Origin: a virus
Length of the DNA: 44,683 nucleotides
Reading direction: 5' to 3' (one strand)
UHGV virus genome: UHGV-0176991
Shown here: positions 1 through 44,683 of the stretch, piece after piece
Numbering within the stretch: the first letter of the stretch is position 1
How the letters are laid out: the number at the start of each line of letters is the position of its first letter
The notes under the pieces: generated by a model
The model's input: only the letters and a program-made list of their open reading frames with translations
Told to the model about the DNA's origin: nothing
Databases searched by the model: none
Translations under genes and position numbers: made by a program

Positions 1-2876
1 ACAATATTTTCGCAGGCTTTGCCGCCGTGTGTGTACAGGGTAGTCCATTGGCGGGTTAACTGGTTTTCACCTTGGTACTTGATTCGCACATTCGTGTTCA
101 CCCGTCCATCTTCGTCTGTTTCCTTTGTCACGCTAACGCCGATTCCAGGGTACGAGAGGATACGGCCTGATGGCAACTCCATACACAACCACCAGCCAGG
201 AACCTTCCTGCCCGACGAATCAAATTCAACGGTACGCCATATGCGGATAGCCCTTTCACCATTCCGGCGCAAGTGTGCCCCCGCCCAAAATTCACGGCCA
301 GGATTACGAACAGCGGCTAAAATTCCGTCTTTAAGGTCGCGCCAGAACGCTACTGTTTCCGGGTGTGACTCGCGCCACATACGCTTGATTGCGTCACATG
401 TGCGCCACACTTTCTTGTCCAGAATATACGACGGTCGGTCGTCCTTTTCGCCCGGATGCGGCGGTCGCTTTGCTTCCTGGATACGCGCCCACTCATAACC
501 GCGTGCGGTAGCGGCCCATATGTGGTCGGGGAATGTACCGTCCATTGTTTTTGCCATCTCGATAAGGTCAAGACCTAAGTTTTTAGCAAACGTAACGAAC
601 GCCCCGACGCCCCCCTCATAGCCGAGACCGAGCTCGCAGTTATGCGCCACAAGAAAGCCAGAGTCGGAAGCTATAAGAAAACGGTTGCCGTCTTCCACAT
701 CAATCAGGTCGTACACTGGCTCGCAGTAGGTTAATTTCCCGTTCAAGCTCAGCAATGCGGGCAACGGCTGCATCATACTTTCGTTGAAGCTCAGGTATTC
801 GCCGTCTGTTACGGCAGTTTTCAGAACGGCTGACAAACCGAATGTTTCCAGGTTCGTAGTTACCGTCTGTGTCGATTCTGTCCATTTCGAGGTTCGGGTC
901 ATCCCAGCCTTCCAGAGTTTGAACATATCTAAGAAAAGACCTTTTATCAGTCCTCCACTGGTCAAATACCGTGATGCCTCTTGCCCCATAGTTTTTATAA
1001 CCCTTATCCCTGGGGCTTGTTGTTCGCGTGATTGCCGCGGACAGCCGGTTGAGTAATCGCGTTCTGTGCACATCATCCGGCATTGCGTCTTCGTAGCAGA
1101 AATATTGTTTACGATATTTTTTTGTTGCTTCAAGGGCGCAACGGTTGCATTGAGTGGTTTTACCTGCTCTGACATTGTCATAATAGACCCGCCCCGGCAT
1201 CTCTCCGCAATCACATTGGACGAGTAGTTGTCTTTGGCCTTGTCGTTTTGGTAACTCGCGCAGGATAACCAGGCGTCCATACCTATCTCCAGGGCTCGGT
1301 CCATCATATATTTGTTTGAAACGAGTTGCTTTGCCTGCTTCCAGGAATGCGTCAAGATTTTGTGGTCTTCGGTCATTAGCACCCCGTCCACATTTATTAC
1401 CGGTTTCCACCCCATAAGGTGCGCGCCTTTTGTATTCACCCATTTTTCACCGCTCCATACTTTATCTGTCGATGTGACCGCCATAATATCCTTAAATCCG
1501 CCATCGGTCAAAACTTGGGTATGGCGGTGAAGGCAGGCTTTACCAATCTGGCGTAAGTCTTTGCGTTCTTTCTTAATGTAATCCGGCTCCATGCCGAACA
1601 TCTTACCTGCGGTTACGCAGTAAATATCCAACCCAGCACGGAACGTATCGAGCGCGGTTTCTTCGCCAGCCAGCCACGCAAGCCCCCGGCCTTCAACGTT
1701 AGAGTAATCGGCAATAACAAACTTATGTCCGGCTTCCGGTATTATGCAGCTACGGACCGTCGATGCTGTCAGCTTGGCTACATCAAAACGGCGATGCGCC
1801 CGGCCCTTAAGTAACGCTGAAATGCCTTTATCGAGTTCATCATCGTGATAGTACCCTCGCGCCAGGTTCTGCGGCTGGAAGCCTTTACCTGCCCATCGCA
1901 GAGTACGTTTTGCCCCGCCGTACTGCAAGCAACCGCGGCGGCGGTCGTCAGAAGAGCGACCTAATAGCAGCGGGTTATATTTCGTGGATGCTGTGGACGC
2001 CGCCCCGAGTCGCATTTCGATAATAGTGCGCGCGTCGTCTGGCAAATCATCGTCCGCCAGCAGGTCGTTAAGCGTCGACTTCTGTGCGTTGTGAATACGG
2101 TGCGCAGGCGCAAGTTCACGCAGAATAGGCAGGAAATCTTTACCAGTAAGCGACCCGCCGTATTTGCGTTGGGCTTCTTCCTGTAACTGCGCTTTGTGCT
2201 TCTCTACGGCTTCAATCGCGGCTTCTGCCAGCGCGACGTCAACCTTAAACCCTCGGTCGTTAATTAACTGATCCAGTTCCAGTACCCGGTCCTCGAACTC
2301 GGAGTTACCCCACCGCGGCAGCTTATGGAAGACTTCACGCATCGCAGTGATGTCGCTCACGGCGTACTTGATGAACAGCGCCCACTCGTCCGGGTGCGTT
2401 TCGGCGGTGTAGCGGCGGATTTTGTAGTTCTTTGGCGTAGGTTTAGAAAAACGTTGAATCAGCGCCTTGCCGCGTTTATCTTTCGCATTGTCCGCGGACA
2501 CGCCCAGCACTTCGCACAACGCATCAAGTGAACCAGGCAGCGCGTGACGAAACGCCCAAATCATCGTATCAATGGTGTTGCTTACTGGAATATCAAAGCC
2601 CCAGCAGTGCTTCATGATGAGCCTGTCGAACATTGAACCGTTGTGCCATACCATCTTGATGCGGCTGTTAGGCTTCACCAGGCGGCGCAAGGCGCGGTGC
2701 AAATCTCCCGGCATGTCGCTGCCATCAGTGCAATCCCATACCTGCACAGGCTCGTCGTCAAAAGCATAGGTACAGATAAGCACTTCGGTAGTTGGATGTT
2801 CCGCGTAGGCATAGGAACCGACTTTCTTTAAATCGGCTTCGGAGAATGTTTCAAAGTCTAAGAACAGGTAACTCAT
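1..2876 (-). CDS. DNA polymerase, family A (Pol I/T7-like), N-terminal and central part; intein-containing; gene continues across the window junction into 44461..44683
   Basis: Hand translation of minus strand from ATG at 2876: MSYLFLDFETFSE (3-5 exonuclease motif), motif A IADYSNVEGRG, motif B split RQIGKA / CELGLGYEGG by an intein; frame open to position 1. Not in ORF track (no stop in window). Confidence 0.85.
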   Translation of the reverse strand, partial: MSYLFLDFETFSEADLKKVGSYAYAEHPTTEVLICTYAFDDEPVQVWDCTDGSDMPGDLHRALRRLVKPNSRIKMVWHNGSMFDRLIMKHCWGFDIPVSNTIDTMIWAFRHALPGSLDALCEVLGVSADNAKDKRGKALIQRFSKPTPKNYKIRRYTAETHPDEWALFIKYAVSDITAMREVFHKLPRWGNSEFEDRVLELDQLINDRGFKVDVALAEAAIEAVEKHKAQLQEEAQRKYGGSLTGKDFLPILRELAPAHRIHNAQKSTLNDLLADDDLPDDARTIIEMRLGAASTASTKYNPLLLGRSSDDRRRGCLQYGGAKRTLRWAGKGFQPQNLARGYYHDDELDKGISALLKGRAHRRFDVAKLTASTVRSCIIPEAGHKFVIADYSNVEGRGLAWLAGEETALDTFRAGLDIYCVTAGKMFGMEPDYIKKERKDLRQIGKACLHRHTQVLTDGGFKDIMAVTSTDKVWSGEKWVNTKGAHLMGWKPVINVDGVLMTEDHKILTHSWKQAKQLVSNKYMMDRALEIGMDAWLSCASYQNDKAKDNYSSNVIAERCRGGSIMTMSEQVKPLNATVAPLKQQKNIVNNISATKTQCRMMCTERDYSTGCPRQSREQQAPGIRVIKTMGQEASRYLTSGGLIKGLFLDMFKLWKAGMTRTSKWTESTQTVTTNLETFGLSAVLKTAVTDGEYLSFNESMMQPLPALLSLNGKLTYCEPVYDLIDVEDGNRFLIASDSGFLVAHNCELGLGYEGGVGAFVTFAKNLGLDLIEMAKTMDGTFPDHIWAATARGYEWARIQEAKRPPHPGEKDDRPSYILDKKVWRTCDAIKRMWRESHPETVAFWRDLKDGILAAVRNPGREFWAGAHLRRNGERAIRIWRTVEFDSSGRKVPGWWLCMELPSGRILSYPGIGVSVTKETDEDGRVNTNVRIKYQGENQLTRQWTTLYTHGGKACENI
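639..1535 (-). mobile_element. intein (Hint-type splicing element) inserted in DNA polymerase motif B
   Basis: In pol frame: CLHRHTQVLTDGGFKDIMAV (block A), VLMTEDHKILT (block B), VYDLIDVEDGNRFLIASDSGFLVAHN then extein Cys (blocks F/G); 897 nt = 299 codons, in frame with both exteins. Confidence 0.8.
700..1443 (-). CDS. HNH homing endonuclease (zinc-knuckle plus YKNYGxRGI and RIDxDGNYEPGN motifs), encoded in a different frame nested inside the intein
   Basis: ORF track protein: CDCGEMPGR...QCNRCA, GYKNYGARGITVFDQW, EMDRIDTDGNYEPGNIRF; GGAG 9 nt upstream of ATG (minus strand); frame differs from intein/pol frame. Confidence 0.75.
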   Translation of the reverse strand: MGEYKRRAPYGVETGNKCGRGANDRRPQNLDAFLEAGKATRFKQIYDGPSPGDRYGRLVILRELPKRQGQRQLLVQCDCGEMPGRVYYDNVRAGKTTQCNRCALEATKKYRKQYFCYEDAMPDDVHRTRLLNRLSAAITRTTSPRDKGYKNYGARGITVFDQWRTDKRSFLRYVQTLEGWDDPNLEMDRIDTDGNYEPGNIRFVSRSENCRNRRRIPELQRKYDAAVARIAELEREINLLRASVRPD

Positions 2877-2893
2877 TATTTTCGACCCTTAGT

Positions 2894-2917
2894 AAAAAGG
2901 CCCAATAAAGGGCCTTA
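2894..2917 (-). terminator. hairpin plus T-run between SSB gene and polymerase gene (possible attenuator)
   Basis: Minus-strand reading: ggccc-tttatt-gggcc followed by ttttt. Confidence 0.4.
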
Positions 2918-2935
2918 GTTAAATTGATTCAGATA

Positions 2936-3562
2936 TTAGCGGCGGCGACGTTCGCGGCGTGGTGCTTCATCTTCTTCGTCGTCTTCCAGGTCGTCGACGC
3001 TTGCGGCGACTTTAGAACCCCCGAACGCTTTACCTTCACCGACGTATTTAATCGCCAGCAGGTTAACACCGAGAACTTTGTATTTCTGGCTGAACCAGAT
3101 TTCAACGCTTACGTTAGCGACGCAGCCGCTGTAAACCTGTTCACCTTCAATCTGTTCGCCGTCTACGTTGAAGTCTTGCTCTACCTGAGTTTCGCCTTTT
3201 TTAGAGGTTACAATCAGCGGCTGTTTCTGCGCCTTCGCTTTGAAGTAGAAGCCTTCCGGGAAGTCTTCAAACGGATTGTCGCGCTCAGCAATGTCTTTAA
3301 TAGCGCATTTATCCATGTGCTTACCTTCGCCGTAGTTGGACTTCATCCATTTCTCGGCGGCGGCTGAACCTAACGCTTCTTCAACTACAGCGTAAACCGT
3401 ATCGTAGAGCGCGTCGATTTGCGCATGGTCAGACGGCAGGATGATAGTCGCGCTGTACTGGCCCTTAGTGATTGAGCCATCATCGTTTTCACGGTCTTTT
3501 TCGCGTTCGAATACGTTAACCCATGCAGTGTTTACTTTACGCAGATTCAGTTTAATACCCAT
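2936..3562 (-). CDS. single-stranded DNA-binding protein, T7 gp2.5-like, with acidic DDLEDDEEDE segment near C-terminus
   Basis: 208 aa; FYFKAKA...LIVTSKKGE and YSGCVANVSVEIWF...GEGKAFGG architecture resembling gp2.5; acidic tail. Confidence 0.5.
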   Translation of the reverse strand: MGIKLNLRKVNTAWVNVFEREKDRENDDGSITKGQYSATIILPSDHAQIDALYDTVYAVVEEALGSAAAEKWMKSNYGEGKHMDKCAIKDIAERDNPFEDFPEGFYFKAKAQKQPLIVTSKKGETQVEQDFNVDGEQIEGEQVYSGCVANVSVEIWFSQKYKVLGVNLLAIKYVGEGKAFGGSKVAASVDDLEDDEEDEAPRRERRRR

Positions 3563-3616
3563 CTTAATTTCTCGCTTTTCAGTTTACTCCGGGAAGCTGC
3601 CCGGCCAGTGATTAGA

Positions 3617-3645
3617 ACTATAATAGCTAACTATTCAGGTGTCAA
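3617..3645 (-). promoter_or_regulatory. sigma70-type promoter (minus strand) TTGACA-17-TATAGT
   Basis: Reverse complement reads TTGACAcctgaatagttagctatTATAGT; upstream of SSB gene. Confidence 0.5.
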
Positions 3646-3878
3646 CCCTTCCAGCCAGTTATTTTCTCAACTATAGTTAAATATACGTTAGGCCACTCCA
3701 AATTCTGCACCCATTTAAGTTCCTTCGTCGAGTCCAGTTCCTCAGGGTCTACTATTTCGTACTTAATCGCAACGTAGACCACGAGTGGGAGTAAGATAAT
3801 TAAAAGCGGTGTTACCATAGCCCAATAAACAACAAACGCCATAAATCCACCAAGCACCCTGAACATTTTACGAATCAT
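3642..3878 (-). CDS. small membrane protein
   Basis: Hydrophobic segments (FMAFVVYWAMVTPLLIILLPLVVYVAI); start chosen at internal ATG 3878 overlapping upstream stop (ATGA) with GAGGAGGA SD. Confidence 0.55.
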   Translation of the reverse strand: MIRKMFRVLGGFMAFVVYWAMVTPLLIILLPLVVYVAIKYEIVDPEELDSTKELKWVQNLEWPNVYLTIVEKITGWKG

Positions 3879-5116
3879 TCCAAATCCTCCTCTGTTACCT
3901 GATTCCACTCAGGCCGTTTGTCGTCTGCCGTTGCGACGCATGGCGCGCCTGGCTTACGTGTAATGAAGTCTTTCAGTTCTTCTTCCGGTATGACTTTAAC
4001 AGCTTCGGTCGGCGTCATGAGTACTACTTTTTGCAGCATAGTACCGTACTTCTCGAATACAGCATCGGTATCTTTCCATGCACGATTACCAGGGCGACCT
4101 TCAACCAGCTTGTAACCCGGCACTTTCTTACCGAAATGCAATGCGGCAGCCATAGCTTTTTCAACCTTGTCGATGTGCTGGCGCAACAACGGTAACTTCT
4201 CATACTCAGCTACGAGTTGCTCCGGCGTAAGTTCCAGCGCAAAGTCGTCCTCCAGTTCTTCCGCGAGTACAGAGTTAACGGTCTTTGTACGCGCGGCGCA
4301 CTGTTCGGAGAACCGGCACCACTGACAACCATCATCCGACGGCCTGAAGTCCGACGCTTTCAGGTTCTTCTTGCCACGGAAATACGCGTCTAGTGCTAAT
4401 AGTGCACGTTTATGTGCAAACTTAGCGAACAGTTCCAGGCCTTCAACAGAGATGTCCCACTCTGACGCGCCTCCAGCGTACGGCTGGAAGATGACCAGAC
4501 GAACAACTGTTATGTTATAACGTCTCTTTAGCCGGCGATAAACACCGAGAGCGTAAAGCATAAGCTGCTTGTTTTCTTTTGCTTCGACACGATGTCGTCC
4601 TGTTTTCAGGTCGCCGATAATGAGCATGTGCTCGTCTGTGTTAGCCAGTTCCTGCACAGCAACAAGGTCAGCGGTTCCGAACGTCTCAACGCCTTCATAT
4701 CCAGGGTGCAATACCTCAGTGAGATTGATGCGCATTTCCAGCTTGGCATAAGTCGCTACGTCGATAATCGCTTTGCAGTAGTCCGTGTACTTGCGTACCT
4801 GCTCAATCATGTCCGCTGTAATCGGTACTGCACCTTTCATCGGGCTGATAAGCGCCTTAATCTGGCCTTTGCCCTCATCCAGCACGTAAGCGCCAACTTC
4901 ACGCTCTAATGGCAACGCAGTGCCTTTGATGTACTGGTTAAGGTGCATCTCGGCTATGGTGTGCATAGCTGTGCCCAATACAGCAGCTTTACCCGACGTG
5001 TTAGGAATATCTTTCTCACAGGCCAGCGAAGCTGCACAACTTAGCCATTTCTTAGCGCCTGACGGCGACAGCAAGGCGTGTACATCGTTATTGCCGCCGC
5101 GTTCTTTTAAAATCAT
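3875..5116 (-). CDS. PD-(D/E)XK exonuclease, Cas4/RecB-like (DUF2800-type)
   Basis: 413 aa; GTADLV...IGDLKTG...QLMLYALG nuclease motifs and C-terminal CQWCRFSEQC cysteine cluster. Confidence 0.7.
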   Translation of the reverse strand: MILKERGGNNDVHALLSPSGAKKWLSCAASLACEKDIPNTSGKAAVLGTAMHTIAEMHLNQYIKGTALPLEREVGAYVLDEGKGQIKALISPMKGAVPITADMIEQVRKYTDYCKAIIDVATYAKLEMRINLTEVLHPGYEGVETFGTADLVAVQELANTDEHMLIIGDLKTGRHRVEAKENKQLMLYALGVYRRLKRRYNITVVRLVIFQPYAGGASEWDISVEGLELFAKFAHKRALLALDAYFRGKKNLKASDFRPSDDGCQWCRFSEQCAARTKTVNSVLAEELEDDFALELTPEQLVAEYEKLPLLRQHIDKVEKAMAAALHFGKKVPGYKLVEGRPGNRAWKDTDAVFEKYGTMLQKVVLMTPTEAVKVIPEEELKDFITRKPGAPCVATADDKRPEWNQVTEEDLE

Positions 5117-5373
5117 TATTTAGCGTCCTCTGGTAGTTCCGGTAAATACATCCAGTGCGTTATGCCCATCTCGATATACTGTTTCGTATATAACTGATTT
5201 CCGTTTTTATCCAGCCCAGCAGTAATGTCGTCGAAATAGTCCTGTATATGTACAAAATCAATTCCACCTTCCGGGAACCCGTTATCGCCATATTTACGGC
5301 CATCTACTGAGCAAACTAAAACAGAATCGTCTTTTGACTCCGGTAATGCTTCGTTTACGCTAATCCAATTCAT
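5116..5373 (-). CDS. DUF551-like phage protein
   Basis: MNWISVNEALPE...ITHWMYLPELP pattern; start at internal ATG 5373 overlapping upstream stop. Confidence 0.5.
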   Translation of the reverse strand: MNWISVNEALPESKDDSVLVCSVDGRKYGDNGFPEGGIDFVHIQDYFDDITAGLDKNGNQLYTKQYIEMGITHWMYLPELPEDAK

Positions 5374-5642
5374 GCCCTGCTTTCCCACTGGTCGATTAAA
5401 TGTCGTGTCTTGTGATGACAGTGCATAGCCCACCCATACATCGACTCGAAGACATAAAAGTCAGGTTTAGCGAAAGTCGTGCGCTTAATCTGCGACACGT
5501 GGCGGCCTATATCTTTAGGCCGTGGTGCCTGGCCTAAGTACGCCATCTCTTCCATCTGGTGCGCACCGGACGGCGCACGCAAGAGCCATAGCGCCTCTGT
5601 GTTATCCCGCCTGTCTACGGCGCGGTAGAGTTGGTAAATCAT
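5370..5642 (-). CDS. hypothetical protein
   Basis: ORF in tight ATGA-overlapped early gene string; start at ATG 5642. Confidence 0.45.
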   Translation of the reverse strand: MIYQLYRAVDRRDNTEALWLLRAPSGAHQMEEMAYLGQAPRPKDIGRHVSQIKRTTFAKPDFYVFESMYGWAMHCHHKTRHLIDQWESRA

Positions 5643-5869
5643 TCGGAGTCCCTCGCTTCCAACATTGCATCGGCCATGATATATGCCATTTGCGCGACCT
5701 GCGCGGTGTTCCCCGCGGCTACAGGGTGCACTGCGTCCGCTGGGTAGCTGGCAAGCCACCCTTGAAGAGCTTTAGCCGCGAAGTAATCGCGCAATGACAC
5801 GCCTTCTTCGGCGTAATTATGGTCCGACCCTGCGACAGGAAAAGCCTGTCCACCATTATTTCCACACAT
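5639..5869 (-). CDS. hypothetical protein
   Basis: 76 aa ORF in early gene string. Confidence 0.45.
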   Translation of the reverse strand: MCGNNGGQAFPVAGSDHNYAEEGVSLRDYFAAKALQGWLASYPADAVHPVAAGNTAQVAQMAYIMADAMLEARDSE

Positions 5870-5912
5870 AATTCCGGCCCTCAGTTAAAGCGGCCCGAAG
5901 GCCGCAGGATAG

Positions 5913-6389
5913 TTATTCTTCTTCGAAATACTTGTTCTTGATTGCTGTCAGGCGTTCCAGATATTCAGCCAGGTCTTCGTCTTTAATCGCAGCAATCTTC
6001 ATCTTCTTACCGGTGAACTCTTCCAGCAGTTCATCTGAATCATCGCACGCGGCGTCACTCGGACCTTCGTTAATCGCATCGTCGATAGCCTGAATCTGGT
6101 CTCGCAGAGACTGGTAATCGACTTCTTCTTCCGGCTCTGGTGTTGGTTCCTCTACTTTAGCTTTACGCGGCTTGCGTTTCGGTGCCTCAATTACCTCTCC
6201 TGATTTATTTGTTGATTGCGCCTTGTTCTGTTCAATTACTATTTTAACAGCGGCTTCTTTCGCCTGTTCAAGGACGTTTTCGACTTCTAACGGCGCTGCA
6301 ACTTGTACTGACTGTTTCGCGATATTCGCGGCAATCAGTTCATGCGCAACTACGAAACGTTCCAGTAATTTTAAGAATTGGTCTAACAT
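5913..6389 (-). CDS. hypothetical protein with strongly acidic C-terminal half
   Basis: 158 aa; EEPTPEPEEEVDY...DDSDELLEEF...KYFEEE. Confidence 0.5.
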   Translation of the reverse strand: MLDQFLKLLERFVVAHELIAANIAKQSVQVAAPLEVENVLEQAKEAAVKIVIEQNKAQSTNKSGEVIEAPKRKPRKAKVEEPTPEPEEEVDYQSLRDQIQAIDDAINEGPSDAACDDSDELLEEFTGKKMKIAAIKDEDLAEYLERLTAIKNKYFEEE

Positions 6390-6413
6390 TATTTGTTCTC
6401 CTGTTTATTTAGG

Positions 6414-6650
6414 TTACTCGCTGTCGCCTTCTGTAAGGCTATCGTCTATTAATTCAAATTTACCGTTTGAATGTTGAATGGCTTCTTGCCCACAATGGTC
6501 GCAAACCACCAGTTTATCGAATCCGTCAAACTCATCCCCGACTACACAAGAAAGTACAAATTTATGTTTTGTACATACTTCTTGCGGTTCGCCGAAAATT
6601 GCCCAGAAACCTTTAGCTATAGCTCCTGTGATTATGTTCATATCTGTCAC
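6414..6650 (-). CDS. small zinc-ribbon protein (CxxH...CDHCG)
   Basis: 78 aa; CTKHKF...VVCDHCGQ. Confidence 0.5.
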   Translation of the reverse strand: MTDMNIITGAIAKGFWAIFGEPQEVCTKHKFVLSCVVGDEFDGFDKLVVCDHCGQEAIQHSNGKFELIDDSLTEGDSE

Positions 6651-6670
6651 CTCTCGTTTGGTATGGGCTA

Positions 6671-6700
6671 ACTATAATAGCTAACTATTCATTATGTCAA
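6671..6700 (-). promoter_or_regulatory. sigma70-type promoter (minus strand) TTGACA-18-TATAGT
   Basis: Reverse complement TTGACAtaatgaatagttagctatTATAGT; shares 22 nt with the promoter at 3617..3645. Confidence 0.5.
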
Positions 6701-6764
6701 TGGGCTTTTCTAAAATAATTAATATGGTACTATTCACATATCAACTGACTAAGGAGTAATTGAC

Positions 6765-6980
6765 ATGCAACCATCTGAACTAGGCATCCGTGTAGAACAA
6801 CGCCGCAAAGAACTCGGCATCTCCCAGCGCCGTCTGGCAGTCCTGGCCGGCATTTCCCAGGGTGCGATTAACCAGCTGGCACTCGGGGTAACTCAGGACG
6901 TCCGCCCGGCGACGCTGTTCAAGCTGGCGGAAGTGCTGCAAGTAGACGCCAAGTGGCTGGCGTTAGGTGAAGGGGCTTAA
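6765..6980 (+). CDS. HTH XRE-family (Cro/CI-type) transcriptional regulator
   Basis: 71 aa; LGISQRRLAVLAGISQGAINQLALG helix-turn-helix; strong SD aaggag; opposite strand to neighbours. Confidence 0.7.
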   Translation: MQPSELGIRVEQRRKELGISQRRLAVLAGISQGAINQLALGVTQDVRPATLFKLAEVLQVDAKWLALGEGA

Positions 6981-7000
6981 CGCCCCTTTCTTTTTATTGC
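6971..7000 (+). terminator. intrinsic terminator (aggggc-ttaac-gcccct + T-run)
   Basis: GC hairpin followed by ttctttttatt directly after HTH gene stop. Confidence 0.6.
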
Positions 7001-7011
7001 AACTTGTTGAG

Positions 7012-7308
7012 TTATTCCAACTTTTTAATCCTGCGTTGCAGCATCAGGTATTGAAGTAGAGACAAAGGCCACACACTTACCGGGAAGCTGATTACAATCG
7101 CCAATCCAAAAATTGATGTATAGATGGCTTCGATAATCTCCCCTAGTGTCATATCTAAAACGTCTTTAAACCTCCAGACACTCCCCGCTGTCCATTTACA
7201 AAAAGTCCACCAGTTGTTTGCTACGCAAGAAACACATGTCAGGTACGACGGGCGGTAGCCTGCGTTCACTGCTTTAATTGGGTCATTGGTGAAGTCGTAA
7301 ATATTCAT
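7012..7308 (-). CDS. membrane protein
   Basis: 98 aa; hydrophobic C-terminal region; ATGA overlap with primase-helicase stop and same GAGGAGGA SD element as at 3878. Confidence 0.5.
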   Translation of the reverse strand: MNIYDFTNDPIKAVNAGYRPSYLTCVSCVANNWWTFCKWTAGSVWRFKDVLDMTLGEIIEAIYTSIFGLAIVISFPVSVWPLSLLQYLMLQRRIKKLE

Positions 7309-9572
7309 TCCAAATCCTCCTCTGTCACTGTCAGCATTTCATTCGGTTCGTATATTGTCTTCGGAATCTTGTTATCCGTTATCCGGGTGTTAAGTCTGTA
7401 ACGGCCCGGGATTATCTGATTGTTCTCGTCGGTACCCGGCACGAGATACCCAGCCTCAACCATTTTCTTAATCTTCCCGCGTTCTATGGCTTCTTTGGAG
7501 TTAAACGCCTTTGCGTTAGGGTCAGACTGTGCGAGCTTATTCGCTGCGGCTACCGTGATACCTTCGTTGCCGTTGTAGGTTCCTTCCGCCAGTTCAAACG
7601 CTGCCAGTATCGTGGCCTCTGAACCGTTGACTGCGTTCTCTACGGTTTTACGTACGTTTTCTTTACCTTCCTTTGTCAGCCCTTCTTCCCGCTCTTTCTC
7701 CTCGTCAGTTTTGAACGGCTCGAAGCCCCACGGCATCAGCACAAGCGCCTTGTGCGGCTCAGGCAGGTCGAGGTTTACGATTGTGCCATATACATCTGTG
7801 CTACCGGGGAACTCAACCGCGCGGTACTCTTTCGGCGGTGGCGCTTCACGAAACTGTACTGACTCAAGCACCATGCCAACCGTCTTCTGTTGAGGCCCGT
7901 GCTTAAATTTTGAGTGGTATACGTTTATCTGACGGTCGGTAGCGCGTTCGATTGTCAGCTCCACATCGACACCGGCATACAGCGCACCGCTACCACGAGC
8001 TTTCTTCCCACCCTTCGGCGTATGGTGGACAACACCCACCGCGGCTTTAGTAGCGTCACGTACTTCTTTCAGGATGGCGATAACTTTACCCATACCGATT
8101 GCCGTTGATGAACTGTTCTCGTCGAACTTATCAATCGTCAGGGCCAGCGTCTGGTTGAGAGTATCGAACGCAACCATGCCAATTGGTTCATCACCTGCAG
8201 TTTCGCGCATTAACTTAATCAGGCTTTTCAGTTTGCCGACTTCGCCCATATCGATAACATGTACATAATCTTTACCTTCCTCGCCATATTTAGCGGCGAG
8301 TGCATCGATACGAGTGCGTGTGGCTGCACCCCCCTCACCATCTATATAGAAATGGTGACATCGCTGGGTATCCGCCCCCGCAAACCGGTATCCGGCGGCG
8401 CTAAGATACATCATCCCCAGCGTATAGAATGATTTGTACGTGCCAGATTCCCCGACGATATCCCAGATACAATCCGATGGCATGTAACCTTCGACGACGA
8501 AATCAGCCTTTACCGGTTCCGGTAACTCGTCCTCCTCGGAGTCCTCGTCGTCTTCCAGGTCGTCGAGGCTGCATGAAACAGATTCACGTACACCCCAACC
8601 GATGGCCTCGGCGACTTCACTGAATGGCAGCCCAGTCGCATCGCACGCGTATTTCCACACATCTTTCGGCGACATGCCTTCGGTCGCCGTAATGTCGGTG
8701 TCGTGAATCATAGTTACGTTCGGCGCTTCGTATCCCTCGCGAGGGAAGCATAGCAGGAAGTCGTCCGTGCGCGGCGTCGGGTCGCTGTAGTTTTCTGCGT
8801 GTTCATGTGTAGCTGGCATCTTAAGGCCTCGGGGGGTCATGATGCCACCGTACTCGAACGCCAGTGCCTCGAACGCGTCTGTAAACGCGGTGCGCAGTTC
8901 TTCCGGTATCTGGTAATCCGATGCGCTGCTCACCTCGTAATCCGGGATGCCTTCCAGTAACTCGCCGGGGTCAATCAGGTCGTTGCGGCGCGACCAGATA
9001 ACCTGAGAGCCAACCGGCGGCAGATACATAGGCTGGGACAGAGTGAAACCGCTGCGGTCAGCGCCCATGCCTTTGAAGAAGTACTCAAGCAATCCGTGAC
9101 GAACACGGATGATGTCGCCACCCTCAACCGGGCGGGCCAGCGGCATGACGACGCGAAAGCGCGGTGACTCATCGGTATGGGATGCCGTGGTGTAGAGGCA
9201 CATTACCCGGCGGCTGCGTTTAACCAGGCGCACCGCGTCCTGATACTCTTCCGGCGTCGCACTGTCGAAGTCCAGATACGCCAGCGACGATTTGCTTACA
9301 GACGCGTCACAGCGGTAAAAGAAGCCTTTACGCGCCTGCTTAAAGTCACCAGTTTCCGGGTCTTTTACGGTGCTGTGCGTTGAGTCGCACGCGGCGGTGA
9401 TATAGCCGGGTGCGGTCTTCGGGTTAATCCCGTCACGAACGGAATCGAGCGGCTGGATTAACTCTTTCAGGTCGTCCAGCGTTGCCGTGTGTGTGGTTCT
9501 GACGTTTATATCCTTTTTCTCCGCCCGCGCGTTGCGACGAGACCACGAGTAGGATAAGATTACATCGGACAT
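7305..9572 (-). CDS. bifunctional primase-polymerase / RecA-fold helicase (primase-helicase)
   Basis: 755 aa; N-terminal LAYLDFD and TASHTDESPRFRVV (prim-pol-like), C-terminal Walker A-like IVGESGTYKSF and later VVHHTPKGG. Confidence 0.6.
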   Translation of the reverse strand: MSDVILSYSWSRRNARAEKKDINVRTTHTATLDDLKELIQPLDSVRDGINPKTAPGYITAACDSTHSTVKDPETGDFKQARKGFFYRCDASVSKSSLAYLDFDSATPEEYQDAVRLVKRSRRVMCLYTTASHTDESPRFRVVMPLARPVEGGDIIRVRHGLLEYFFKGMGADRSGFTLSQPMYLPPVGSQVIWSRRNDLIDPGELLEGIPDYEVSSASDYQIPEELRTAFTDAFEALAFEYGGIMTPRGLKMPATHEHAENYSDPTPRTDDFLLCFPREGYEAPNVTMIHDTDITATEGMSPKDVWKYACDATGLPFSEVAEAIGWGVRESVSCSLDDLEDDEDSEEDELPEPVKADFVVEGYMPSDCIWDIVGESGTYKSFYTLGMMYLSAAGYRFAGADTQRCHHFYIDGEGGAATRTRIDALAAKYGEEGKDYVHVIDMGEVGKLKSLIKLMRETAGDEPIGMVAFDTLNQTLALTIDKFDENSSSTAIGMGKVIAILKEVRDATKAAVGVVHHTPKGGKKARGSGALYAGVDVELTIERATDRQINVYHSKFKHGPQQKTVGMVLESVQFREAPPPKEYRAVEFPGSTDVYGTIVNLDLPEPHKALVLMPWGFEPFKTDEEKEREEGLTKEGKENVRKTVENAVNGSEATILAAFELAEGTYNGNEGITVAAANKLAQSDPNAKAFNSKEAIERGKIKKMVEAGYLVPGTDENNQIIPGRYRLNTRITDNKIPKTIYEPNEMLTVTEEDLE

Positions 9573-9630
9573 GTTGTATTTCCTTCAGCAAGTAATTTGG
9601 CCTCGGCGTTCACCGCGTCGGGGCTTTCTT

Positions 9631-9864
9631 TTATTCCAGGTCTTCTAAGGTGGCGGTCACCCCACGAACTTCTACAACGGCGCTATATTTTCCGCCAACA
9701 TTTTTCACGACACCAGATTTAACCAGCACCTTCAACGACCCTTCAATAATGGTGGAACTATAGTACTTAAAATAACTACGGCGCAAGTCGATAACGCTGC
9801 ACGACCCTTTTTTGCGTGTTAACGAAACGACCGCCGTAAATACGCGCGACTGGAACTCGGTCAT
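9631..9864 (-). CDS. hypothetical protein (possible winged-helix)
   Basis: 77 aa ORF. Confidence 0.4.
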   Translation of the reverse strand: MTEFQSRVFTAVVSLTRKKGSCSVIDLRRSYFKYYSSTIIEGSLKVLVKSGVVKNVGGKYSAVVEVRGVTATLEDLE

Positions 9865-10079
9865 TTTACGTTCTCCTTAATCCACGCTTCCACTTTCTCC
9901 CGGTCAAACGTACCAGGCTGACGGCGGCCCATAATGCGGATACAACAATCCGGGAACTTCCCACTCTTTAACCAGTTGTTCAGCGTGCGGCGAGTAACCC
10001 CGATACGCTCAGCTACCTCATTCTGCGTCATCTTTAATCTCCTTAATTGTTTCCCGCGCGAACGCTGTAGCTGTGCCAT
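9861..10079 (-). CDS. small HTH DNA-binding protein
   Basis: MTQNEVAERIGVTRRTLNNWLKSGKF helix-turn-helix; true start may be the internal ATG at 10031. Confidence 0.5.
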   Translation of the reverse strand: MAQLQRSRGKQLRRLKMTQNEVAERIGVTRRTLNNWLKSGKFPDCCIRIMGRRQPGTFDREKVEAWIKENVK

Positions 10080-10203
10080 ATTTATTGGGGCAGTATCTGC
10101 TCTCGTTATGTCCGTTAAACCACGCTTCTATAAGCAACTCTTTCAACTGCTCTTCTGTCAAAGTAACCATTCTCAAACCCTCATTATCAGTTAACGAAAC
10201 CAA
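10018..10203 (-). CDS. hypothetical small protein (start more likely at internal ATG 10170)
   Basis: ORF track only; first gene downstream of the predicted minus-strand promoter. Confidence 0.3.
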   Translation of the reverse strand: MVSLTDNEGLRMVTLTEEQLKELLIEAWFNGHNESRYCPNKYGTATAFARETIKEIKDDAE

Positions 10204-10231
10204 GTATACATTGCGAATAATGGGAAATCAA
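10203..10231 (-). promoter_or_regulatory. sigma70-type promoter (minus strand) TTGATT-17-TATACT
   Basis: Reverse complement TTGATTtcccattattcgcaatgTATACT at the head of the minus-strand early block. Confidence 0.4.
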
Positions 10232-10601
10232 ACATAATCGCACCTATTGACATTATGAAAATCTTCGTTTAAGGTGCTTCTATATCTTAGTTACTTTGAT
10301 TCCTGTTCACCTTGTAAGAATGTTTAACCCGTGCGTCAAGCAAAGGGTTAAACACAGGCTTACTGAACATGAGAATTATCGTAACTTTACTTCCTAAGTA
10401 TCTCCGGTTGCCTTGGGCAAGCTCTATTCTCATCGGCAGCATATCTCTTAAGTATCTGATTTTCTTAATATGCCGTAGATTCGCAACCGTAAAAATGTAA
10501 CGATTATTGGGCAGGCTTAAGGCCTGCCCTTTAGTTACCAAGTAAAAAGAATAAAGGCACAACAGTTTCTAAAGAATCACAACGGCATCGTAACTATTTA
10601 C

Positions 10602-10630
10602 TTGCACACCCCAACATAATAGGGTACTAT
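10602..10630 (+). promoter_or_regulatory. sigma70-type promoter (plus strand) TTGCAC-17-TACTAT
   Basis: ttgcacaccccaacataatagggtactattcac; near-identical 35-nt element also at 30933..30961 in reverse orientation. Confidence 0.5.
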
Positions 10631-10744
10631 TCACTTATCGGGGCGAGGCAGGGAGCCAACCTTTAATAAGGTCAGTAGCGGCGACGAGCATACGAAGAGT
10701 CGATAAGCCCGGTAAATAAATTAATGAAGAGAGAGAGAAGCCAG

Positions 10745-11038
10745 ATGAAAAAGTTAATAATAGCAGCAGCGGCAATTTTAGTTTCAGTAAACGCAACGGC
10801 AGCAGATAAAGTGATGTGCGATAACTTCGCAGATATTACTAAGGCTGTTGGTGTGCAGCGTGATGCCGGTTTAAGCCGGTCAACTATTTATATGGGGTTA
10901 CTGGAGATTACCAGCAAAGAAGTTAAAAATATTCTTAACTCTGCGGCTCTTGCCGCGACAGAAATCGCATTTGCAATGCCTGAAAAATCCCCAGAGGAAC
11001 TTTATACGTGGACCTACAACGACTGTGTGAAACACTAA
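10745..11038 (+). CDS. secreted/periplasmic small protein with signal peptide
   Basis: MKKLIIAAAAILVSVNATAADK signal-peptide-like N-terminus, two Cys; first gene of plus-strand block. Confidence 0.5.
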   Translation: MKKLIIAAAAILVSVNATAADKVMCDNFADITKAVGVQRDAGLSRSTIYMGLLEITSKEVKNILNSAALAATEIAFAMPEKSPEELYTWTYNDCVKH

Positions 11039-11154
11039 CGGCATCGAATCATGATGCCAGTGCCGACGACTCTGAGGGAGGTTGCCGTGAATAATTATCC
11101 GTTTATTTTAATTGTCAGCGCCGTTTATTTGGTGCACGCGTTGCGGGGGTTGGT

Positions 11155-11328
11155 ATGAGAGAAGCATTCGAACGGTGGGCCGTCGTCGAGGGGTTGCCGG
11201 TTAACAAGGGTTCGAAGAAAGAGTACCTGAACGTTAAGACGCGTCTCGCGTGGCGGGCGTGGAAAGCTGGTGCGCAAGCTCGTGCTGGTGTAACAGGTGG
11301 TGTAACAGGTGGTGTAACAGGTCAATAG
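11155..11328 (+). CDS. small protein ending in (GVTG)x3 encoded by a 12-nt tandem repeat
   Basis: Hand translation: MREAFERWAVVEGLPVNKGSKKEYLNVKTRLAWRAWKAGAQARAGVTGGVTGGVTGQ (57 aa, below ORF-track cutoff); GGGGG upstream of ATG. Confidence 0.4.
   Translation: MREAFERWAVVEGLPVNKGSKKEYLNVKTRLAWRAWKAGAQARAGVTGGVTGGVTGQ
11287..11322. repeat. tandem repeat, 12-nt unit GGTGTAACAGGT x3
   Basis: Three exact adjacent copies. Confidence 0.9.
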
Positions 11329-11465
11329 GTTACTATTTGGCTTTGTGACTTACGCTGCTACACAGCAGCGTATCATTTTTCTCATTTTTGTTCTATTTCA
11401 CCAAACGCAACAATCGAAGCGACTATTGCAGGAGGCGCAACAATACAAACACCAATAAAATTTAC

Positions 11466-11494
11466 TTGCACACTAAGATAGAATAGGCTACTAT
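11466..11494 (+). promoter_or_regulatory. sigma70-type promoter (plus strand) TTGCAC-17-TACTAT
   Basis: ttgcacactaagatagaataggctactattca. Confidence 0.5.
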
Positions 11495-11525
11495 TCATTT
11501 ACACGAACGAGAGGAGAGATGGAAG

Positions 11526-11654
11526 ATGAAAGATTATAGCGAAGTGACTTTAGGTGAGTTGCAGGACGAGTACGAAGATATGCTCTACCCGTTCATCTGC
11601 GACGGTGATTACAACGGCGTCTATAACGGAGTGAGCGAAGAATATGAACAATAA
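11526..11654 (+). CDS. hypothetical small protein (42 aa)
   Basis: ATG with GAGGAGAGA SD 8 nt upstream; overlaps start of next gene. Confidence 0.35.
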   Translation: MKDYSEVTLGELQDEYEDMLYPFICDGDYNGVYNGVSEEYEQ

Positions 11655-12288
11655 AAACGAAGTATTCGAGTACCTGATTGACCAACTACGGCAGCAGGTG
11701 AATAACAACCAGTGCGAAGACCTGGTGCACGAGGTGCAGTCACTTAAGAACCAGTTACGTGACGCGTCGGCGCAGATTAAGGAGTTACATCTGGCACTGG
11801 CCAAAGCTACTGGTGATGCGGAGGCGTACAAACTTATCCGCAAACAGGAGCAATCTGGTTGCCGTAAAGAAGATACTCAGGTTACAGAACCGTGGGTTAA
11901 GTGGGAGGGCGGGGAGTGCCCGGTGGACCGTGGCCAACAAGTTGACGTTATATTTCGGGATGGGGGGAGTGCCGGACCCCTCGGTGCCAGCTATTTCAGA
12001 TGGAAACACATCGGCAACATGGATGACGTCATCCGTTACCGTGTCGTAAGGCTGGATTGCAAGCACGATTGGATTATCGCTCCCGGATTGTTTATTGCCG
12101 AAGGCCACAAGGATAATGTGCCTGGTAGTCGGTTTTGCCGCGAGTGCGGTGCTCATGAGTGGGATGACCCAGAGTATGAACCGAAAGACCATACGCAGAA
12201 ATGCAAACACGAGTTGGAGTGGGGGCATTACTACCCTAACGGCGAACAGTATAGGCGTTGCGCTAAATGCGGGGTGATAGCCGAATGA
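11644..12288 (+). CDS. hypothetical protein, N-terminal coiled coil, C-terminal Cys/His zinc-ribbon repeats
   Basis: 214 aa; CRECGAHEW and CKHELEW...RCAKCG. Confidence 0.55.
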   Translation: MNNKNEVFEYLIDQLRQQVNNNQCEDLVHEVQSLKNQLRDASAQIKELHLALAKATGDAEAYKLIRKQEQSGCRKEDTQVTEPWVKWEGGECPVDRGQQVDVIFRDGGSAGPLGASYFRWKHIGNMDDVIRYRVVRLDCKHDWIIAPGLFIAEGHKDNVPGSRFCRECGAHEWDDPEYEPKDHTQKCKHELEWGHYYPNGEQYRRCAKCGVIAE

Positions 12289-12488
12289 CCAGCATCTTAT
12301 TTATCTGGGTACTGACCGCGGGTCATATGCAACTCGCGGCATCAGAAACGTTTTATTCTGTGGAGGCGTGCCAGTCAGCGGCACGCGCCGCAGAGAACGC
12401 GCACTTCCTGTTTCAGGGCGACAAGCCCAACGATTCAGAGGTACGCGCTATCTGCTCACCTAAGCGACTTGGTAAACAGGAGAAATAA
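12285..12488 (+). CDS. small protein with N-terminal hydrophobic/signal segment
   Basis: MTSILFIWVLTAGHMQLAAS...; start at ATG overlapping upstream stop (ATGA). Confidence 0.4.
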   Translation: MTSILFIWVLTAGHMQLAASETFYSVEACQSAARAAENAHFLFQGDKPNDSEVRAICSPKRLGKQEK

Positions 12489-12769
12489 TGTCTCTCGCAA
12501 CTGACATCCTGAAACGAAGCGGCCTTGCGCCGCTGTCGCCTAAAGTTAAGACGCGAGCGCGCAACTCAACGTACCGAGAACTGGCAGAACGGCGTAAAGC
12601 TATACGTGCCTGTGGGTTCCAGAACGGGAAGGCCGTGAATCTCGGTGAGTTTAAAACGCAGGAACGTGCCGCAGTCGCTAATCGGTTATTTAATTACTGG
12701 AAATCGCTGGGGTACGAGGATATTCCGACGAAACCGCAGAGACGGCAATACATATGGAGGCACAAATAA
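12488..12769 (+). CDS. small AP2-like DNA-binding protein
   Basis: GFQNGKAVNLGEFKTQERAAVANRLF resembles AP2 fold signature. Confidence 0.4.
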   Translation: MSLATDILKRSGLAPLSPKVKTRARNSTYRELAERRKAIRACGFQNGKAVNLGEFKTQERAAVANRLFNYWKSLGYEDIPTKPQRRQYIWRHK

Positions 12770-12844
12770 ACCGTTATTAAGATAATTCCTAACCGTGCTA
12801 TCCTCCAGTTACTGCATACTTAATACGCACCTGGAGGATTCATC

Positions 12845-13153
12845 TTGGATAAATTTACTGAAACAGTGACGGGGTGGCTTCTGGCTGCCGCACTAGCTGG
12901 CGGGGTAATCGGACTACGGCAACATAAGTCCGCTATTTCTGGCCCTATCGACGGATTCTGCTTTATCGCAACTGGATTCACTTGCGCCGTATTTGGTGCA
13001 CCTCTTGCTGCTCAATGGTTCGGTATTACCGGTGAGCGCGAGATAGCTGGCCTCGGATTCATCATCGCAATTCTCTGGATGCCCATCTATTCCCGTCTCT
13101 CCGGTATCGTAGCCGGAGAATACATCGCACGTAGAGGAGGCACGGATGAATGA
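12845..13153 (+). CDS. holin (multi-TM small membrane protein)
   Basis: 102 aa, three hydrophobic helices, immediately upstream of endolysin. Confidence 0.6.
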   Translation: MDKFTETVTGWLLAAALAGGVIGLRQHKSAISGPIDGFCFIATGFTCAVFGAPLAAQWFGITGEREIAGLGFIIAILWMPIYSRLSGIVAGEYIARRGGTDE

Positions 13154-13418
13154 GTTATTCTGGTTCGGCGGTATGCTGGCAATCGGGGGCACATCGCTGT
13201 TTAATGTGTATCATCCCAGCGTTGACGACGGATTATTTGGCCGGGTGCTCTATATCCTGACTGCTATTGTCTGCGCGGCCGGATGCATCCACCTGTTACA
13301 GGGTAGCATGTCCCCGACGCTGCCTGAGACGTTAATCACATTAGTTGCGCTGCGCCAGATTCGCCAGGCGTGGCTGTCATACGGAGGGCATAAGCGTGTC
13401 TCGAAATATTTCAGATAA
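13146..13418 (+). CDS. second small membrane protein of lysis cassette (holin/antiholin-like)
   Basis: 90 aa, two hydrophobic segments. Confidence 0.45.
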   Translation: MNELFWFGGMLAIGGTSLFNVYHPSVDDGLFGRVLYILTAIVCAAGCIHLLQGSMSPTLPETLITLVALRQIRQAWLSYGGHKRVSKYFR

Positions 13419-13881
13419 TGGATTGCATTTTACCGCAGCGTTTGAGGGGTTCCGCGGAACTGCGTACCGTGCTACGCCCAACGAGAAGTACCTGACTATT
13501 GGTTACGGGCATTACGGACCGGACGTAACACCGGGCAAGACCATCACACCTGGTCAGGGCCTCCTGCTACTGAATCGCGATATGGCTAAGGCTGTAGCCG
13601 CGGTTGACGCCGCAGCCCACCATTCGCTTACACAAGCTCAGTTCGATGCAGTGTGCGACCTGGTGTATAACGCAGGCGCTGGTGTGATTGCCGCTACTAC
13701 CGGCACGGGTAAGGCACTGCGTTCCGGTGATGTTGCGACGCTGCGGGCTAAGCTGGCGCTGTTCATCAACCAGAACGGCAAACCGATACTTGGACTGCGT
13801 CGTCGTACAGCCGGTCGTCTGGCGCTGTTCGACGGTAAACCGTGGCAGGAGGCTGAGTCTATCGGGAGGGCTGTTAAATGA
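13396..13881 (+). CDS. endolysin, glycoside hydrolase family 24 (T4/lambda R-type lysozyme)
   Basis: FEGFRGTAYRATPNEKYLTIGYGH catalytic signature; start set at GTG 13396 with GGAGGG SD (ORF track start 13345). Confidence 0.8.
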   Translation: MSRNISDNGLHFTAAFEGFRGTAYRATPNEKYLTIGYGHYGPDVTPGKTITPGQGLLLLNRDMAKAVAAVDAAAHHSLTQAQFDAVCDLVYNAGAGVIAATTGTGKALRSGDVATLRAKLALFINQNGKPILGLRRRTAGRLALFDGKPWQEAESIGRAVK

Positions 13882-14007
13882 TGGACGAATACGAAGGCGT
13901 TTAGTAAACTTATCCCTACTCCGCTTGTGCTTGCACACTAAGCCCCGGTAAACCTGAAGCAGCAGCCCAAGCGGTGGAGACTGCGTATGGTTCATGGGCT
14001 TATGACC

Positions 14008-14040
14008 AAAACCCGGACCGCGAATCCGGGTTTTATTTTA
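14008..14040 (+). terminator. intrinsic terminator
   Basis: acccgga-ccgcgaa-tccgggt followed by tttatttta. Confidence 0.65.
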
Positions 14041-14113
14041 CCAATTGACACCTGAGACTAATCCGACGATACTTAAATCACCTCCTGTTCCATCCCTCTG
14101 CTCTCCAGTTTTA

Positions 14114-14148
14114 TCCCGGCCCTGACCCAGCCGGGATTTTTTTTATCT
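14114..14148 (+). terminator. intrinsic terminator
   Basis: tcccggc-cctgaccca-gccggga followed by tttttttta. Confidence 0.65.
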
Positions 14149-14166
14149 ATTTTCTGTAATGACTAG

Positions 14167-14195
14167 TTGACTATTACCTTAGACCCTATTATATT
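14167..14195 (+). promoter_or_regulatory. sigma70-type promoter TTGACT-17-TATATT
   Basis: ttgactattaccttagaccctattatatt upstream of small-gene cluster. Confidence 0.5.
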
Positions 14196-14228
14196 TACTT
14201 CATCGACAACGAGAACGGAGTAGAGAAG

Positions 14229-14378
14229 ATGAAAATCACAGATATTGAAGCATTCAAAGACGCACAACTGATGGCACGCATCGCCGTTAGCAACCTGAGC
14301 AACAGTATCCCGGCGGATGCGTTCTGGTTCGCCGCGATGCAGACACTGAAAGCAGCTTATGCAGGAGAGAAGAAATGA
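14229..14378 (+). CDS. hypothetical small protein (49 aa)
   Basis: Hand translation; GGAG SD; ATGA overlap with next ORF. Confidence 0.4.
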   Translation: MKITDIEAFKDAQLMARIAVSNLSNSIPADAFWFAAMQTLKAAYAGEKK

Positions 14379-14533
14379 GCGAACACGGTGAAGTAAGCCA
14401 ACCATTACGAGTAGGCCGTAAAGTCAATCACACCCCGTTCCCGACACGCGAGGAACTGATGAAACGTAACAGTTTCCCGGGGCCGGACAAGAACAAGTAT
14501 CTCAATCGCATGTGGGGAGAGCGTAAAGAATGA
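14375..14533 (+). CDS. hypothetical small protein (52 aa)
   Basis: Hand translation; translationally coupled string. Confidence 0.4.
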   Translation: MSEHGEVSQPLRVGRKVNHTPFPTREELMKRNSFPGPDKNKYLNRMWGERKE

Positions 14534-14700
14534 AAAAGTTAATTGCAGATGTTGAGCTTGGCGATGTTATCCGTATTGATGATGACTACGGCGGCTACGA
14601 CGTAGTGGTGAAGCGCATCGAGTGGGATTCTATGTTGCCGTTTGTCACGATTAACCGCGAAATCATGTTCGCTAAAACTGATTGGGTAGAGGTTCGATAA
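14530..14700 (+). CDS. hypothetical small protein (56 aa)
   Basis: Hand translation; overlaps neighbours by 4 nt. Confidence 0.4.
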   Translation: MKKLIADVELGDVIRIDDDYGGYDVVVKRIEWDSMLPFVTINREIMFAKTDWVEVR

Positions 14701-14945
14701 TGACTGACCGCGAATACGAAAGGATGATGGTAGAGGCCGTTGACGGCGGCGTAGACATCGGACACGTGATGCACGTCCTGAATACTAAAATTGCAGTAGC
14801 CGAGCAAATGGTAGAGTCGCTTTATGAGACGCGCCGTGAACTGATTAACCGCTTCAACCTGAACAAGTGCGAACATGAGTTCGACTACAATCCGAAGGAT
14901 ATGTGCGGGCAGTGTATTAAATGCGGGGTACAGCGTCATGCCTAA
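14700..14945 (+). CDS. small zinc-ribbon protein (CEHEF...CGQCIKCG)
   Basis: Start at internal ATG 14700 of ORF 14682..14945. Confidence 0.5.
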   Translation: MTDREYERMMVEAVDGGVDIGHVMHVLNTKIAVAEQMVESLYETRRELINRFNLNKCEHEFDYNPKDMCGQCIKCGVQRHA

Positions 14946-15177
14946 AATCACAATAGCATCACTCGAACGCCGTATTCTGGTGCTTGAGTCTGAGAAACAG
15001 ACGTTAGGCGGGCAACTGTCAATTAACGGTGAGTTTCAACTGGAGGCGTTTAAGTTGTTGCTTGATAAGTTGAAAGAGGGTGAAAAGCCTTGTGCACATG
15101 ACTACTACCTACATGTGGTTGGTGGGTTACATCGCGCCACATGCATTAAGTGCGGTGAAACGTATGGAGTCGCCTAA
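14938..15177 (+). CDS. small zinc-ribbon protein (CAHDYY...CIKCG)
   Basis: Start at internal ATG of ORF 14875..15177. Confidence 0.5.
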   Translation: MPKITIASLERRILVLESEKQTLGGQLSINGEFQLEAFKLLLDKLKEGEKPCAHDYYLHVVGGLHRATCIKCGETYGVA

Positions 15178-15346
15178 ACCAGTAGTTATTGATGGCGTCC
15201 TGTGGAAACCCTACTCGGTTAACCACATCGACGCCGACGGGAAGAAGTTCAGCTTCTACATTTTTGCGATTAGCCGTGAGCACGCCGCCTGTGTGGTAGA
15301 CGATATACGAGAAACGGCGCGGCTTGGTGACGAGATAGTGGGGTGA
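15164..15346 (+). CDS. hypothetical small protein
   Basis: Internal ATG of ORF 15080..15346. Confidence 0.35.
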   Translation: MESPKPVVIDGVLWKPYSVNHIDADGKKFSFYIFAISREHAACVVDDIRETARLGDEIVG

Positions 15347-15609
15347 GTATGGAACAGATTGAACAACTCAAGAAGAACAACAAAGACCTAAAGAAGGCGC
15401 TTGATAGGATTAACGGTAAGTATTCAAAAGCAACTCAGGAACTAACCGCTGCGAAACTGGAGATTGAACACTTAACGCGTGTTCGCGACATTCTGGAGAA
15501 CGCAGAAACTTTGCGTAGGCAACGGGCGTGGACGAATACAACCGTATCAATTCTGATTGGTGTTGCGGTTGGAATGTTAGTTATGTGGGGTATCGGGTAT
15601 GTTCAGTGA
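15343..15609 (+). CDS. coiled-coil protein with C-terminal transmembrane segment
   Basis: 88 aa; VSILIGVAVGMLVMWGIGYV. Confidence 0.45.
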   Translation: MSMEQIEQLKKNNKDLKKALDRINGKYSKATQELTAAKLEIEHLTRVRDILENAETLRRQRAWTNTTVSILIGVAVGMLVMWGIGYVQ

Positions 15610-15769
15610 TATTAGCGCAGCAATCGAAGAAGCAATCTGGCGCCGCTACAACGGCGAGCAACAGCGGCACTTCTGCCTGGTGCAACGGGGTAACATGATT
15701 GCCGTAGTGCAGGACCGCGATAACAAATATCCGAATACGATGTGGACGACGAGGAATTTCTTAGGATGA
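15599..15769 (+). CDS. hypothetical small protein (56 aa)
   Basis: Hand translation; overlaps next start. Confidence 0.3.
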   Translation: MFSDISAAIEEAIWRRYNGEQQRHFCLVQRGNMIAVVQDRDNKYPNTMWTTRNFLG

Positions 15770-16002
15770 TTACCAGCATTCCGAACCTTATTAAAGAATT
15801 TGGTACGATGGCGGAGACATGCCGACAAACCGGCATCAACGAAATGACGATTGCGAAGTACAGCAAAGACGTTAACTGCGAGCGCCACGTAATTTATAAC
15901 AACCGTCTGATGACGCATGTTAAGACAAGCCCGGTGTTATTCACACGCCGCGGTATCACTAAAACTGAGCAACGCATTGCTAAAGAGGGGAGCGGGGAAT
16001 GA
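15766..16002 (+). CDS. hypothetical protein
   Basis: Internal ATG of ORF 15742..16002. Confidence 0.4.
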   Translation: MITSIPNLIKEFGTMAETCRQTGINEMTIAKYSKDVNCERHVIYNNRLMTHVKTSPVLFTRRGITKTEQRIAKEGSGE

Positions 16003-16178
16003 ATATTTTAGAATTACTTAGCAACATCGGTCTCAAGGTGTTTTGGTTTGCGTTTTTAATGGCTTTCTGGGTCAATCCCAAAACATTTACCAATCTACCA
16101 CGCTACATTTGGTGGCCTATGTTTTTCGGCCTGGTAACATCAGGTATTGCTGATGCCCTGTTGAGATTCGTAAAATGA
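15999..16178 (+). CDS. small membrane protein (59 aa)
   Basis: Hand translation MNILELLSNIGLKVFWFAFLMAFWVNPK... Confidence 0.4.
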   Translation: MNILELLSNIGLKVFWFAFLMAFWVNPKTFTNLPRYIWWPMFFGLVTSGIADALLRFVK

Positions 16179-16280
16179 GACTACTAATCATACCTGACGC
16201 ATGGGCTATTGCCGTAGCTAACGACCACTACGGCGGCGATGGTAAAAGAGCACCACGACACGGCCTATACAACTGATACA

Positions 16281-16304
16281 AGCCCTCTACGGAGGGCTTT
16301 TCTG
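16281..16304 (+). terminator. intrinsic terminator
   Basis: agccctc-tacg-gagggct followed by tttctgt. Confidence 0.5.
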
Positions 16305-16397
16305 TACATCCCGCCCAATCCCCTTATATAATCCCTTTAGACGCGTAGGGCGCGTCTGGTGCGCTCTGATGGTCAGACGCATATGCAAGGGGATTCT

Positions 16398-16943
16398 ATG
16401 AAGCTGAAACTAAAGCAGCCGTCGCCAGAGGTGGTGCAAGCTGCACATGAAGAAGCTGTTAGCGCAAACCGTCGCCGTAAACGGCCACGCGGTAAACAGA
16501 GCCTTTATCAATCATCCCGTAATTCCGCCGCGTTGTGGGACCCGGACTACTGCGACGCTTTAATCGAGTTCTTCGACCGCACGTCGTGGGAGCTTGTTCC
16601 TACGTCCAAAGGCGACGAGCGCCCGCTGATTCAGGATAAGCCGCCGTCGCTGGCCCGCTTCGCCTTACACATCGGCGTCACTATCCCGATTATTAAGCTG
16701 TGGCTGCGTGAGATTCCAGCATTTGCAGAAGCCTGGGAGACAGCACAGGCGCTGGAAGAGGCGTACTTCACTGAGACAGGGGCCGCGGGCATCTCCGCTA
16801 CGTTTGCTGCGGCTAAGCTGGGCCTCAGCAAAGAGAAACCGGTTGAATCGACCGAAGAAACGGCACCGACCGAGATTGTTTTCAGCGTTGCGGAGCCTGT
16901 AGGTAAAATCGTAACAACGAATATGGGAGAGGTAGAGGAATGA
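16398..16943 (+). CDS. terS: terminase small subunit
   Basis: Directly upstream of and overlapping terL; HTH-like SLARFALHIGVTIPIIKLWL; AAGGGGA SD. Confidence 0.6.
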   Translation: MKLKLKQPSPEVVQAAHEEAVSANRRRKRPRGKQSLYQSSRNSAALWDPDYCDALIEFFDRTSWELVPTSKGDERPLIQDKPPSLARFALHIGVTIPIIKLWLREIPAFAEAWETAQALEEAYFTETGAAGISATFAAAKLGLSKEKPVESTEETAPTEIVFSVAEPVGKIVTTNMGEVEE

Positions 16944-18190
16944 GTATTCAGCTATCCGCTCCACAGGCGCTGTTCCTGAATTGCGATAACAAATACAAGG
17001 CATACGTCGGCGGCTTCGGTAGCGGCAAAACCTTTGTTGGCTGTCTGGACCTGCTTACGTTTATACTAAAGCACCCCGGTACACGCCTCGGCTACTTCGG
17101 CCCCACATACCCGGCTATCCGCGACATTTTCTACCCGACATTCGAGGAAGCGGCTAACCTACTCGGCCTCGATGTGCTGGTTAAATCCGGCGACAAAGAA
17201 GTCGTGGTTACGCGAGGCAAGACGGTGCTCGGTACGGTTATCTGCCGTTCAATGGATAACCCGGGTTCGATAGTTGGTTTCAAAATCGCGGCTGCGGTCG
17301 TCGATGAGTTGGACGTATTGAGCCGTGAGAAAGCGGAACTGGCGTGGAACAAAATCGTAGCCCGTATGCGTCTGGTTATCCCGGGCGTAATTAACCACAT
17401 CTCCGTCACCACGACGCCGGAAGGGTTCAAGTTCGTCTACGCCAAGTTCAAAGAGAACCCGACGCCGAGTTACTCGATGGTTCAGGCTTCCACTCATGAG
17501 AATGCGCGATTCCTGCCGCCGGATTACATTAGCTCGCTGACCGAGACTTACCCGGCGCAACTGATTAACGCGTATCTGAACGGTGAGTTCGTTAACCTGA
17601 CATCCGGCAGCGTGTACTACGCCTATGACCGCCGTAAGCACCGCAGCAAAGAGACAATTCAACCGGGCGACACTCTGTATATCGGGCAGGACTTCAACGT
17701 TACAAAGAACGCAAGCGCCGTGTATGTGCAACGTAAAGACGGCTGGCACGCTGTCGCTGAACTGAAAGGCCTGTTCGATACGCCGGACACCGTGCGCGTA
17801 ATTACCGAGAAGTGGAAGTCGCAAGGCCACCGCATCGTCGTTTACCCCGACGCCAGCGGAAAGAACCGCAAAACCAACTCGGCGTCAATCTCTGATATCG
17901 CCTTACTACAGCAGGCCGGGTTCGATGTTCGCGCTAAATCCGCCAACCCACCGGTTAAAGACCGTGTTTTAGCCGTGAATACCGCGCTGGAAAAAGGTAA
18001 GCTGTGGGTTAACGACCACTTATGCCCCGAGATAGCGAAGACGCTGGAGCAGCAGGCATACGACGATAACGGTGAACCAGCTAAAGACGGCGTTATTGAC
18101 CATATGGCGGATGCTCTCGGCTATCCTGTAGTTTACGAGATGCCGGTGGTTAAACCAGTAATCAACATCCCGGTGACTTTCGCACTTTAA
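16940..18190 (+). CDS. terL: terminase large subunit
   Basis: Walker A GGFGSGKT, Walker B AAVVDELD, C-terminal nuclease-type acidic residues. Confidence 0.9.
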   Translation: MSIQLSAPQALFLNCDNKYKAYVGGFGSGKTFVGCLDLLTFILKHPGTRLGYFGPTYPAIRDIFYPTFEEAANLLGLDVLVKSGDKEVVVTRGKTVLGTVICRSMDNPGSIVGFKIAAAVVDELDVLSREKAELAWNKIVARMRLVIPGVINHISVTTTPEGFKFVYAKFKENPTPSYSMVQASTHENARFLPPDYISSLTETYPAQLINAYLNGEFVNLTSGSVYYAYDRRKHRSKETIQPGDTLYIGQDFNVTKNASAVYVQRKDGWHAVAELKGLFDTPDTVRVITEKWKSQGHRIVVYPDASGKNRKTNSASISDIALLQQAGFDVRAKSANPPVKDRVLAVNTALEKGKLWVNDHLCPEIAKTLEQQAYDDNGEPAKDGVIDHMADALGYPVVYEMPVVKPVINIPVTFAL

Positions 18191-18202
18191 GAGGATTATT
18201 CA

Positions 18203-19672
18203 ATGTTAACTATGAACGGTCAGAATCAGGGTGTTAAGACAAAACACCGGGAATGGCTGCATCACTTCGATAAATGGCAGAAGGTACGCCACGCGCTGGA
18301 AGGCGACCTTATTCGCTATCTTCGCAACGTCGGGAAGAACGAGCCGGACCCGACCTATGCAGCCCAGCGCCAGGAAGAATATGAGAACGGCGCTATCTGC
18401 TACAACTTCACTAAACGTACCCTGGCCGGGATGGTCGGGTCAGTGATGCGCAAGGACCCCGAGCAGATTATCCCGCCTGAGCTTGAGTACCTGTTACGCA
18501 ACGCCGATGGTTCTGGTGTCGGGCTGTGGCAGCACGCGCAGGATACGCTAATGGAGATTGACTCGGTAGGCCGGGGCGGGTTGCTGGTGGACGCCCCGGA
18601 GACCGCCGCTGCAACGGCGGCAGAGCAGAACGCGGGATTATTAAACCCGGTCATCGCATTCTACACCGCAGAGAACATCATCAACTGGCGACTTACCCGC
18701 GTCGGTTCGGTTAACCGTGTGACGATGGTCGTGTTGCGAGAAGTATGGGAGTACTCGGAGACAGGTGCAGAGTTCGAAACAAAGTTCGGCGAGCAATACC
18801 GCGTTCTCGATTTGATTGACGGACGATACCGCCAGCGCATTTATCGCTTCGATGCCGAAGGTGGTGCTCAGGGTGAAGTAATCGAAATATTCCCGGAACT
18901 TGGCGAACAGTTGCGCGGCAAAATTCCGTTCACGTTCATTGGGGCGAGCAACAACGATGCAACTATTGACGATGCACCTTTGCTGCCGCTGGCTGAGCTT
19001 AATATCGGGCATTTCCGCAACAGCGCGGACAATGAGGAGTCCAGCTTCGTCGTAGGCCAGCCTACTCTGTTCATCGCCCCGGGCGATAACATGAGCATGG
19101 AACAGTGGAAAGAAGCCAACCCCCGCGGCGTCCGCATGGGGTCTCGTTCAGGCCATAACATCGGTTACGGCGGCAATGCGTTTCTTGTTCAGGCAGGAGA
19201 GAACAACCTGGCCAAGCAGAATATGCTGGATAAAGAGAATCAGGCCATCCAGATTGGCGCGCAGCTTATCACCCCGACGCAGCAAATCACCGCTGAATCA
19301 GCTCGCCTGCAACGCGGCGCTGACACGTCTGTTATGGCGACAATCGCACGTAACGTAAGCATGGCGTATACTGATGCGTTGCGCTGGGTGGCCGCAATGC
19401 TGGGGCTACGTGAAGGCACAGAGATTGAGTTCAAGCTGAATATGGAGTTCTTCCTGCAACCGATGACCTCTCAGGACCGCGCTCAGTGGATGGCTGATAT
19501 TAACGCGGGCTTGTTACCGGCTACCGCTTACTATGCTGCGTTGCGCAAGGCGGGTGTAACTGACTGGACAGACGAGGACATTCAGAACGCTATTGAGGAT
19601 GCACCGTTGCCGTTAGGCGCGGTTACTCCGGTAGCAGGAGAGATTCCGCAGTCGGCGCAGCAACAGGAGTAA
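18203..19672 (+). CDS. portal protein
   Basis: 489 aa immediately after terL; position and size. Confidence 0.7.
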   Translation: MLTMNGQNQGVKTKHREWLHHFDKWQKVRHALEGDLIRYLRNVGKNEPDPTYAAQRQEEYENGAICYNFTKRTLAGMVGSVMRKDPEQIIPPELEYLLRNADGSGVGLWQHAQDTLMEIDSVGRGGLLVDAPETAAATAAEQNAGLLNPVIAFYTAENIINWRLTRVGSVNRVTMVVLREVWEYSETGAEFETKFGEQYRVLDLIDGRYRQRIYRFDAEGGAQGEVIEIFPELGEQLRGKIPFTFIGASNNDATIDDAPLLPLAELNIGHFRNSADNEESSFVVGQPTLFIAPGDNMSMEQWKEANPRGVRMGSRSGHNIGYGGNAFLVQAGENNLAKQNMLDKENQAIQIGAQLITPTQQITAESARLQRGADTSVMATIARNVSMAYTDALRWVAAMLGLREGTEIEFKLNMEFFLQPMTSQDRAQWMADINAGLLPATAYYAALRKAGVTDWTDEDIQNAIEDAPLPLGAVTPVAGEIPQSAQQQE

Positions 19673-19675
19673 AGA

Positions 19676-19702
19676 AAAAGGCCCCGTAATGGGGCCTTAA
19701 TT
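19676..19702. terminator. bidirectional GC hairpin terminator
   Basis: aggcccc-gtaat-ggggcct flanked by A-run and T-rich tract. Confidence 0.55.
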
Positions 19703-19912
19703 TCAATACCAGTGTTCTAGCTCTTCCGCTATAGCCTTGTTGTACGTGTCTTGTGACATGTTCGCAATAAGTAACAAATCTATTTTGTTATCGAATCCGA
19801 ATATCTCGACGGAGTTACGGTAGTCGTAAGCCGCGTTAAACGCGTCTTTCTCATCGAAGCCATTATAGATAAATGCGTATATTAATTTGCCGACGTCCAA
19901 CTTCATTTTCAC
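19703..19912 (-). CDS. hypothetical protein, reverse-oriented between portal and head-morphogenesis genes
   Basis: 69 aa; aggag SD; divergent from 19993 gene. Confidence 0.5.
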   Translation of the reverse strand: MKMKLDVGKLIYAFIYNGFDEKDAFNAAYDYRNSVEIFGFDNKIDLLLIANMSQDTYNKAIAEELEHWY

Positions 19913-19992
19913 ACTCCTGTTTGGTTTACATGACTAGTGTCGTATTATGTTGCTAATCGTTCAAATCAACTTCTTAATCGAGACGATAAAAT

Positions 19993-21036
19993 ATGAGCTT
20001 ACTGACATCACTAATCAGCCACCAGATTTGGCTGCAACGCGCCGCATCCGGCGAGGTGAAAGACCTTGCGCCGTTCATTCAGGAGATGCGGGACGAAATC
20101 AAACGGCAGGTGCTGTTATTCGGTGACGACGGACGCAGTACTGCACGACTGAACAAACTGTTACGCGACCTCGAAGAAGCACTAACCGGGCTTACTGGCG
20201 ACTGGCAAACAAAGCTGACAGAAGACCTTAAGGAACTGGCGGTGTATGAGGCCGAGTGGAATGTAAAGACACTGACCGCCAACGTTAACGCGGAATTTGT
20301 TACGCCTACAGCCGAGCAGGTGTGGGCCGCTGCCGAGTTTCAGCCCTTATCGTTAAGCGACAAGCCTGTTGACTTCACTAAGCTGATGTCGGGCTGGGGC
20401 GAAACAGAGGTATCGCGCCTGGTAACAGGTGTTAAGATGGGTTTCGTACAAGGTCAAACCACACGGCAGATTGTTAAAAATGTCGTAGGCGCTGGTGGAC
20501 TGGCAGACATCTCTGAACGTAATGCGGCTACAGTAATCCGCACTGCTCTGTCTCACGTATCCAACGAAGCCCGCAACGAGACGTACCGCCAGAACGACGG
20601 CATTATCGAGAAGTACGAGTGGGTGTCGACGCTGGACAGCCGCACCAGTACGATTTGCAGGTCCAGAGACGGAATGACATGGGAAATTGGTAAAGGGCCG
20701 ATGCCCCCCGCCCATCCGAACTGCAGGTCGTGCACGGCTCCGGTAATAAGTTCCGAGTTCGACTTCCTCGATAAAGGTGCAAAACGTGCTGCTAAGGGCG
20801 CGGACGGGGGTACTCAGGTAAGTGCAGACACCACTTACTACGAGTTCCTGAAACAGCAACCGGCGTGGTTTCAGGACCAGGCGCTCGGCCCTGTTCGCGG
20901 TAAGATTTTCCGTAACAGCGGTATATCGCCGGAAGAGTTTCGCGTAATATCTGTAGATGGTTTCGGGAATCCGCTCACGCTTAAGCAGATGGCGGAACTC
21001 GATAAACGTGTTGCTGATTATCTGAAAGGGGAATAA
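19993..21036 (+). CDS. head morphogenesis protein (Mu gpF / SPP1 gp7-like)
   Basis: VSTLDSRTSTICRSRDGMTWEIGKGPMPPAHPNCRSCTAPV signature. Confidence 0.75.
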   Translation: MSLLTSLISHQIWLQRAASGEVKDLAPFIQEMRDEIKRQVLLFGDDGRSTARLNKLLRDLEEALTGLTGDWQTKLTEDLKELAVYEAEWNVKTLTANVNAEFVTPTAEQVWAAAEFQPLSLSDKPVDFTKLMSGWGETEVSRLVTGVKMGFVQGQTTRQIVKNVVGAGGLADISERNAATVIRTALSHVSNEARNETYRQNDGIIEKYEWVSTLDSRTSTICRSRDGMTWEIGKGPMPPAHPNCRSCTAPVISSEFDFLDKGAKRAAKGADGGTQVSADTTYYEFLKQQPAWFQDQALGPVRGKIFRNSGISPEEFRVISVDGFGNPLTLKQMAELDKRVADYLKGE

Positions 21037-21497
21037 TGATGGGCTTTTTTAAAGTAACTGATGTACCGTCGCGTCGCGTAGTCCAGTACGCCCGCGTGTC
21101 TGGCTCTGGCGAGAACGTAGTGTTTATTGAAGACGAAAGTGTACTAGGTACACCAGTAGACGATATGCCGTTTGCAGATAAAACTGGTATTGCGCTACCG
21201 GCGGCGGGCATGCTTTATGAAATTCCGTATCTGGCGGATGCTGGCGAGGTGTATTTCTCAGTGCAACCCGCCGATACAGAACTGACCGACGGCAGCGTGA
21301 CTATCGCTGTCGAAGTTAAGGCGGGTAAAGCGCCGTATGCGCTGACCTGGTATAAGGACGGTAAGGAAGTGGTAAACGCGCCGGAAGAGGCTTTGTCTCT
21401 GACGGTTAATGCAGTCGGTGAATACTTCGTGAAAGTCACTGATGTCGATGGTGTAGAGGCGGTAAGTAAAGCGGCGAAGGTAACTAAGCCGGAATAA
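21036..21497 (+). CDS. Ig-like domain protein
   Basis: YALTWYKDGKEV...GEYFVKVTDVDG Ig-like pattern. Confidence 0.45.
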   Translation: MMGFFKVTDVPSRRVVQYARVSGSGENVVFIEDESVLGTPVDDMPFADKTGIALPAAGMLYEIPYLADAGEVYFSVQPADTELTDGSVTIAVEVKAGKAPYALTWYKDGKEVVNAPEEALSLTVNAVGEYFVKVTDVDGVEAVSKAAKVTKPE

Positions 21498-21500
21498 ACT

Positions 21501-21524
21501 AAGCCCCCGAAAGGGGCTTTTTAG
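21501..21524 (+). terminator. intrinsic terminator
   Basis: agcccc-cgaa-aggggct + ttttt. Confidence 0.7.
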
Positions 21525-21586
21525 TGCCTATGATTATTCCAGTTATTCCACTGAATTGTAAATGTTGGAATAAACTATTCGAATAG

Positions 21587-21615
21587 TTGACTTTTCACTA
21601 AAAATATGCTAAGCT
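21587..21615 (+). promoter_or_regulatory. sigma70-type promoter TTGACT-17-TAAGCT
   Basis: ttgacttttcactaaaaatatgctaagct. Confidence 0.45.
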
Positions 21616-21793
21616 CCACCTGAGCTTGTGAAGTATGAACAAGCGACCGCGGCGCGGGAGGGTAACGGAGCGGGACGTAAGTCCTGAGTGTAGTTACGCT
21701 GACGCGTTCGGAAGGGTCATACTCTATTGCTTGTGTAAAAAGTAACTGGTTTACTGAGATTACGCCGTTTCTATGTTTAAATGATAAGGCCTA

Positions 21794-21822
21794 GCGCCCC
21801 GCTTTATGGCGGGGCTTTACTT
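21794..21822 (+). terminator. intrinsic terminator
   Basis: gccccgc-tttatg-gcggggc + tttactt. Confidence 0.6.
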
Positions 21823-21839
21823 ATCGAGAAAGGAGAAAC

Positions 21840-22226
21840 ATGAATCTTAAAGCAACTGTCGTAGCGGGGGCATGTTTCATCATCCTGGCTTACGCACACG
21901 GCATCTGCCAATACCGCAGTGGCTGGAACGAAGGCCGGGCGAATCTCGTTTCGCAGCAACAGCAGAAGGCGCAGGCTGAATTAGCAAAGAAAACACAACG
22001 GCAGCAGCAGGATGAATCAAAGGCCGCAGCCGCCGACAACGAAGGCAAGACGAAATCAGAGGTGATTACCCGTGAAGTCGTTAAGTACATTAAAACGCCT
22101 GGTCGCAGCGTGTGCACTTTCGACGATGCTCGCGTCCTGCTCAAGTCCCGCGCCGTCGCAAACGCCAATTCCATCCCCGGATACGACGATGATGCAGCCG
22201 CCGTGCAAACTGGCACTGCCAAGTAG
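21840..22226 (+). CDS. Rz: i-spanin (Rz-like)
   Basis: N-terminal TM then Q/A-rich coiled coil; overlapped by lipoprotein ORF in +1 frame. Confidence 0.7.
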   Translation: MNLKATVVAGACFIILAYAHGICQYRSGWNEGRANLVSQQQQKAQAELAKKTQRQQQDESKAAAADNEGKTKSEVITREVVKYIKTPGRSVCTFDDARVLLKSRAVANANSIPGYDDDAAAVQTGTAK

Positions 22227-22335
22227 CGACGCCGACGAGGATTTAGCTATCGACGTTCAGAATACTGAATGTGTACGGCAACTGAGACTGAAAGTGTTCA
22301 TGTTGCAGGATTACGTGAGGAATATTCTGGAATAG
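22072..22335 (+). CDS. Rz1: o-spanin (Rz1-like lipoprotein)
   Basis: Signal peptide with lipobox LASC, proline-rich mature region SSPAPSQTPIPSP; starts inside Rz in another frame. Confidence 0.7.
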   Translation: MKSLSTLKRLVAACALSTMLASCSSPAPSQTPIPSPDTTMMQPPCKLALPSSDADEDLAIDVQNTECVRQLRLKVFMLQDYVRNILE

Positions 22336-22417
22336 TTGCCTTGCATGTTGGAATAATTTATTCTTGACATGTAAATCCGGGTGGCCCGGATTCCAACGTC
22401 CAGGGGACATACTGACT

Positions 22418-23119
22418 ATGAATCGTTTTTTATGTTATCCGTTCCAGGAAGAAGCTGGGGCAGAAGATAAAGCCGGCGGCGGTGATGCGCCGAAAATGTT
22501 CACAGCTGAAGAAGTTCAGGCGCTGATTGAGAAAGAAGTTGCCGGACTTAAGGCCAATCAGGAAGCATTGCTGGCGGAGAAGAAAGAAGCTGCTCGCAAA
22601 GCAAAAGAGGCCGAAGACGAACGGCAGCGCGCACACCAGGAGGCGTTAAAAGCCGCTGGTAAGATGGACGAGTTCGAAAAGACGATTCGTAGCCAGTATG
22701 ACCCGGTGTTAGCCGAGAAAGATGGTCGCATCTCCCGAATGGCAGAGCGCATCCTCGGCAGCGAACGTAAAGCGGTGTTAGGCTCTTTCGCGGGTGATTT
22801 TATTACCCCGGAAGCAGTAGACATTCTTGCTCCGTTCGTTAAGACTGAGTTCGAAGGCGATGACGTGGTTACTAAGTTTGTCGGAGCAGACGGCAACGTA
22901 ATCACGACTGACCCGGAACAGTTCCGCAAATACCTGCGCGAACACAAAGCGTTTTCGCATTTGATTAAAGCAAATGCAGCTTCCGGCGGCGGGGCTTCCG
23001 GTAGCAAAGGCGGCGGGGCCGCACCAGCGTTTAAAGACATGAGTGAAGCGGAGCGTTTAGCTCTGTATAAATCGAACCCTGCCGAATTTGAACGGCAACT
23101 TAAAGCCCTGAGGAAATAA
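22418..23119 (+). CDS. scaffolding protein
   Basis: Charged, alanine/lysine/glutamate-rich helical protein immediately upstream of major capsid gene; ATG 22418 preferred over TTG 22364. Confidence 0.55.
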   Translation: MNRFLCYPFQEEAGAEDKAGGGDAPKMFTAEEVQALIEKEVAGLKANQEALLAEKKEAARKAKEAEDERQRAHQEALKAAGKMDEFEKTIRSQYDPVLAEKDGRISRMAERILGSERKAVLGSFAGDFITPEAVDILAPFVKTEFEGDDVVTKFVGADGNVITTDPEQFRKYLREHKAFSHLIKANAASGGGASGSKGGGAAPAFKDMSEAERLALYKSNPAEFERQLKALRK

Positions 23120-23121
23120 TA

Positions 23122-24171
23122 ATGGCAATTACCACTATCGGCGATATCGTAACTGGCAACATCCCGGTCCTGGCGTCTTATATGACCGAGGACCCGGTAG
23201 AAAAAACCGCGTTCTTCCAGTCCGGTATTCTTACCCCGACTCCGTACGCTGCCGAGATTGCCCGCGGCCCGTCCAACATCGCTAATATTCCTTTCTGGAA
23301 AGCGATTGATACCTCTATCGAGCCTAACTACTCGAACGATGTATACCAGGACATCGCAACCCCGCGTAACGTGCAGACCGGTGAGATGATGGCCCGCGTT
23401 GCGTACCTGAACGAAGGTTTTGGTCAGGCAGATTTGACCGTTGAACTGACCAGCCAGAACCCGCTGCAATCCGTAGCGTCCCGCCTGGATAACTTCTGGC
23501 AGCGCCAGGCGCAACGTCGTCTGATTGCTACCGCGCTCGGCCTGTACAACGACAACGTAGCCGCTACCGATGCTTACCACGAGCAGAACGACATGGTTGT
23601 AGACGTGTCCTCTACTCTGGGCTTCGATGCCGGTGCATTCATCGACGCTACCCAGACTATGGGTGATGCACTGATGGGTAACGGTGGTGAAGTGCTGGGC
23701 GCTATTGCGATGCACAGCTTCGTTTATGCGCAGGCTCGTAAGCAGCAGCTTATCGACTTCATCCGTGACGCTGACAACAACACCATGTTCGCCACCTACC
23801 AGGGCTACCGCGTTATTGTTGACGACAGCATGACCGTAGTCGGTACAGGTGGCGACCGTAAGTTTATCTCCATCATCTTCGGCAACGGCGCTATCGGTTA
23901 CGGTGAAGGTAACCCAACCAATCCGCTGGCCTATGAGCGCGAAGAGTCTCGCGGCAACGGTGGCGGCGTTGAAACCCTGTGGACCCGCAAGACCTGGTTG
24001 CTGCATCCGCTGGGCTACAGCTTCACCAGCGCGGTAATCACCGGTAACGGCACCGAGACTATCGCCCGCTCTGCTTCCTGGCAGGACCTGGCGAACGCCT
24101 CCAACTGGAACCGCGTTGTTGACCGTAAGCATGTGCCGATTGCCTTCCTGGTAACTGGTGTTGGTGCTTAA
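23122..24171 (+). CDS. major capsid protein
   Basis: 349 aa after scaffold, followed by strong terminator. Confidence 0.7.
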   Translation: MAITTIGDIVTGNIPVLASYMTEDPVEKTAFFQSGILTPTPYAAEIARGPSNIANIPFWKAIDTSIEPNYSNDVYQDIATPRNVQTGEMMARVAYLNEGFGQADLTVELTSQNPLQSVASRLDNFWQRQAQRRLIATALGLYNDNVAATDAYHEQNDMVVDVSSTLGFDAGAFIDATQTMGDALMGNGGEVLGAIAMHSFVYAQARKQQLIDFIRDADNNTMFATYQGYRVIVDDSMTVVGTGGDRKFISIIFGNGAIGYGEGNPTNPLAYEREESRGNGGGVETLWTRKTWLLHPLGYSFTSAVITGNGTETIARSASWQDLANASNWNRVVDRKHVPIAFLVTGVGA

Positions 24172-24187
24172 TTTGTAGGTATAATCT

Positions 24188-24215
24188 AAGGGGACTTCGG
24201 TCCCCTTTTCTTTTA
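24188..24215 (+). terminator. intrinsic terminator
   Basis: ggggac-ttcg-gtcccc + ttttctttt. Confidence 0.7.
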
Positions 24216-24229
24216 CTAAGAGGTAAATT

Positions 24230-24529
24230 ATGGCTAAGACCGGAAAAGGCTTACCGCGCAGCCTTCAGAACGTTGACTTTAGCGACCTAGATATCCCAGT
24301 GACGCCTGCTACTACCAGCGTAGTTGGTGGGGTTAAAAAGTCAGCTACTGTGGCTGCACCTGCGGCCATTACCGCCGCCGCCGGGGTGCAGTCCGCTGCG
24401 GACCCGACTAAAGCCGAGTTCGATGCGCTTGTAGCGGAGTACAATAAACTCCGAACCGATGTTACCGCGCTGCGTACTACCGTAGCGAACCTGTTAACCG
24501 CGCTTAAAAACGCAGGAACTGTAAGCTAA
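24230..24529 (+). CDS. head-associated protein (possible decoration protein)
   Basis: 99 aa, Ala-rich; position. Confidence 0.4.
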   Translation: MAKTGKGLPRSLQNVDFSDLDIPVTPATTSVVGGVKKSATVAAPAAITAAAGVQSAADPTKAEFDALVAEYNKLRTDVTALRTTVANLLTALKNAGTVS

Positions 24530-24541
24530 AGGAGCTTAAAA

Positions 24542-24892
24542 ATGGTTGATGTAATTAAACGTCGAATTACTGGCGTCTCTGACGACTCCCCGGCCGATGG
24601 TCAGGTAGAAATCGACATGGCAAATATCTCACCAGCATCTTTTTCTACCGCGCTCGCGGCTACCACCACAGTTACGGCAGGACAGACTATGACCCTGACC
24701 GTCGCGGTAACTGGCGGTCTGGGGCCATATTCCTACCAGTGGTACAAGAACAACAACGCTATCGCCGGGGCAAACGCTGCTACCTATGCGAAGGCGTCCA
24801 CTACTACCGCAGATTCAGGCACGTATAAAGTGGTTGTTCACGATGTGTATGGTAATATTATCTCCAGCAGCACTGTAGCAACTGTGTCTTAA
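24542..24892 (+). CDS. Ig-like domain protein (possible capsid decoration)
   Basis: YSYQWYKNNNAIAGA...DSGTYKVVVHD Ig-like pattern. Confidence 0.5.
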   Translation: MVDVIKRRITGVSDDSPADGQVEIDMANISPASFSTALAATTTVTAGQTMTLTVAVTGGLGPYSYQWYKNNNAIAGANAATYAKASTTTADSGTYKVVVHDVYGNIISSSTVATVS

Positions 24893-24928
24893 TACAACGG
24901 CCCTTCGGGGCCGTAATAAGGAAAGGTC

Positions 24929-25108
24929 ATGGCAGATAATTATGTAATCCGCGAAAAGTACACCCGCGTTGACGTTGTTGACGGTCAGGTGATGCCTGTT
25001 CGCGGTGTGGTAGAGGCTGATGAACTGGTTGCGACTCAACCGGACAACGAAGAAGCGCACAACAACGGCGGTGGTGCTAAGCGTCGTCGCCGTAAATCAG
25101 AGGAATAA
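24929..25108 (+). CDS. hypothetical small protein (59 aa)
   Basis: Hand translation; AAGGAAAGG SD. Confidence 0.4.
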   Translation: MADNYVIREKYTRVDVVDGQVMPVRGVVEADELVATQPDNEEAHNNGGGAKRRRRKSEE

Positions 25109-25111
25109 TTT

Positions 25112-25624
25112 ATGCCGCTAATCGTGGAAGATGGGTCAATAGTACCTGACGCAGACAGTTACATTAGTCTGGCTGACGCCCGCGCGTTAGCGGCTAATTA
25201 TGGTCTGGAGTTACCAGCAGACGATACCGACGCAGAGGTGGCATTGCGCAACGGTACTACTTATGTCGGGCTTGCAGAACCGCAGATGTGCGGTCGCCGC
25301 GTGTCAGCAGAACAGTCTCTGGCGTATCCTCGCACTGGGGTAACGTCGAACGGCTTCCCTGTAGCTAACAATGCCATTCCGAAACAGGTAATTCTTGCGC
25401 AAGTAATCGCTGCGGTTACATATGGTGCAGGCACAGAGGTTCGGGCCAACTCAGACGGACGTTCGGTACAGACCGAGCGCGTAGAGGGCGCAGTGACCGT
25501 GACATACTTCAACAACGGCAACAGCGGAGCTACTACCGCGATTACTGCTGCGGACGACGCCTTACGCCCGTTACTGTGTGGCGGTCTTAACAATGGTTTC
25601 TCGTTTAACGTGTACCGGGGTTAA
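25112..25624 (+). CDS. head-tail connector protein
   Basis: Position between capsid and tail genes. Confidence 0.4.
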   Translation: MPLIVEDGSIVPDADSYISLADARALAANYGLELPADDTDAEVALRNGTTYVGLAEPQMCGRRVSAEQSLAYPRTGVTSNGFPVANNAIPKQVILAQVIAAVTYGAGTEVRANSDGRSVQTERVEGAVTVTYFNNGNSGATTAITAADDALRPLLCGGLNNGFSFNVYRG

Positions 25625-25626
25625 AA

Positions 25627-26241
25627 ATGGCGAAAACTAAGTCAGAGATGTTTACCCTTATCGGTGCGAACCTACCCGATAACACCACCGGACTTATTAC
25701 CCCGGCAGCATTGCGCGAGGTAATGACGCAGATGGCCGACTCGCCTATTTACGCCACTCCGGGGGTTAAAGAGGTTGAAGTTCTCCGCGCGGCGTCGACC
25801 GTAACACAAGCGCCCGCGGCAGTAGATACGGCACTGCAGTTAACTTTCGGCTCTGCTCAGGGAAGCGCCTCCGACCCGGTAATGATTAATGCTGCGGGGC
25901 TGGTTACGTTCAACACCGCAGGTAACTACGCCGTTCGCATCAAGTTACAGGCGGGGCGCACGGGTGCTAGCGGAACGTCCATCCTGCTATCGCGGGTTCT
26001 TCTTAACGGCGCTCAGTACGGCTCGCCCGCTGCCACGAAACTGGTAAGCGCGGATGTAACGATTCCGATTGAGTCTCGCGTCGTTATTAACCCAACCGCG
26101 GGCCAGACGTTTGCCGTTCAGATTATGCGTGATAGCGCCGGAAGCAACTTCGGTGGTGTATACCCGCAAGCGGCGACCGTAACTGCATGGGGTACTGCAC
26201 CGTCCGCATTACTGGTTATTTCGAGACTGGAGGCTGCCTGA
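25627..26241 (+). CDS. head-tail joining protein
   Basis: Position. Confidence 0.4.
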   Translation: MAKTKSEMFTLIGANLPDNTTGLITPAALREVMTQMADSPIYATPGVKEVEVLRAASTVTQAPAAVDTALQLTFGSAQGSASDPVMINAAGLVTFNTAGNYAVRIKLQAGRTGASGTSILLSRVLLNGAQYGSPAATKLVSADVTIPIESRVVINPTAGQTFAVQIMRDSAGSNFGGVYPQAATVTAWGTAPSALLVISRLEAA

Positions 26242-26600
26242 TGAGCACCGCTTTCAGTAAACGTATGCAAGGCGTTGGTACACGCCTGTTAACCAAATTC
26301 GGTAGCACGGTATCCCTGATTCGCGCTGGCTCGAAAGTGTGGGACGAAGTTCTCGGTGAATACGTCTGGTCTGCGGATGAAGTGTTGCCGTTGAAGGCCG
26401 TTCCGGTTCCGGTAAACGCGGAACGGGTAAACGGTACGACGATTCAGGCTGGTGACATGATTGTTAAAGCCGATTACAGCGTCGTTCCGAAGATGGAAGA
26501 CAAGGTACAATTCGGCGGAGAACAATGGTCTGTTGTAGCCATCGAGAAGAAGATGGTTAACGATGATGTCGTGGCCTACTTTATTCAGGTGAGAAAATGA
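26241..26600 (+). CDS. head-tail joining protein
   Basis: Internal ATG of ORF 26187..26600 overlapping upstream stop. Confidence 0.4.
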   Translation: MSTAFSKRMQGVGTRLLTKFGSTVSLIRAGSKVWDEVLGEYVWSADEVLPLKAVPVPVNAERVNGTTIQAGDMIVKADYSVVPKMEDKVQFGGEQWSVVAIEKKMVNDDVVAYFIQVRK

Positions 26601-26992
26601 GTTTCGCGCTTGATGTCTCTAAGTTCGTAGAAAAGGCGAAGAAGAACCCTGAGAAGGTGATGCGCCAGGTGTCTATCAAGCTGTTTTCCGCTATTATAAA
26701 GGCGAGTCCGGTAGACACGGGCCGATTCCGTATGAACTGGATGGCATCTGGTGGGGCTCCTGCTTCAGGTACTACAGACGCCGTCGATAAATCAGGAAAC
26801 ATAGCTATCGGAAACGCTACAAGTTTCGTACTGAAAGCCGCCGACTGGCACGAGTTTACACTGGCAAATAACCTGCCGTATGCGCAACGGCTGGAGTATG
26901 GCTGGTCGCAACAGGCCCCCGCTGGGATGGTTAGGACCAATGTGTCTCGCTTCCAGCAACTCATTAACGAAGAAGCCAACAAGGTGAAATGA
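26597..26992 (+). CDS. tail completion/neck protein
   Basis: Position. Confidence 0.4.
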   Translation: MSFALDVSKFVEKAKKNPEKVMRQVSIKLFSAIIKASPVDTGRFRMNWMASGGAPASGTTDAVDKSGNIAIGNATSFVLKAADWHEFTLANNLPYAQRLEYGWSQQAPAGMVRTNVSRFQQLINEEANKVK

Positions 26993-27405
26993 TGGGCTAC
27001 TTTGAGGACTTAACAAAAGCGTTCGATGTGCCGCTGGTAGCCTTCGGAACCGCCAACGGCATCAGGGTTGCGCTTGAAAACATCGACGCGCCGACGTCAA
27101 CCGATACACCATATCTGGCAAGTTACATGTTGCTGGCGGATACCGAGCAGGCTGATTTGTTCTTCACGGAACAACGCGCCGGTGTTTATCAGGTCGACAT
27201 TAACTACGCATCGGTGAAAGGTAGCGCGCCAATCAATAAAATGGCAGACTTACTTAACACGGCGTTTAAAGCAGGTAAGTCATTTTCTCGTAACGACATC
27301 TGCGCCGAGGTTCAATCGGTTAGCCTGGGGCCGCTGATTGTAGAAAACGGATGGGCCAAACGACCATTGTCAATTAACTTTATTGCATTCACCAAGAGGC
27401 TGTGA
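26989..27405 (+). CDS. tail terminator-like protein
   Basis: Position immediately upstream of major tail gene. Confidence 0.4.
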   Translation: MMGYFEDLTKAFDVPLVAFGTANGIRVALENIDAPTSTDTPYLASYMLLADTEQADLFFTEQRAGVYQVDINYASVKGSAPINKMADLLNTAFKAGKSFSRNDICAEVQSVSLGPLIVENGWAKRPLSINFIAFTKRL

Positions 27406-28577
27406 ATATGGCTACAACTCCTTTTAAGGGCGCGAATACCGCGCAATTCTATGTGGCAGAAGTGACCCCGGGTGTAACACCAAGTAGCCCGGTATGGTCG
27501 CCGTTGCGCAACACAGGTGGCGTTCCTGCGGTAACCCGTGATGCGCTGACCTCCAACGAACTTGACGGCAGCCGTGAAACTACGTCCATCCGCACCGGTA
27601 ACAAGCAGGTTAGCGGGGAGTACGCCATCGAACTTAGCTCCCGTAGCCAGGATGATTTCCTTGCTGGCGCTATGACTTCTACGTGGCAGGATGGCGTGAC
27701 GTTATCCGCTGTTGGTATTACAGTGGACCCGGTAGCGAAAACCTTCACCCGAGCCGCAGGAAGCTTCATTACTGACGGTGTAGAGGTTGGGGACCTTCTG
27801 TATTTTGACGCTTTAACTGGCGACAACTCTAAGCCGTTCATCGTTACCGCCGTAACAGCTACGGTTGTTACGGGCGCAGGTATCCAACACACCCTGACCG
27901 CTGAGGGCCCTATTGAGACCGACGGTAAAACCGGCGACAAGCTGGAAACCGGCAACGCATGTAAGACGTTCTCCATCCTGACGTGGTTCAAAGGCCAGTG
28001 CGGTAACCCTGACGCATACATGCTCACCAAAGGCGTGGAAATCTCTGGCTTCACCGTGGAGCAGGCGGTTAACGCTATGGTCACCGGCAGCTTCCCGTTC
28101 ATTGGCCTGAGTCAGGAGATTCTTACCGCACCACCGACAGGTTCCGACTTCTCTCAGGTCACCTTCGCCGACGAGCCGTTCTCATCTGTAGATGTGTCTG
28201 TGTTCGACGGTTCTACGCCGTTGCGTTGTGATACTCTCACTATCACCAACGATAACGGTGCTTCCGCGCAGTTCGAACTCGGCAACAGTAGCGTGGCGTT
28301 CGTGGAACGTGGCCGCGCAACTAACACCTTCTCCATCTCAGGTAAGCTGTACGACATGGCAATGATTCAGAAGTTTATCAACGAGCAGCAGGTAGAGATT
28401 AACTCTATTCTGGCGGGGGTAAATGGGGCTATGTCTTTCAGCCTAAAACGCGCAGAGCTTACGGCGGTTACACCAGAGATTGGGGGGCCTGAGTCAATCA
28501 CTCAGAGCATAGAAGGACAGTCCACAGGCAATCAATATCAATCTTCAATTGTAATACAGCGTATTAGCTACGCGTAA
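27402..28577 (+). CDS. major tail protein
   Basis: 391 aa, last structural gene before chaperone/tape-measure unit; followed by terminator. Confidence 0.55.
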   Translation: MNMATTPFKGANTAQFYVAEVTPGVTPSSPVWSPLRNTGGVPAVTRDALTSNELDGSRETTSIRTGNKQVSGEYAIELSSRSQDDFLAGAMTSTWQDGVTLSAVGITVDPVAKTFTRAAGSFITDGVEVGDLLYFDALTGDNSKPFIVTAVTATVVTGAGIQHTLTAEGPIETDGKTGDKLETGNACKTFSILTWFKGQCGNPDAYMLTKGVEISGFTVEQAVNAMVTGSFPFIGLSQEILTAPPTGSDFSQVTFADEPFSSVDVSVFDGSTPLRCDTLTITNDNGASAQFELGNSSVAFVERGRATNTFSISGKLYDMAMIQKFINEQQVEINSILAGVNGAMSFSLKRAELTAVTPEIGGPESITQSIEGQSTGNQYQSSIVIQRISYA

Positions 28578-28580
28578 GGA

Positions 28581-28603
28581 AAAGGCCCCGAAAGGGGCCT
28601 TAC
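28581..28603. terminator. GC hairpin terminator aaggcccc-gaaa-ggggcctt
   Basis: Perfect hairpin; reverse complement of the hairpin at 29111. Confidence 0.55.
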
Positions 28604-29097
28604 TATTTACCGTGGTTCTTGTGAAACCCTAAATCTCTTTCAGCAACTCTCCTCGCGGCAACTGCATCTAGTAGCGTTTTAAAGCATCCGATGTGTGTTT
28701 TTACGTTATTGTTGAATATCTGCGCATACCACAACCTTTCTTTCGCGTTCCAGTAAACCCCGGTTACTCCTGATTTATTATTACGCTGTTTTGACATATT
28801 TTTATGGTTTTCCGCATTGGACTTTTTAGCTAAGTTAAGCGGTCTATTGTTTATTCGGTTATGGTCTAGATGGTCTATTTGATCTGACGAGGTTAGCTTA
28901 TCGTTAGGATTGTTTAAGTCCCATGCTATACGGTGTGCCGCGTGCCATTTGCCTCTGAAAAATATCCTTCTATATCCGTCTCGCTGTATAGTACCTGCCT
29001 CCTCTCCAGCCTTAGCCCTCCCGGACCGTGTTACTCTGTTAAATATCCTTCCTGAAATTAAGTCGTATATGAAAAATTCATTCCAATCCATAATCAT
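28603..29097 (-). CDS. HNH homing endonuclease with AP2 DNA-binding domain
   Basis: IDHLDHNRINNRPLNL (HNH) and SGVTGVYWNAKERLWYAQIFNNNVKTHIGCFKTLLDAVAARRVAE (AP2); AT-rich relative to flanks. Confidence 0.75.
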   Translation of the reverse strand: MIMDWNEFFIYDLISGRIFNRVTRSGRAKAGEEAGTIQRDGYRRIFFRGKWHAAHRIAWDLNNPNDKLTSSDQIDHLDHNRINNRPLNLAKKSNAENHKNMSKQRNNKSGVTGVYWNAKERLWYAQIFNNNVKTHIGCFKTLLDAVAARRVAERDLGFHKNHGK

Positions 29098-29110
29098 CTC
29101 CTATTGTCAT

Positions 29111-29137
29111 AAGGCCCCTTTCGGGGCCTTTTTCTTA
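29111..29137 (+). terminator. GC hairpin aaggcccc-tttc-ggggcctt + T-run
   Basis: Identical 22-mer also at 40997. Confidence 0.5.
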
Positions 29138-29311
29138 CTCACTTTTGAATGGCATTTCATAGAAGTTAGTTAACTGGCCCCGGTTACTCCGTTCTGTCAT
29201 TTCTTTAGAGGCCTCTTCCTTACTACCGACGGCATAAATATCGACCCACTCGTCCCATTCTTCGTCGTATACTCGGATTACATATATTGTTTTCATAATA
29301 TTTTCACTCAT
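29135..29311 (-). CDS. hypothetical small protein
   Basis: Internal ATG of ORF 29135..29353. Confidence 0.35.
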   Translation of the reverse strand: MSENIMKTIYVIRVYDEEWDEWVDIYAVGSKEEASKEMTERSNRGQLTNFYEMPFKSE

Positions 29312-29534
29312 CGATATTGCTTCGGTACTCCCGTAACTTCTCCAGGCTTTCAATTGCTTCTGCTAAGTCGGTTCCCGTGTCCTTGTGGCCGCGCAAGCCC
29401 ATACACAACAGCTTCTTCAATGCGTGCTGTAGCGCCGGGTCGCGGATGTCGAAGGCACGCAGCACATCATAAACGTCTACTGTCATAGTGCTGCCGTGGG
29501 TGTTTGTCATTGTGCGGTTATATTTTGAAGTCAT
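29304..29534 (-). CDS. DUF3310-like phage protein
   Basis: TVDVYDVLRAFDIRDPALQHALKKLLCMGLRGHKD...DLAEAIESLEKL pattern recalled for that family. Confidence 0.4.
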   Translation of the reverse strand: MTSKYNRTMTNTHGSTMTVDVYDVLRAFDIRDPALQHALKKLLCMGLRGHKDTGTDLAEAIESLEKLREYRSNIDE

Positions 29535-30661
29535 CCCAGCATCTCCGGTGAAATAGTTAAACGTGCGACCTCACCGTATTCGGCGCTATAAGTAATTACA
29601 TTCGCACTGCGCCCTGACATCCACCCGCCGCGCGAGGCGTAGGCGTCTTTAGCCGCCAGGGTGCGGTGTTGCTCAACAATCATGTTACGACTTTCTACAA
29701 TCTTCTGATGGTGCAGGTGGCCTACGTGGGCGTAGCTGTAAACGCTCTCGCCGAACGCTTTACGGAACTTGGCAATCATAACCGGTTCGATAGCGTCGAA
29801 GCGCACTTTATGCCCGTGATGGAAGAACAGCGTCGTTTTGCCGTGTTGCACCATTTTGTAAACATCCGGCGACGTGTCGACGAACACCCGCGGCTCGTTG
29901 TCGTACAGCGTACTGAACATCTCAGCCAACCAAATCATTCCGCTTTCGTCGTGGTTCCCTTGCACGATAAGCAAGCGGACATTTTTATGTTTAACCAGCG
30001 CCATATCAATAACACGGCGCACCATACGAATCATGTAACGGACCAGTTTCTGATAGCGCGTGTCCGCATCAAGAACATGACCGCTTGCTGGCGTAACGGC
30101 GTCCAGACTATCGAAGTGCGCAAGGTCACCAAGCAGGTTAATAACCCCTGTTCCTGCATCCGGCGCTTTCTGAAACGCCGCATCGAACCATCGAGAGAAC
30201 AGGTCTTCTGCAATCTTCATGTCCCAGTCGTCGCCGCTCTCGTCGGCCCAGGCCAGCATACCGAGATGGAAATCAGATACCGTGTAAAGATTGAGTAGCT
30301 TATCGTCGCGTTTGGCTCGAGTCGCTTTAACAGGGGTAACTGGTGTAATCTCCGACTTCATGCCCTCGATTACGGCCTTCATTAACTCTACCTGACGTTC
30401 GGCATCGGTGTCGGTCTTAACCCATTGCAATTTAGTGTTGCCGAACTCGTCCACTAGTGACGACGTTCCTTTAATCTTGTAGCCGTCCGGTACAAGGTGA
30501 CTAACGTCACGCCCGTGGCCTACACCTTTCTTAGCCAGCTTCGCTTTACGGATACGAATAACGCGGTCGGAGATGCCATATTTACGAGCGATGTCTACAT
30601 TCTTCATCCCGGCGTTCAATTCTTCCTGTAATTGTTCGTCGGTTATTTTCTTCTGGGCCAT
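29531..30661 (-). CDS. HTH-fused calcineurin-like metallophosphoesterase (SbcD/Mre11-like motifs)
   Basis: N-terminal HTH (NVDIARKYGISDRVIRIRK); SDFHLG, GDLAHFD, GNHDE, HHGH, GHLHH metallophosphatase motifs. Confidence 0.7.
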   Translation of the reverse strand: MAQKKITDEQLQEELNAGMKNVDIARKYGISDRVIRIRKAKLAKKGVGHGRDVSHLVPDGYKIKGTSSLVDEFGNTKLQWVKTDTDAERQVELMKAVIEGMKSEITPVTPVKATRAKRDDKLLNLYTVSDFHLGMLAWADESGDDWDMKIAEDLFSRWFDAAFQKAPDAGTGVINLLGDLAHFDSLDAVTPASGHVLDADTRYQKLVRYMIRMVRRVIDMALVKHKNVRLLIVQGNHDESGMIWLAEMFSTLYDNEPRVFVDTSPDVYKMVQHGKTTLFFHHGHKVRFDAIEPVMIAKFRKAFGESVYSYAHVGHLHHQKIVESRNMIVEQHRTLAAKDAYASRGGWMSGRSANVITYSAEYGEVARLTISPEMLG

Positions 30662-30699
30662 GCTTACTTCCTCGTGTTTAGGATTTGTCCTATACTAGC

Positions 30700-30891
30700 T
30701 CACTTCTCTTTGACATTCGAGTTGCACGCCCAGATTAAAATAAAGACCCACGGCAGTAGAACCCAGCCAAGAAACAGATTAGCCATGAATATCGCTAATT
30801 TCGCTTTATGACCACGCATATGGGCCACTAAAAACGGGATAAAATAAACTAAAACGATAATGATTAAGAAGAACATAGTAATACCTGTCAT
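30700..30891 (-). CDS. small two-TM membrane protein, superinfection-immunity (Imm)-like
   Basis: VYFIPFLVAHMRGHKAKLAIFMANLFLGWVLLPWVFILIWA pattern. Confidence 0.5.
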   Translation of the reverse strand: MTGITMFFLIIIVLVYFIPFLVAHMRGHKAKLAIFMANLFLGWVLLPWVFILIWACNSNVKEK

Positions 30892-30932
30892 GGTGTAGCT
30901 CCTGTTTGAGTTAACATTGTCGGTGTAAGTGA

Positions 30933-30961
30933 ATAGTATCCTATTATGTTGGGGTCCGCAA
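30933..30961 (-). promoter_or_regulatory. sigma70-type promoter (minus strand) TTGCGG-17-TACTAT
   Basis: Reverse complement ttgcggaccccaacataataggatactattcac, near-identical to the 10602 promoter. Confidence 0.5.
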
Positions 30962-31068
30962 GTAATGTGTTAGAATTATTTTGCGCCTAGTGTCGCACAC
31001 GAAAAGCGGGTGGTTCCCGCCTGGCGCATTCACCTTAACCAGTAACCTCTTAACCAAAGGATTAAAGA

Positions 31069-31485
31069 ATGAAACTTTCCGATTTTTATTACGAAGCTGA
31101 GGCGGAAAAAGGCGCCCGTATGCCGATCCCACTGAAAGACGGCACCGATTCAGGGGAGTGGCTGAACGTTGTTTCACCTGAGGCAGACGTTGCAGTTAAA
31201 GCTATGAGGGCGTTTACACTTGCGTACCGCGCGGCATTAGGTAAATTGAAACCGCTTCGTGATAAATGCGAGGAACTGAAAGATTTCTCGGAATACAATA
31301 TTAAGATGGAAGACGCTGCGACGGACCTTAACCGCCAGTTAGCACTTGAACTGGTTAACGGTTGGAGTCTCGACGATGAATTTAATAAAGAGAACCTGAA
31401 TACTCTTTTCTCACAATATAAACGCCTCGCTGAACACGTTGTCGTTTTCCACAATGAACAGCTACGCCAATTGCAGGAAAAGTAG
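31069..31485 (+). CDS. tail assembly chaperone (gpG-like)
   Basis: Position between major tail and tape-measure genes; followed by -1 frame extension ORF. Confidence 0.55.
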   Translation: MKLSDFYYEAEAEKGARMPIPLKDGTDSGEWLNVVSPEADVAVKAMRAFTLAYRAALGKLKPLRDKCEELKDFSEYNIKMEDAATDLNRQLALELVNGWSLDDEFNKENLNTLFSQYKRLAEHVVVFHNEQLRQLQEK

Positions 31486-31490
31486 ACGCG

Positions 31491-31850
31491 TTGCTCCAGT
31501 TTGCCCGTTGGAACTTCATAACCCGCCACAAACGGCGGGAGTTTGACAGTATCGCAGATGGGCATAAAGCCGCGCTAATTGCTATGGGGGTTATGCAAGA
31601 TGCGCCGGAAGCAACGCAGGACACAGGGCCGGAATGCCCCCCTGAGCTATTAACCACCTTCGAGAAGTACAGGGAAATCAAATTCACCCGCCGAGTGGAC
31701 GATGATGGCATCAAGATGTACCCGCGCGAACAGTTAAGATGGTCGGATTTAGTGGCATACAGCGCCGTTTCAGGCCAGAATATAGGCATGTTTGAATCTG
31801 ACATCATCATGAGCTTAGACGCTATTTTCGAGGGTAGAAACGATGGCTGA
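31491..31850 (+). CDS. tail assembly chaperone frameshift extension (gpT-like; made as G-T fusion)
   Basis: Open in -1 frame from 31458 relative to G; no own ATG/SD; ends at tape-measure start. Confidence 0.45.
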   Translation: MLQFARWNFITRHKRREFDSIADGHKAALIAMGVMQDAPEATQDTGPECPPELLTTFEKYREIKFTRRVDDDGIKMYPREQLRWSDLVAYSAVSGQNIGMFESDIIMSLDAIFEGRNDG

Positions 31851-34179
31851 TGTAGCTAGTTTAGTTGTAAAGGTATCAGAGCAAGGCGCGAAAGCTACAT
31901 CGGACCGTCTTGATAATCTCTCCAAGTCGGCAAAAGTAGCGGGGGCAGCCGTAGCCGGCCTCGCTTCCATCGTCGCCGCTACCGCGTACAAGGCCGCACA
32001 GGAACTAGTAGACTCCCAACGGCAACTGGACAAGATGTCCGCCAGCCTGAAAACGCTAACCGGAAGCACGCAGGGTGCAAGACAGGCGTTAAGCATCCTG
32101 CAAGACTTCGCGCGCGACACTCCGTATGGCCTTGAACAGGCGGTAGAGGGATTCCGTAAACTGGTGGCTCTCGGCCTTACCCCCTCAGAAGAAGCGTTGC
32201 GCTCCTATGGCAACACTGCCGCTGCTATGGGTAAAGACCTTAATCAGATGATTGAGGCCGTTGCGGACGCCAGTACATTTGAATTTGAGCGCCTTAAAGA
32301 ATTTGGTATCAAGGCCAAGCAGAACAAAAACGATGTTGAATTTACATTCCAGGGCACTACTACGGTGGTTAAGAAGAGCGCCGCCGATATCGAGCAATAC
32401 CTGCTCAACATTGGTAACGTAAACTTCGCGGGGGCTATGGCGGACCAGGCCAACACACTTAACGGGGCCATAGCCAGTGCCAGCGACTCATGGTCACAGT
32501 TAAAAATGACACTGGCTACCAGCCTTGATGTTGGTGCTCTTGCGGAACCCATCCGGTACATCGATGATTTAATCCAGGAACTTAACGCACAGGTGGCATC
32601 CGGCGAACTCGCCGCTGAGATGCGTATGTGGGGTGGCATCGCATCAGAAGTGGGCAGCGCGATAGAGATGTCGTTCGACGCGGCATTTGGTTTCGTAGGC
32701 GACGCGATAAACGGGCTGAATGAACTTTGGGATTTTAGCAGCAAAAGTATCACTGACAGCGGAGAACAAACGGCGACCACTATAGCCGAATCCGCGGCGG
32801 ATGCTCTCGATTTCATCGCAGAAGAATTTACAGCGATGGAACGTTTCTTTGAGGACATGGTTAAAGGTGCACAGGACGCTGGCCGGTTGGTGAAAGCTGC
32901 CTTCACACCAGGGGAATCTGTAGACGTAGCAAAAAACATTAACTTCCAGCTAGGGATGGCACTGGATACTCAGCGTGATGTTGCAGACCTGACCCGTAAA
33001 AGTTTCCGCGAACAGGTGGAGGCTCAGCAAAATATTGTCGCGCTTAAACGCGCGGCATATGACATCGACAAAGAAGCTGCTAAGGAAGAAGGGCTTAGTA
33101 AATTTAAGGTAACGGGTACCGGTGGCGGGTCCGAAGATGATAACGCTAGTGCAAAAGCCGCCAAGAAAGCTGCGGATGCGTTCGAGCGCCAGAAGAAAGC
33201 CGCGGAGGATTTCTACTACCAGTCGATTCATCTCAATGATGACGTATTCCAGAAAATAGAAGCCAACCAGGAACAGCAGCTAACCAAGCTACAGGAGTTC
33301 TACGGCAATAGGCTTCTTAGCGACCAACAATACGAGAACGCCAAAACTCAGATTATGCTGGAGGCGGATACCGCACGGCAGCAAGAATTGGATAAGCGCG
33401 AGAAAGAACGGCAGGAAAAGCAGCAGAAAGGCGACGACTTCATGGCTCAGATTATGGGCCAGAACGCTACTGAGCTTGAGCTTCTCGACATTCAGGAACA
33501 GCAGAAGCTGGCGGTAGCTGATAAGTACCGAGAACAGGGACTGATTAACGAGGAACAGTATCAGGCGGCGCTTAACGCTATCAATGAGGGATATGCCACG
33601 AAACGTGCGGATGCTTTAGGTAGCTCTTTCGGTGACATGGCGGCTAATGCTAAAACAGCATTTGGCGAGGCGTCCACCGCGTATAAAGCGTTTGCTATTG
33701 CACAGGCAACTATCGCCACGTACACATCGGCTATTGAGGCATATAAGTCCACGGCGGCTATACCGGTTGTCGGCCCGTTCCTTGCACCTGTTGCCGCAGC
33801 TACTGCCGTTGCCGCAGGGCTGGCTAATATAGCCAAAATCCGCTCGGCGCGTGAACAGGGCGGTCAGTTATCAGCGGGCCAGATGTCAACTATAGCGGAA
33901 CGTGGTAAACCGGAAGTTATCATGCCCGCGGGTGCATCGCGTGTGCGCACCGCGCAGCAGATGAAAGAAATCATGGGGCAAAACGGCGGCCAGTCCGGCG
34001 GGGATAACGTCACCATCGTCAACAACACCACTGGGCGTGTGGATTCTGCCGTGACGGAACGTGATGACGAAGGGCGTTTACGTATTATAATCAGTGAAAC
34101 AGTAGCGTCGCAGTTACAGGATAACAACTCACCGATTTCTAAAGCTCGCCGCTCTACTCGCGGTCAGCCGGGGTATTAA
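31843..34179 (+). CDS. tail tape measure protein
   Basis: 778 aa, Ala/Gln-rich coiled-coil. Confidence 0.8.
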   Translation: MADVASLVVKVSEQGAKATSDRLDNLSKSAKVAGAAVAGLASIVAATAYKAAQELVDSQRQLDKMSASLKTLTGSTQGARQALSILQDFARDTPYGLEQAVEGFRKLVALGLTPSEEALRSYGNTAAAMGKDLNQMIEAVADASTFEFERLKEFGIKAKQNKNDVEFTFQGTTTVVKKSAADIEQYLLNIGNVNFAGAMADQANTLNGAIASASDSWSQLKMTLATSLDVGALAEPIRYIDDLIQELNAQVASGELAAEMRMWGGIASEVGSAIEMSFDAAFGFVGDAINGLNELWDFSSKSITDSGEQTATTIAESAADALDFIAEEFTAMERFFEDMVKGAQDAGRLVKAAFTPGESVDVAKNINFQLGMALDTQRDVADLTRKSFREQVEAQQNIVALKRAAYDIDKEAAKEEGLSKFKVTGTGGGSEDDNASAKAAKKAADAFERQKKAAEDFYYQSIHLNDDVFQKIEANQEQQLTKLQEFYGNRLLSDQQYENAKTQIMLEADTARQQELDKREKERQEKQQKGDDFMAQIMGQNATELELLDIQEQQKLAVADKYREQGLINEEQYQAALNAINEGYATKRADALGSSFGDMAANAKTAFGEASTAYKAFAIAQATIATYTSAIEAYKSTAAIPVVGPFLAPVAAATAVAAGLANIAKIRSAREQGGQLSAGQMSTIAERGKPEVIMPAGASRVRTAQQMKEIMGQNGGQSGGDNVTIVNNTTGRVDSAVTERDDEGRLRIIISETVASQLQDNNSPISKARRSTRGQPGY

Positions 34180-34180
34180 A

Positions 34181-34207
34181 GGTAGGGGCTAACGCCCCTC
34201 TTTTATC
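34181..34207 (+). terminator. intrinsic terminator aggggc-taac-gcccct + T-run
   Basis: Hairpin nearly identical to the 6971 terminator. Confidence 0.6.
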
Positions 34208-34839
34208 AAGGCGATAACGCGGGCGAACATACCTTCCCTTATCGCCTCTATCTCGCATCTTCTTGATTCTGCTATCCTTATCTTTTCAGCGATGTAGGCG
34301 TCTAGCGCTTCTTCCTGAGTTTCAAAACGTCCTAGATTAATAGTTTTTTTCTCATATTTCACTGAGGCTTTAAATTTACCTCTTGATTCTTCATAAAAAA
34401 CACCTGTAGGTGACTCACTATTTTTCCTTTCCAGTAGAAAAACATTCAACCATTGCGGGATAAAAATGCAAGTGGTGGGGCTGTATATCTTATTAATACC
34501 AGAGAATAAGTCCTTATCTAGTTCCCATCCTTCTACGTAATTACAAAGCCACCATCTACGGAAGGACATAAACCTTTGCCACCCATGCCACACAGTTACA
34601 TCCTTGTATGCAGGTCTTTTGTTTTTATACTCGACGTCTATGCAACGTTGGATCATCCCTCGCCACGTAGCGTACGCAGGACACGGCTCACGGTTGCCGT
34701 TTATCTTAGGACTAACCACATAATCGGCATCATTTATGCCAAAATCGCATATAGTTGCACGCCTAGTTTTGCTGCTTTTGTTCGCGGGATAATTCGCGCG
34801 CAGCCACATACTCTTAGCTACTTTTTCTGTGGGTATCAT
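34189..34839 (-). CDS. homing-endonuclease-like protein with C-terminal AP2 domain
   Basis: TGVFYEESRGKFKASVKYEKKTINLGRFETQEEALDAYIAEKI (AP2); AT-rich; reverse-oriented insert between tape-measure and minor tail genes. Confidence 0.55.
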   Translation of the reverse strand: MIPTEKVAKSMWLRANYPANKSSKTRRATICDFGINDADYVVSPKINGNREPCPAYATWRGMIQRCIDVEYKNKRPAYKDVTVWHGWQRFMSFRRWWLCNYVEGWELDKDLFSGINKIYSPTTCIFIPQWLNVFLLERKNSESPTGVFYEESRGKFKASVKYEKKTINLGRFETQEEALDAYIAEKIRIAESRRCEIEAIREGMFARVIALIKEGR

Positions 34840-34874
34840 GTTAGTATCTCCTAAAATAATAGGAGTATCTTACT

Positions 34875-35369
34875 ATGTCTTCTTTAAGATTTCCAACAAG
34901 TTTAAAGCCTATAGTGTCGAAGGGGTACTCCCAGACCAGGGGGAGTAATATCTGGCGCACCGAGGTTCAGGGCGGCCTACCTCGGCAGGGGCGAGACACG
35001 TACTTCGAACCGGTGCCGATTAGTGTGACGCTCGTCGTGTCTTCTCTCGGGCGTCAGGCGTTCTATAGCTTCCTGAACAACATCGACGGCGGGGCGTCCT
35101 CGTTTATCATGCCGCATGATACAGGTATGGGCATTGAGGACCACCAGGTACTCATCACCTCTACGATTAGCGACAGCACCGACGACGGAAAGAACTGGGT
35201 AATCACGTTCACCGCTACGGCGGAGCGAACAGCGATTCAGGAAGGCACATGCCTTACTAAGAATCTGCCCGATTTGTTCGGCTGTTATGGTGATTGCTTA
35301 GGCGGATTCCTTAAAGCATACGGAACCGCGCAATCAACGTTTCCACGTATTTGGGACCCAATGCAATGA
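34875..35369 (+). CDS. minor tail protein
   Basis: Position after tape measure; aggag SD. Confidence 0.5.
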   Translation: MSSLRFPTSLKPIVSKGYSQTRGSNIWRTEVQGGLPRQGRDTYFEPVPISVTLVVSSLGRQAFYSFLNNIDGGASSFIMPHDTGMGIEDHQVLITSTISDSTDDGKNWVITFTATAERTAIQEGTCLTKNLPDLFGCYGDCLGGFLKAYGTAQSTFPRIWDPMQ

Positions 35370-35881
35370 GTCAGGAATCAGTAGAAGCCGCCTATCGCCG
35401 TAAGCTGGCATCAAACCCAGATGGCGAACTGGATTACATTACTCTTGAAATAACGCACCCGCTTCTCTCGAAGCGGTGGTTGCTTGTGCGCGGTACTTCT
35501 GACCTTACCGCTACTCTTGAAACCGGGGAAACTGTTACGTTCGAGGCCACGCCTATGGACGCCAAGAACGCCGCGAACAATAATGACATGGACCAGACAG
35601 CGTCATTCTCGCTACCGGATGTCCTTAACATTCTCGATGAAGAGATGGGCCGCATCCCCTACAGCAACACAGAGTTGCCTAAATTCATATTCCGCCGCTA
35701 CGTAAGCACGGACCTGTCGTACCCGTGCGACGGCCCGGTGGTGTACGAATTGCAGACGTTGACGCAAGAAAAAGGCGTGTTCACCGCCGAGACCGGAACG
35801 CCTATGCTCAACCAACGGCAGACAGGAATACTGATGACACCGGAAGAAATACCGCTGTTGCGTGGGGTACTCTTGTCATGA
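35366..35881 (+). CDS. minor tail protein
   Basis: ATG overlapping upstream stop. Confidence 0.45.
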   Translation: MSQESVEAAYRRKLASNPDGELDYITLEITHPLLSKRWLLVRGTSDLTATLETGETVTFEATPMDAKNAANNNDMDQTASFSLPDVLNILDEEMGRIPYSNTELPKFIFRRYVSTDLSYPCDGPVVYELQTLTQEKGVFTAETGTPMLNQRQTGILMTPEEIPLLRGVLLS

Positions 35882-36243
35882 GTATCACCGATTATACGGG
35901 CACCCCTTATGACTTCCGTCGTTACAATTGTTGGCATCACGTGCGCAGGGTGCGCGGTGATGTTGGCCTATCTACGCCCGCTTTCGACGTAACATCACCA
36001 ACTGCGATACCCGCGGCGTTTGACGCGGGGCACTCCGACCCGAAAGGTCTGGAACGCGCTACCAGTCCGAAGAATTACGATGCTGTGTTGCTCGGTACTT
36101 ATCACAGGGGGCGTGTAGTGTGGCATGCAGGCGTGTATTATGATGGGATGGTAAGCCACTGCGAGTTAGCGTCCCGACAAGTTCGTCTCGACCGTCTGGA
36201 CGATTTACGGGACACATATCAGGAGATTGAATTTTGGCGATAG
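35878..36243 (+). CDS. tail assembly protein with NlpC/P60-like Cys-His motif
   Basis: YNCWHHV...HAGVYY; ATGA overlap. Confidence 0.4.
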   Translation: MSITDYTGTPYDFRRYNCWHHVRRVRGDVGLSTPAFDVTSPTAIPAAFDAGHSDPKGLERATSPKNYDAVLLGTYHRGRVVWHAGVYYDGMVSHCELASRQVRLDRLDDLRDTYQEIEFWR

Positions 36244-38783
36244 TTATCCACTACACCCGCAACGAAGACGGGACATTCACACAAAAACGGCATAACGACT
36301 CGCCGCTGAATTTCGTCGTAAACCATATCCCTGATGGCGTGCCGTTTCGCGTTTTCCTCGAAGAAATAGGCGAAGATAATGACGTAACAGAGGATTTTGA
36401 CGCCTTAAAACAGGATGCGGTTTTCCACATCCTGGAAGGTGCTGGTGGCGGCGCTATAAAGGGTGTGATGAAAGTGTTCAGCATAATCCTTAAACCGCTG
36501 GCTAAATTACTCACACCGTCAACAAAGGGCGCGTCTAACAATCTCGCTAACCAGCAAGCGGACTCGCCGAATAACAGTCTGACAGACCGAAATAACAAGG
36601 CCCGCCCGTACGAGCGAACTTATGACATCTGCGGTAGGGTGCAGACGATACCTAATAACCTTATGACCACTTATAAGGTTTTCGATAATGCAGGCCGTAT
36701 CATCGAGTATGGCTACTATGATGCCGGGCGCGGGTATCTTGACGTTAAAGCAGAAGACATCACCGACGGTGACACCAAAGTCCAGGAGATAACCGGAACC
36801 TCTGTCGCTGTGTATGCCCCGTACACATCGCCCAACAACACAAGCTCTCCGCAACTTCTTGTTGGGGAGGCTATCGGCCAAAAGTTGTATATAACCATCG
36901 CATCTAATGAAGTAGATGGTGCGGTACTGAAAGCTCAAAACGGCATAAGAGTAAACCCAAGCGACACCGGAGAGATATCGCTGCAAGGGACAACGGGTAT
37001 TGTACGTGATGCAACCGGGGATTCCGCGTTTACAGAAATTCTGTCAGTTGGCGATGTGGCCGTTTTCAATCTCATTCTGGTAAAAGATGTTGCTAACGTA
37101 AGCGGTAATTATACGGTCACTTACGTCGATGATTTCGAGGTTAGAGTCGCTGTAGGCGGTATGCTCACCGAATGGCAGAAGTTGCCGTCTGGTTTTACCC
37201 GGCTGACACAGGGCAATGAGGCGTGGATTTCACCATCAAACACATATGATAAATCATTAACCGACTGGACAACGCTTAACCGTCTGCCGGTAGAACGTAT
37301 CGTTGCTAATATCGCCGCCGCTAACGGCATGTATAAAGACAACGGCAGTAAACTAAGGGCGTCTGTTACAGTCGAGTTGCAGTACCAGTTACTAGATACC
37401 ACCGGAACACCTTACGGGCCTATATACAGTAAACAAGGCACTATCTCTGGGCGCTCCTCGGATTACACCGGCGTGACAATCTACGCTGACCTGCCATCGA
37501 CGTCTAATGTTCGCGTACGGGCGCGCAGGGTAACAAACCTGGACCTTGCTTTCGAAGGTACGGTAGTGGACGAGGTTTCGTACATAAACCTGTACGGGCA
37601 AATACGCGACACCACACCTAACTACGGCAACAGAACCACCGTGCATTCCGCACGTAAACAGACGCCCAGGGCCGCAGAGGTTAAACAGCCACAATTGCGA
37701 ATGGTAGTAACTGAGATGGTGTACAAGTACCTCGGTAACGGTGTTTTTGACTCCGTAAGAACGCCAAACACACAGGCTGTACAGTCGCTGATTCGTCTTG
37801 CCCGTGACCCGGATGTAGGCGCGTTGAATCTGACAACGGCAAATATGGATAAACTGTTGACGGTACAAAGCGAAATTGAAAGCTATTTCGGAAGCACATC
37901 CGCGGGGGAGTTTTGTTACACGTTTGATGACTATAAAACTACGATGCAGGACATAGTAACTACGATAGCGGAGGCAATTTTCTGTACCCCATATCGGAGA
38001 GGTGCGGATATTCTTCTGGACTTTGAACGCCCTCGGATTGGCCCTGAGATGGTATTCACCCATCGCAGCAAAACTACCGCTACGGAGAAGTGGACGCGCA
38101 CGTTTAACGATGCCCAGGTATACGATAGCCTTAAGTTTTCATACATCGACCCGGATACTAACGTCAAAGAGACAATCAGCATCCCGGCCGAGGGTGGGGT
38201 TAATACTGAAACGTACGACTCTAAAGGTATCCGTAATTATCGTCAGGCATACTGGGCTGCATATCGCCGCTATCAGAAAAACCTGTTGAAGAAGGTAACA
38301 GTATCATTCACGGCGACAGAAGAAGGGATTTTTGCGATGCCCGGACGTGTGGTAAGTGTGGTAAAAGGTTCGCGTATGGCCCCACAAGACGGCTATGTAA
38401 TCGCCGTTAATGGGCTTACGCTTACTCTTTCTCAGTCAGTTACATTTACCCCCGGTGACGACCACTCACTGATTCTCAAAAAGCGTGACGGTGGTGTTCA
38501 GAGTGTTGCCGTTGTTCCTGGAAGCCACGACCGTGAAGTGGTTATGCTCTCCGCGCCTCAGGAGGCAATCTACACAGGGAATAGTGCGCTAAAAACTGAG
38601 TTTTCATTCGGCAACGAAGCAAGGCATAATGCTCAGATGATTCTTGTTTCTACAGTTGACCCAGGAGACGACAGAACAGTTAAGATTACCGGGATTAACT
38701 ACGAAGCGGATTTCTACAAATACGACGGCGTCGCACCTTTCGGTCGCGGTTTCTCCGACGGATTAAGCAATGGTTTTAGTTAA
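36234..38783 (+). CDS. tail tip / central tail fibre protein (gpJ-like)
   Basis: 849 aa; TTG start per ORF track with AGGAG upstream. Confidence 0.5.
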   Translation: MAIVIHYTRNEDGTFTQKRHNDSPLNFVVNHIPDGVPFRVFLEEIGEDNDVTEDFDALKQDAVFHILEGAGGGAIKGVMKVFSIILKPLAKLLTPSTKGASNNLANQQADSPNNSLTDRNNKARPYERTYDICGRVQTIPNNLMTTYKVFDNAGRIIEYGYYDAGRGYLDVKAEDITDGDTKVQEITGTSVAVYAPYTSPNNTSSPQLLVGEAIGQKLYITIASNEVDGAVLKAQNGIRVNPSDTGEISLQGTTGIVRDATGDSAFTEILSVGDVAVFNLILVKDVANVSGNYTVTYVDDFEVRVAVGGMLTEWQKLPSGFTRLTQGNEAWISPSNTYDKSLTDWTTLNRLPVERIVANIAAANGMYKDNGSKLRASVTVELQYQLLDTTGTPYGPIYSKQGTISGRSSDYTGVTIYADLPSTSNVRVRARRVTNLDLAFEGTVVDEVSYINLYGQIRDTTPNYGNRTTVHSARKQTPRAAEVKQPQLRMVVTEMVYKYLGNGVFDSVRTPNTQAVQSLIRLARDPDVGALNLTTANMDKLLTVQSEIESYFGSTSAGEFCYTFDDYKTTMQDIVTTIAEAIFCTPYRRGADILLDFERPRIGPEMVFTHRSKTTATEKWTRTFNDAQVYDSLKFSYIDPDTNVKETISIPAEGGVNTETYDSKGIRNYRQAYWAAYRRYQKNLLKKVTVSFTATEEGIFAMPGRVVSVVKGSRMAPQDGYVIAVNGLTLTLSQSVTFTPGDDHSLILKKRDGGVQSVAVVPGSHDREVVMLSAPQEAIYTGNSALKTEFSFGNEARHNAQMILVSTVDPGDDRTVKITGINYEADFYKYDGVAPFGRGFSDGLSNGFS

Positions 38784-38795
38784 AGAGGACTCTAT

Positions 38796-40982
38796 ATGTC
38801 AAGCGGATGCGGTGACGTTTTAAGCCTGGCGGATTTACAAACCGCCAAGAAACACCAGATTTTCGAAGCCGAGGTTATCACCGGTAAACAGGGCGGCGTT
38901 GCGTCCGGTGCTGATATTGATTACGCGACCAACCAGGTTACTGGTCAGACACAGAAGACGCTCCCCGCCGTGTTGCGTGACGCAGGTTTTTCTCCTGTAT
39001 CGTGGGACTTCTCAACGGGGGGCACGCTATCTGTTAATGACCGGGATAAAGTGGTTTACGACCCTGTTAGCGAAACATGGTATTCGTACGCTGGTACACT
39101 TCCTGTTACAGTTCCCGCTGGTTTTAATCCGGTTGGTAACGCTGACTGGAAGCCTCAGACAGACCCGGATTTGCGCGATGACCTGGGGTCGACATCGGGT
39201 GCCGGATTAGTAGGCTACGATACTGCGCAGACGTATCCATCTGGCAGTGTGGGATATGCTATTAACAATCTTCACGCTAAGAAAGTTTACGCTGTTGACT
39301 TTGGTGTGAAAGCTGACGGAAGTGACGATACAGCCGCGCTGCAAGCGCTGTCGGTAGCCGTCAGTGCTATGACTGACGCCGTAGTAGAGGTAGTGTTCCC
39401 TCAGGGGGTATCGCGTGTAGGGTATCAGGACCAGGCTCCGACATCCACTTCCGGCTATTCATTCCGTCCCGGGTATGTAGCCGCTAATGGTAACGTCGGA
39501 TGGTTTTTCGTCAACGGGCGCTCTGGCACTACCATCATTAACGCTCGCGGTTGGACTATAAAGCTCAACGATGGCATGAAGCACGGGTCATTTAACCCGA
39601 CCACTGGTTTAGCTCACGCCAGTACATCTCCTTTTAGAGACACTAATTACCAGGCATGGGCAGGTAGCTTGGTTGCGTTCAAAGGATGTGAGCACGTTAT
39701 TCGTATTGGTTTGACGGTAGATGGTAGTGCCGATACCGCAACATGGGGCGGGGTATACGGTGATACCGGCTGGCAGTGCGCTTCCTTCGGCATATGGGAT
39801 ACCGCTAACGTTCGTGTGGAAGCATACGACGATGCTGTTAATAACTGCTTGCTGGATAATTTATACATATCCGTCGAGTCAGGATGGAGTCCCTCCGCAT
39901 CCGGCGTTCAGCGCAGTGCTGACTATTACAATGGCACTTACACTGACGGTCGTCGTCAGAACATTACTATCGCTGGTGGCCAAAATATACGCTTCCACGG
40001 GGGCACCGCCGCCAGGGCTGGGCGTACCTCCATTAACGCCGGTTCTTACTATTCTGCTCCAGAGGCTAACGTAGATATTGAGACCGAATCCGGGCCAGTG
40101 CAGGATGTAGTTTTTAATGACTTCAAGATGCTGTACGGAGGTATAAACAGCTTTGTAGCGGCTAGCTTTATTAATGGTTTTACCCGTGCAACATTAAATC
40201 GCTGTACTCTGCGTAGCACTAGCAGCATTGCACAGATTTATACAACCGGGTCAGGGATACGCTTCAACGACTGCCTCATCGAAGGTTCTGGTATAGATGT
40301 ACGTAAGACTAATGCCGGGAATACTCCTGTTGAGTTCCGCCGCTGCATTATACGTAACCACATCTCTGGTACTGCGGCCCCATGGCAACGCTTTGTAGGT
40401 GAAATAGGTGTAATGGAGGACTGCTACTGGGACATCATTATGAACGCCGGTGTGAGCAGTACCAGTCCTCTGTTCACCTTCACGGCTAATGATGCAACTG
40501 TATCCCCGCCGTACCCAGCTAAGGGGTTGTGGCGCTACAATATTATTAACCTGTCAGGTAACCAAGACTTAATAACCGCAGCAACTAACGGCCGGGTTTA
40601 TCTTGGTAGCATTCAGTTTTTCTTTGATATGGATATGCGAATACTTACATCAGGATTAACTGGTACGCTGACTCTGGACATCAACACTGAAGGAAGTACA
40701 GTTAACCAGCGAGGTATTACCACTGATACACAAAAAGTAGTAGATAGAACTTCCGGGTCAAGTACTGCTATGGCCTCTGGCGGTTACTTCCTGAACCGAA
40801 CGATGCAAGTAGCCGCTTCTGTACTGGCCCCTAAAACAACGGGATTGCAACTAGGTACAAATACTCTGCGATTAGGTGAAATCTATATTGGACAGGCAGG
40901 TATTCGTATTCAGGATAGTGCGGGCGGCAACTGGAGAATCACAGTTAGTTCCAGCGGAACCATTGTAGTAACCGCAGCTTAA
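38796..40982 (+). CDS. tail spike / tail fibre protein
   Basis: 728 aa last structural gene; Gly/Asn/Thr-rich repetitive C-terminal half. Confidence 0.55.
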   Translation: MSSGCGDVLSLADLQTAKKHQIFEAEVITGKQGGVASGADIDYATNQVTGQTQKTLPAVLRDAGFSPVSWDFSTGGTLSVNDRDKVVYDPVSETWYSYAGTLPVTVPAGFNPVGNADWKPQTDPDLRDDLGSTSGAGLVGYDTAQTYPSGSVGYAINNLHAKKVYAVDFGVKADGSDDTAALQALSVAVSAMTDAVVEVVFPQGVSRVGYQDQAPTSTSGYSFRPGYVAANGNVGWFFVNGRSGTTIINARGWTIKLNDGMKHGSFNPTTGLAHASTSPFRDTNYQAWAGSLVAFKGCEHVIRIGLTVDGSADTATWGGVYGDTGWQCASFGIWDTANVRVEAYDDAVNNCLLDNLYISVESGWSPSASGVQRSADYYNGTYTDGRRQNITIAGGQNIRFHGGTAARAGRTSINAGSYYSAPEANVDIETESGPVQDVVFNDFKMLYGGINSFVAASFINGFTRATLNRCTLRSTSSIAQIYTTGSGIRFNDCLIEGSGIDVRKTNAGNTPVEFRRCIIRNHISGTAAPWQRFVGEIGVMEDCYWDIIMNAGVSSTSPLFTFTANDATVSPPYPAKGLWRYNIINLSGNQDLITAATNGRVYLGSIQFFFDMDMRILTSGLTGTLTLDINTEGSTVNQRGITTDTQKVVDRTSGSSTAMASGGYFLNRTMQVAASVLAPKTTGLQLGTNTLRLGEIYIGQAGIRIQDSAGGNWRITVSSSGTIVVTAA

Positions 40983-40996
40983 TATTGTATAAAACT

Positions 40997-41020
40997 AAGG
41001 CCCCTTTCGGGGCCTTTTCT
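40997..41020. terminator. bidirectional GC hairpin terminator aaggcccc-tttc-ggggcctt
   Basis: Between convergent late (+) and early (-) blocks. Confidence 0.65.
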
Positions 41021-41158
41021 CTACTCTTCTGATAACTTCTCCAGTACAAACGCCAGTTGCGCATTAGCGGCGTCCCTCTGTTGCCGTAGTCGTAGAACCT
41101 CCTCCTCAAGTTCCTTGATACGTTTTTGCAATGCTGGAATCGGGGCTATGATGTTCAT
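41021..41158 (-). CDS. hypothetical small coiled-coil protein (45 aa)
   Basis: Hand translation MNIIAPIPALQKRIKELEEEVLRLRQQ...; ATGA overlap with upstream gene. Confidence 0.3.
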   Translation of the reverse strand: MNIIAPIPALQKRIKELEEEVLRLRQQRDAANAQLAFVLEKLSEE

Positions 41159-41340
41159 TTTTTACCTTCGCTTTTCTTGAAACTGCGCTTTATATCCGAC
41201 AGCGTGTAGCACCGTGATTTTTCGTATTTACCGTCCGAGCTTACCAAAACAAAGCTGTTGCCGTCTTTTGATATGTACTCGATGGTGAAAATATTGAATG
41301 AATGTACGCTGTATATTTCATCGCCAACATTAAGTTTCAT
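41155..41340 (-). CDS. hypothetical small basic protein
   Basis: 61 aa ORF overlapping helicase stop. Confidence 0.4.
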   Translation of the reverse strand: MKLNVGDEIYSVHSFNIFTIEYISKDGNSFVLVSSDGKYEKSRCYTLSDIKRSFKKSEGKK

Positions 41341-42761
41341 CTCTTACCCCGTCTCTTCATGTAATTAAGCAACTCTTCCTGAACCGATTTCTTCTCGTCT
41401 GTACGCGCGGCAACAACCTCGTCCAGCGTGTCCTTAGCAACAATGTGGTAGAGGAACACCGGTCGCTCGTGACCCGCCTGTTTCTGACGTACCGGGCCGA
41501 TGCGCTCGACAACCTGCAAATAGTGCTCGAGGTTCCAGCCTTGCGAAATAAACGCCAGATGATGCCCGCCGTCCTGTAAATTCAAACCATGCCCGGCTGA
41601 CGCAGGGTGTACGCATAATATTTCGATTTCACCTCGGTTCCACGCTTCCATCTGCTTATTACCTTTAGCGCCTTTTGCAAACGCCTGTGCCTGTGGGAAC
41701 CGCTTAAGGATGCGCTCCAGCTCGTGCTTAAACTGATAGGCGACCAGTAACGGCGCACCCTGTAACTCCTCGACAATTGACTCAAGCGCGTCCAGTTTAG
41801 TGTCATGCACTTTCTCCCAGTCTTTGGTTGCTTCTCCGTCTGGCCCTGATACATACACAGCACCGGATGCAATCTGCAAGCACTTCGACGTCTTCGCCGC
41901 CGCGTTAGCCGCTTCAACTTCTCCGCTCTCCAGTTCCGCGAATAACTTCTCCTCCATGTCTATGTACGCCTGACGTGCTTTCTTCGGCAGGTCGATCTCA
42001 ACCGGTACAATAATCGGCGCTTCACAACCAAACCACTCGGCTGGGTCGATGGTCAGACTGATGTCTTTCATCTTCTGGTGAATTTCATTATCGGCACCAG
42101 GGCGCGCGTGATATTCACGGGCCATCGCCGACTTACCTTTCTGTACCGAGTTAAACCAGCGGTCGGTGAACGCAGTGTACGATGAACCGAGGCGCTCGCC
42201 AGCGTCGATAAACCAGTTTTGACCCCACAAGTCTTTGAGGCCGTTTGGCGATGGTGTACCTGTCAGGTTGATGAAACGCTTAACCTTTCCGAACGCCACT
42301 TTGCTTAGCGCCTTAGCCCGTTTGCTTCCGCCAGAACGGCTGCGGAACGATTTCAACTTCGTGCTTTCATCGGCAACGATAACCGTAAAAGGCCAGTCGT
42401 CTTTGCCGTAGTAGTCAATCAGCCACTCGATAACTTCGTAGTTAGTGCACACCACATTAGCATCTGACTCCAGCGCTGCGATGCGGCGTTTCTCTGAACC
42501 AGTAGCGTCGACAACACGCAGACAAGGGAAGCTCCATTTCTCCTGTTCTGCGGGCCACGTACCCGATGCAACTCGTAACGGGGCGAGGATTAACACGCGG
42601 TCCTCTTCAGTAAGCTGTCCGTTGCGAAACAATCTGTTGAGCACCCACATAGTAGAGGAGGTTTTACCCCCTCCCATGCCGCACCAGATATTACAGCGCG
42701 GGTGTTTCAGCATGAACGAAGTCATGAGCTTCTGATATTCGCGCCTTTGAAACTTACTCAT
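41337..42761 (-). CDS. SNF2-family (SF2) helicase
   Basis: Walker A CGMGGGKT, DEST box VADESTKL, TGTPSPNG, SAGHGLNLQDGGH...GWNLEH. Confidence 0.75.
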   Translation of the reverse strand: MSKFQRREYQKLMTSFMLKHPRCNIWCGMGGGKTSSTMWVLNRLFRNGQLTEEDRVLILAPLRVASGTWPAEQEKWSFPCLRVVDATGSEKRRIAALESDANVVCTNYEVIEWLIDYYGKDDWPFTVIVADESTKLKSFRSRSGGSKRAKALSKVAFGKVKRFINLTGTPSPNGLKDLWGQNWFIDAGERLGSSYTAFTDRWFNSVQKGKSAMAREYHARPGADNEIHQKMKDISLTIDPAEWFGCEAPIIVPVEIDLPKKARQAYIDMEEKLFAELESGEVEAANAAAKTSKCLQIASGAVYVSGPDGEATKDWEKVHDTKLDALESIVEELQGAPLLVAYQFKHELERILKRFPQAQAFAKGAKGNKQMEAWNRGEIEILCVHPASAGHGLNLQDGGHHLAFISQGWNLEHYLQVVERIGPVRQKQAGHERPVFLYHIVAKDTLDEVVAARTDEKKSVQEELLNYMKRRGKR

Positions 42762-43575
42762 TTACTGCCCCCATGAACGCCTTTATAAATTCAGCAGCTA
42801 CTTGCGGGACGATGGCATTGCCGTAACCGCGCAATCGTCCCACTCTGGCGGGTATCCCATTAGCCAGCGGGAATGTGCCGGGTTCAACTGGCCTGAATTT
42901 CCCATCCCGGCATCCGAGCCAGTCAGTATCTGACCAAAAGCCGTTATGCGGATTGGTTGTGTTATAGCCGCCGCTTGCGCCACGTCCTGGGGTCCACCCT
43001 TCCTCTGAATTTCGGACAACGCGCCGTCCAGTGTCCGGACATTCTTCTCCCCGTCGGCGCTGCGAGGAGTGGGCCAGGTTGTGTGCGCCAAAGAACAGTC
43101 TGTCTCGCTTGTGCGGTGCGCCGACGCTACAAGCTGGGAGTACGGCAAACCCGACGGCGTAGTCTTCTCCCTCCAGGTGAGTTTGTAAATCACACATCCA
43201 CGATTTTCCAATTGCTGCCGCAACTTGTTCCCCAAAGAGGACTGGAGGTCGGCACTCGCTGATGAGGTCGAGGAATACGGGCGCGAGGTGTCTCGGGTCG
43301 AACTGTCCGAGTTGCTTTCCTGCCGTGCTAAACGGTTGGCAAGGCGGGCTTCCCGTCCAGAGAGGCGTATCTTCCGAAACTCCCGCAAGTCTGAGCGCGA
43401 GAGGCCAGCCGCCGATACCAGCGAAAAAATGACACTGGGTGAACCCGTCAAGGTCTTCTGGTCTAACTTCAGTAATGCTTCTTTCATCTACAACTCCAAA
43501 AGGTATATGACCCTGTTTTATTAGTTCACGCAGCCACGCGGCTGCACCCTTATCCCATTCGTTGTAATAGTTCAT
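42754..43575 (-). CDS. DNA (cytosine-5)-methyltransferase (motifs partly in an overlapping second frame)
   Basis: FAGIGG (I), GSPPCQPFS (IV), LFGEQV (VI-like), HKRDRLFF (VIII), GNAIVPQV (X); motif IX-like sequence lies in ORF 42798..43487. Confidence 0.65.
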   Translation of the reverse strand: MNYYNEWDKGAAAWLRELIKQGHIPFGVVDERSITEVRPEDLDGFTQCHFFAGIGGWPLALRLAGVSEDTPLWTGSPPCQPFSTAGKQLGQFDPRHLAPVFLDLISECRPPVLFGEQVAAAIGKSWMCDLQTHLEGEDYAVGFAVLPACSVGAPHKRDRLFFGAHNLAHSSQRRRGEECPDTGRRVVRNSEEGWTPGRGASGGYNTTNPHNGFWSDTDWLGCRDGKFRPVEPGTFPLANGIPARVGRLRGYGNAIVPQVAAEFIKAFMGAVNE

Positions 43576-43763
43576 TTTGCCACCAGAACTAACTCTTTAC
43601 GCCCGAACGCCGTAACGTTACCGGTTACGTCTTCAATAACCAGTTTGCCGTTCCGCTCGACGAACACCGTATCTACGGCAACAGGACGACGGGTCTTAAC
43701 GTTGAAAATCATGTCGCCAGGTACGATGTCGCGTGCTGGTTTGCGGTCATATTCGTGTTTCAT
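43572..43763 (-). CDS. hypothetical small protein
   Basis: 63 aa; AGGAA SD within 23-nt repeated initiation region. Confidence 0.45.
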   Translation of the reverse strand: MKHEYDRKPARDIVPGDMIFNVKTRRPVAVDTVFVERNGKLVIEDVTGNVTAFGRKELVLVAK

Positions 43764-43780
43764 TTCTCAATTCCTTATAG

Positions 43781-43939
43781 TTAAGCGTATCTATTGTATG
43801 TGTTGGCCTTGCAGGCATAATATTGTCGTTCCGCGACGTGGAACGGCTTACCCATTTCTTTTATAAGAACATCCATAAATTTCTTCATGTCACCACCCAC
43901 AGAGGCGAAAACTTTTTCGGCATACTTCGCTGGTTTCAT
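43781..43939 (-). CDS. hypothetical small protein (52 aa)
   Basis: Hand translation MKPAKYAEKVFASVGGDMKKF...; same 23-nt initiation region as 43572..43763. Confidence 0.35.
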   Translation of the reverse strand: MKPAKYAEKVFASVGGDMKKFMDVLIKEMGKPFHVAERQYYACKANTYNRYA

Positions 43940-43970
43940 TTCTCAATTCCTTATATTGTTGGGGTATGTG

Positions 43971-44258
43971 TTAACTATAATAGTGTGCTATTAGGGTGTC
44001 AACCTGTTTAAACGAACCAACGACAAAAACATTTGCACCGCGTTTACGCATCCGCTCGTGCTCTCGTAACTGGTGCGGGTCTGGCTTCGTGTTTTCGTCT
44101 TTCTTAACCTCAACGAACCAGACGATGCCGCCGGGGAGAATTACCAGCAGGTCGGGGGCGCCGGAACGCCCCTCGTAGGAAAGTTTACGAACGAGGCCAC
44201 CGAGGGCCTCGAATCTGTCTTTTGCGTATTTCTGTACGCGGCCCTCAGGCGTACTCAT
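43971..44258 (-). CDS. VRR-NUC domain nuclease
   Basis: GAPDLLVILPGG...VWFVEVKK PD-(D/E)XK core. Confidence 0.65.
   Translation of the reverse strand: MSTPEGRVQKYAKDRFEALGGLVRKLSYEGRSGAPDLLVILPGGIVWFVEVKKDENTKPDPHQLREHERMRKRGANVFVVGSFKQVDTLIAHYYS
43974..44002 (-). promoter_or_regulatory. sigma70-type promoter (minus strand) TTGACA-17-TATAGT
   Basis: Reverse complement TTGACAccctaatagcacactatTATAGT. Confidence 0.5.
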
Positions 44259-44339
44259 CTATACACCCCTCTCGTTTTGTATGCTCAATTCCACAGCGCG
44301 GGCAGATTCGACAGTCTTCTTCATAAAACCAATAAATTT

Positions 44340-44471
44340 TCATTCCAGCACCCACAGATAAATTGCTACTAACATACACAATACGGCGACCATCATGCCG
44401 TATTGGCCCTCGTGACAGTAGACACCGGCAGCAAATCCAGCCATTACCGCGATAATCAGTTTACTTGGCAT
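44340..44471 (-). CDS. hypothetical small hydrophobic protein (43 aa)
   Basis: Hand translation MPSKLIIAVMAGFAAGVYCHEG...; low confidence. Confidence 0.25.
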   Translation of the reverse strand: MPSKLIIAVMAGFAAGVYCHEGQYGMMVAVLCMLVAIYLWVLE

Positions 44472-44683
44472 AACGTTTTAACTCCTGTCCTTCCGCCACA
44501 AGAGGGAACCCCTCCGCCCATTCCGGTAATTCGCACATCAACCGCTCAAGCTCAGCCACATTGTATTCTGGCGCATCTGGGGTTTCACATACCAGTTCAT
44601 CGTGCACAGAAAGCACGATGTGATACCCGCCACGCTCAACGTTAATCATCGCATACGCAAGTAAATCACGGCACAGCGCCTGA
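44461..44683 (-). CDS. DNA polymerase family A, C-terminal segment (motif C); continuation of the gene at 1..2876
   Basis: YHIVLSVHDELV motif C; frame open to window end; joins codon-exactly with the ORF leaving position 1 (junction codon GTT). Confidence 0.85.
   Translation of the reverse strand, partial: QALCRDLLAYAMINVERGGYHIVLSVHDELVCETPDAPEYNVAELERLMCELPEWAEGFPLVAEGQELKRYAK

Follow-up and report, generated by a model that had tools for sequence, protein, structure and literature searches.

The window analysed here is the whole 44,683-nucleotide stretch of the virus genome UHGV-0176991. Near its start, a DNA polymerase gene is split by a 299-codon insertion that is open in the polymerase frame and, over most of its length, in a second frame of the same strand. 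The question raised by this locus is what each of the two frames encodes and how they came to share the same DNA. We consider it very probable that the insertion is a mobile class-1 intein in motif B of PolA and that a separate gene in the -1 frame, nested within the central region, encodes its homing nuclease. An earlier note on this DNA, made from the sequence alone, gave coordinates that were all correct in plus-strand numbering; the strand of the features is minus. The polymerase gene occupies two parts of the window:

1 to 2876, minus strand: family A DNA polymerase precursor gene, which runs off the window start and resumes at the window end
44464 to 44683, minus strand: 3' end of the polymerase gene, about the last 73 codons and the stop (start coordinate approximate)

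When the window end was joined to the window start, the polymerase frame continued as ...GGKACENIVQALCRD...KRYAK and a stop codon; the window represents a whole genome in circularly permuted form. The polymerase frame is stop-free from position 2876 down across 1535 to 639. The Pfam DNA_pol_A match ends at residue 447, which is the intein junction, and relatives carry the annotation of a 1032-aa "intein-containing DNA polymerase precursor".

The intein, its insertion site and its distribution

The following parts of the intein were distinguished:

639 to 1535, minus strand: class-1 intein of 299 codons, with Cys1 at 1535 to 1533 and the terminal His-Asn at 644 to 639
1251 to 1535, minus strand: N-terminal splicing region, intein residues ~1-95 with blocks A and B, where intein-frame conservation dominates
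1373 to 1362, minus strand: TEDH of block B, inside the N-terminal splicing region
741 to 1250, minus strand: central ~170 codons, an unstructured stop-free linker in the polymerase frame, as judged by AF2, dN/dS and the lack of a genuine domain match
639 to 740, minus strand: C-terminal splicing region, blocks F and G, VYDLIDVEDGNRFLIASDSGFLVAHN, where intein-frame conservation returns
636 to 638, minus strand: Cys+1 codon, the nucleophile of the C-extein splice junction; the same Cys is native in intein-less alleles

The intein begins with CLHRHTQVLTDGG, carries TEDH in block B and ends with FLVAHN, followed by Cys+1. It splits polymerase motif B (the O-helix), and the exteins join as RQIGKA/CELGLGYEGG. 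The window intein contains C1, T55, H58, H298 and N299 together with C+1, and the first five of these do not vary among seven sequences with identities as low as 28%. A mini-intein profile built from the splicing regions matched NEQ068, the Neq Pol split intein (E 2.6e-5), and also PI-MtuI, a RecA mini-intein (E ~1e-3); the Pfam and NCBIfam intein models gave no match to the single intein sequence of the window. The intein-less target site reads ...CAGATTGGTAAGGCC/TGCGAACTGGG..., and the alleles of HSE2, dunkel and Jersey are contiguous at RQIGKA/CELGLGY, with the intein alleles longer by exactly 897 nt. These comparisons support the assignment of the element as an intein in PolA motif B. The earlier note had claimed such an intein from its canonical ends and had proposed a profile search and an alignment to intein-free polymerases; the invariant residues, the matches to solved inteins and the contiguity of the empty alleles at the exact insertion point all agree with it. 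The location in the essential O-helix and the intact catalytic residues suggest that the precursor would undergo protein splicing.

The intein was found in 166 phage records, and the spliced junction was matched in 304 records, intein-less alleles among them. Intein-less close relatives include HSE2, 536P11, dunkel, Jersey and K1G/K1H. Identity to Jerseyviruses is 94-98% for the intein, 88-90% for the 200 nt next to it and 78% for the N-extein; the corresponding values for SO-1 are 83%, 72% and 62-65%. By these comparisons, the intein occurs in some close relatives and is absent from others, sits at one precise site and is better conserved than its flanks, with an identity that decays with distance in the manner of co-conversion.

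The nested reading frame and its predicted product

The second open frame and the two conserved elements of its product lie within the intein:

700 to 1443, minus strand: nested ORF of 247 codons with ATG start and TGA stop, in the -1 frame relative to the intein; putative HNH-like homing endonuclease
1138 to 1215, minus strand: zinc-ribbon-like element, nested residues 77-102, with four invariant Cys (C77, C79, C99 and C102)
802 to 894, minus strand: beta-beta-alpha element EMDRID...GN.RF...EN..N, nested residues 184-214, a putative HNH-like core in which Arg replaces the first His

The nested protein matched the PHROG family phrog_374, HNH endonuclease, with an E value of 1.7e-47, the further HNH families phrog_3377 and phrog_2081 and, weakly, phrog_1035 "endonuclease VII" (E 1.4e-5). 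Its viral structure neighbours in BFVD are named HNH (homing) endonuclease, AP2 or DNA-binding protein, and the nested products of SO-1 and SS3e are named HNH endonuclease by NCBI. No HNH model of Pfam or NCBIfam matched the nested protein, 84 relatives or the free-standing homologues. The description of the product as a "clear HNH" endonuclease is thus borne out by the PHROG profiles and the viral structure neighbours and not by Pfam or NCBIfam; the AP2 profile search that had also been proposed left the nested protein itself unmatched.

In an 84-sequence alignment of the nested protein, the four Cys form invariant columns, and residues 77-102 have weak similarity to the zinc ribbon of Cox5B. 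The position of the canonical catalytic His reads D188-R189 (in EMDRID), with R189 invariant in the 84 sequences, as are N200, N209 and N212. The putative chemistry of the protein could be nicking, catalysis by another base, or DNA binding only. The AF2 model of the nested protein has a mean pLDDT of 86.8, with values above 90 for residues 50-247 and a disordered stretch over the first 45 residues, whereas in the intein frame the centre (residues 58-257) reaches a pLDDT of only ~27, a comparison made at unequal alignment depth (84 sequences for the nested protein and 7 for the intein frame). In the same intein-frame run, residues 1-50 have a pLDDT of 78-88 and the C-terminal region 73-81. The low values of the centre and the lack of a genuine domain match there agree with the earlier observation that the in-frame centre holds no recognisable domain.

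The best surviving alternative, which we consider unlikely, is that the nested protein is made and selected and yet is no DNA-cleaving homing enzyme. Its role could then be DNA binding, regulation or assistance to another nuclease, and the intein would spread by ordinary recombination or aided by other homing endonucleases of these genomes. The invariant Arg at the place of the HNH His, the missing Pfam HNH match and the naming of some BFVD neighbours as DNA-binding or AP2 proteins point this way, and free-standing HNH genes lie nearby in relatives. Against it, the nested protein retains the beta-beta-alpha element, in which an Asp is conserved and Asn residues are invariant. Strict linkage of the nested ORF with a mobile and sporadic intein is seen in two subfamilies, and the identity peak is centred on the intein. 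Moreover, the deletions and truncations resemble the decay that homing endonuclease genes classically pass through.

Candidate start signals and selection on the two frames

Upstream of and across the start of the nested ORF, four features were found inside intein codons:

1441 to 1443, minus strand: nested ATG, made of the last base of the Lys31 codon and the TG of the Trp32 codon, in the intein motif W-x-G-x-x-W
1453 to 1456, minus strand: GGAG Shine-Dalgarno-like sequence inside the Trp27-Ser28 codons, 10-13 nt upstream of the ATG
1483 to 1511, minus strand: sigma-70-like promoter match TTGACC-17-TATTAT in the codons of intein block A, a candidate internal promoter
1447 to 1458, minus strand: mini-ORF in the nested frame with the four codons ATG GAG CGG TGA, its end separated from the main ATG by 3 nt

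The ATG lies over one Trp codon of W-x-G-x-x-W in 62 of 63 distinct loci, and the wobble position preceding it is A in 47 of the 63, against a background of 16%. Upstream of it, the W-D-G-E-E codons are purine-rich family-wide; the GGAG itself had already been recognised in the earlier note. A promoter-like match occurs at the same position in 30 of 63 distinct loci, where 0.013 would be expected per 98 nt; half of the family is without it, and the matches in this region of the window itself are at chance level (2 found, 2.1 expected). The codons involved are biased as well, Leu9 being TTG in 32/47 cases (background 18%) and Ile17 being ATA in 28/56 (background 15%), with P values for codon bias that were computed ignoring shared ancestry. 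The start codon, the Shine-Dalgarno-like stretch and the promoter-like element thus appear to be built from codons of conserved intein blocks, and the synonymous-codon bias is in favour of all three. The stop of the mini-ORF is absent in SO-1 and EP23, in which the ORF starts 5 codons earlier.

A more far-reaching reading, to which we give somewhat less than even weight, is that of an ancient and stable three-layer code, in which the best-conserved codons of the N-terminal splicing blocks double as an expression cassette for the nuclease. The nuclease would be expressed independently, and the whole would form one locked mobile unit, kept in hundreds of lineages and in two frame relations. If this is true, the nuclease is transcribed and translated independently of the polymerase, and the nested layout is more than a passing accident in which such a gene happened to enter an intein. 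The parts of such a cassette would be a -35 box in V-L-T, a -10 box in A-I-V, the Shine-Dalgarno-like sequence in W-D-G-E-E, the ATG across Trp and, in many members, the nested stop inside the codons of the terminal His-Asn.

Alternatively, ribosomes reading the polymerase frame might undergo programmed -1 frameshifting and so yield the nuclease as a fusion of N-extein, N-intein and HNH protein. The nested frame is indeed -1 relative to the polymerase in the subfamily of the window, and an A-rich run, GAAAAAT, is found at the start of the nested ORF in the window. However, in the window and most close relatives a nested-frame stop precedes the ATG by 3 nt, no slippery heptamer is conserved family-wide, and the second subfamily has the other frame offset. 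The retention of the start codon in 62/63 loci, with its strong wobble-position bias, also argues against frameshifting, and we consider this route very improbable.

Chance as the source of the double open frame is excluded because the third frame of the same strand contains 32 stops, compared with zero in the intein and nested frames, none of 3000 synonymous-codon shuffles of the nested ORF left the polymerase frame free of stops (mean 5.6), and free-standing homologues have 13-18 stops in the corresponding frame. Both frames are open in all 15 undamaged close relatives that have the full region, including SO-1 and EP23 at 83% DNA identity, and the layout is conserved in ~160 genomes of Guernseyvirinae and Dhillonvirus. 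It was also kept in 62/62 distinct IMG/VR loci, with a nested protein 43-70% identical and a GC content of 40-67%; across these loci, 0 host-frame stops were found against 262 expected from synonymous shuffles. The per-locus probability of zero stops was <0.006 in seven loci examined with 3000 shuffles each and up to 0.12 in a 300-shuffle survey of all 62. In the second subfamily, the other frame offset was found in 58 of 66 loci.

Within the overlap, dN/dS is 0.18 for the nested frame and 0.75 for the intein frame (span 0.46-0.75), and at the intein ends it is 0.05. Conservation passes from one dominant frame to the other around intein residues 70-100 and changes back around residue 265. Protein constraint in the intein frame is confined to the first ~95 and last ~35 codons, which form the HINT splicing domain, and the ~170 central codons are constrained in the nested frame. 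For the outer frame of the overlap, freedom from stops appears to be the sole requirement. The suspicion that both frames are under selection was therefore justified by the shuffle test, the nested-frame dN/dS and the open frames of relatives, whose comparison the earlier note had suggested. It had named stops in close relatives as evidence that would speak against it; none of the 15 undamaged relatives has one, and the polymerase frame of SS3e is broken by two extra bases.

A match of the intein frame to phrog_93 "endonuclease" raised the candidate of an in-frame endonuclease, which was rejected: the profile runs on into the polymerase C-extein and therefore derives from mis-called ORFs. A functional centre in the polymerase frame, either a novel in-frame nuclease or a splicing regulator, would make a three-function overlap. 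The phrog_93 match, the intein-frame dN/dS below 1 and recurring intein-frame motifs such as GMT.TSKWT could be cited for it. Yet the HNH segment opposite those motifs is the most conserved one, and they read as its shadow, the centre has the very low pLDDT given above, and a deletion-derived mini-intein (locus L186) is intact after loss of the centre; the probability of such a domain is very small. Least probable of all is that the overlap has no present function, the second frame being either the decaying relic of a dead nuclease gene or an artefact that arose when sequencing errors shifted the frame of a canonical in-frame HNH intein: the two extra bases of SS3e do break its polymerase into pieces and expose the HNH ORF, and the nested frame is truncated in a few loci, but the reading is already contradicted by the comparative data, namely the same frame relation in ~160 independently sequenced genomes and 62 + 58 metagenomic loci, the low nested-frame dN/dS, a nested ORF intact at 43% protein identity and the confident AF2 model.

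For the favoured reading of an intein with a nested homing nuclease gene, the mechanism that we propose comprises splicing, translation of the nested ORF, internal transcription and nuclease activity, each as a predicted step. The translated intein would fold with both ends together across the floppy linker and splice out to give RQIGKA-CELGLGY. The nested gene would be translated separately from the ATG at 1443, using the start and Shine-Dalgarno-like sequence supplied by the W-x-G-x-x-W codons, and in about half of the family it would probably also be transcribed from the promoter-like element in the block A codons for V-L-T and A-I-V. The putative free nuclease would cut or nick intein-less polymerase alleles in co-infection, after which recombinational repair would transfer the intein to these alleles, together with the nested gene and part of the flanking sequence.

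Related systems and variants

Canonical in-frame HNH and LAGLIDADG inteins have a HINT domain interrupted by a homing-endonuclease region between blocks B and F. Like the window intein, they occupy an active-site motif that is conserved in a replication protein; however, their nuclease is within the intein polypeptide, whereas here it is separate and the in-frame translation is a disordered spacer. Lambda Rz1 within Rz is a complete gene with its own start, on the same strand and in a different frame. Both Rz and Rz1 serve one lysis function, in contrast to the two selfish modules here, a splicing element and a nuclease, in an essential host gene.

The earlier note knew of no description of a homing endonuclease supplied from an overlapping frame. 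Such arrangements had, however, been reported in 2025 for actinobacteriophage inteins with a same-strand, out-of-frame homing endonuclease (Gosselin et al., bioRxiv 10.1101/2025.01.02.630785) and for a hidden out-of-frame HNH endonuclease in the ShiLan-domain insertion of mycobacteriophage DNA methylases (Arsenault et al. 2025, PMC11855218). The window intein therefore belongs to a type already described, of which it is a new and very large example. As here, the endonuclease region of the actinophage intein contains the nuclease ORF on the same strand ("frame 3" in that work), and the in-frame centre is without recognisable structure. Gosselin et al. (10.1101/2025.01.02.630785) presented evidence of continued horizontal transfer and proposed that the arrangement arose when a free-standing homing endonuclease gene invaded an intein. 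Their inteins interrupt DNA polymerase (listed as Pol III alpha), the minor capsid protein, the large terminase subunit and the thymidylate synthase of actinophages, whereas here PolA motif B is interrupted in enterobacterial Guernseyvirinae and Dhillonvirus and many uncultured phages. Their nuclease is endonuclease VII-like; ours combines a zinc ribbon with DRID...N...N, and its only link to endonuclease VII is the weak phrog_1035 match. The family described here is also very large, and both alternative frames occur in it. About 70 codons of the N-terminal splicing domain are shared with the nested ORF, and this domain is the source of the start, the Shine-Dalgarno-like stretch and the promoter-like element.

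The ShiLan insertion, too, is stop-free in the host frame, with the HNH endonuclease in another frame of the same strand, and its distribution is consistent with active homing (PMC11855218). It is without splicing domains and is thought to remain as a protein loop, in contrast to the canonical intein ends and essential host gene found here. No ribosome-binding site was found for the ShiLan nuclease and leaderless initiation was proposed, whereas the nested ORF has a conserved Shine-Dalgarno-like sequence and ATG.

Out-of-frame nuclease genes in inteins are accordingly no actinophage rarity; they are the rule for a large PolA-intein family, in both alternative frames. The nested ORF escapes gene callers except where the polymerase is truncated. 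Among the 60 intein records listed, only SS3e and SO-1 have a separate feature for it, and in the Ent1 record the intein is annotated with "splicing domains" only. The nuclease, which probably copies the intein into other phages and would be the driver of its mobility, has therefore gone unnoticed in ~160 sequenced phages of Salmonella and E. coli, which include isolates for typing or therapy. The locus also offers a clean natural case of long dual coding with one frame selected only for stop absence, against which methods for detecting overlapping genes could be calibrated.

In fractured genes, a free-standing homing endonuclease gene lies between the halves of a split intein, and short coding overlaps with intein parts occur (Dassa et al. 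2009, PMC2677866). As in the window, a free-standing-type endonuclease gene takes the place of the intein endonuclease domain, and in fractured genes it is translated separately. The host gene is there divided into two ORFs, whereas the window and all intact relatives have a single uninterrupted polymerase frame. One continuous frame crosses the nuclease gene, so splicing would occur in cis and the whole ~740 nt are dual-coding. The fractured-gene layout was seen only in the related contig L017, in a second, different intein of the same polymerase, which is split and carries a homologue of the nested nuclease between its halves. The split intein of L017, the two nested forms and the mini-intein of L186 look like a natural series on which the order "splicing first, nuclease captured later" could be tested.

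The polymerase gene and its intein

The window spans the entire, circularly permuted genome of a Kagunavirus/Jerseyvirus-like phage of the Guernseyvirinae, and the nearest records are 93% identical to it over the polymerase region. Joining the end of the window to its start continues the polymerase frame to ...KRYAK and a stop codon, which indicates that the permuted genome is whole and was cut within the polymerase gene. The features considered here are:

1..2876 and about 44464..44683, minus strand: family-A DNA polymerase gene (PolA), starting at 2876, running through position 1 and resuming at the far end
1535..639, minus strand: intein of 299 codons, starting CLHRHTQVLTDGG, with TEDH at residues 55-58 and the end FLVAHN, then Cys
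1443..700, minus strand: nested ORF of 247 codons, in the -1 frame relative to the intein
1511..1483, minus strand: sigma-70-like match TTGACC-17-TATTAT, 39 nt upstream of the nested ATG

We consider it probable that this element is a mobile intein in motif B of PolA, with a homing nuclease nested in another frame. After removal of the intein, the extein joint reads RQIGKA/CELGLGYEGG (slash, insertion point) and can be aligned residue for residue with R-R-S-A-K-A-I-N-F-G-L-I-Y-G, the motif B sequence of E. coli Pol I. The junction falls at the exact end of the Pfam DNA_pol_A match. Neither translation matched an intein or HNH model in Pfam or NCBIfam. A profile of the splicing regions, built from the first ~105 and last ~32 residues of nine divergent relatives, matched solved inteins, namely the Nanoarchaeum Pol split intein (E 2.6e-5) and the PI-MtuI / RecA mini-inteins (about 1e-3). 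Residues C1, T55, H58, H298 and N299 are invariant among the divergent relatives.

The alleles of HSE2, dunkel and Jersey lack the intein, are contiguous at the insertion point and already carry the Cys; in Jersey and HSE2 the target site reads ...CGCCAGATTGGTAAGGCC before this point and TGCGAACTGGGACTCGGC... after it. Compared with such close relatives, the intein-containing alleles are longer by exactly 897 nt. The intein was found in 166 phage records at 83-99% DNA identity, and 304 records match the spliced junction, intein-less alleles among them. In comparison with Jerseyviruses, identity is 94-98% for the intein, 88-90% for the flanking 200 nt and 78% for the N-extein; for Sodalis phage SO-1, which belongs to another genus, the values are 83% for the intein and 62-65% for the exteins. 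Such a peak of identity at the intein, falling off into the flanks, is what homing with co-conversion classically leaves behind. We concluded that the insertion is a genuine, mobile intein. Searches of the rest of the window, including one with the intein's own splicing regions, revealed no further copy of either the intein or the nuclease.

Related inteins sit at three separate points of motif B (L016, L027-L030 and L045-L113; L numbers denote related phage records or metagenomic loci). Their +1 Cys lies 2, 3 or 6 residues past the conserved Lys (GKx/CELGLGY, GKVA/CLALGY and GKVQELA/CGFGGG) and is contributed in each case by the extein itself. A local irregularity was also seen at about 975..1075 (minus strand), where a 100-nt patch is 77% identical to phage S528, compared with 95-99% in the rest of the intein. 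The nested protein there reads ...AAITRTTSPRDKGYKNYG in the window and ...AAISRTTIPGNKSYKNYG in S528, a difference that suggests mosaic recombination inside the nested gene.

Two overlapping frames and the selection acting on them

Peptides occurring only in the nested frame include IDTDGNYEPGNIR and SFLRYVQTLEGWDDPNLEMDR, and the third frame of the same strand contains 32 stops. Synonymous-codon shuffles that preserve the nested protein and its codon composition left the polymerase frame with 5.6 stops on average, and not one in 3000 was free of them. Free-standing homologues of the nuclease have 13-18 stops in the corresponding frame. These results uphold the claim of the earlier note that two overlapping stop-free frames are not a product of chance. 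A sequencing artefact as the cause of the second frame was rejected, given the number of independent genomes. One record, SS3e (L024 / L015, NC_006940.2), is the only one with a 2-nt excess: its intein measures 899 nt instead of 897, for which reason its annotation splits the polymerase in two around an 'HNH endonuclease' CDS. The record is old, and the extra 2 nt probably reflect an error in sequencing.

A big protein collection contains 316 homologues of the nested protein (43-58% identity), and nearly all were predicted on contigs of ~1 kb or at the end of a contig. Gene callers seem to find the nested ORF only where the polymerase is truncated. In the first five loci examined, the ORF lies within an intein in motif B of PolA; the host frame (the polymerase frame across the insertion) has 0 stops and the third frame 13-24. 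In a survey of IMG/VR, the nested frame of all 62 distinct loci (GC content 40-67%) stayed open over 225 codons or more; their host frames contain 0 stops vs 262 expected in total. Retention of both frames in related phages was thereby confirmed. A second, large subfamily (L018, L020, L021, L114-L191) encodes homologues of 32-46% identity in related PolA motif-B inteins with a different offset, the host frame being the nested frame + 2, and 58 of its 66 distinct loci have 0 host-frame stops. Truncated nested frames, representing stages of decay, also exist in the family. L186, like L188 and L189, has an internal deletion that leaves 97 nested codons, and its host frame is an intact mini-intein of ~140 residues, as expected of a homing element in decay. 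In L017, the nested frame of the motif-B intein has a premature stop at 3435.

The two frames are constrained in different parts of the intein. In the comparison of the window with SO-1 (153 differences), dN/dS within the overlap is 0.18 for the nested frame and 0.74 for the intein frame; outside the overlap, it is 0.06 for the first 30 and 0.05 for the last 20 intein codons. The third codon position of the nested frame takes 73 of the 131 differences in the overlap. Among six sequences with identities as low as ~45%, conservation favours the intein frame at intein residues 1-70 and 271-299, and the nested frame at residues 100-250.

AlphaFold2 confidence agrees with this pattern of selection. 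The nested protein was modelled with a mean pLDDT of 86.8 (>90 for residues 50-247); its first 45 residues, the part overlapping the N-terminal splicing domain, are disordered. For the intein frame, residues 1-57 and 265-299 form beta strands with pLDDT 75-88, and residues 58-257 reach about 27. Alignment depth was unequal, with 84 sequences for the nested protein and 7 for the intein frame, and the confident termini in the shallower run serve as an internal control. A phrog_93 'endonuclease' match in the intein frame (window 639..1482) was considered as an in-frame nuclease and rejected: the profile extends into the C-extein of the polymerase, which indicates that it was built from ORFs mis-called at an internal Met of the intein. 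Its label misleads annotation pipelines. The centre of the intein frame, blank in Pfam and NCBIfam, of pLDDT about 27 and matched only by this artefact, indeed shows no recognisable endonuclease domain, as had been proposed. Splicing-profile matches, precise insertion and frame-wise dN/dS together support the proposed biology, a PolA intein with an out-of-frame gene for an HNH-like protein.

The nested protein and its probable expression

Several PHROG HNH endonuclease families match the nested protein (phrog_374, E 1.7e-47). Its structural neighbours in BFVD are phage proteins named HNH, homing endonuclease or AP2-domain (E 1e-14 to 1e-6), and the NCBI product name in SO-1 and SS3e is HNH endonuclease. 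The model consists of a small beta-barrel, a four-Cys zinc ribbon, a helical region, a beta-beta-alpha element and a long C-terminal helix. All four Cys of the ribbon (C77, C79, C99 and C102) are invariant; an invariant Arg (EMDRID) takes the place of the general-base His of HNH enzymes. Neither the 84 relatives nor the free-standing homologues matched an HNH model in Pfam, the sole match being a 'CapR homology domain' in 18 members. PDB sequence searches with the protein and its profile returned zinc-ribbon noise only, and Foldseek found no significant match to the model in the PDB. The PHROG, BFVD and NCBI assignments support the description 'clear HNH'; the lack of Pfam/NCBIfam and PDB Foldseek matches and the Arg in place of the His speak against it. 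We regard the protein as HNH-like and infer its nuclease activity from the homing pattern.

The nested gene would be expressed from its own ATG, an SD-like sequence and a promoter-like element, all within the splicing-domain codons. The ATG of the window combines the final base of the Lys31 codon with the TG of Trp32, in the conserved intein motif W-x-G-x-x-W. Of 63 distinct loci, 62 have a nested-frame ATG over one of these Trp codons or the following Val-Cys codons. At the wobble position preceding the second Trp, 47 of the 63 have A, vs a background of 16% (binomial P about 1e-24, uncorrected for ancestry). Upstream, the purine-rich codons of W-D-G-E-E yield an SD-like sequence, which is GGAG in the window; one subgroup has GGAGGAG. 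L020, from the second subfamily, has a strong AAGGAG Shine-Dalgarno ahead of its ATG.

The promoter-like match of the window is, by itself, no better than chance for the region. A match at the equivalent position occurs in 30 of 63 distinct loci, against a background of 0.013 per 98 nt in host genes, and the element rests on rare synonymous choices, as listed below. The strongest SD tends to occur in loci without a promoter-like site. Taken alone, an internal promoter for the nested gene has a little less than an even chance of being real.

Codon choice at the promoter-like element (residue, codon, observed, background)
Leu9, TTG, 32/47, 18%
Ile17, ATA, 28/56, 15%
Ile17, ATC, 9/56, 61%

Programmed -1 frameshifting is an unlikely source of the nested protein and was rejected on account of the upstream stop in the nested frame, the lack of a conserved slippery site, the conserved ATGs and the subfamily that uses the other frame.

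A four-codon mini-ORF in the nested frame (ATG GAG CGG TGA, 1447..1458, minus strand) ends 3 nt before the main ATG and may serve in reinitiation or coupling, or be neutral. In SO-1 and EP23 its stop is missing, and the nested ORF begins 5 codons earlier. At the other end, the nested ORF of many members (L029, L045-L113) terminates 47-50 nt past the block-F Tyr codon, near the intein end. In L029 it stops one base short of that end; the spelling CAT AAC for the terminal His-Asn would put TAA in the nested frame.

Earlier descriptions and related elements

The belief that this layout is undescribed is out of date. A homing endonuclease on the same strand and in another frame was reported in 2025 within inteins of actinobacteriophages; it is endonuclease VII-like, lies in 'frame 3', and its layout was called previously unreported by the authors (bioRxiv 10.1101/2025.01.02.630785). 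The same group described a hidden out-of-frame HNH in a non-splicing insertion of methylases (PMC11855218). The family found in the window differs from the actinobacteriophage inteins in nuclease family, host gene and phage group, and constitutes a very large set of this recently described architecture. New here are the depth of conservation, the use of both alternative frames and the putative expression signals built into splicing-domain codons. We found no paper on a nested gene in the polymerase inteins of Guernseyvirinae (Jersey-like, SETP3) or SO-1; subscription-journal papers on SETP3, Ent1 and SO-1 lay outside the search, so this absence is not proof.

The nested ORF has been seen in database records (SO-1, SS3e) but not understood. 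SO-1 (L025, GQ502199.1) has it annotated as gp39 (2078..2836) inside the polymerase gp38 (594..3782), with the element labelled a 'type I self-splicing intron'; the sequence is that of an intein. In the Ent1 record, the intein is annotated as 'encoding splicing domains' only.

Split inteins accompanied by free-standing nuclease genes are known (PMC2677866) and likely form the evolutionary context of the nested layout. The metagenomic polymerase of L017 (582..2526, 2462..4279) has a second intein at another site, RFGG/CLVDD..., split into two ORFs in different frames. A free-standing nuclease homologue (1756..2526) lies between the split parts, the 'fractured gene' layout (PMC2677866). In relatives such as Ent1 (L026, 4352..), the helicase gene contains a further intein whose LAGLIDADG endonuclease is in frame. 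The window ORF 41337..42761, a candidate helicase of 474 codons, equals the SS3e helicase CDS in length and is far shorter than that of Ent1.

What the first reader, a model, noticed from the sequence alone, without database searches (positions are those of the whole stretch)
14700..15177. Paralogous family of small proteins sharing a C-terminal CxH(D/E)(F/Y)...CxKCG zinc-ribbon motif
At least four proteins end in the same pattern: 14700..14945 (KCEHEF...MCGQCIKCG), 14938..15177 (PCAHDYY...TCIKCG), 11644..12288 (KCKHELEW...RCAKCG, plus an internal CRECGAHEW copy) and, more divergent and on the other strand, 6414..6650 (CTKHKF...CDHCGQ). Recurrent small zinc-ribbon modules suggest a family of nucleic-acid-binding or regulatory factors, possibly host-takeover proteins, that I cannot assign to a named family.
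Basis: seen in the sequence. Interest (0 to 1): 0.45.

Follow-up and report, generated by a model that had tools for sequence, protein, structure and literature searches.

The report
Shuffled mini zinc-ribbon module in phage proteins
Three small accessory proteins of this Kagunavirus-like phage carry the same roughly 20-30-residue Cys-x-His...Cys-x-x-Cys-Gly zinc-ribbon module on unrelated N-terminal domains; the module is real, mobile and uncurated, but its function is unknown and it is a fairly ordinary kind of domain.

Summary
The motif is real. C-x-H-[DE]-[FYWL]...C-x-x-C-G occurs four times in the six-frame translation, against 0 in 300 shuffles. All four copies lie in genuine + strand genes: A (14700-14945), B (14938-15177) and twice in C (11644-12288).

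- C carries two complete tandem modules. "CRECGAHEW" is the second knuckle of module 1, not a separate copy.
- A, B and C are not paralogous proteins. Their N-terminal helical domains are unrelated (hhalign probability 1.1% or less). Only the C-terminal module is shared (A or B tail versus C-type modules, about 95%).
- D (6414-6650, - strand) has C-x2-H spacing and no profile similarity (2-9%). It is a separate family.

In sister phages the module is optional. A carries it in 1 of 39 loci, B in 15 of 30 (B otherwise has at least 7 unrelated tails), and C-family proteins carry 0-4 copies. A profile search also finds the module in many other small phage-like proteins, in a RecT fusion, and as arrays in secreted bacterial proteins. 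No Pfam or NCBIfam model or solved structure covers it.

My best reading is a recombination-shuffled CHCC zinc-ribbon "head" on helical accessory proteins that probably binds proteins. Zinc binding and function are inferred, not shown.

The parts
14700..14945 (+). Gene A (81 aa). N-terminal helical domain (residues 1-56, 14700-14867) plus a C-terminal zinc module.
   Evidence: ORF. Matches phrog_1402 at E 3e-34. 247 homologues found. The N-terminal part is conserved in almost all of them, but the zinc tail is present in only a minority.
14868..14927 (+). Module of A: C57-E-H59-E-F...C72-I-K-C75-G. C69 is an extra, dispensable Cys.
   Evidence: hhalign against C-type short modules gives 95.9% over 25 columns; 2 of 150 column permutations reach that score.
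14938..15177 (+). Gene B (79 aa). Overlaps A by 8 nt. N-terminal helical hairpin plus a C-terminal zinc module.
   Evidence: ORF, sequence. Matches phrog_9023 at E 9e-39. AF2 pLDDT 80.6, with helices 6-22 and 29-46 and strands 56-61, 64-69 and 75-78.
15091..15156 (+). Module of B: C52-A-H54-D-Y...C69-I-K-C72-G.
   Evidence: invariant H54, C69, K71, C72, G73. hhalign against C-type modules gives 95.5%; 0 of 150 permutations reach the score.
11644..12288 (+). Gene C (214 aa). Coiled coil (residues 1-71), a beta domain (residues ~80-138), then two tandem zinc modules.
   Evidence: ORF. Matches phrog_6094, plus phrog_9174 and phrog_26870 for the middle part. AF2 model. 1094 homologues carrying 0-4 modules.
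12058..12150 (+). Module 1 of C (long-loop type): CKHDW-x22-CRECG.
   Evidence: It is deleted exactly and in frame in homologue P0241. The microhomology TGCAA(G/A)CACGA lies at 12058 and 12202.
12202..12273 (+). Module 2 of C: CKHELEW...CAKCG.
6414..6650 (-). Gene D (75-78 aa). A separate family of putative zinc binders (CTKH...SC...CDHCG at 6492-6575). It is not demonstrably related to the A/B/C module.
   Evidence: Matches phrog_32657. hhalign probability 2-9% against all module types. Homologues more than 90% identical occur in the early region of Kayfunavirus.
14045..14195 (+). Two sigma70-like promoter matches, in the ~350-nt gap upstream of the small-ORF cluster (14229-16178) that holds A and B.
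   Evidence: These are consensus matches only, and the count in the region is not above the shuffle expectation.

Best explanation
A, B and C share a small autonomous domain of about 20-30 residues, not a common ancestry as whole proteins. The module consensus is [E/D]-C-x-H-[D/E/N]-[W/Y/F]-x-hydrophobic, then a beta hairpin, then hydrophobic-C-x-K-C-G.

Inferred: it folds as a three-stranded zinc ribbon around one Zn2+, held by Cys, His (an i, i+2 pair on an extended strand) and the CxxC knuckle.

Shown: the module is mobile.
- It sits on unrelated N-terminal helical or coiled-coil domains.
- It is gained, lost and duplicated in frame by recombination.
- In genes A and B it is only one of several alternative C-terminal ends.

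Inferred mechanism: the conserved helical N-terminal part oligomerises or docks to a constant partner. The zinc ribbon is a compact, swappable binding 'head' that contacts a variable partner. That partner is most likely a host protein, in the context of host takeover or counter-defence. D is a different small Cys/His protein.
For: Motif is non-random: 4 observed against 0 in 300 shuffles.

Only the module is shared:
- The N-terminal domains are unrelated, hhalign probability 1.1% or less.
- A-tail and B-tail profiles match C-type modules at 95.9% and 95.5% over 25-27 columns.
- With the ligand columns held fixed and the other columns permuted, scores fall from 32-33 to 16-20. The observed score is reached in 2/150 permutations for A and 0/150 for B.

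Metal-type conservation:
- C, H, C, C and G are invariant in B homologues, with one Cys-to-His swap.
- The extra Cys in A is dispensable.

Fold: the AF2 model of B has a helical hairpin plus three strands, pLDDT 71-80 in the tail.

Mobility:
- C-family proteins carry 0, 1, 2, 3 or 4 modules of about 12 subtypes.
- P0241 equals the window's C minus exactly one module.
- The zinc tail is present in 1/39 A genes and 15/30 B genes. The same B N-terminus carries at least 7 unrelated tails.
- In sister phages the module is also fused to a domain that looks DUF551-like (my reading of the sequence, not scanned) and to another coiled-coil protein.

Wider distribution: a profile search of 1.84 billion representatives found 74 module-bearing proteins, 28 of them with two or more modules. 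These include all-module proteins of 60-190 aa inside runs of tiny phage ORFs, and a RecT fusion.

Context: sigma70-like promoters lie upstream of the A/B cluster.
Against: - Zinc binding was not measured.
- The AF2 model of C gives low confidence for its modules, pLDDT 44-64.
- Module alignments for the C family were selected with a regular expression, so the ligand columns are identical by construction. The homology signal rests on about 5 further positions.
- A versus B directly reaches only 77%, over the CIKCG knuckle alone.
- There is no DNA-level similarity between modules in different genes. Sharing is therefore old, or could be convergent.
- Nothing identifies a binding partner. The fold searches returned only coiled-coil noise.
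- That natural variants lack the module shows it is dispensable for whatever the N-terminal domains do.
Confidence: 0.55

Rival explanations
1. Nucleic-acid-binding regulators. The zinc ribbons bind DNA or RNA, and tandem arrays act like zinc-finger arrays to redirect host or phage gene expression.
For: - Many zinc ribbons bind nucleic acids (established knowledge).
- A Lys is conserved in C-x-K-C-G, and basic residues often follow the module.
- The module occurs in tandem arrays and in a fusion to the single-strand annealing protein RecT.
Against: - The proteins are acidic to neutral (pI A 5.5, B 6.8, C 5.8). Mean net charge of the modules is +0.25.
- The same module occurs in secreted or lipoprotein-type bacterial proteins with Cohesin, DUF11 or fn3 domains.
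- There is no similarity to any known DNA-binding family.
Confidence: 0.17
2. Pure structural staple. The zinc ribbon only stabilises or caps very small proteins, or acts as a rigid spacer. It has no binding specificity, and all function lies in the N-terminal domains.
For: - The module is optional in A and B and variable in number in C.
- It appears as bead-like repeats in giant secreted proteins.
Against: - A mere cap would not be expected to diversify into about 12 subtypes and be kept in up to 4 copies per protein.
- The alternative tails of B are whole different domains, which suggests the C-terminus is the functional variable part.
Confidence: 0.18
3. Independent or convergent zinc knuckles. 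The tails of A, B and C resemble each other only because any minimal CH-CC ribbon has these residues, so there is no common origin or shuffling between genes.
For: - A versus B directly aligns only over CIKCG, at 77%.
- There is no DNA similarity between modules in different genes.
- The profile also picks up 65 unrelated C2H2 arrays through partial matches.
Against: - Permutation control: the non-ligand columns add 13-16 score units, with 2/150 and 0/150 permutations reaching the observed score.
- D, a similar Cys/His protein, scores only 2-9%.
- Within the C family, module gain and loss by recombination is seen directly.
Confidence: 0.08
4. Whole-gene paralogy. A, B, C and D descend from one ancestral small zinc-ribbon gene by duplication within the phage.
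For: A and B are adjacent and overlap. All four end in or contain Cys/His motifs.
Against: - The N-terminal domains are unrelated.
- The four fall in four different PHROGs.
- D is unrelated by profile comparison.
- Most A homologues lack the tail entirely.
Confidence: 0.02

Closest known systems
Generic zinc ribbons (Pfam clan Zn_Beta_Ribbon, e.g. Zn_Ribbon_1 PF13240, DZR PF12773)
   Same: Two ligand pairs separated by a beta hairpin. The second pair is a C-x-x-C-G knuckle followed by a strand. The predicted sheet has three strands. Size is similar.
   Different: The first pair is C-x-H on an extended segment followed by an acidic and an aromatic residue, instead of a CPxCG-type knuckle. No Pfam model reaches its threshold: the best is Zn_Ribbon_1 at 16.9 bits against a cut-off of 25, and it covers only the second knuckle of C module 1.
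DksA/TraR-type small proteins (coiled-coil hairpin plus a C4 zinc finger; several are phage- or plasmid-encoded RNA polymerase secondary-channel binders)
   Same: Gross architecture of B: about 80 aa, with a helical hairpin followed by a small zinc module. The family description is from my own knowledge.
PHROG families 1402 (A), 9023 and 10200 (B), 6094 (C), 32657 (D), 4188
   Same: The window's proteins are clear members (E 3e-34 to 8e-52). phrog_6094 positions ~79-111 and phrog_4188 are matched weakly by the isolated tails of B and C (phrog_6094 also by A's), that is, by the shared module.
   Different: All are annotated 'unknown function'. PHROGs split the proteins by whole-length similarity and do not recognise the shared module.
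Eukaryote-type C2H2 zinc-finger arrays
   Same: Tandem small zinc modules. The hairpin plus C-x-x-C-G half of the profile (positions 11-29) matches them.
   Different: C2H2 fingers have C-x2-4-C-x12-H-x3-5-H and a helix. The module here has no such spacing and no helix. The 65 hits of this kind are partial and I regard them as spurious.
CSL-type zinc finger (DPH3/Kti11), a precedent for an i, i+2 first ligand pair (C-x-C...C-x2-C). From my own knowledge, not tested.
   Same: A small beta-rich zinc module whose first two ligands are separated by one residue.
   Different: Different ligands (Cys-Cys rather than Cys-His), different biology (eukaryotic diphthamide pathway), and no sequence match in the Pfam scan.

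Membership tests
Zinc ribbon (generic fold class) | Four Zn ligands arranged as two pairs separated by a beta hairpin | tested here: met
   C-x-H...C-x-x-C is present in A, B and twice in C. The ligands are invariant or nearly so among B homologues and kept among the few tail-bearing A homologues.
Zinc ribbon (generic fold class) | Three-stranded antiparallel sheet, with no helix supplying ligands | tested here: met
   AF2 model of B has strands 56-61, 64-69 and 75-78, with tail pLDDT 71-80. The modules of C are predicted with low confidence.
Zinc ribbon (generic fold class) | Stoichiometric Zn2+ binding with tetrahedral geometry | not testable with these tools
Pfam Zn_Ribbon_1 / DZR | Score above the curated gathering threshold | tested here: not met
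   Zn_Ribbon_1 scores 16.9 bits (cut-off 25) and DZR 14.6 bits (cut-off 27.3), for C only. A, B and D have no Pfam hit at E of 1 or less.
DksA/TraR C4 zinc finger | C-x2-C-x17-C-x2-C finger recognised by PF01258 | tested here: not met
   No hit, and the ligand spacing differs.
Treble-clef finger | Second ligand pair at the N-terminus of a helix | tested here: not met
   In the AF2 model of B a strand (75-78), not a helix, follows C69/C72.
C2H2 zinc finger | C-x2-4-C-x12-H-x3-5-H with a beta-beta-alpha fold | tested here: not met
   The pattern is absent from A-D. The profile matches C2H2 arrays only partially.
   N-terminal domains score 1.1% or less. D against all modules scores 2-9%. Only the modules of A, B and C are related.
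Known anti-phage defence proteins (PADLOC) | Match to a defence-system model | tested here: not met
   No meaningful hit.

The most novel reading that the evidence does not exclude
The CxH-W...CxKCG ribbon is a widespread domain family that has not yet been curated. Phages would use it as a recombination-shuffled, copy-number-variable recognition head, displayed on coiled-coil scaffolds, to bind or decoy variable host factors such as defence proteins. Genes A and B would then be cassette loci in which the zinc ribbon is one of many interchangeable heads. The same domain would have been recruited as a bead-like repeat in giant secreted bacterial proteins.
Probability: 0.15. Interest if true: 0.65.

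Novelty: new variant of a known kind. Interest (0 to 1): 0.36.

Why it matters
If the reading holds, it names and delimits a mini-domain that current libraries miss, in Pfam, NCBIfam and PDB. Hundreds of Guernseyvirinae 'hypothetical proteins', and many small ORFs in metagenomic phage contigs, could then be annotated at domain level.

The head-swapping pattern in genes A, B and C marks them as candidates for host-interaction or counter-defence genes in a phage group used for therapy and biocontrol (Kagunavirus, Jerseyvirus). It is not a new principle: small zinc ribbons and mosaic accessory genes are both common in phages.

Tried and rejected
Searches that found nothing:
- Pfam, NCBIfam and PADLOC scans of A-D and of multi-module relatives gave no family for the module.
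- Foldseek against BFVD returned only the protein's own uncharacterised family.
- The PDB sequence-profile search had a best E of 0.015, from partial CxxCG knuckles of ribosomal proteins and Rpb12.
- Literature searches (Kagunavirus or Guernseyvirinae with zinc; zinc ribbon with anti-defence; CHCC) found nothing on these proteins.
- tblastn of a non-Kagunavirus multi-module protein (P0433) against isolated phages gave no match.
- blastn between module DNAs of different genes gave no cross-match.
- The alternative heads of B matched no annotated PHROG.

Ideas rejected:
- DksA/TraR-like: no sequence or structural match.
- Treble clef: no helix after the second ligand pair.
- D as a member: wrong spacing and no profile signal.
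- C2H2 relationship: partial matches only.

Full report
**Setting.** The window is a Kagunavirus-like siphophage of the Guernseyvirinae. The stretch 10500-16500 matches K1G, K1ind, hz69 and Golestan-type phages at 87-92% identity over about 70% of its length. Genes A and B lie in a run of about a dozen tightly packed small + strand ORFs (14229-16178), between the endolysin (ending at 13881) and the small terminase (starting at 16359). Gene C lies upstream of the lysis cassette on the same strand. Gene D lies on the opposite strand among replication and regulatory genes. The 350-nt gap before the A/B cluster holds two sigma70-like promoter matches, at 14045-14073 and 14167-14195. The count of such matches in the scanned region is not above the shuffle expectation.

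- The strict pattern C.H[DE][FYWL]-x(5-30)-C..CG occurs exactly four times in the six-frame translation. The sites are 14868-14927 (A), 15091-15156 (B), and 12058-12150 and 12202-12273 (both in C).
- It occurred in none of 300 dinucleotide-preserving shuffles.
- No other real gene in the window carries a comparable Cys/His arrangement.
- C therefore has two complete tandem modules.
- D has C-x2-H, not C-x-H, plus an extra conserved Cys. Its probable start is the ATG at 6641.

**Are they a family?** Only at the level of the module.
- The four proteins fall into four different PHROGs, all of unknown function. They have no Pfam, NCBIfam or PADLOC family.
- Profiles of the N-terminal parts of A, B and C are unrelated, at hhalign probability 0.2-1.1%.
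- Profiles of the isolated tails behave differently. A against the commonest short C-type module gives 95.9% over 25 columns, and B gives 95.5% over 27 columns.
- A against B directly gives only 77%, over CIKCG alone.
- D against every module type gives 2-9%.
- Because the C-family modules were collected with a regular expression, I permuted all non-ligand columns as a control. The score fell from 32-33 to 16-20. The observed value was reached in 2/150 permutations for A and 0/150 for B.
- So positions beyond the ligands carry signal. These are the acidic residue and the aromatic after His, the hydrophobic residues flanking the hairpin, and the Lys in CxKCG.
- Weak cross-hits of the isolated tails of A, B and C module 1 to the same positions of phrog_6094, and of the B and C module 2 tails to phrog_4188, agree with this.

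**Anatomy and likely fold.**
- In 69 tail-bearing B homologues, H54, C69, K71, C72 and G73 are invariant. C52 is nearly invariant, with one natural Cys-to-His replacement. This pattern suits metal ligands and not disulfides.
- In A, C57, H59, C72 and C75 are kept, while C69 is replaced by Tyr or Arg in homologues.
- The AF2 model of B (pLDDT 80.6) has a helical hairpin (6-22, 29-46) followed by three strands (56-61, 64-69, 75-78). C-x-H lies just before strand 1, and CxxC lies in the turn between strands 2 and 3. That is a zinc ribbon, not a treble clef.
- The AF2 model of C gives a long N-terminal coiled coil and a well-predicted beta domain (residues ~85-134). Its modules are predicted with low confidence.
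- Zinc binding itself is inferred, not shown.

**The module is mobile and optional.**
- Among 120 representative A homologues, only about 15 carry the tail. The rest end after LNK with short or acidic/aromatic tails.
- In 39 IMG/VR loci the zinc tail of A occurs once, in K1ind1, where its DNA is 100% identical to the window.
- Gene B is present in 30 of those loci and has the zinc tail in 15. The same N-terminus (residues 1-42) otherwise carries at least seven unrelated C-terminal ends, some of them 50-aa domains.
- C-family proteins (1094 hits) carry 0, 1, 2, 3 or 4 modules (11, 26, 68, 13 and 2 of 120 representatives). The modules fall into about 12 subtypes and are often preceded by a conserved linker, SGCRKED(T/A)QEC.
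- P0241 is the window's C with module 1 removed exactly and in frame. The two module starts share TGCAA(G/A)CACGA, which points to unequal recombination between modules.
- In sister phages the module is also fused to what looks like a DUF551-type domain (my reading, not scanned) and to another coiled-coil protein.
- Database entries that fuse A to B exist.

**Distribution beyond this phage group.** I searched a 30-position profile of 40 modules against 1.84 billion representative proteins. It gave 157 hits at E of 0.001 or less. Of the 148 new ones:
- 65 are C2H2 arrays that match only the second half of the profile. I discount these.
- 74 carry full C-x-H-x-[WYF]...CxxCG modules, 28 of them with two or more.
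- 59 of the 74 are 250 aa or shorter. Several are nothing but 2-5 tandem modules.
- The three whose contigs were long enough to judge sit in runs of tiny same-strand ORFs typical of phage accessory regions; a fourth contig was too short.
- One hit is a RecT protein with a C-terminal module.
- Others are large secreted or lipoprotein-like bacterial proteins with arrays of the module or of the variant GHxWxxATCxxPxTCxxCG. Some of these also carry Cohesin, DUF11 or fn3 domains.

No Pfam or NCBIfam model covers these modules, and no solved structure matches. Among isolated phages the C family is confined to Guernseyvirinae and is always annotated as hypothetical.

**What it most likely does.**
- Shown: a shared, shuffled Cys/His mini-domain sits on unrelated helical N-terminal domains, in small accessory genes.
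- Inferred: it binds one Zn and forms a ribbon.
- Inferred with less support: it is a compact binding head, with the helical part providing oligomerisation or a constant contact.
- I favour a protein target over nucleic acid for three reasons. The proteins are acidic to neutral (pI 5.5, 6.8, 5.8, 4.4), the modules have about zero net charge, and the module also works outside the cell.
- The hypervariable C-termini of A, B and C, and their place in accessory clusters, fit host-interaction or counter-defence genes. No partner or phenotype is known.
- For D, the only functional hint is context. Homologues more than 90% identical sit in the early region of T7-like Kayfunavirus phages, directly after an ocr-like anti-restriction gene.

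**Comparison with known families.** The module is a zinc ribbon in the broad sense, but it fails the thresholds of every curated zinc-ribbon model tested. It is not DksA/TraR, C2H2 or treble clef (see the membership table). It is best described as an uncurated CHCC variant of the zinc ribbon. Fold and literature searches added nothing.

**Verdict.** The interpretation as a paralogous protein family is wrong in the strict sense and right at the domain level. D should be excluded. Novelty is modest: a new variant of a very common kind of domain, with an interesting pattern of module shuffling and head swapping. Function is unknown, and interest is moderate to low.

Noticed in passing
window 6414-6650 (-); L010 (LM33_P1) 1837-2064: Gene D has homologues more than 90% identical in T7-like Kayfunavirus podophages. 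There it sits in the early region, directly after the ocr-like anti-restriction gene and before the RNA polymerase. This points to horizontal exchange of an early accessory gene between unrelated phage families that infect K1 E. coli.
   Followed up: partly
window ~11881-12057 (residues ~80-138 of gene C): A separate beta domain with a W-x-GG-x-CPV motif. AF2 pLDDT is 80-89. It matches phrog_9174, 26870 and 16943, and has no Pfam family. It is present in only 30 of 120 C-family representatives, so it is another insertable module of unknown function.
   Followed up: partly
window 14938-15063 (B N-terminus); loci L017-L055: The conserved N-terminal 42 residues of B carry at least seven unrelated alternative C-terminal ends in sister phages. 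These range from short acidic tails to 50-aa helical or alpha/beta domains. None has a known family.
   Followed up: partly
window 14700-14867 (A N-terminus); proteins P0012, P0011, P0013: Most A homologues replace the zinc tail with nothing (GDTNA then stop) or with acidic/aromatic tails such as DDFDGDYRNGDFYEGAE. These resemble short linear protein-binding motifs.
   Followed up: no
proteins P0007, P0019, P0123, P0188, P0237: Database entries fuse A to B in three different junction types, or fuse B by frameshift to the downstream gene. They may be real fusions or assembly and sequencing errors.
   Followed up: no
window 15080-15346 (+): The mechanical ORF with a GTG start at 15080 overlaps B's zinc tail in another frame. 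Homologous fusions suggest the real downstream gene starts near 15164 (MESPKPVV...), overlapping B by 14 nt.
   Followed up: partly
window 14045-14073 and 14167-14195 (+): Two sigma70-like promoter matches (10 of 12 positions each) lie in the 350-nt non-coding gap between the endolysin and the small-ORF cluster. A further match lies at 16303-16332, before the small terminase.
   Followed up: no
L001 (phage hz69) 6554-6850: The relative hz69 carries a different annotated 'zinc finger protein' (MSEMKPCRCCG...) in the same small-ORF cluster. The window has no counterpart.
   Followed up: partly
proteins P0367, P0395, P0399, P0416, P0430, P0448: Secreted or lipoprotein-like bacterial proteins, up to 4195 aa, contain arrays of the same module or of the variant GHxWxxATCxxPxTCxxCG. 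No Pfam or NCBIfam model covers these repeats.
   Followed up: partly
L011 (metagenomic contig) 224-2220: A five-module protein (P0465) lies two genes downstream of a nicotinate phosphoribosyltransferase gene, on a short phage-like contig.
   Followed up: no

Follow-up and report, generated by a model that had tools for sequence, protein, structure and literature searches.

The non-coding interval ahead of the spanin genes of the phage genome UHGV-0176991 was shown by sequence comparison to encode a structured non-coding RNA that belongs to a previously undescribed family in Guernseyvirinae phages. This RNA is situated directly behind a predicted promoter of its own. The analysis covered the window, by which we mean the whole stretch of 44,683 nucleotides, and its relatives. 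All lineages compared have in common the promoter, an RNA placed right at the 5' terminus of the predicted transcript, and continuation of this transcript towards Rz. The shared feature, as far as the alignments reveal it, is a promoter-proximal leader RNA with nothing spanin-specific about it, and we favour a cis-acting leader over a spanin-specific timer. Our main reading, to which we assign a probability of roughly one in three, is that the unit may be a cis-acting RNA that helps RNA polymerase to read through terminators and pauses, following the logic of the put RNAs of phage HK022.

Genomic setting of the unit

A search with the 551 bases around the unit matched 371 phage records, with Kagunavirus genomes scoring best at ~95% identity, and gave no match in the complete E. 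coli genomes searched; by sequence, the source phage is a Kagunavirus (Guernseyvirinae; K1G-like E. coli siphoviruses). In the annotated relative Shashou, a terminase-portal-head morphogenesis-Ig/Hoc-like operon runs into a terminator, followed by the unit interval and the spanin genes (i-spanin/o-spanin, Rz and Rz1), and further downstream by the scaffold, major capsid and more head and tail genes, while its holin and endolysin genes are located away from the spanin genes. The features of the window are as follows.

21501..21524, + strand: intrinsic terminator closing the terminase-portal-head morphogenesis-Hoc-like operon
21533..21562, - strand: leftward promoter-like site TTTACA-18-AATAAT with TG (10 of 12 matches in the scan)
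21573..21588, no strand assigned: perfect 16-bp palindrome AACTATTCGAATAGTT (self-match on the opposite strand)
21587..21615, + strand: predicted sigma-70 promoter, -35 TTGACT (21587-21592), 17-nt spacer, -10 TAAGCT (21610-21615)
21621..21725, + strand: conserved RNA core (covariance-model match of 132 bits and 91 bits; pair counts; manual helix table)
21624-21629 with 21639-21644, + strand: P1, 5'-terminal hairpin, GCUUGU-GAAGUAUGA-ACAAGC
21635..21745, + strand: 36-codon Arg-rich ORF, a hypothetical protein in several GenBank records
21647-21649 and 21651-21656 with 21703-21711, + strand: P2, closing helix, with C21650 bulged
21662-21666 with 21693-21697, + strand: P3a
21670-21676 with 21681-21689, + strand: P3b, with a GUAA cap
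21712-21716, + strand: nearly invariant single-stranded AAGGG within the motif UUCGGAAGGG(C/U)C
21726..21793, + strand: 3' module of the transcript, with CUAUUG..., the hairpin AGUAA-CUGGU-UUACU and UUACGCCGU... (alignments and fold)
21796..21825, + strand: GC-rich hairpin and interrupted U-tract UUUACUUAUC, 13 nt before the Rz Shine-Dalgarno sequence
21840-22226, + strand: Rz, first gene downstream of the unit (ORF and relatives' annotation)
22072-22335, + strand: Rz1, embedded in/overlapping Rz (ORF and relatives' annotation)
10248-10536, + strand: second non-coding unit of the window, with promoter TTGACA-17-TAAGGT, an RNA of ~260 nt and a terminator

The upstream operon ends in the hairpin AAGCCCC-CGAAA-GGGGCUU (-11.6 kcal/mol) that runs into UUUUUAG; the strong terminator postulated at 21501..21524 in the original prediction is indeed found there, hairpin and U-run alike. 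It is terminator-like on both strands and is carried as a terminator in the Shashou annotation. Another strong terminator (24188-24207) follows the capsid gene. It falls within the interval from 21616 to 27213, for which the + strand promoter scan (at least 9 of 12 matches) returned no promoter. A 'tRNA-Ser' in three Salmonella phage records (L234, templet, 1446-1523, minus strand) is probably a false call: the feature covers the end of the Hoc-like gene and the upstream terminator on the minus strand, not the RNA unit, and the ARAGORN tRNA scan of the window gave no tRNA.

The intergenic stretch between Rz1 and the scaffold gene (22318-22392) repeats the motif ATGTTGGAATAA-N2-TATTC-TTGAC found at 21560-21592, upstream of the RNA promoter, and additionally contains the sequence-invariant hairpin CCGGGTGGCCCGG; its segment GGAATAATTTATTCTTG is identical across five diverged phages. 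The two copies of the motif may flank the RNA-spanin module as common binding sites of a regulator. At the equivalent position of a more distant relative (IMG/VR 3300033074_000099; L018, ~5150-5555) there is an unrelated promoter-to-terminator non-coding stretch of ~370 nt, which has no Rfam match and is followed downstream by a complete holin-endolysin-Rz-Rz1 cassette.

Promoter and sequence just upstream

The sigma-70-type promoter of the original prediction, TTGACT-17-TAAGCT, lies at 21587..21615, and its elements and spacing are kept in four diverged lineages. A TG at 21607-21608, missed in the original prediction, makes it an extended -10 promoter, with a predicted transcription start of the unit at ~21622. 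Window-type, SE2-type (TAGACT-17-TGtTACGCT) and phiEap-2-type (TGGACT-17-TGaTAACCT) units as well as Hafnia phage TS33 (TTTACT-17-TGaTAACCT) all have a TtGACt-like -35, a spacer of exactly 17 nt and TGnTAnnCT; the spacer sequence and the sequence upstream diverge. A generic promoter scan omits the window's promoter, the -10 of which matches 3 of 6 positions, and it was accepted despite this omission because elements and spacing are conserved across lineages. The prediction of a sigma-70 extended -10 promoter for the unit is thus supported by comparison. In lambda pR' and HK022 putL, sigma-dependent pausing close to the promoter is brought about by a -10-like element within the initial transcribed region. 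SE2-type units (L005, L013-L016, L021) carry an element of this kind, their -10 TACGCT recurring 3 nt downstream (TACGCT-ACC-TACGCT); window-type units have TGAGCT where the SE2 type repeats the -10, the key A being absent.

Further upstream, the leftward promoter-like site is made from invariant TTATTCC direct repeats (21534-21549), and TATTCCAGTTATTCC is invariant across four lineages. Genome-wide, TTATTCC is not enriched (9 occurrences versus 5.3 expected). No gene lies to the left of this site before the terminator in the window. The space separating the TTATTCC repeats from the Hoc-gene terminator (21525-21562) is an insertion hot spot, at which one to three leftward genes are inserted in L003, L004, L006, L020 and L238; these cargo genes are apparently driven by the conserved leftward promoter-like site. 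The palindrome AACTATTCGAATAGTT, which covers the first two -35 bases (21587-21588) and is only partly conserved in other lineages, could be a candidate regulator-binding site.

Fold and covariation of the RNA core

A covariance model trained on a single lineage was used, since alignment by sequence alone misplaced the SE2-type P1 and P3a. This first model comprised only nine window-type cores, 99% mutually identical and with almost no covariation of their own, together with a hand-derived structure consisting of P1, P2, P3a and P3b. The window-type-only model detects SE2-type units with 31-37 bits (E ~1e-6) and the phiEap-2 unit with 17.5 bits, and in the alignment that it produced 97.5% of the cells are paired and 12 of 27 pairs have changed on both sides. 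A second model built from this alignment recovered 32 copies, 26 of them distinct. Among these 26 sequences, 97.4% of the cells pair, versus 81.4% in shuffles and 29-43% with slid partners, and 15 of 25 pairs have changed on both sides; the covariation score is 0.41 versus 0.15 in shuffles, with none of 500 shuffles reaching 0.41, figures to be read with the caveat that the alignment was fitted to the model and so favours the structure. An independent, manually compiled helix-by-helix table agrees with the fold. Based on this table and on the effect size, we consider the fold secure for P1, P3a and P3b; the P2 helix is well supported, with a stem of only 4 bp in the phiEap-2 type, where a local GCAA hairpin is in competition with it. 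At four positions most pairs are G-U, which would turn into C-A mismatches if read on the other strand, and as the G-U pairs fit the + strand RNA only, this RNA is the selected molecule. Structure prediction and a covariance search had been suggested as checks in the original prediction. The former gave an MFE z-score of -2.6 for the + strand of 21620-21822 (2 of 200 shuffles fold equally well), the latter revealed helices that covary across lineages, and the gcttgt/acaagc hairpin singled out as an example is P1 at 21624-21644.

Near-invariant within the core are the basal part of its long arm, ACCG-C-GG ... UU-CGG, and the AAGGG(C/U)C that follows. The arm and its loops are free to vary: the apical loop swaps among GUAA, CACA-type, UAC and UCC, and the P3 internal loops and P2-P3 junctions are wholly different between lineages. 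An antiterminator pairing between the P2 5' strand and the terminator 5' strand is possible in the window type and absent in the SE2 type, and was dismissed; the varying P3 internal loops and junctions, together with this nonconserved alternative pairing, make a riboswitch less likely. Several other candidates were likewise discarded. The pairing of the P1 loop with the tail (AGUAUGA/UCAUACU), seen in the window-type MFE fold, is broken in SETP13 and absent from other alleles; a boxA-like reading of CUCUAUUG founders on its variable CUC part; a mini-ORF after GGAAGGG (UUG start) is 1 to 10 codons long and missing in the phiEap-2 type; and the match of GGAATAANNTATTC at 25102 is explained by a Shine-Dalgarno sequence with its ATG.

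The scan of the window with Rfam 15 at gathering thresholds returned only the int-alpA RNA motif, away from the unit (RF02996, 30980-31044, + strand, 36.4 bits, just over the gathering score). This match adjoins a repeated early promoter copy on the opposite strand (30926-30962), and the motif is also found in locus L020. A permissive Rfam scan of 21400-21950 gave a best score of 19.8 bits against a threshold of 70, on the upstream terminator, and the scan of seven loci from other lineages produced no match on the unit, none reaching E = 0.1. The searchable literature on Kagunavirus, Jerseyvirus, Guernseyvirinae and MB78 contained no description, experiment or transcript map concerning the RNA.

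The 36-codon open reading frame

The original prediction saw no convincing ORF in the unit and no clear Shine-Dalgarno sequence for the 36-codon frame, and its non-coding reading hinged on this frame not being conserved as a protein. We found the frame intact in 9 of 13 distinct window-type variants and frameshifted in the other 4 (L003, L011, L217 and L012), in which one-base indels shorten it to 9 codons (three variants) or 17 (one) and leave the RNA pairing intact. All ORF substitutions among the variants alter an amino acid, with not a single silent change. The start codon is located in the P1 loop and lacks a Shine-Dalgarno sequence; in SE2-type units the ATG region is deleted, and the longest ORF of phiEap-2 has 9 codons. 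The frame thus fails every coding test, and other lineages do without it. That the unit encodes a 36-residue arginine-rich peptide could be argued from the 9 variants with an intact frame and from the three genome records that annotate a CDS; in view of the pairing-preserving truncations, the lack of silent substitutions, the position of the start codon and the situation in the SE2 and phiEap-2 types, we regard the chance of this as negligible. By these measures the 36-codon ORF is not a gene, and the 'hypothetical protein' of GenBank is a mis-annotation, considering the truncating indels, the absence of silent changes and the absence of the ORF in other lineages.

3' module and downstream hairpin

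The 3' module can be aligned with SE2-type late units and with the early-locus units described below. In the window it is followed by the hairpin 21796-21815 (GCCCCGCU-UUAU-GGCGGGGC, -17.9 kcal/mol; 8 pairs in the scan, 7 of them G-C) with the tail UUUACUUAU (6 U in 9 nt; UUUACUU). The second terminator proposed to precede the Rz Shine-Dalgarno sequence is therefore present in the window, with the hairpin and U-tract of an intrinsic terminator, and its stem shows compensatory variants (GCCCCGC, GCCCAGC, GCCCUGC, GCCCGGC, GCCCGAC). The corresponding hairpin of the SE2 type is stable, with a weak U-tract and the tail UUAGCGUAU. In phiEap-2, TO17, TS33 and AH01 it consists of a 7-bp stem with a 15-nt loop and lacks a U-tract; the tail of the phiEap-2 type is UGUUACG, and its hairpin is not terminator-like. 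Judged from these alleles, the downstream hairpin is a good terminator solely in the window-type lineage and not a feature of the family, which suggests that continuation into Rz is the common state. A stable hairpin 13-14 nt ahead of the Rz Shine-Dalgarno sequence is present in every lineage.

Distribution, cassette exchange and second copies

At a coverage of at least 80%, GenBank records comprise 179 window-type, 266 SE2-type and 12 phiEap-2-type units, amounting to ~450 genomes; hundreds of phages of E. coli and Salmonella carry a member of the family at the start of long operons, and the invariant motif is common to phages of Escherichia, Salmonella and Enterobacter. In the comparison with Jerseyvirus SETP13, positions 21550-21849 of the window are 94-98% identical, whereas the flanking genes are 52-91% and the flanking proteins 63-93% identical, and the start codon of Rz marks the exact point at which identity drops from 98% to 66%. 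In further Jerseyviruses the unit is of the SE2 type, a very different allele. This identity block, with an SE2-type allele elsewhere in the genus, indicates that promoter and RNA were exchanged between genera as one unit; the alignments showed them to travel as a single cassette that heads the Rz-scaffold-capsid operon.

Pattern scans of public collections with TATTCCAGTTATTCC and CCGCGG-N-TTCGGAAGGG yielded mostly chance matches, and the covariance model rejected all 80 bacterial/archaeal loci among the matches listed as well as all non-Guernseyvirinae viral loci. Likewise, 65 distant loci encoding relatives of the head-morphogenesis protein gave no model match. L017, L018, L020, TS33 and AH01 remained below the model threshold; AH01 and TS33 show recognisable pieces by eye.

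A subset of Kagunaviruses, including the IMG/VR contigs 3300045988_039442, _018086 and _006100, carries two copies of the RNA per genome; the window has a single copy. In Shashou, the second copy (37536-37641; with promoter, L240 37500-37641) has the same TTGACT-17-TAAGCT promoter and lies ahead of the rightward early operon, and stronger second copies at the same locus were found in Ivi (L241 445-551) and SHAK7858 (L242 447-551) with 68 and 64 bits. GenBank lists SHAK7858 under Autographiviridae, although the sequence is Kagunavirus-like. Early-locus copies contribute further compensatory changes, e.g., GGAGCG/CGCUUU and GGAAC/GUUCC. At the early locus, the first gene is preceded by a separate promoter, TTGCAC-17-TACTAT, which lies downstream of the terminator-like hairpin of the unit, such that the unit looks self-contained. 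The second non-coding unit of the window (10248-10536) occupies the locus of the RNA paralog in other Kagunaviruses. Its RNA contains a near-perfect hairpin of ~95 nt (fold z = -6.05), its 3' part aligns with the 3' module of the RNA, and its terminator GGGCAGGC-UUAA-GCCUGCCC + UUUAGUU is followed by the early promoter TTGCAC-17-TACTAT at 10602-10630.

Possible function of the RNA

The original prediction of a small RNA or regulated leader held insofar as the unit is a structured RNA, non-coding and with its own conserved promoter; the proposed role in timing spanin expression proved too narrow. The rightward early operon of Shashou, Ivi, SHAK7858 and several Kagunavirus contigs of IMG/VR starts with this promoter and RNA core as well, and the second hairpin has a weak U-tract in the SE2 type and is not terminator-like in the phiEap-2 type. 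In a published Kagunavirus time course, the Mu-F-like head protein encoded upstream of the unit and the capsid encoded downstream were both assigned to the 'middle' class (PMC12645636). These data are coarse and ignored intergenic reads; taken as such, genes of one temporal class on both sides of the unit disfavour a spanin timer or any sharp timing switch. Direct translational control is unlikely as well, because the core is more than 100 nt away from the Rz ribosome-binding site and an extra promoter precedes the first gene at the early locus.

According to our main reading, transcription would start at the extended -10 promoter, 1-3 nt before P1, and the nascent RNA would act in cis on the very RNA polymerase that made it, with the conserved P2 base and the single-stranded tail serving as the putative polymerase contact surface. 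Polymerase modified in this manner would withstand pausing and termination and, coming from the unit promoter, could pass both the hairpin 21796-21815 and the terminator 24188-24207; any polymerase left unmodified would terminate, producing an RNA of ~200 nt. This reading is suggested by P1 beginning at +1 to +3 in every lineage, by the inheritance of promoter and RNA as one block, by the second copies heading the early operon with the same promoter, by the downstream hairpin being a good terminator in the window type alone, and by the terminator at 24188 lying in a region for which the + strand scan found no promoter (21616-27213). The invariance of the motif across phages of Escherichia, Salmonella and Enterobacter would fit a conserved host partner such as RNA polymerase. 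Terminators within phage late operons are common and do not alone require antitermination. The ranking of the put-like reading is weakened by the self-contained appearance of the early-locus units with their terminator-like hairpin and separate promoter, and by the conservation of the 3' module between early and late units, as a put-like core alone would need no such module; the lack of similarity to put and the 4-bp P2 of the phiEap-2 type with its competing GCAA hairpin count against it as well. Slightly more tentative is the extension to the whole family, which might constitute a second, structurally unrelated class of protein-independent antiterminator RNAs, distributed as a portable promoter-plus-RNA cassette of virulent Guernseyvirinae that is exchanged between genera.

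The self-contained early-locus units, with their terminator-like hairpin followed by a separate gene promoter, would also suit a stand-alone sRNA gene. Its product, an RNA of ~200 nt ending at 21796-21822, would be trans-acting, with mRNAs or proteins of the host or the phage as targets; it might, for instance, regulate by base pairing, sponge a protein or serve as an anti-defence decoy, and read-through into Rz would be incidental. In line with this, the window combines the unit's own promoter with a well-formed terminator (-17.9 kcal/mol; 6 of 9 tail nt are U) and contains, at 10248-10536, a second, unrelated promoter-RNA-terminator unit; the single-stranded stretches AAGGGCC, CUAUUG and UGCCGUAG are conserved, the conserved 3' module fits a trans-acting RNA, and one or two copies per genome would increase the dose. 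As to features of Hfq-type sRNAs in the phage genome, conserved single-stranded stretches are present and an adequate U-tail is found in the window type alone. However, the terminator is not conserved, neither in the SE2 type with its tail UUAGCGUAU nor in the phiEap-2 type with its 15-nt loop and no U-tract; the phage genome shows no enrichment of sequences complementary to the invariant tail (4 matches versus 3.3 expected), and an RNA acting in trans would need neither P1 fixed at the start of the transcript nor co-inheritance with the promoter. We hold an sRNA gene to be rather unlikely, if a serious contender. Another conceivable role is that of a protein-dependent or degradative leader. 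In one variant, the P2 base and AAGGGCC would bind a protein (an N/nut-like antiterminator, an elongation repressor or an RNA chaperone): the bulged C, the tandem G-U pairs and the invariant purine tail resemble a specific recognition site, and the swapping of GNRA, UNCG-like and triloop caps would make the arm a spacer and not a recognition element. Yet no N- or Q-like antiterminator is annotated in the relative with the best annotation, and a phage-encoded partner should co-vary with its site between lineages, the proteins of which are only 57-79% identical. In the other variant, the amount and stability of the downstream mRNA would depend on RNase III, with its site in the long hairpin, and on stabilisation of the 5' end by P1. 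Interrupted hairpins are typical of phage RNase III sites (T7 R sites), and 5'-terminal hairpins shield mRNAs from RNase E; the P2-P3 stack of ~21 bp, broken by internal loops, has such a shape, and the stable hairpin 13-14 nt before the Rz Shine-Dalgarno sequence in every lineage is compatible with a leader as well. RNase III cleavage and 5' protection would, however, leave the invariant bulged helix base and single-stranded motif unexplained. We rate a leader of either kind, like the sRNA gene, as rather unlikely, if a serious contender. Finally, the 300-bp block that is 94-98% identical between genera amid far more diverged flanks, a sign of recent cassette exchange, might be taken to mean that the inverted repeats are a DNA-level signal for recombination or replication, or a neutral remnant kept similar by recent transfer. 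This is highly improbable, given that independent alleles (window-, SE2- and phiEap-2-type and three early-locus types) keep the helices by compensatory changes, that the G-U pairs fit the + strand RNA only, and that a conserved promoter is directed into the element.

Implications

Kagunavirus and Jerseyvirus phages are among those most frequently isolated for therapy and food safety. In the ~450 GenBank genomes, the element is either unannotated or called a 36-residue hypothetical protein, and its status as a selected RNA corrects this annotation. The RNA unit also marks the predicted start of the transcription unit holding the spanin, scaffold and capsid genes. We know of no late regulator in these phages, and the element is a candidate for control of long operons that would use host RNA polymerase alone. 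We know of no protein-independent antiterminator RNA in phages other than HK022 put. Should the RNA act on polymerase, it would be the second such example, and the solution would have arisen more than once; should it act in trans, it would represent an abundant early phage RNA.

Comparison with known systems

The lambda late leader consists of the constitutive promoter pR', a 194-nt '6S' transcript and the terminator tR', ahead of lysis and morphogenesis genes, and read-through requires the Q protein, which is loaded at a site in the promoter DNA. To our knowledge, the lambda late leader is not a conserved folded RNA. The unit resembles it in its order of sigma-70 promoter, ~200-nt untranslated transcript, intrinsic terminator and then lysis and head genes; unlike in lambda, no Q homologue is annotated in the relative examined here, and the RNA fold is under selection. 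Processive antitermination leaders (Bacillus EAR, Tn916, pLS20 conjugation) are structured RNAs between a promoter and the first terminator. The unit shares with them the placement of a structured RNA early in a long operon of a mobile element, whereas those leaders occur in unrelated organisms, have unrelated folds and in several cases need a partner protein; none of this type was matched in the Rfam scans of the unit. Like the Rfam phage sRNAs and the int-alpA motif, the RNA is a short structured RNA in a phage intergenic region, but it matches none of these families.

The nascent put RNA of HK022 binds the beta' zinc-binding domain of RNA polymerase and suppresses pausing and termination in cis. 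PutL and putR are promoter-proximal nascent stem-loop RNAs, one heading each early operon, with downstream terminators that must be passed and no dedicated phage antiterminator protein (PMC9378689). The unit is similar with respect to its position at the transcript start, its coupling to a promoter, the copies that head two long operons in some genomes, and the terminators downstream. It differs in the size of its core (~105 nt versus ~70 nt for put, which consists of two stem-loops), in that an action on polymerase is here something we infer, and in that HK022 is a lambdoid temperate phage and the phages considered here are virulent siphoviruses. Homology to put was rejected: the sequence and fold of putL and putR are different, the sole shared motif is a short ACGAACG-CGC run in the phiEap-2 type, and the second model found no match in the HK022 immunity region (24000-31000, E <= 10). 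The family is, in our assessment, a new one of a familiar general kind, and the original reading as a non-coding regulatory RNA is right in kind.

Follow-up and report, generated by a model that had tools for sequence, protein, structure and literature searches.

Why does a lytic siphovirus carry a block of minus-strand genes within its tail genes, and what could these genes do? The window, i.e., the whole 44,683-nucleotide stretch of viral DNA analysed here, contains a minus-strand operon at 28603-30961 encoding Imm, an HTH-metallophosphoesterase, orf76, orf58 and an HNH protein. The operon is flanked by the tail tube gene on the left, which is convergent with it, and by the tail assembly chaperone genes on the right, which are divergent from it. 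The setting is that of Kagunavirus (Guernseyvirinae), an E. coli phage type. The cassette region showed 92% identity to Kagunavirus KMB36 and was matched by 447 Guernseyvirinae records, and its GC content was slightly below that of the flanks. A preliminary description had reported a minus-strand cassette inside the tail module, and all five of its ORFs were found in place; its small ORF is better called as a 58-aa gene, following the annotation of phage Ivi. The genes of the locus are as follows:

27402..28577, plus strand: tail tube gene (PF18906 Phage_tube_2, E 2.6e-37; annotated as tail tube in relatives)
28603..29097, minus strand: HNH gene of the free-standing homing endonuclease type (PF13392, 26.4 bits against a cut-off of 24.8; phrog_99, 1.8e-49)
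29135..29311, minus strand: orf58, a small acidic protein of 58 aa, optional, present in 6/46 loci
29304..29534, minus strand: orf76, 76 aa, with a predicted DUF3310 / SaV / T7 gp1.7-like fold (phrog_2452; AF2 pLDDT 87.8; Foldseek)
29531..30661, minus strand: HTH-fused binuclear metallophosphoesterase, 376 aa, from motifs and predicted fold
30700..30891, minus strand: Imm-family two-transmembrane protein, 63 aa, gene 1 of the operon (PF14373, phrog_1039, hydropathy)
31069-31485 and 31491-31850, plus strand: tail assembly chaperone ORFs (PF08748 and PF23812)

The reading that we favour, with a probability of about 0.6, is that the cassette is an early, host-transcribed accessory operon, in which a gene for envelope immunity is joined by enzymes that process nucleic acids, and that it occupies a conserved 'plasticity slot'. 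Searches of Pfam and PHROG found no structural domains in the cassette proteins, an NCBIfam search of every cassette protein gave nothing useful, and the sole PADLOC match was that of a homing-endonuclease model to the HNH protein. That the cassette genes are needed for tail morphogenesis is extremely improbable. Only their location, with the tail tube gene on one side and the tail chaperones on the other, speaks for it, and against it stand the opposite strand, the early-type promoter, the lack of structural domains and the variable content, the phosphoesterase being absent from the slot in the more distant relatives L110 and L113-L115. The same phosphoesterase was also found in head, lysis, nin-like and replication contexts in other phages.

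One end of the accessory operon is marked by repeated GC hairpins. The sequence AAGGCCCCGAAAGGGGCCTT was present exactly at 28582 (+), 29111 (-) and 40997 (-), and no match to this 20-mer occurred in any of 100 shuffles, which bears out the earlier report of matching GC hairpins at the cassette with a further copy at 40997. The three copies are:

28582..28601, no strand assigned: GC hairpin terminator copy 1, exact 20-mer, annotated 'terminator' in phages Sciku and Shashou
29111..29130, no strand assigned: GC hairpin terminator copy 2, exact 20-mer, its loop inverted as compared with copy 1
40997..41016, no strand assigned: hairpin terminator copy 3, exact 20-mer, flanked by the tailspike gene and the convergent replication genes

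On the minus strand, copy 1 is followed by TTTTCCTT, a T-run, and is thus the likely end of the cassette transcript. On the plus strand, copy 2 is followed by TTTTTCTT. The hairpins represent a bidirectional terminator in several copies, the one at the cassette end doubling as the terminator of the tail tube gene, and copy 2 is the ancestral end of the cassette. The HNH gene and hairpin copy 2 together form a 529-bp insertion (28602-29130) into an originally single terminator. The boundaries of the insertion are defined by phage Ivi, a relative without HNH that has one hairpin only, and the insertion at the terminator site was found in only 5 GenBank records. The HNH label was upheld, with PF13392 (HNH_3) above its curated cut-off. 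For the AP2 domain of the earlier label, no Pfam match was obtained at E<=5, and the HNH protein only faintly resembled the AP2 region in the ORF at 34189-34839 (E 0.031). HNH may be a selfish homing endonuclease that inserted in the terminator and thereby duplicated the hairpin. It resembles free-standing phage HNH homing endonucleases in its HNH_3 domain, its intergenic location and its sporadic distribution, and other HNH genes adjoin the same phosphoesterase in other lineages. Its homing role is putative, and the AP2 domain is not confirmed by Pfam.

At the other end, the operon is preceded by a promoter with two sister copies in the early region:

30933..30961, minus strand: cassette promoter TTGCGG-17-TACTAT, conserved in relatives, with 3 near-identical genome copies
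30903..30899, minus strand: Shine-Dalgarno sequence AGGAG, lying with the cassette promoter
10602..10630, plus strand: sister promoter copy TTGCACACCCCAACATAATAGGGTACTAT in the early region, near-identical to the cassette promoter
11466..11494, plus strand: second sister promoter copy in the early region, near-identical to the cassette promoter

The cassette promoter matched the sigma70 consensus at only 7/12 positions, and a generic promoter scan did not call it. All relatives examined retain it at a constant position, whichever gene comes next, with the cross-relative form TTGCxx-17-TAnTAT; the spacer is 16 nt in L113/L115, and the -10 is CAGTAT in L110. Three copies of the motif were observed in the window against 0.30 expected, the extended motif was exact in all three, and in KMB36 the motif was likewise present in the cassette as well as in the early region. 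The conserved position and the recurrence at 10602 and 11466 argue for the sigma70-type promoter that had been placed here. A plus-strand promoter from the scan, TTAACA-17-TAGTAT (30911-30939), was rejected, its -35 being deleted in many relatives, and CATAAT/TATAAT inside the promoter spacer was rejected as a -10 element, not being kept in Jerseyvirus.

Host RNA polymerase would transcribe the cassette from this promoter, and the cassette would be expressed with the early genes and not with the surrounding tail genes. In Kagunavirus K1B4, the temporal class of Imm differs from that of the adjacent tail genes and groups with DNA polymerase and methylases, and Imm is labelled 'late' in a 120-minute, probably multi-cycle time course that is too coarse for timing (PMC12645636). 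This was the only published transcriptome found, and early expression of the cassette is neither proven nor refuted by it. The earlier view of the cassette as non-structural and transcriptionally autonomous is supported by the opposite strand, the conserved sigma70-type promoter of the early-region class and the bidirectional terminator.

Two further elements, directed towards the chaperone genes, are present in this region:

30949..30976, plus strand: candidate divergent promoter TTGGGG-16-TAGAAT, from sequence reading only
30980..31044, plus strand: int-alpA-type structured RNA (RF02996), 5' leader of the tail assembly chaperone operon

The Rfam match scored 36.4 bits against a gathering score of 35.8 and covered the full model. 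RNAalifold independently recovered the same three int-alpA helices in an alignment of 16 diverse sequences from 41 distinct ones listed; 96.2% of cells were paired against 82.5% in shuffles, a value reached by 0/500, and compensatory changes were present in 5/13 pairs. In the 16 aligned sequences, a -10-like TAnnnT was conserved 4-8 nt upstream of the RNA motif, and the -35 was not conserved. TTGGGG-16-TAGAAT is a candidate promoter of the chaperone operon with its structured leader. The sequence GCGGGAACCACCCGC followed by TTTTC (~31003-31023, minus sense) was rejected as a terminator upstream of the cassette promoter, because Rfam, RNAalifold and G-U pairs show hairpin 2 of the plus-strand int-alpA RNA at this place. 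int-alpA RNAs usually occur in integrated elements, where they separate the integrase gene from alpA. The RNA found here resembles them in its full-length match above the gathering score and in its three-helix structure with covariation, but it leads the tail assembly operon of a lytic phage.

Gene 1 of the cassette scored 51.6 bits against PF14373 (cut-off 27.9) and contained two hydrophobic segments by hydropathy, so the label of an Imm-like protein with two transmembrane segments holds. In 16/44 distinct relatives, Imm was swapped for unrelated exported or membrane proteins, and in every case among the relatives examined the first-gene position was occupied by a small envelope-targeted protein. 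As a member of the T4-Imm family, Imm would be an inner-membrane protein that most likely blocks DNA entry of superinfecting phages, although membership in PF14373 is no proof of an immunity function. The family match, the small size and the two hydrophobic segments are shared with T4 Imm, whereas the present protein has 63 aa and comes from a siphovirus unrelated to T4; its immunity role is putative.

The central gene encodes a protein with an HTH at residues 8-44, a beta-hairpin and helix at 61-102 and a phosphoesterase core at 119-376. All five catalytic motifs (DxH, GD, GNH(D/E), H and GHxH) were present. Residues D130, H132, G178, D179, N236, H237, H282, G314 and H317 were invariant in 55 diverse homologues, and H315 was kept in at least 90% of them. 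Pfam phosphoesterase profiles remained below their cut-offs (PF12850, 21.6 against 27; PF00149, 19.2 against 21.5), and PDB searches with the single sequence and with a 17-sequence profile found no phosphoesterase. The structure model was confident, and the predicted fold was closest to PolD-DP1, Mre11 and SbcD. In our judgement, this predicted fold outweighs the sub-cut-off Pfam scores. The HTH gave weak matches only, of the LuxR/GerE type (also of the FixJ / sigma70-region-4 type). Of the earlier label of an HTH-fused metallophosphoesterase, the phosphoesterase part is thus backed by motifs and fold, and the HTH part rests on these weak matches. The predicted nuclease-domain phosphoesterase fold is shared with Mre11/SbcD, but sequence identity to Mre11, SbcD and PolD DP1 was only 12-17%, the relationship was undetectable by sequence against the PDB, and an N-terminal HTH and a beta-hairpin module are found where Mre11 has its capping domain and DP1 its OB fold. 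No Rad50/SbcC ATPase partner, which Mre11/SbcD nucleases have besides the capping domain, was annotated in a close relative's genome.

The initial homologue search returned only proteins of 97-99% identity, and diversity was obtained from IMG/VR loci and a representative library. The family comprised 4,632 clusters at 50% identity and occurred in ~2,040 phage records (tblastn tally) in varied non-structural contexts; in the L037 lineage it lies in the head module. Neighbours elsewhere were a helicase, VRR-NUC, Dam, Pnkp phosphatase, P-loop kinase, MazG, flap endonuclease, PIF1 helicase and RecA-dependent nuclease. The phosphoesterase is more strongly conserved than the tail genes beside it: in L005, it was 99% identical against 53-55% for the chaperones and the tape measure protein. 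A literature search on phosphoesterase function in Drexlerviridae or Jerseyvirus found nothing relevant.

The phosphoesterase, with its catalytic motifs intact, most likely acts on DNA as a metal-dependent phosphodiesterase or nuclease. Its N-terminal LuxR / sigma-region-4-type HTH would hold it on nucleic acid, and it may serve in host DNA breakdown or in DNA-end processing for replication. Because of its HTH, and because the gene adjoins the divergent promoter region, the protein could instead be a transcription factor controlling the divergent chaperone operon or late genes, with the phosphoesterase domain as a sensor or dimerisation module; elsewhere, the gene directly precedes antiterminator Q (L083) or the small terminase gene (Dhillonvirus). 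However, the catalytic residues are invariant in the family, across thousands of homologues, which argues for catalysis, and no conserved operator was identified; a regulatory role is improbable. A signal-degrading phosphodiesterase, which would blunt abortive-infection signalling by hydrolysis of cAMP or of immune messengers in the form of cyclic nucleotides or oligonucleotides, is more improbable still. The class III cyclic-nucleotide phosphodiesterase Rv0805 was among the top Foldseek matches (E 9.4e-9), and generic phosphodiesterases scored near the nucleases in the fold comparison. But such a role leaves the fused DNA-binding-type HTH unexplained, the neighbours are DNA and nucleotide enzymes and not signalling genes, and the phosphoesterase matches no PADLOC model.

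Downstream of the phosphoesterase, orf76 was its commonest partner, being present in 26/46 loci. Foldseek against BFVD matched orf76 to DUF3310 of phage P60 (TM 0.70, E 7.9e-3) and also to SaV-like proteins and T7-like nucleotide kinases (TM about 0.7). Its sequence gave no Pfam match at E<=5, and hhalign to DUF3310 was non-significant (probability 0.25%), so orf76 was rejected as DUF3310 by sequence; the earlier DUF3310-like label is kept as a predicted fold match, from the fold search only. With its 76 aa, orf76 would correspond to the core domain only of the DUF3310/SaV-like/T7 gp1.7 kinase family and is much shorter than T7 gp1.7. We know of no DUF3310-only protein that is a kinase. The gene after it, orf58, had no match in Pfam or PHROG.

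In another 16/46 Guernseyvirinae loci, an HAD_PNKP phosphatase and a P-loop kinase directly follow the phosphoesterase, and this pair never co-occurs with orf76 in the 46 loci. The HAD_PNKP phosphatase of the sister phages scored 71 bits and matched Pnkp1 (4xrp) and T4 Pnkp (1ltq); unlike in T4 Pnkp and bacterial Pnkp1, phosphatase and kinase are separate proteins here. The same order was found in Webervirus TSK1, and the HAD phosphatase without the kinase in lineage L065. T4 Pnkp and Rnl1 repair ends against PrrC. By analogy, the phosphoesterase could be part of an end-healing or repair module with an anti-defence role: it would clear ends that are blocked or that carry a 2',3'-cyclic phosphate or a 3'-phosphate and, with the phosphatase and kinase of the sister phages, restore ligatable tRNA or DNA ends cut by host nucleases. 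This is unlikely, the phosphatase and kinase being absent from the window and no ligase being annotated in a close relative's genome. In most lineages, the phosphoesterase stands alone. Bacterial Pnkp uses the lambda-phosphatase-like branch, whereas the nearest folds here are the Mre11, SbcD and DP1 nucleases. Within the favoured accessory operon, orf76, whose place is taken in sister phages by the 3'-phosphatase and kinase, would most likely handle the products of the phosphoesterase by nucleotide or end phosphorylation. Judged by the genes found with the phosphoesterase (Pnkp-type 3'-phosphatase, P-loop kinase, DUF3310 fold, MazG, helicases and flap endonuclease), processing of nucleic acids or nucleotides is indicated more than exclusion; exclusion and anti-defence roles of the cassette are putative.

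The cassette had been described as a moron. Morons are independently transcribed accessory units between late genes, as in lambda and HK97, and the cassette resembles them in having its own promoter and terminator, in lying inside a late structural operon, in being non-structural, in its slightly lower GC content and in its exchangeable content led by an envelope protein. Its variable parts are gene 1 (Imm or exported/membrane proteins), the distal genes (orf76 or the Pnkp-type phosphatase and P-loop kinase) and the rare HNH. This part of the moron reading stood, but a strain-specific add-on did not: throughout the subfamily, the slot between tube and chaperone genes is conserved together with its promoter, and slot, promoter and phosphoesterase are kept across Kagunavirus and Jerseyvirus, consistent with the hundreds of records matching the region. 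Synteny with relatives showed that the ends vary and that the phosphoesterase is sometimes missing, while no relative with an empty slot was found among those compared. The cassette also differs from morons in having five genes and not one and in belonging to a lytic phage. With slot, promoter and central phosphoesterase conserved in the subfamily, its behaviour is that of an early operon which is fixed except for its two ends.

An early phage phosphoesterase has been described in mycobacteriophage cluster A, where Gp48 has phosphodiesterase activity, degrades host DNA and counters defence (PMC12287305). Both proteins are phage-encoded metallophosphoesterases, but no homology was detected, in that Mycobacterium does not figure among the ten most frequent organism names of the tblastn tally, and Gp48 lacks an N-terminal HTH, since its motif I is at D10. 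A broader proposal, which we regard as tentative and rather doubtful, is that the HTH-phosphoesterase is the core of a widespread, horizontally mobile, early phage module with interchangeable partners, which would overcome host immunity by breaking down the nucleic acid of the host or repairing that of the phage, and which would preferentially insert antisense at late-operon terminator junctions (the tail slot here, the head slot in L037). It would then represent a new counter-defence or takeover enzyme family of ~4,600 clusters at 50% identity.

The cassette genes are already annotated in GenBank relatives, and the current understanding is not overturned; the genome note on Shashou contains no discussion of the cassette. 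As hundreds of relatives carry the same arrangement, the locus is a tidy example of a known pattern and not a new one. If the favoured reading is true, it would be a clean, sequence-defined case of a lytic siphovirus keeping an early host-transcribed operon within its late tail genes, where a bidirectional terminator shared with the tail tube gene insulates it at one end and back-to-back promoters do so at the other. The HTH-phosphoesterase family, which has no characterised member, occurs in ~2,000 sequenced phages of therapeutic interest, among them Kagunavirus, Jerseyvirus, Dhillonvirus and Drexlerviridae. The proteins of the first-gene slot are superinfection-exclusion candidates and may be relevant to the design of phage cocktails.

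The preliminary description had placed five minus-strand open reading frames between the major tail gene and the tail assembly chaperones. ORF calling located all five at those positions, and family searches identified the neighbours as the tail tube and tail assembly chaperone genes. The features of the region are:

27402-28577, plus strand: tail tube gene
28603-29097, minus strand: HNH endonuclease gene, 164 aa
29135-29311, minus strand: small ORF, orf58
29304-29534, minus strand: orf76
29531-30661, minus strand: HTH-phosphoesterase gene, 376 aa
30700-30891, minus strand: Imm gene (gene 1), 63 aa
30961..30933, minus strand: cassette promoter
30980-31044, plus strand: structured RNA element
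31069-31850, plus strand: tail assembly chaperone genes

The 63-aa protein matched Imm_superinfect (51.6 bits, cut-off 27.9) and the 164-aa protein matched HNH_3 (26.4 bits, cut-off 24.8), as had been proposed for both. The small ORF was better called as 58 aa, following the annotation of phage Ivi. The designation of the 376-aa protein as a metallophosphoesterase was borne out by its five catalytic motifs, all of which were invariant, although its matches to the Metallophos families remained below threshold. The same protein had a very strong match to PHROG 704.

A sequence search with the 4.6-kb region around the cassette matched 447 phage records. Escherichia Kagunavirus accounted for all of the best matches (phage KMB36, 92% identity), and Salmonella Jerseyvirus came after them. 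As annotated, KMB36 carries, in order, terminase, portal, head, neck and tail tube genes, the reverse cassette, and then tail assembly chaperone, tape measure, tail and tailspike genes; downstream of the tailspike are replication genes on the reverse strand and an early region, on the forward strand, made up of small ORFs. The window map is the KMB36 map circularly permuted, and the strand blocks in the GC skew of the window agree with the KMB36 gene map. The GC content was 0.47-0.49 in the cassette versus 0.52-0.56 in the surrounding structural genes. The tape measure gene and the tail gene after it are separated by a second reverse ORF (34189-34839, minus strand, 216 aa), with a low local GC content of 0.453. 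It had an AP2 domain match below threshold (E 1.1e-4), no equivalent was found between these two genes in the KMB36 annotation, and it is probably another homing-endonuclease insertion.

The promoter proposed for the cassette, TTGCGG-17-TACTAT, is a poor match to the consensus and was missed by a generic promoter scan of the window. Three independent lines, all drawn from sequence, make it credible: fixed position, retention independent of the adjacent gene, and copies in the early region. The motif TTGCxx-17-TAyTAT was present at a constant distance from the chaperone start in 44 distinct relatives belonging to two genera, with drifting flanks. It was kept irrespective of the gene that came next (Imm, an exported protein or another membrane protein), and two loci of distant relatives (L113 and L115) retained the variant TTGCAA-16-TATCAT. 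Near-identical copies were found in the early region at 10602-10630 and 11466-11494 (both plus strand), each downstream of a terminator; in both, the hexamers, the start region and the greater part of the spacer are those of the cassette promoter. The motif matched three times in the window versus 0.30 expected, a count reached in 0 of 100 shuffles, and in KMB36 it stands at the cassette as well as in the early region. The promoter of the cassette is therefore of the type that the phage uses in its early region, and from this promoter type we infer that the cassette is expressed early. In the only Kagunavirus transcriptome at hand, whose 120-minute sampling was too coarse for finer timing, the Imm gene was grouped with the DNA polymerase and methylases and apart from the tail genes beside it (PMC12645636). 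Downstream of the copy at 10602-10630, and driven by it, is the gene (10724-11038) for a signal-peptide protein of 104 aa, a further candidate for a small early protein that is exported.

The intergenic region between the Imm and chaperone genes contained a full-length match to int-alpA (Rfam RF02996; 36.4 bits versus 35.8). RNAalifold recovered the same three helices at this site from 16 diverse sequences, with 96.2% of cells paired versus 82.5% in shuffles (0/500) and 31-54% when partners were slid. Five pairs had compensatory changes, covariation was strong across Guernseyvirinae, and the G-U pairs were compatible with the plus strand only. A conserved -10-like hexamer (TAGAAT, 30971-30976) ends 4-8 nt upstream of the element. 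Thus, transcription of the cassette and of the chaperone genes seems to start back-to-back, and a structured leader opens the tail assembly operon.

The repeated hairpins reported at the cassette ends were confirmed: the 20-mer AAGGCCCCGAAAGGGGCCTT occurred exactly at 28582, 29111 (loop inverted) and 40997, and had no match in shuffled sequences. The third copy (40997-41016) lies between the tailspike stop codon and the convergent replication genes, and from these positions every copy therefore marks a junction of converging transcription units. Phage Ivi, which does not carry the HNH gene, has one hairpin right after the tail tube stop codon, followed by TTTTTCT and the orf58 stop codon, whereas in the window and in KMB36 the HNH gene lies between two hairpins spaced 529 bp apart. 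Therefore, the HNH gene and one hairpin are an insertion into an ancestral bidirectional terminator. This insertion was present at the site in only 5 GenBank records; in other lineages, different HNH genes directly follow the phosphoesterase gene, an adjacency typical of homing endonucleases aiming at a conserved gene. At one and the same site, the 4-nt loop read GAAA or TTTC depending on the relative (loci L001-L071), and its orientation differed even between the two copies flanking the HNH gene in the window, which suggests inversion across the palindromic stem. A variant with 2 mismatches, AAGCCCCCGAAAGGGGCTTT, was observed at 21501-21520 (plus strand), mapping between the head-decoration and spanin genes of KMB36, the junction at which the lineage of locus L037 has its reverse phosphoesterase gene.

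Conservation of the slot was examined in 73 IMG/VR loci retrieved with the phosphoesterase, 27 retrieved with the chaperone, and GenBank regions. In Kagunavirus and Jerseyvirus, the phosphoesterase gene was always located between the divergent chaperone gene and the convergent tail tube gene, and within Kagunavirus it was 93-99% identical even where the chaperones and tape measure were about 50% identical. Of 44 distinct intergenic variants, 28 had Imm as gene 1; in the others this position was taken by a member of an exported family (about 110 aa) or by a different small membrane protein. The distal slot held orf76 in 26/46 loci and a HAD phosphatase with a P-loop kinase in 16/46, never together. 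Optional members among the 46 loci were orf58, a 66-aa ORF, a small membrane protein, an Ant-like protein and HNH. In distant relatives (L110, L113-L115), a reverse cassette beginning with a small membrane protein stood behind the same promoter, and the phosphoesterase was not found in it. In a related lineage (L037 at 5989-7122, and L068), the head module holds a reverse-oriented phosphoesterase gene whose product is 84-85% identical to that of the window; it is flanked by Hoc-like/head morphogenesis genes and by scaffold/major head genes. The strand, promoter family, terminator and gene exchangeability of the cassette are established. Its interpretation as an accessory module holds in part: it is a non-structural operon with exchangeable genes, but it is subfamily-wide rather than strain-specific. 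Hundreds of relatives already have these genes annotated, and the arrangement is not new.

The phosphoesterase family was detected by tblastn in 2,040 phage records, including Kagunavirus, Jerseyvirus, Dhillonvirus, Drexlerviridae, Vibrio and other phages, and an exhaustive profile-free search gave 4,632 clusters at 50% identity. The gene occurred in the following settings:

Dhillonvirus: ahead of the small terminase gene
Drexlerviridae: after helicase, VRR-NUC and Dam genes, ahead of lysis genes
Drexlerviridae TSK1: with the phosphatase and kinase pair of the distal slot downstream
Nin-like region: ahead of antiterminator Q
MazG: adjoining the gene
T4-like contig: between a PIF1 helicase with flap endonuclease and a MazG-like gene

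The gene product was 75-76% identical between Kagunavirus and Dhillonvirus (Henu5_1, locus L078; loci L042-L055), and about 6 kb on each side of the Dhillonvirus gene showed no similarity to the tube, chaperone and tape-measure proteins of the window, which indicates horizontal transfer of the phosphoesterase gene alone. Some Jerseyviruses carried a chimeric form (phage wksl3, locus L081, 5001-6119; also L101, L104, L105 and L107), in which the first ~80 residues (HTH and beta-hairpin) were identical to the common Jerseyvirus type and the catalytic domain had diverged, with 55% identity overall, indicating recombination shortly past the beta-hairpin and ahead of the catalytic domain.

The AlphaFold model of the phosphoesterase (pLDDT 92.2) comprised an HTH, a flexible linker, a beta-hairpin with a helix, and the phosphoesterase core. 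Its fold is established along with its intact catalytic motifs. No Rad50/SbcC partner was found in the KMB36 annotation; the protein is therefore called Mre11/SbcD-like in proposed mechanism and not a member of that family. A precedent is offered by an early phosphoesterase of mycobacteriophages, which causes damage to host DNA and acts against defence (PMC12287305), but it has no detectable homology to the protein of the window. The DUF3310-like assignment of orf76 found no link by Pfam or hhalign and was partly upheld by fold: its model (pLDDT 87.8) matched DUF3310, SaV-like and T7-type nucleotide-kinase proteins at a TM of about 0.7. The replacement of orf76 in sister phages includes a T4 Pnkp-type phosphatase, and this replacement and the other neighbours point to the processing of nucleotides or of nucleic-acid ends. 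Less likely rival roles would be end-healing repair, messenger hydrolysis, regulation and assembly.

The cassette is a well-defined accessory operon, probably early, that is found across the subfamily; both of its ends vary, and it has received a selfish HNH insertion. In the main reading, host polymerase would express it early, and Imm would form an inner-membrane barrier to superinfection. The phosphoesterase would act on DNA as a phosphodiesterase or a nuclease, to degrade host DNA or to process ends, and its products would be handled by orf76 or by the phosphatase-kinase pair.

Follow-up and report, generated by a model that had tools for sequence, protein, structure and literature searches.

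What does a phage gain from a calcineurin-like phosphoesterase fused to a helix-turn-helix (HTH), and on which phosphodiester bonds does the enzyme act? The locus lies in a 44,683-nucleotide stretch of virus genome UHGV-0176991 (hereafter the window), which is a Kagunavirus-type siphophage genome (T1/K1-type coliphage). A sequence-only reading had left two options for the gene product, cleavage of signalling nucleotides or a stand-alone SbcD-like nuclease. We find the nuclease option better supported, by retention of the HTH and by neighbours involved in DNA and deoxynucleotide metabolism, while no support was found for the signalling option.

The metallophosphoesterase (MPE) gene occupies positions 29531..30661 as a single open reading frame with an ATG start, encoding 376 amino acids plus a stop codon; this matches exactly the frame listed previously, to which we add that it lies on the minus strand. 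A ribosome-binding site, GAGGAAG, precedes the start. The product belongs to PHROG 704, whose profile it matches with an E-value of 1.2e-167, residues 3–375 aligning with profile positions 1–389 of 390. The family is present in 2,040 of 50,697 phage records (~4%), T1 gene ST16 among them, and 4,632 representative clusters (50% identity) match the window MPE at E<=1e-3. Jerseyvirus SEP1_gp23 is placed in the same PHROG as ST16. Identity to Kagunavirus genes is 92% at the nucleotide and 98–99% at the amino-acid level, compared with 55% to Jerseyvirus Ent1 gp23 and 45% to ST16. Near-identical copies are already deposited as 'metallophosphoesterase' or 'DNA repair exonuclease', and judged by these matches the gene is not new as a sequence; the PHROG name 'DNA repair exonuclease' is itself a prediction. 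The gene is real and strongly conserved, well above what chance would produce, with a dN/dS of 0.03 in all three domains (range 0.00–0.08). It has the look of a core gene, conserved and passed on vertically, rather than of a variable anti-defence accessory. Our search of the literature on Kagunavirus, Guernseyvirinae and Drexlerviridae (metallo)phosphoesterases, T1 host DNA degradation and escape mutants returned genome-announcement mentions only, and no experimental work on PHROG 704 members.

All five metallophosphatase motifs quoted in the sequence-only reading are present, and a script confirmed their coordinates on the minus strand: motif I, SDFHLG (aa 129–134, 30260..30277; D130 and H132 invariant); motif II, GDLAHFD (aa 178–184, 30110..30130; G178 and D179 invariant, H182 and D184 nearly so); motif III, GNHDE (aa 235–239, 29945..29959; N236 and H237 invariant); motif IV, HHGH (aa 281–284, 29810..29821; H282 invariant); and motif V, GHLHH (aa 314–318, 29708..29722; G314 and H317 invariant). 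Between motifs II and III, a family-specific conserved loop, VTPASGHVLDAD (30062..30097, minus strand), with T190 invariant and L197 and D198 nearly invariant, is a candidate substrate loop. Across 50 sequences at 33–50% identity, the residues D130, H132, D179, N236, H237, H282 and H317 never vary, the superfamily signature (DxH, GDxx[DH], GNH[DE], H, GHxH) is complete, and the predicted structure contains the β-sandwich MPE fold. Profile scores are nonetheless low: the window MPE falls below the gathering scores of both Pfam Metallophos (21.6 bits, cutoff 27) and Metallophos_2 (19.2 bits, cutoff 21.5), a search of NCBIfam gave no match, and its enzyme domain had no significant match in the PDB, either as a single protein or as a family profile. 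Among the 50 relatives, 13 have a Metallophos-type Pfam match at E<0.01, and the relative P0133 passes the gathering score. On this sequence evidence, the window MPE represents a divergent subfamily of the calcineurin-like superfamily, not a non-member.

The structural model suggests a protein of three parts, in which an HTH at the N-terminus, joined through a flexible linker, precedes a β-hairpin/helix module specific to the family and a bare catalytic core. The HTH (aa 8–44, 30530..30640, minus strand) is a three-helix domain of the sigma-70 region 4 or LuxR-GerE type, with model helices at residues 8–16, 21–28 and 32–44. A single-protein Pfam search detects it weakly (GerE, E 0.026), whereas across 50 family members it matches Sigma70_r4_2 at 1.5e-9 and GerE at 2.4e-8, together with Fis-type models; the FixJ C-terminal domain is a further match. 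Its dN/dS is 0.00–0.06, and it is kept in most of PHROG 704 and doubled in one sampled member (P0134). The HTH of the sequence-only reading is thus real, as seen in family-wide profiles and model helices, but it is not unusual, being the standard architecture of the family. The hairpin module (aa 61–102, 30356..30481, minus strand) comprises model strands at residues 61–70 and 76–85 and a helix at 87–102, with G74 and W80 nearly invariant in the 50-sequence alignment. Campylobacter phage homologues lack the HTH and align from about residue 65, keeping the hairpin module and the enzyme. The catalytic domain (aa 119–376, 29534..30307, minus strand) is a bare core without the capping domain found in Mre11-type proteins.

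Structure prediction followed by a structural-neighbour search, as had been suggested for this gene, returned neighbours of the Mre11/SbcD and DP1 types, with Rv0805 giving the best Foldseek E-value. The likeness to the Mre11/SbcD nuclease domain spans about 190 aligned residues of chains that are 320–480 residues long. Mre11 and SbcD continue into a C-terminal capping domain and Rad50-binding helices, whereas the window MPE ends at residue 376 with core strands, lacking both, and carries the HTH and hairpin modules as N-terminal additions. No SbcD/Mre11 sequence-family match was obtained in NCBIfam or Pfam, and the family profile reached E-values of 0.5–0.7 against the PDB. As the sequence-only reading had stated, there is no SbcC/Rad50 partner among the large open reading frames of the window, the rest of which were classed as structural from their synteny to relatives that carry annotation; an SbcC/Rad50 ATPase was likewise not found in the annotated regions of the relatives examined. 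With no capping domain, no Rad50/SbcC gene and no significant profile match, we reject membership of the SbcD/Mre11 family. A preprint on 'Conserved folds' was also set aside, as its subject is Mre11-Rad50 fusions and not PHROG 704. The archaeal PolD small subunit DP1, a 3'-5' proofreading exonuclease, is 11% identical to the window MPE and differs in its N-terminal architecture; the open reading frames screened in the window include no gene for a DNA polymerase, and hence no DP2 partner. Rv0805 is, like CpdA, a class III cNMP phosphodiesterase; these enzymes and GpdQ also count among the closest known systems, with a fold that nucleases share.

In the window, the MPE gene comes second in a small operon running antisense to tail genes. 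The first gene (30700..30891, minus strand, with an AGGAG ribosome-binding site) encodes a superinfection-immunity (Imm)-type membrane protein of 63 aa (Pfam Imm_superinfect, 51.6 bits; phrog_1039), and an Imm-type gene holds the equivalent position in Bas74, UTEC10 and Jerseyvirus Ent1. Downstream, a 76-aa open reading frame (29304..29534, minus strand), whose start overlaps the MPE stop, fills the slot that in other Kagunaviruses such as UTEC10 is taken by a phosphatase and kinase pair. It is followed by a 53-aa acidic frame (29135..29296, minus strand), the last small gene ahead of a hairpin. Scans for consensus promoters and terminators around this island stayed at chance level.

In Kagunavirus UTEC10, genes for a 161-aa HAD phosphatase (phrog_415) and a 184-aa dNMP kinase (phrog_139, 1.8e-45) come after the MPE. 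In Sinorhizobium phage NV1.1.1 and seven related alphaproteobacterial chromosomal loci, one or more same-strand dNMP enzymes lie 0–2.8 kb after the MPE, namely a phrog_318 'deoxyribonucleoside 5'-monophosphate phosphatase' (1.3e-65), a dNMP kinase (Pfam DNMK, 55 bits) or both; at one locus (L016), the phosphatase begins two intergenic bases past the MPE stop codon. In Ruegeria phage V11, a DNA methylase gene separates the MPE from a homologue of the NV1.1.1-type phrog_318 phosphatase. T1 has ST16 and a HAD/dNMP-kinase pair (ST64, ST62), with the pair elsewhere in the genome, and the linkage is missing in the window, Bas74, Jerseyvirus Ent1, Dhillonvirus, Warwickvirus and the Campylobacter phage. 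It could reflect mere co-location in a general DNA-metabolism module. The 16 bacterial loci came from a single peptide pattern and form a biased, mostly alphaproteobacterial sample, and because several share flanking genes with NV1.1.1, we counted the alphaproteobacterial loci as one lineage and rejected them as independent evidence. Chromosomal relatives presumably sit in prophages. T5 Dmp belongs to phrog_415 as well. We dropped the label 'Dmp' for the Kagunavirus HAD protein, which passes the Pfam PNKP-phosphatase model (68.6 bits) and has no pairwise similarity to T5 Dmp, and which for these reasons is only a candidate dNMP phosphatase.

Together, retention and duplication of the HTH within the family and dNMP kinase or nucleotidase-like neighbours in three lineages favour DNA as the substrate. 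The MPE is probably a two-metal phosphodiesterase, with Mn2+ as the metal, that stands on the nuclease side within the calcineurin-like superfamily, and the reading we prefer, at a probability of roughly 0.45, is a stand-alone DNA nuclease whose role is most likely the breakdown of host (or other non-phage) DNA, feeding the dNMP pool. In this mechanism, the HTH, perhaps with the hairpin module, would hold the enzyme on duplex DNA, and a putative di-metal centre formed by D130/H132, D179, N236/H237, H282 and H315/H317 would hydrolyse DNA phosphodiester bonds as an exo- or endonuclease, releasing 5'-dNMPs and working without a Rad50/SbcC ATPase. Breakdown of host DNA may then both shut down host functions and supply the dNMP pool. 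In T1, classical mutants with a defect in breaking down host DNA are the better transducers. Several points weigh against this reading: the fold alone cannot separate a nuclease from a cyclic-nucleotide phosphodiesterase, relatives occur in presumed prophages and wholesale destruction of host DNA is less expected of temperate phages, and the model gives no account of how the phage's own DNA escapes.

The same fold neighbours would serve equally for a Rad50-independent, Mre11/DP1-like nuclease acting on the phage's own DNA, at ends, branches or replication intermediates or in repair, which we judge unlikely. Gene position in several lineages is in keeping with such a role: in T1-like phages the MPE belongs to the replication cluster, behind the genes for helicase and Dam methylase, in Campylobacter phage F356 a Holliday-junction resolvase and DNA ligase precede it, and in a Vibrio phage an SSB-like gene is found just upstream; occurrence in presumed prophages also fits. 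The MPEs Bxb1 gp47 and L5 gp54 are reported to be needed for phage DNA replication, a further point in favour. In Guernseyvirinae, however, the MPE sits away from replication genes, in a tail-module island headed by the superinfection-immunity gene, and for recombination the window already has an exonuclease (phrog_69) and a gp2.5-like annealing/SSB protein. Bulk release of nucleotides also accounts better than end processing for the dNMP kinase and nucleotidase neighbours that recur.

The PNKP-like character of the HAD neighbour raises the idea of an end-healing phosphoesterase, a 2',3'-cyclic phosphodiesterase or 3'-phosphatase that, together with a PNKP-like phosphatase and kinase, would mend RNA or DNA after cleavage by host defence nucleases, in the manner of the MPE domain of bacterial Pnkp. 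The 161–176-aa Kagunavirus and T1 protein that passes HAD_PNKP is annotated as similar to T4 pnk, a P-loop kinase gene comes after it, and a ligase adjoins the MPE at the Campylobacter phage locus. That kinase is, however, a dNMP kinase by phrog_139 and, in the alphaproteobacterial loci, by Pfam DNMK, not a polynucleotide kinase; no ligase was found among the window frames screened or annotated in the Kagunavirus regions examined; and the pair is missing from the window and unlinked to the MPE in T1. An HTH would have no obvious role in RNA end healing, and we regard this explanation as improbable.

Very unlikely, in our estimate, is a phosphodiesterase that destroys the cyclic (oligo)nucleotide immune signals of CBASS, Pycsar, Thoeris or type III CRISPR: its fold would allow it, but the PADLOC anti-phage defence profiles gave no match to the window MPE and no supporting gene context or literature was found. 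We give equally little credence to a protein whose main function is in transcription, activating late genes or modulating host RNA polymerase through its sigma-70 region-4-like HTH, with the phosphoesterase as sensor or accessory. Beyond its matches to Sigma70_r4_2, GerE and Fis-type models, the HTH weakly matches phrog_836, 'late transcriptional activator', and some records label homologues 'transcriptional regulator' or 'sigma70_r4_2 domain protein'. In Dhillonvirus, Drexlerviridae and Vibrio phages the gene also borders on those for lysis and packaging, and T5 A1, discussed below, is reported to interact with RNA polymerase (bioRxiv 10.64898/2026.04.02.716235). Yet the metal ligands are all invariant and the catalytic domain is constrained at least as much as the HTH, the Campylobacter phage homologues keep the enzyme while dispensing with the HTH, and position relative to late genes is not conserved, the Guernseyvirinae gene being antisense within the tail cluster. 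A PPP-type Ser/Thr protein phosphatase like lambda phosphatase shares superfamily membership only and is effectively refuted, as the window MPE does not carry the GDxHG, GDxVDRG and GNHE motif set; it has neither GDxHG nor GDxxDRG, the latter in agreement with the earlier remark that GDxxDRG is absent.

These distinctions matter since PHROG 704 occurs in T1 and in many therapy and biocontrol phages (Kagunavirus, Jerseyvirus, Webervirus) under annotations that span 'DNA repair exonuclease' to 'transcriptional regulator'. If the MPE is a host-DNA nuclease, it would identify the means by which these polymerase-less siphophages seize the host and gain their nucleotides, and from it one could predict the phages that set off defences responding to products of genome breakdown; if it cleaved signalling nucleotides instead, it would be a new anti-defence fold. 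In either case, a vague two-way guess gives way to ranked, testable hypotheses, for which both the residues to mutate (D130, H132, H237) and the model phages (T1 with ST16, and BASEL phage Bas74) are defined.

Known stand-alone phage MPEs offer two comparisons. Mycobacteriophage A10ZJ24 Gp48 has phosphodiesterase activity, disrupts host genome integrity and counters host defence expression (PMC12287305). It and Bxb1 gp47, both cluster A MPEs, resemble the window MPE in standing alone, but they are about 255 aa long with motif I at residue 10, and therefore lack the HTH/hairpin module. We rejected homology to Bxb1 gp47-type MPEs, as the similarity is at superfamily level only (probability 4.6%).

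The closer parallel is T5 A1, a predicted metallophosphatase with Mre11/DP1-like structural features. A1 is both required for the degradation of host DNA and enough to cause it, and its gene is accompanied by those for the DNA-binding protein A2 and the 5'-dNMP phosphatase Dmp (bioRxiv 10.64898/2026.04.02.716235). Both A1 and the window MPE are stand-alone phage MPEs without a Rad50 partner, and the likeness reported for A1, to double-strand-break repair nucleases and polymerase proofreading subunits, names the same fold neighbours that we find. Where A1 lies near a separate DNA-binding protein and dNMP phosphatase, PHROG 704 has its DNA-binding domain fused, and relatives have a phosphatase and dNMP kinase adjoining. 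The fused HTH is only loosely comparable to A2, however, because A2 is dispensable for DNA degradation in T5 (bioRxiv 10.64898/2026.04.02.716235). A1 is moreover a 556-aa product of a pre-early gene, has a different N-terminal half and matches only its own family, phrog_1745, and the T5 locus has Dmp, whereas the window has neither Dmp nor kinase genes. Aligning a 50-sequence PHROG 704 profile with a 9-sequence A1 profile in hhalign gave 20 columns at a probability of 32%, covering motif III only; the HTH is unlike A2, and the Imm-type protein of the window is unrelated to the membrane protein T5.005. Despite the parallel local gene order, we thus rejected homology to A1, A2 and T5.005.

A bolder proposal, possible but in our view doubtful, is that PHROG 704 would be the nuclease with which T1-like, Dhillonvirus and Guernseyvirinae siphophages degrade the host chromosome, a counterpart of T5 A1 that arose independently and has an integral DNA-binding domain. 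Its activity would silence host genes, those for defence included, feed the adjacent dNMP kinase/nucleotidase cassettes, and yield the methylated mononucleotides sensed by Metis and PUA-Cal-HAD-type defences. Escape mutants in the preprints on Metis and PUA-Cal-HAD map to T-even denA and not to PHROG 704. A host-DNA nuclease in this family would provide a second, independent example of the A1 strategy, and PHROG 704 would then be a functional analogue of T5 A1, not a sequence relative.

The HTH-fused metallophosphoesterase (HTH-MPE) is encoded by one minus-strand open reading frame at exactly 29531-30661 in the ORF listing of the window, where the sequence-only reading had placed it; it starts with ATG, has a GAGGAAG ribosome-binding site ahead of it and specifies 376 residues. 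A script recovered all five motifs quoted in that reading, SDFHLG (residues 129-134), GDLAHFD (178-184), GNHDE (235-239), HHGH (281-284) and GHLHH (314-318). Across 50 aligned relatives with 33-50% identity, D130, H132, G178, D179, T190, N236, H237, H282, G314 and H317 are invariant and H182, D184, H281, H284 and H315 nearly so; the active site is intact. With Pfam the enzyme domain scores below threshold, which makes this a divergent subfamily. Compared with the genes of the annotated Kagunavirus relatives UTEC10 and Bas74, dN/dS comes to 0.03 for the whole gene, with 0.00-0.08 in each of the three domains, implying that the entire protein, including its HTH, is under strong purifying selection.

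AlphaFold2, run on the 50-relative alignment, gave a confident model (mean pLDDT 92.7) comprising a three-helix HTH (residues 8-44), a low-confidence linker (45-60), a β-hairpin plus helix with conserved G74 and W80 (61-102), a second linker and a bare metallophosphoesterase core (119-376) with no further domain at its C-terminus. The HTH is real, since Sigma70_r4_2 (E 1.5e-9) and GerE (2.4e-8) models match among the 50 members, as do Fis- and transposase-type HTH models; it had been described as unusual, but is instead the norm for the family, and one longer family member has a tandem pair. Campylobacter phage homologues lack the HTH and keep the hairpin module and enzyme. In a Foldseek search, Rv0805 obtained the best E-value (1.5e-8), followed by Mre11 (3.5e-8) and DP1 (5e-8), while TM-scores were higher for DP1 and Mre11 (0.41-0.43) than for Rv0805 (0.33-0.35). 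The two families proposed from sequence are thus indeed the nearest, and the modelled fold leans towards nucleases without settling the choice between nuclease and phosphodiesterase. Many similar phage proteins were found among predicted viral structures, none of them characterised.

The sequence is not new and its superfamily is well known. At the DNA level the gene is 92% identical to Kagunavirus (Guernseyvirinae) copies, including those of Bas74, UTEC10 and K1 phages, with megablast matches in 233 phage records; the Kagunavirus proteins are 98-99% identical. By tblastn the family occurs in 2,040 of 50,697 phage records, from Guernseyvirinae through Dhillonvirus (75% identity) and T1-like Drexlerviridae (41-47%) to Vibrio, Campylobacter, Sinorhizobium, Ruegeria and Flavobacterium phages, and phage T1 itself carries a full-length member, ST16 (45%). 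An exhaustive profile-free search yielded 4,632 clusters at 50% identity. Salmonella-phage records with the gene (373) are close in number to those with a Guernseyvirinae-type capsid gene (366), and Jerseyvirus Ent1 has it in the same island at 55% identity, which together suggest a vertically inherited core gene. The catalogued family is PHROG 704, 'DNA repair exonuclease' (E 1.2e-167), a distinct architecture of HTH, hairpin module and bare metallophosphoesterase core. Deposited copies are annotated anything from 'metallophosphoesterase' to 'transcriptional regulator' and 'sigma70_r4_2 domain protein', and the literature searched yielded no experimental study of any member.

In the window, HTH-MPE is the second gene of a minus-strand operon set between plus-strand genes for the major tail protein (27402-28577) and a tail assembly chaperone (from 31069). 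The first is a 63-residue Imm-type superinfection-immunity membrane protein (30700-30891, minus; Pfam Imm_superinfect, 51.6 bits), and this pairing is kept in Bas74, UTEC10 and Ent1. A 76-residue ORF (29304-29534, minus) overlaps the HTH-MPE stop codon; it occurs in 774 phage records from Salmonella, Escherichia, Acinetobacter and other phages, has PHROG matches confined to the C-terminal third of larger families (phrog_2452; phrog_17613, 'ATPase') and lies 3' of HTH-MPE again in Ent1, after an HNH gene. Beyond it, before a hairpin, is a 53-residue acidic ORF (MKTIYVIRVYDEEWDEW..., 29135-29296, minus) with no PHROG match, which the mechanical ORF list lengthens to 72 residues via an upstream TTG. 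An HNH endonuclease gene (28603-29097, minus) follows, with a hairpin before it and a hairpin plus T-run after it. These exact 20-nt GC-rich hairpins (28582-28601 and 29111-29130; AAGGCCCCTTTCGGGGCCTT and its reverse complement) are inverted on either side of the gene and look like a bidirectional terminator duplicated at a homing endonuclease insertion; in Bas74 the HNH gene is missing at this position and just 30 bp separate the island from the tail gene. Consensus promoter scans of the island gave chance-level results. The gene content of the window includes a helicase-primase, a phrog_69 exonuclease, a gp2.5-like SSB/annealing protein, an SNF2-type helicase, a DNA methyltransferase and HNH endonucleases.

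Of all the evidence, gene context in relatives was the most telling. Many Kagunaviruses carry two genes, mostly annotated 'polynucleotide kinase' or 'kinase-phosphatase', in the slot after HTH-MPE in place of the 76-residue ORF. In UTEC10 these encode a 161-residue HAD phosphatase (7128-7613 of its region L001) and a 184-residue dNMP kinase (phrog_139, 1.8e-45). The phosphatase belongs to phrog_415, a remote-homology cluster that also contains Dmp of phage T5 (8.7e-66 and 3.6e-57), although the two have no pairwise similarity. T1 has the HAD and dNMP-kinase pair too, as ST64 and ST62 (sharing 48% and 39% identity with their UTEC10 counterparts), 35 kb away from ST16. When bacterial genomes were scanned, 14 full-length relatives came to light in alphaproteobacterial chromosomes, within large contigs of Rhizobiales, Sphingomonadales and Maricaulis; these are presumably prophages, since several have flanking genes that also occur in NV1.1.1, an isolated Sinorhizobium phage. 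At seven of the 14, and in NV1.1.1, a phosphatase and/or dNMP kinase lies 0-2.8 kb 3' of HTH-MPE on the same strand, with 2 bases separating stop codon and phosphatase at one locus (L016); because several loci have other genes in common with NV1.1.1, we counted them all as one lineage. This phosphatase is phrog_318, 'deoxyribonucleoside 5'-monophosphate phosphatase' (1.3e-65), whose HD-fold reading comes from the database label and a sub-threshold YfbR-like match, and the kinase scores 55 bits against Pfam DNMK (cutoff 27). Ruegeria phage V11 (Casjensviridae) encodes HTH-MPE, a DNA methylase and a phrog_318 homologue in succession, and a Vibrio phage has an SSB-like gene 5' and a nucleoside-2-deoxyribosyltransferase-like gene 3' (phrog_355; Pfam DUF7768). 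In Dhillonvirus and Drexlerviridae the neighbours are lysis genes and a small terminase gene, and in Campylobacter phage F356 a Holliday-junction resolvase and a DNA ligase. Linkage to dNMP-pool enzymes is recurrent, not universal, and is absent from the window. DNA methyltransferase genes also lie near HTH-MPE, a few genes upstream in T1-like phages (L003 2432-3157; T1 region L032 39024-39737) and immediately downstream in V11 (L034 4600-5403); that of the window (42754-43575) is far away. Methylation might conceivably identify phage DNA as self to a phage nuclease.

HTH-MPE is, from its sequence, an intact and constrained predicted di-metal phosphodiesterase fused to a predicted DNA-binding HTH, with modelled structural neighbours leaning towards nucleases. 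Our preferred reading, at a probability of roughly 0.45, is that it may be a nuclease whose substrate would be DNA and whose products would be 5'-dNMPs; the T5 host-DNA-degradation protein A1 is the analogy for its role, which would be to break down host DNA so that the phage takes over the cell and obtains nucleotides. Some kind of DNA nuclease, including one acting on phage DNA, is probable; the specific host-degradation role is itself less likely than not. Relatives in presumed prophages speak against the preferred reading, which also leaves the sparing of the phage's own DNA unexplained. A nuclease working on intermediates of phage replication or recombination is an unlikely alternative. 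An end-healing phosphoesterase paired with the PNKP-like genes is less likely again. The UTEC10 HAD protein passes the Pfam PNKP-phosphatase model; the widely copied 'polynucleotide kinase' annotations may be right, or the proteins may be nucleotidases. That label is also the one given to phrog_415, which contains T5 Dmp (124-858 of region L006), an experimentally known 5'-dNMP phosphatase; the HADs of T1 (ST64, L032 4948-5478) and Kagunaviruses, annotated likewise, belong to phrog_415 too but pass Pfam HAD_PNKP. The signalling-nucleotide phosphodiesterase of the sequence-only reading is improbable. Equally improbable is a transcription factor. A PPP phosphatase can practically be dismissed; the script found neither GDxHG nor GDxxDRG, the second of which the sequence-only reading had already reported missing.

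That a phage metallophosphoesterase should be a nuclease will not surprise a specialist; the interest lies in how widespread the family is, T1 included, and in its having become a candidate that can be tested directly for host-DNA breakdown in siphophages lacking a polymerase. PHROG 704 fails membership tests for SbcD/Mre11, DP1, T5 A1 and PPP. Unlike Mre11/SbcD, HTH-MPE has no capping domain; nor has it a Rad50 partner, in line with the sequence-only reading, a search of the window's large ORFs having found no Rad50/SbcC-like protein. With two mycobacteriophage proteins the family shares only its superfamily: Gp48 of A10ZJ24, a short metallophosphoesterase that has phosphodiesterase activity and damages host DNA (PMC12287305), and the related Bxb1 gp47. 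A1 of T5, a predicted metallophosphatase, has structural features known from nucleases of double-strand-break repair and from the proofreading subunits of polymerases. It is both required and sufficient for degrading host DNA, while direct nuclease activity in vitro has yet to be demonstrated; its gene lies in the pre-early region along with those for Dmp and the DNA-binding protein A2 (bioRxiv 10.64898/2026.04.02.716235). The A1 family, found by tblastn in 1,135 phage records including Autographiviridae Agrobacterium phage Atu_ph02, Caulobacter jumbo phages, Flavobacterium Elemovirus and many Vibrio phages, is spread more widely than the mainly Demerecviridae range given in that preprint. When a profile of nine A1 sequences from diverse phages was compared with that of the HTH-MPE family, only a GNHD...WL stretch aligned (20 columns, probability 32%). 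The HTH does not resemble A2, nor the Imm-like protein T5.005; a small two-TM protein is encoded directly 5' of A1 in T5 as well, with a sequence unlike that of the Imm-like protein. The likeness of HTH-MPE to the T5 system therefore lies not in family membership but in the class of fold, the partners and the neighbouring genes.
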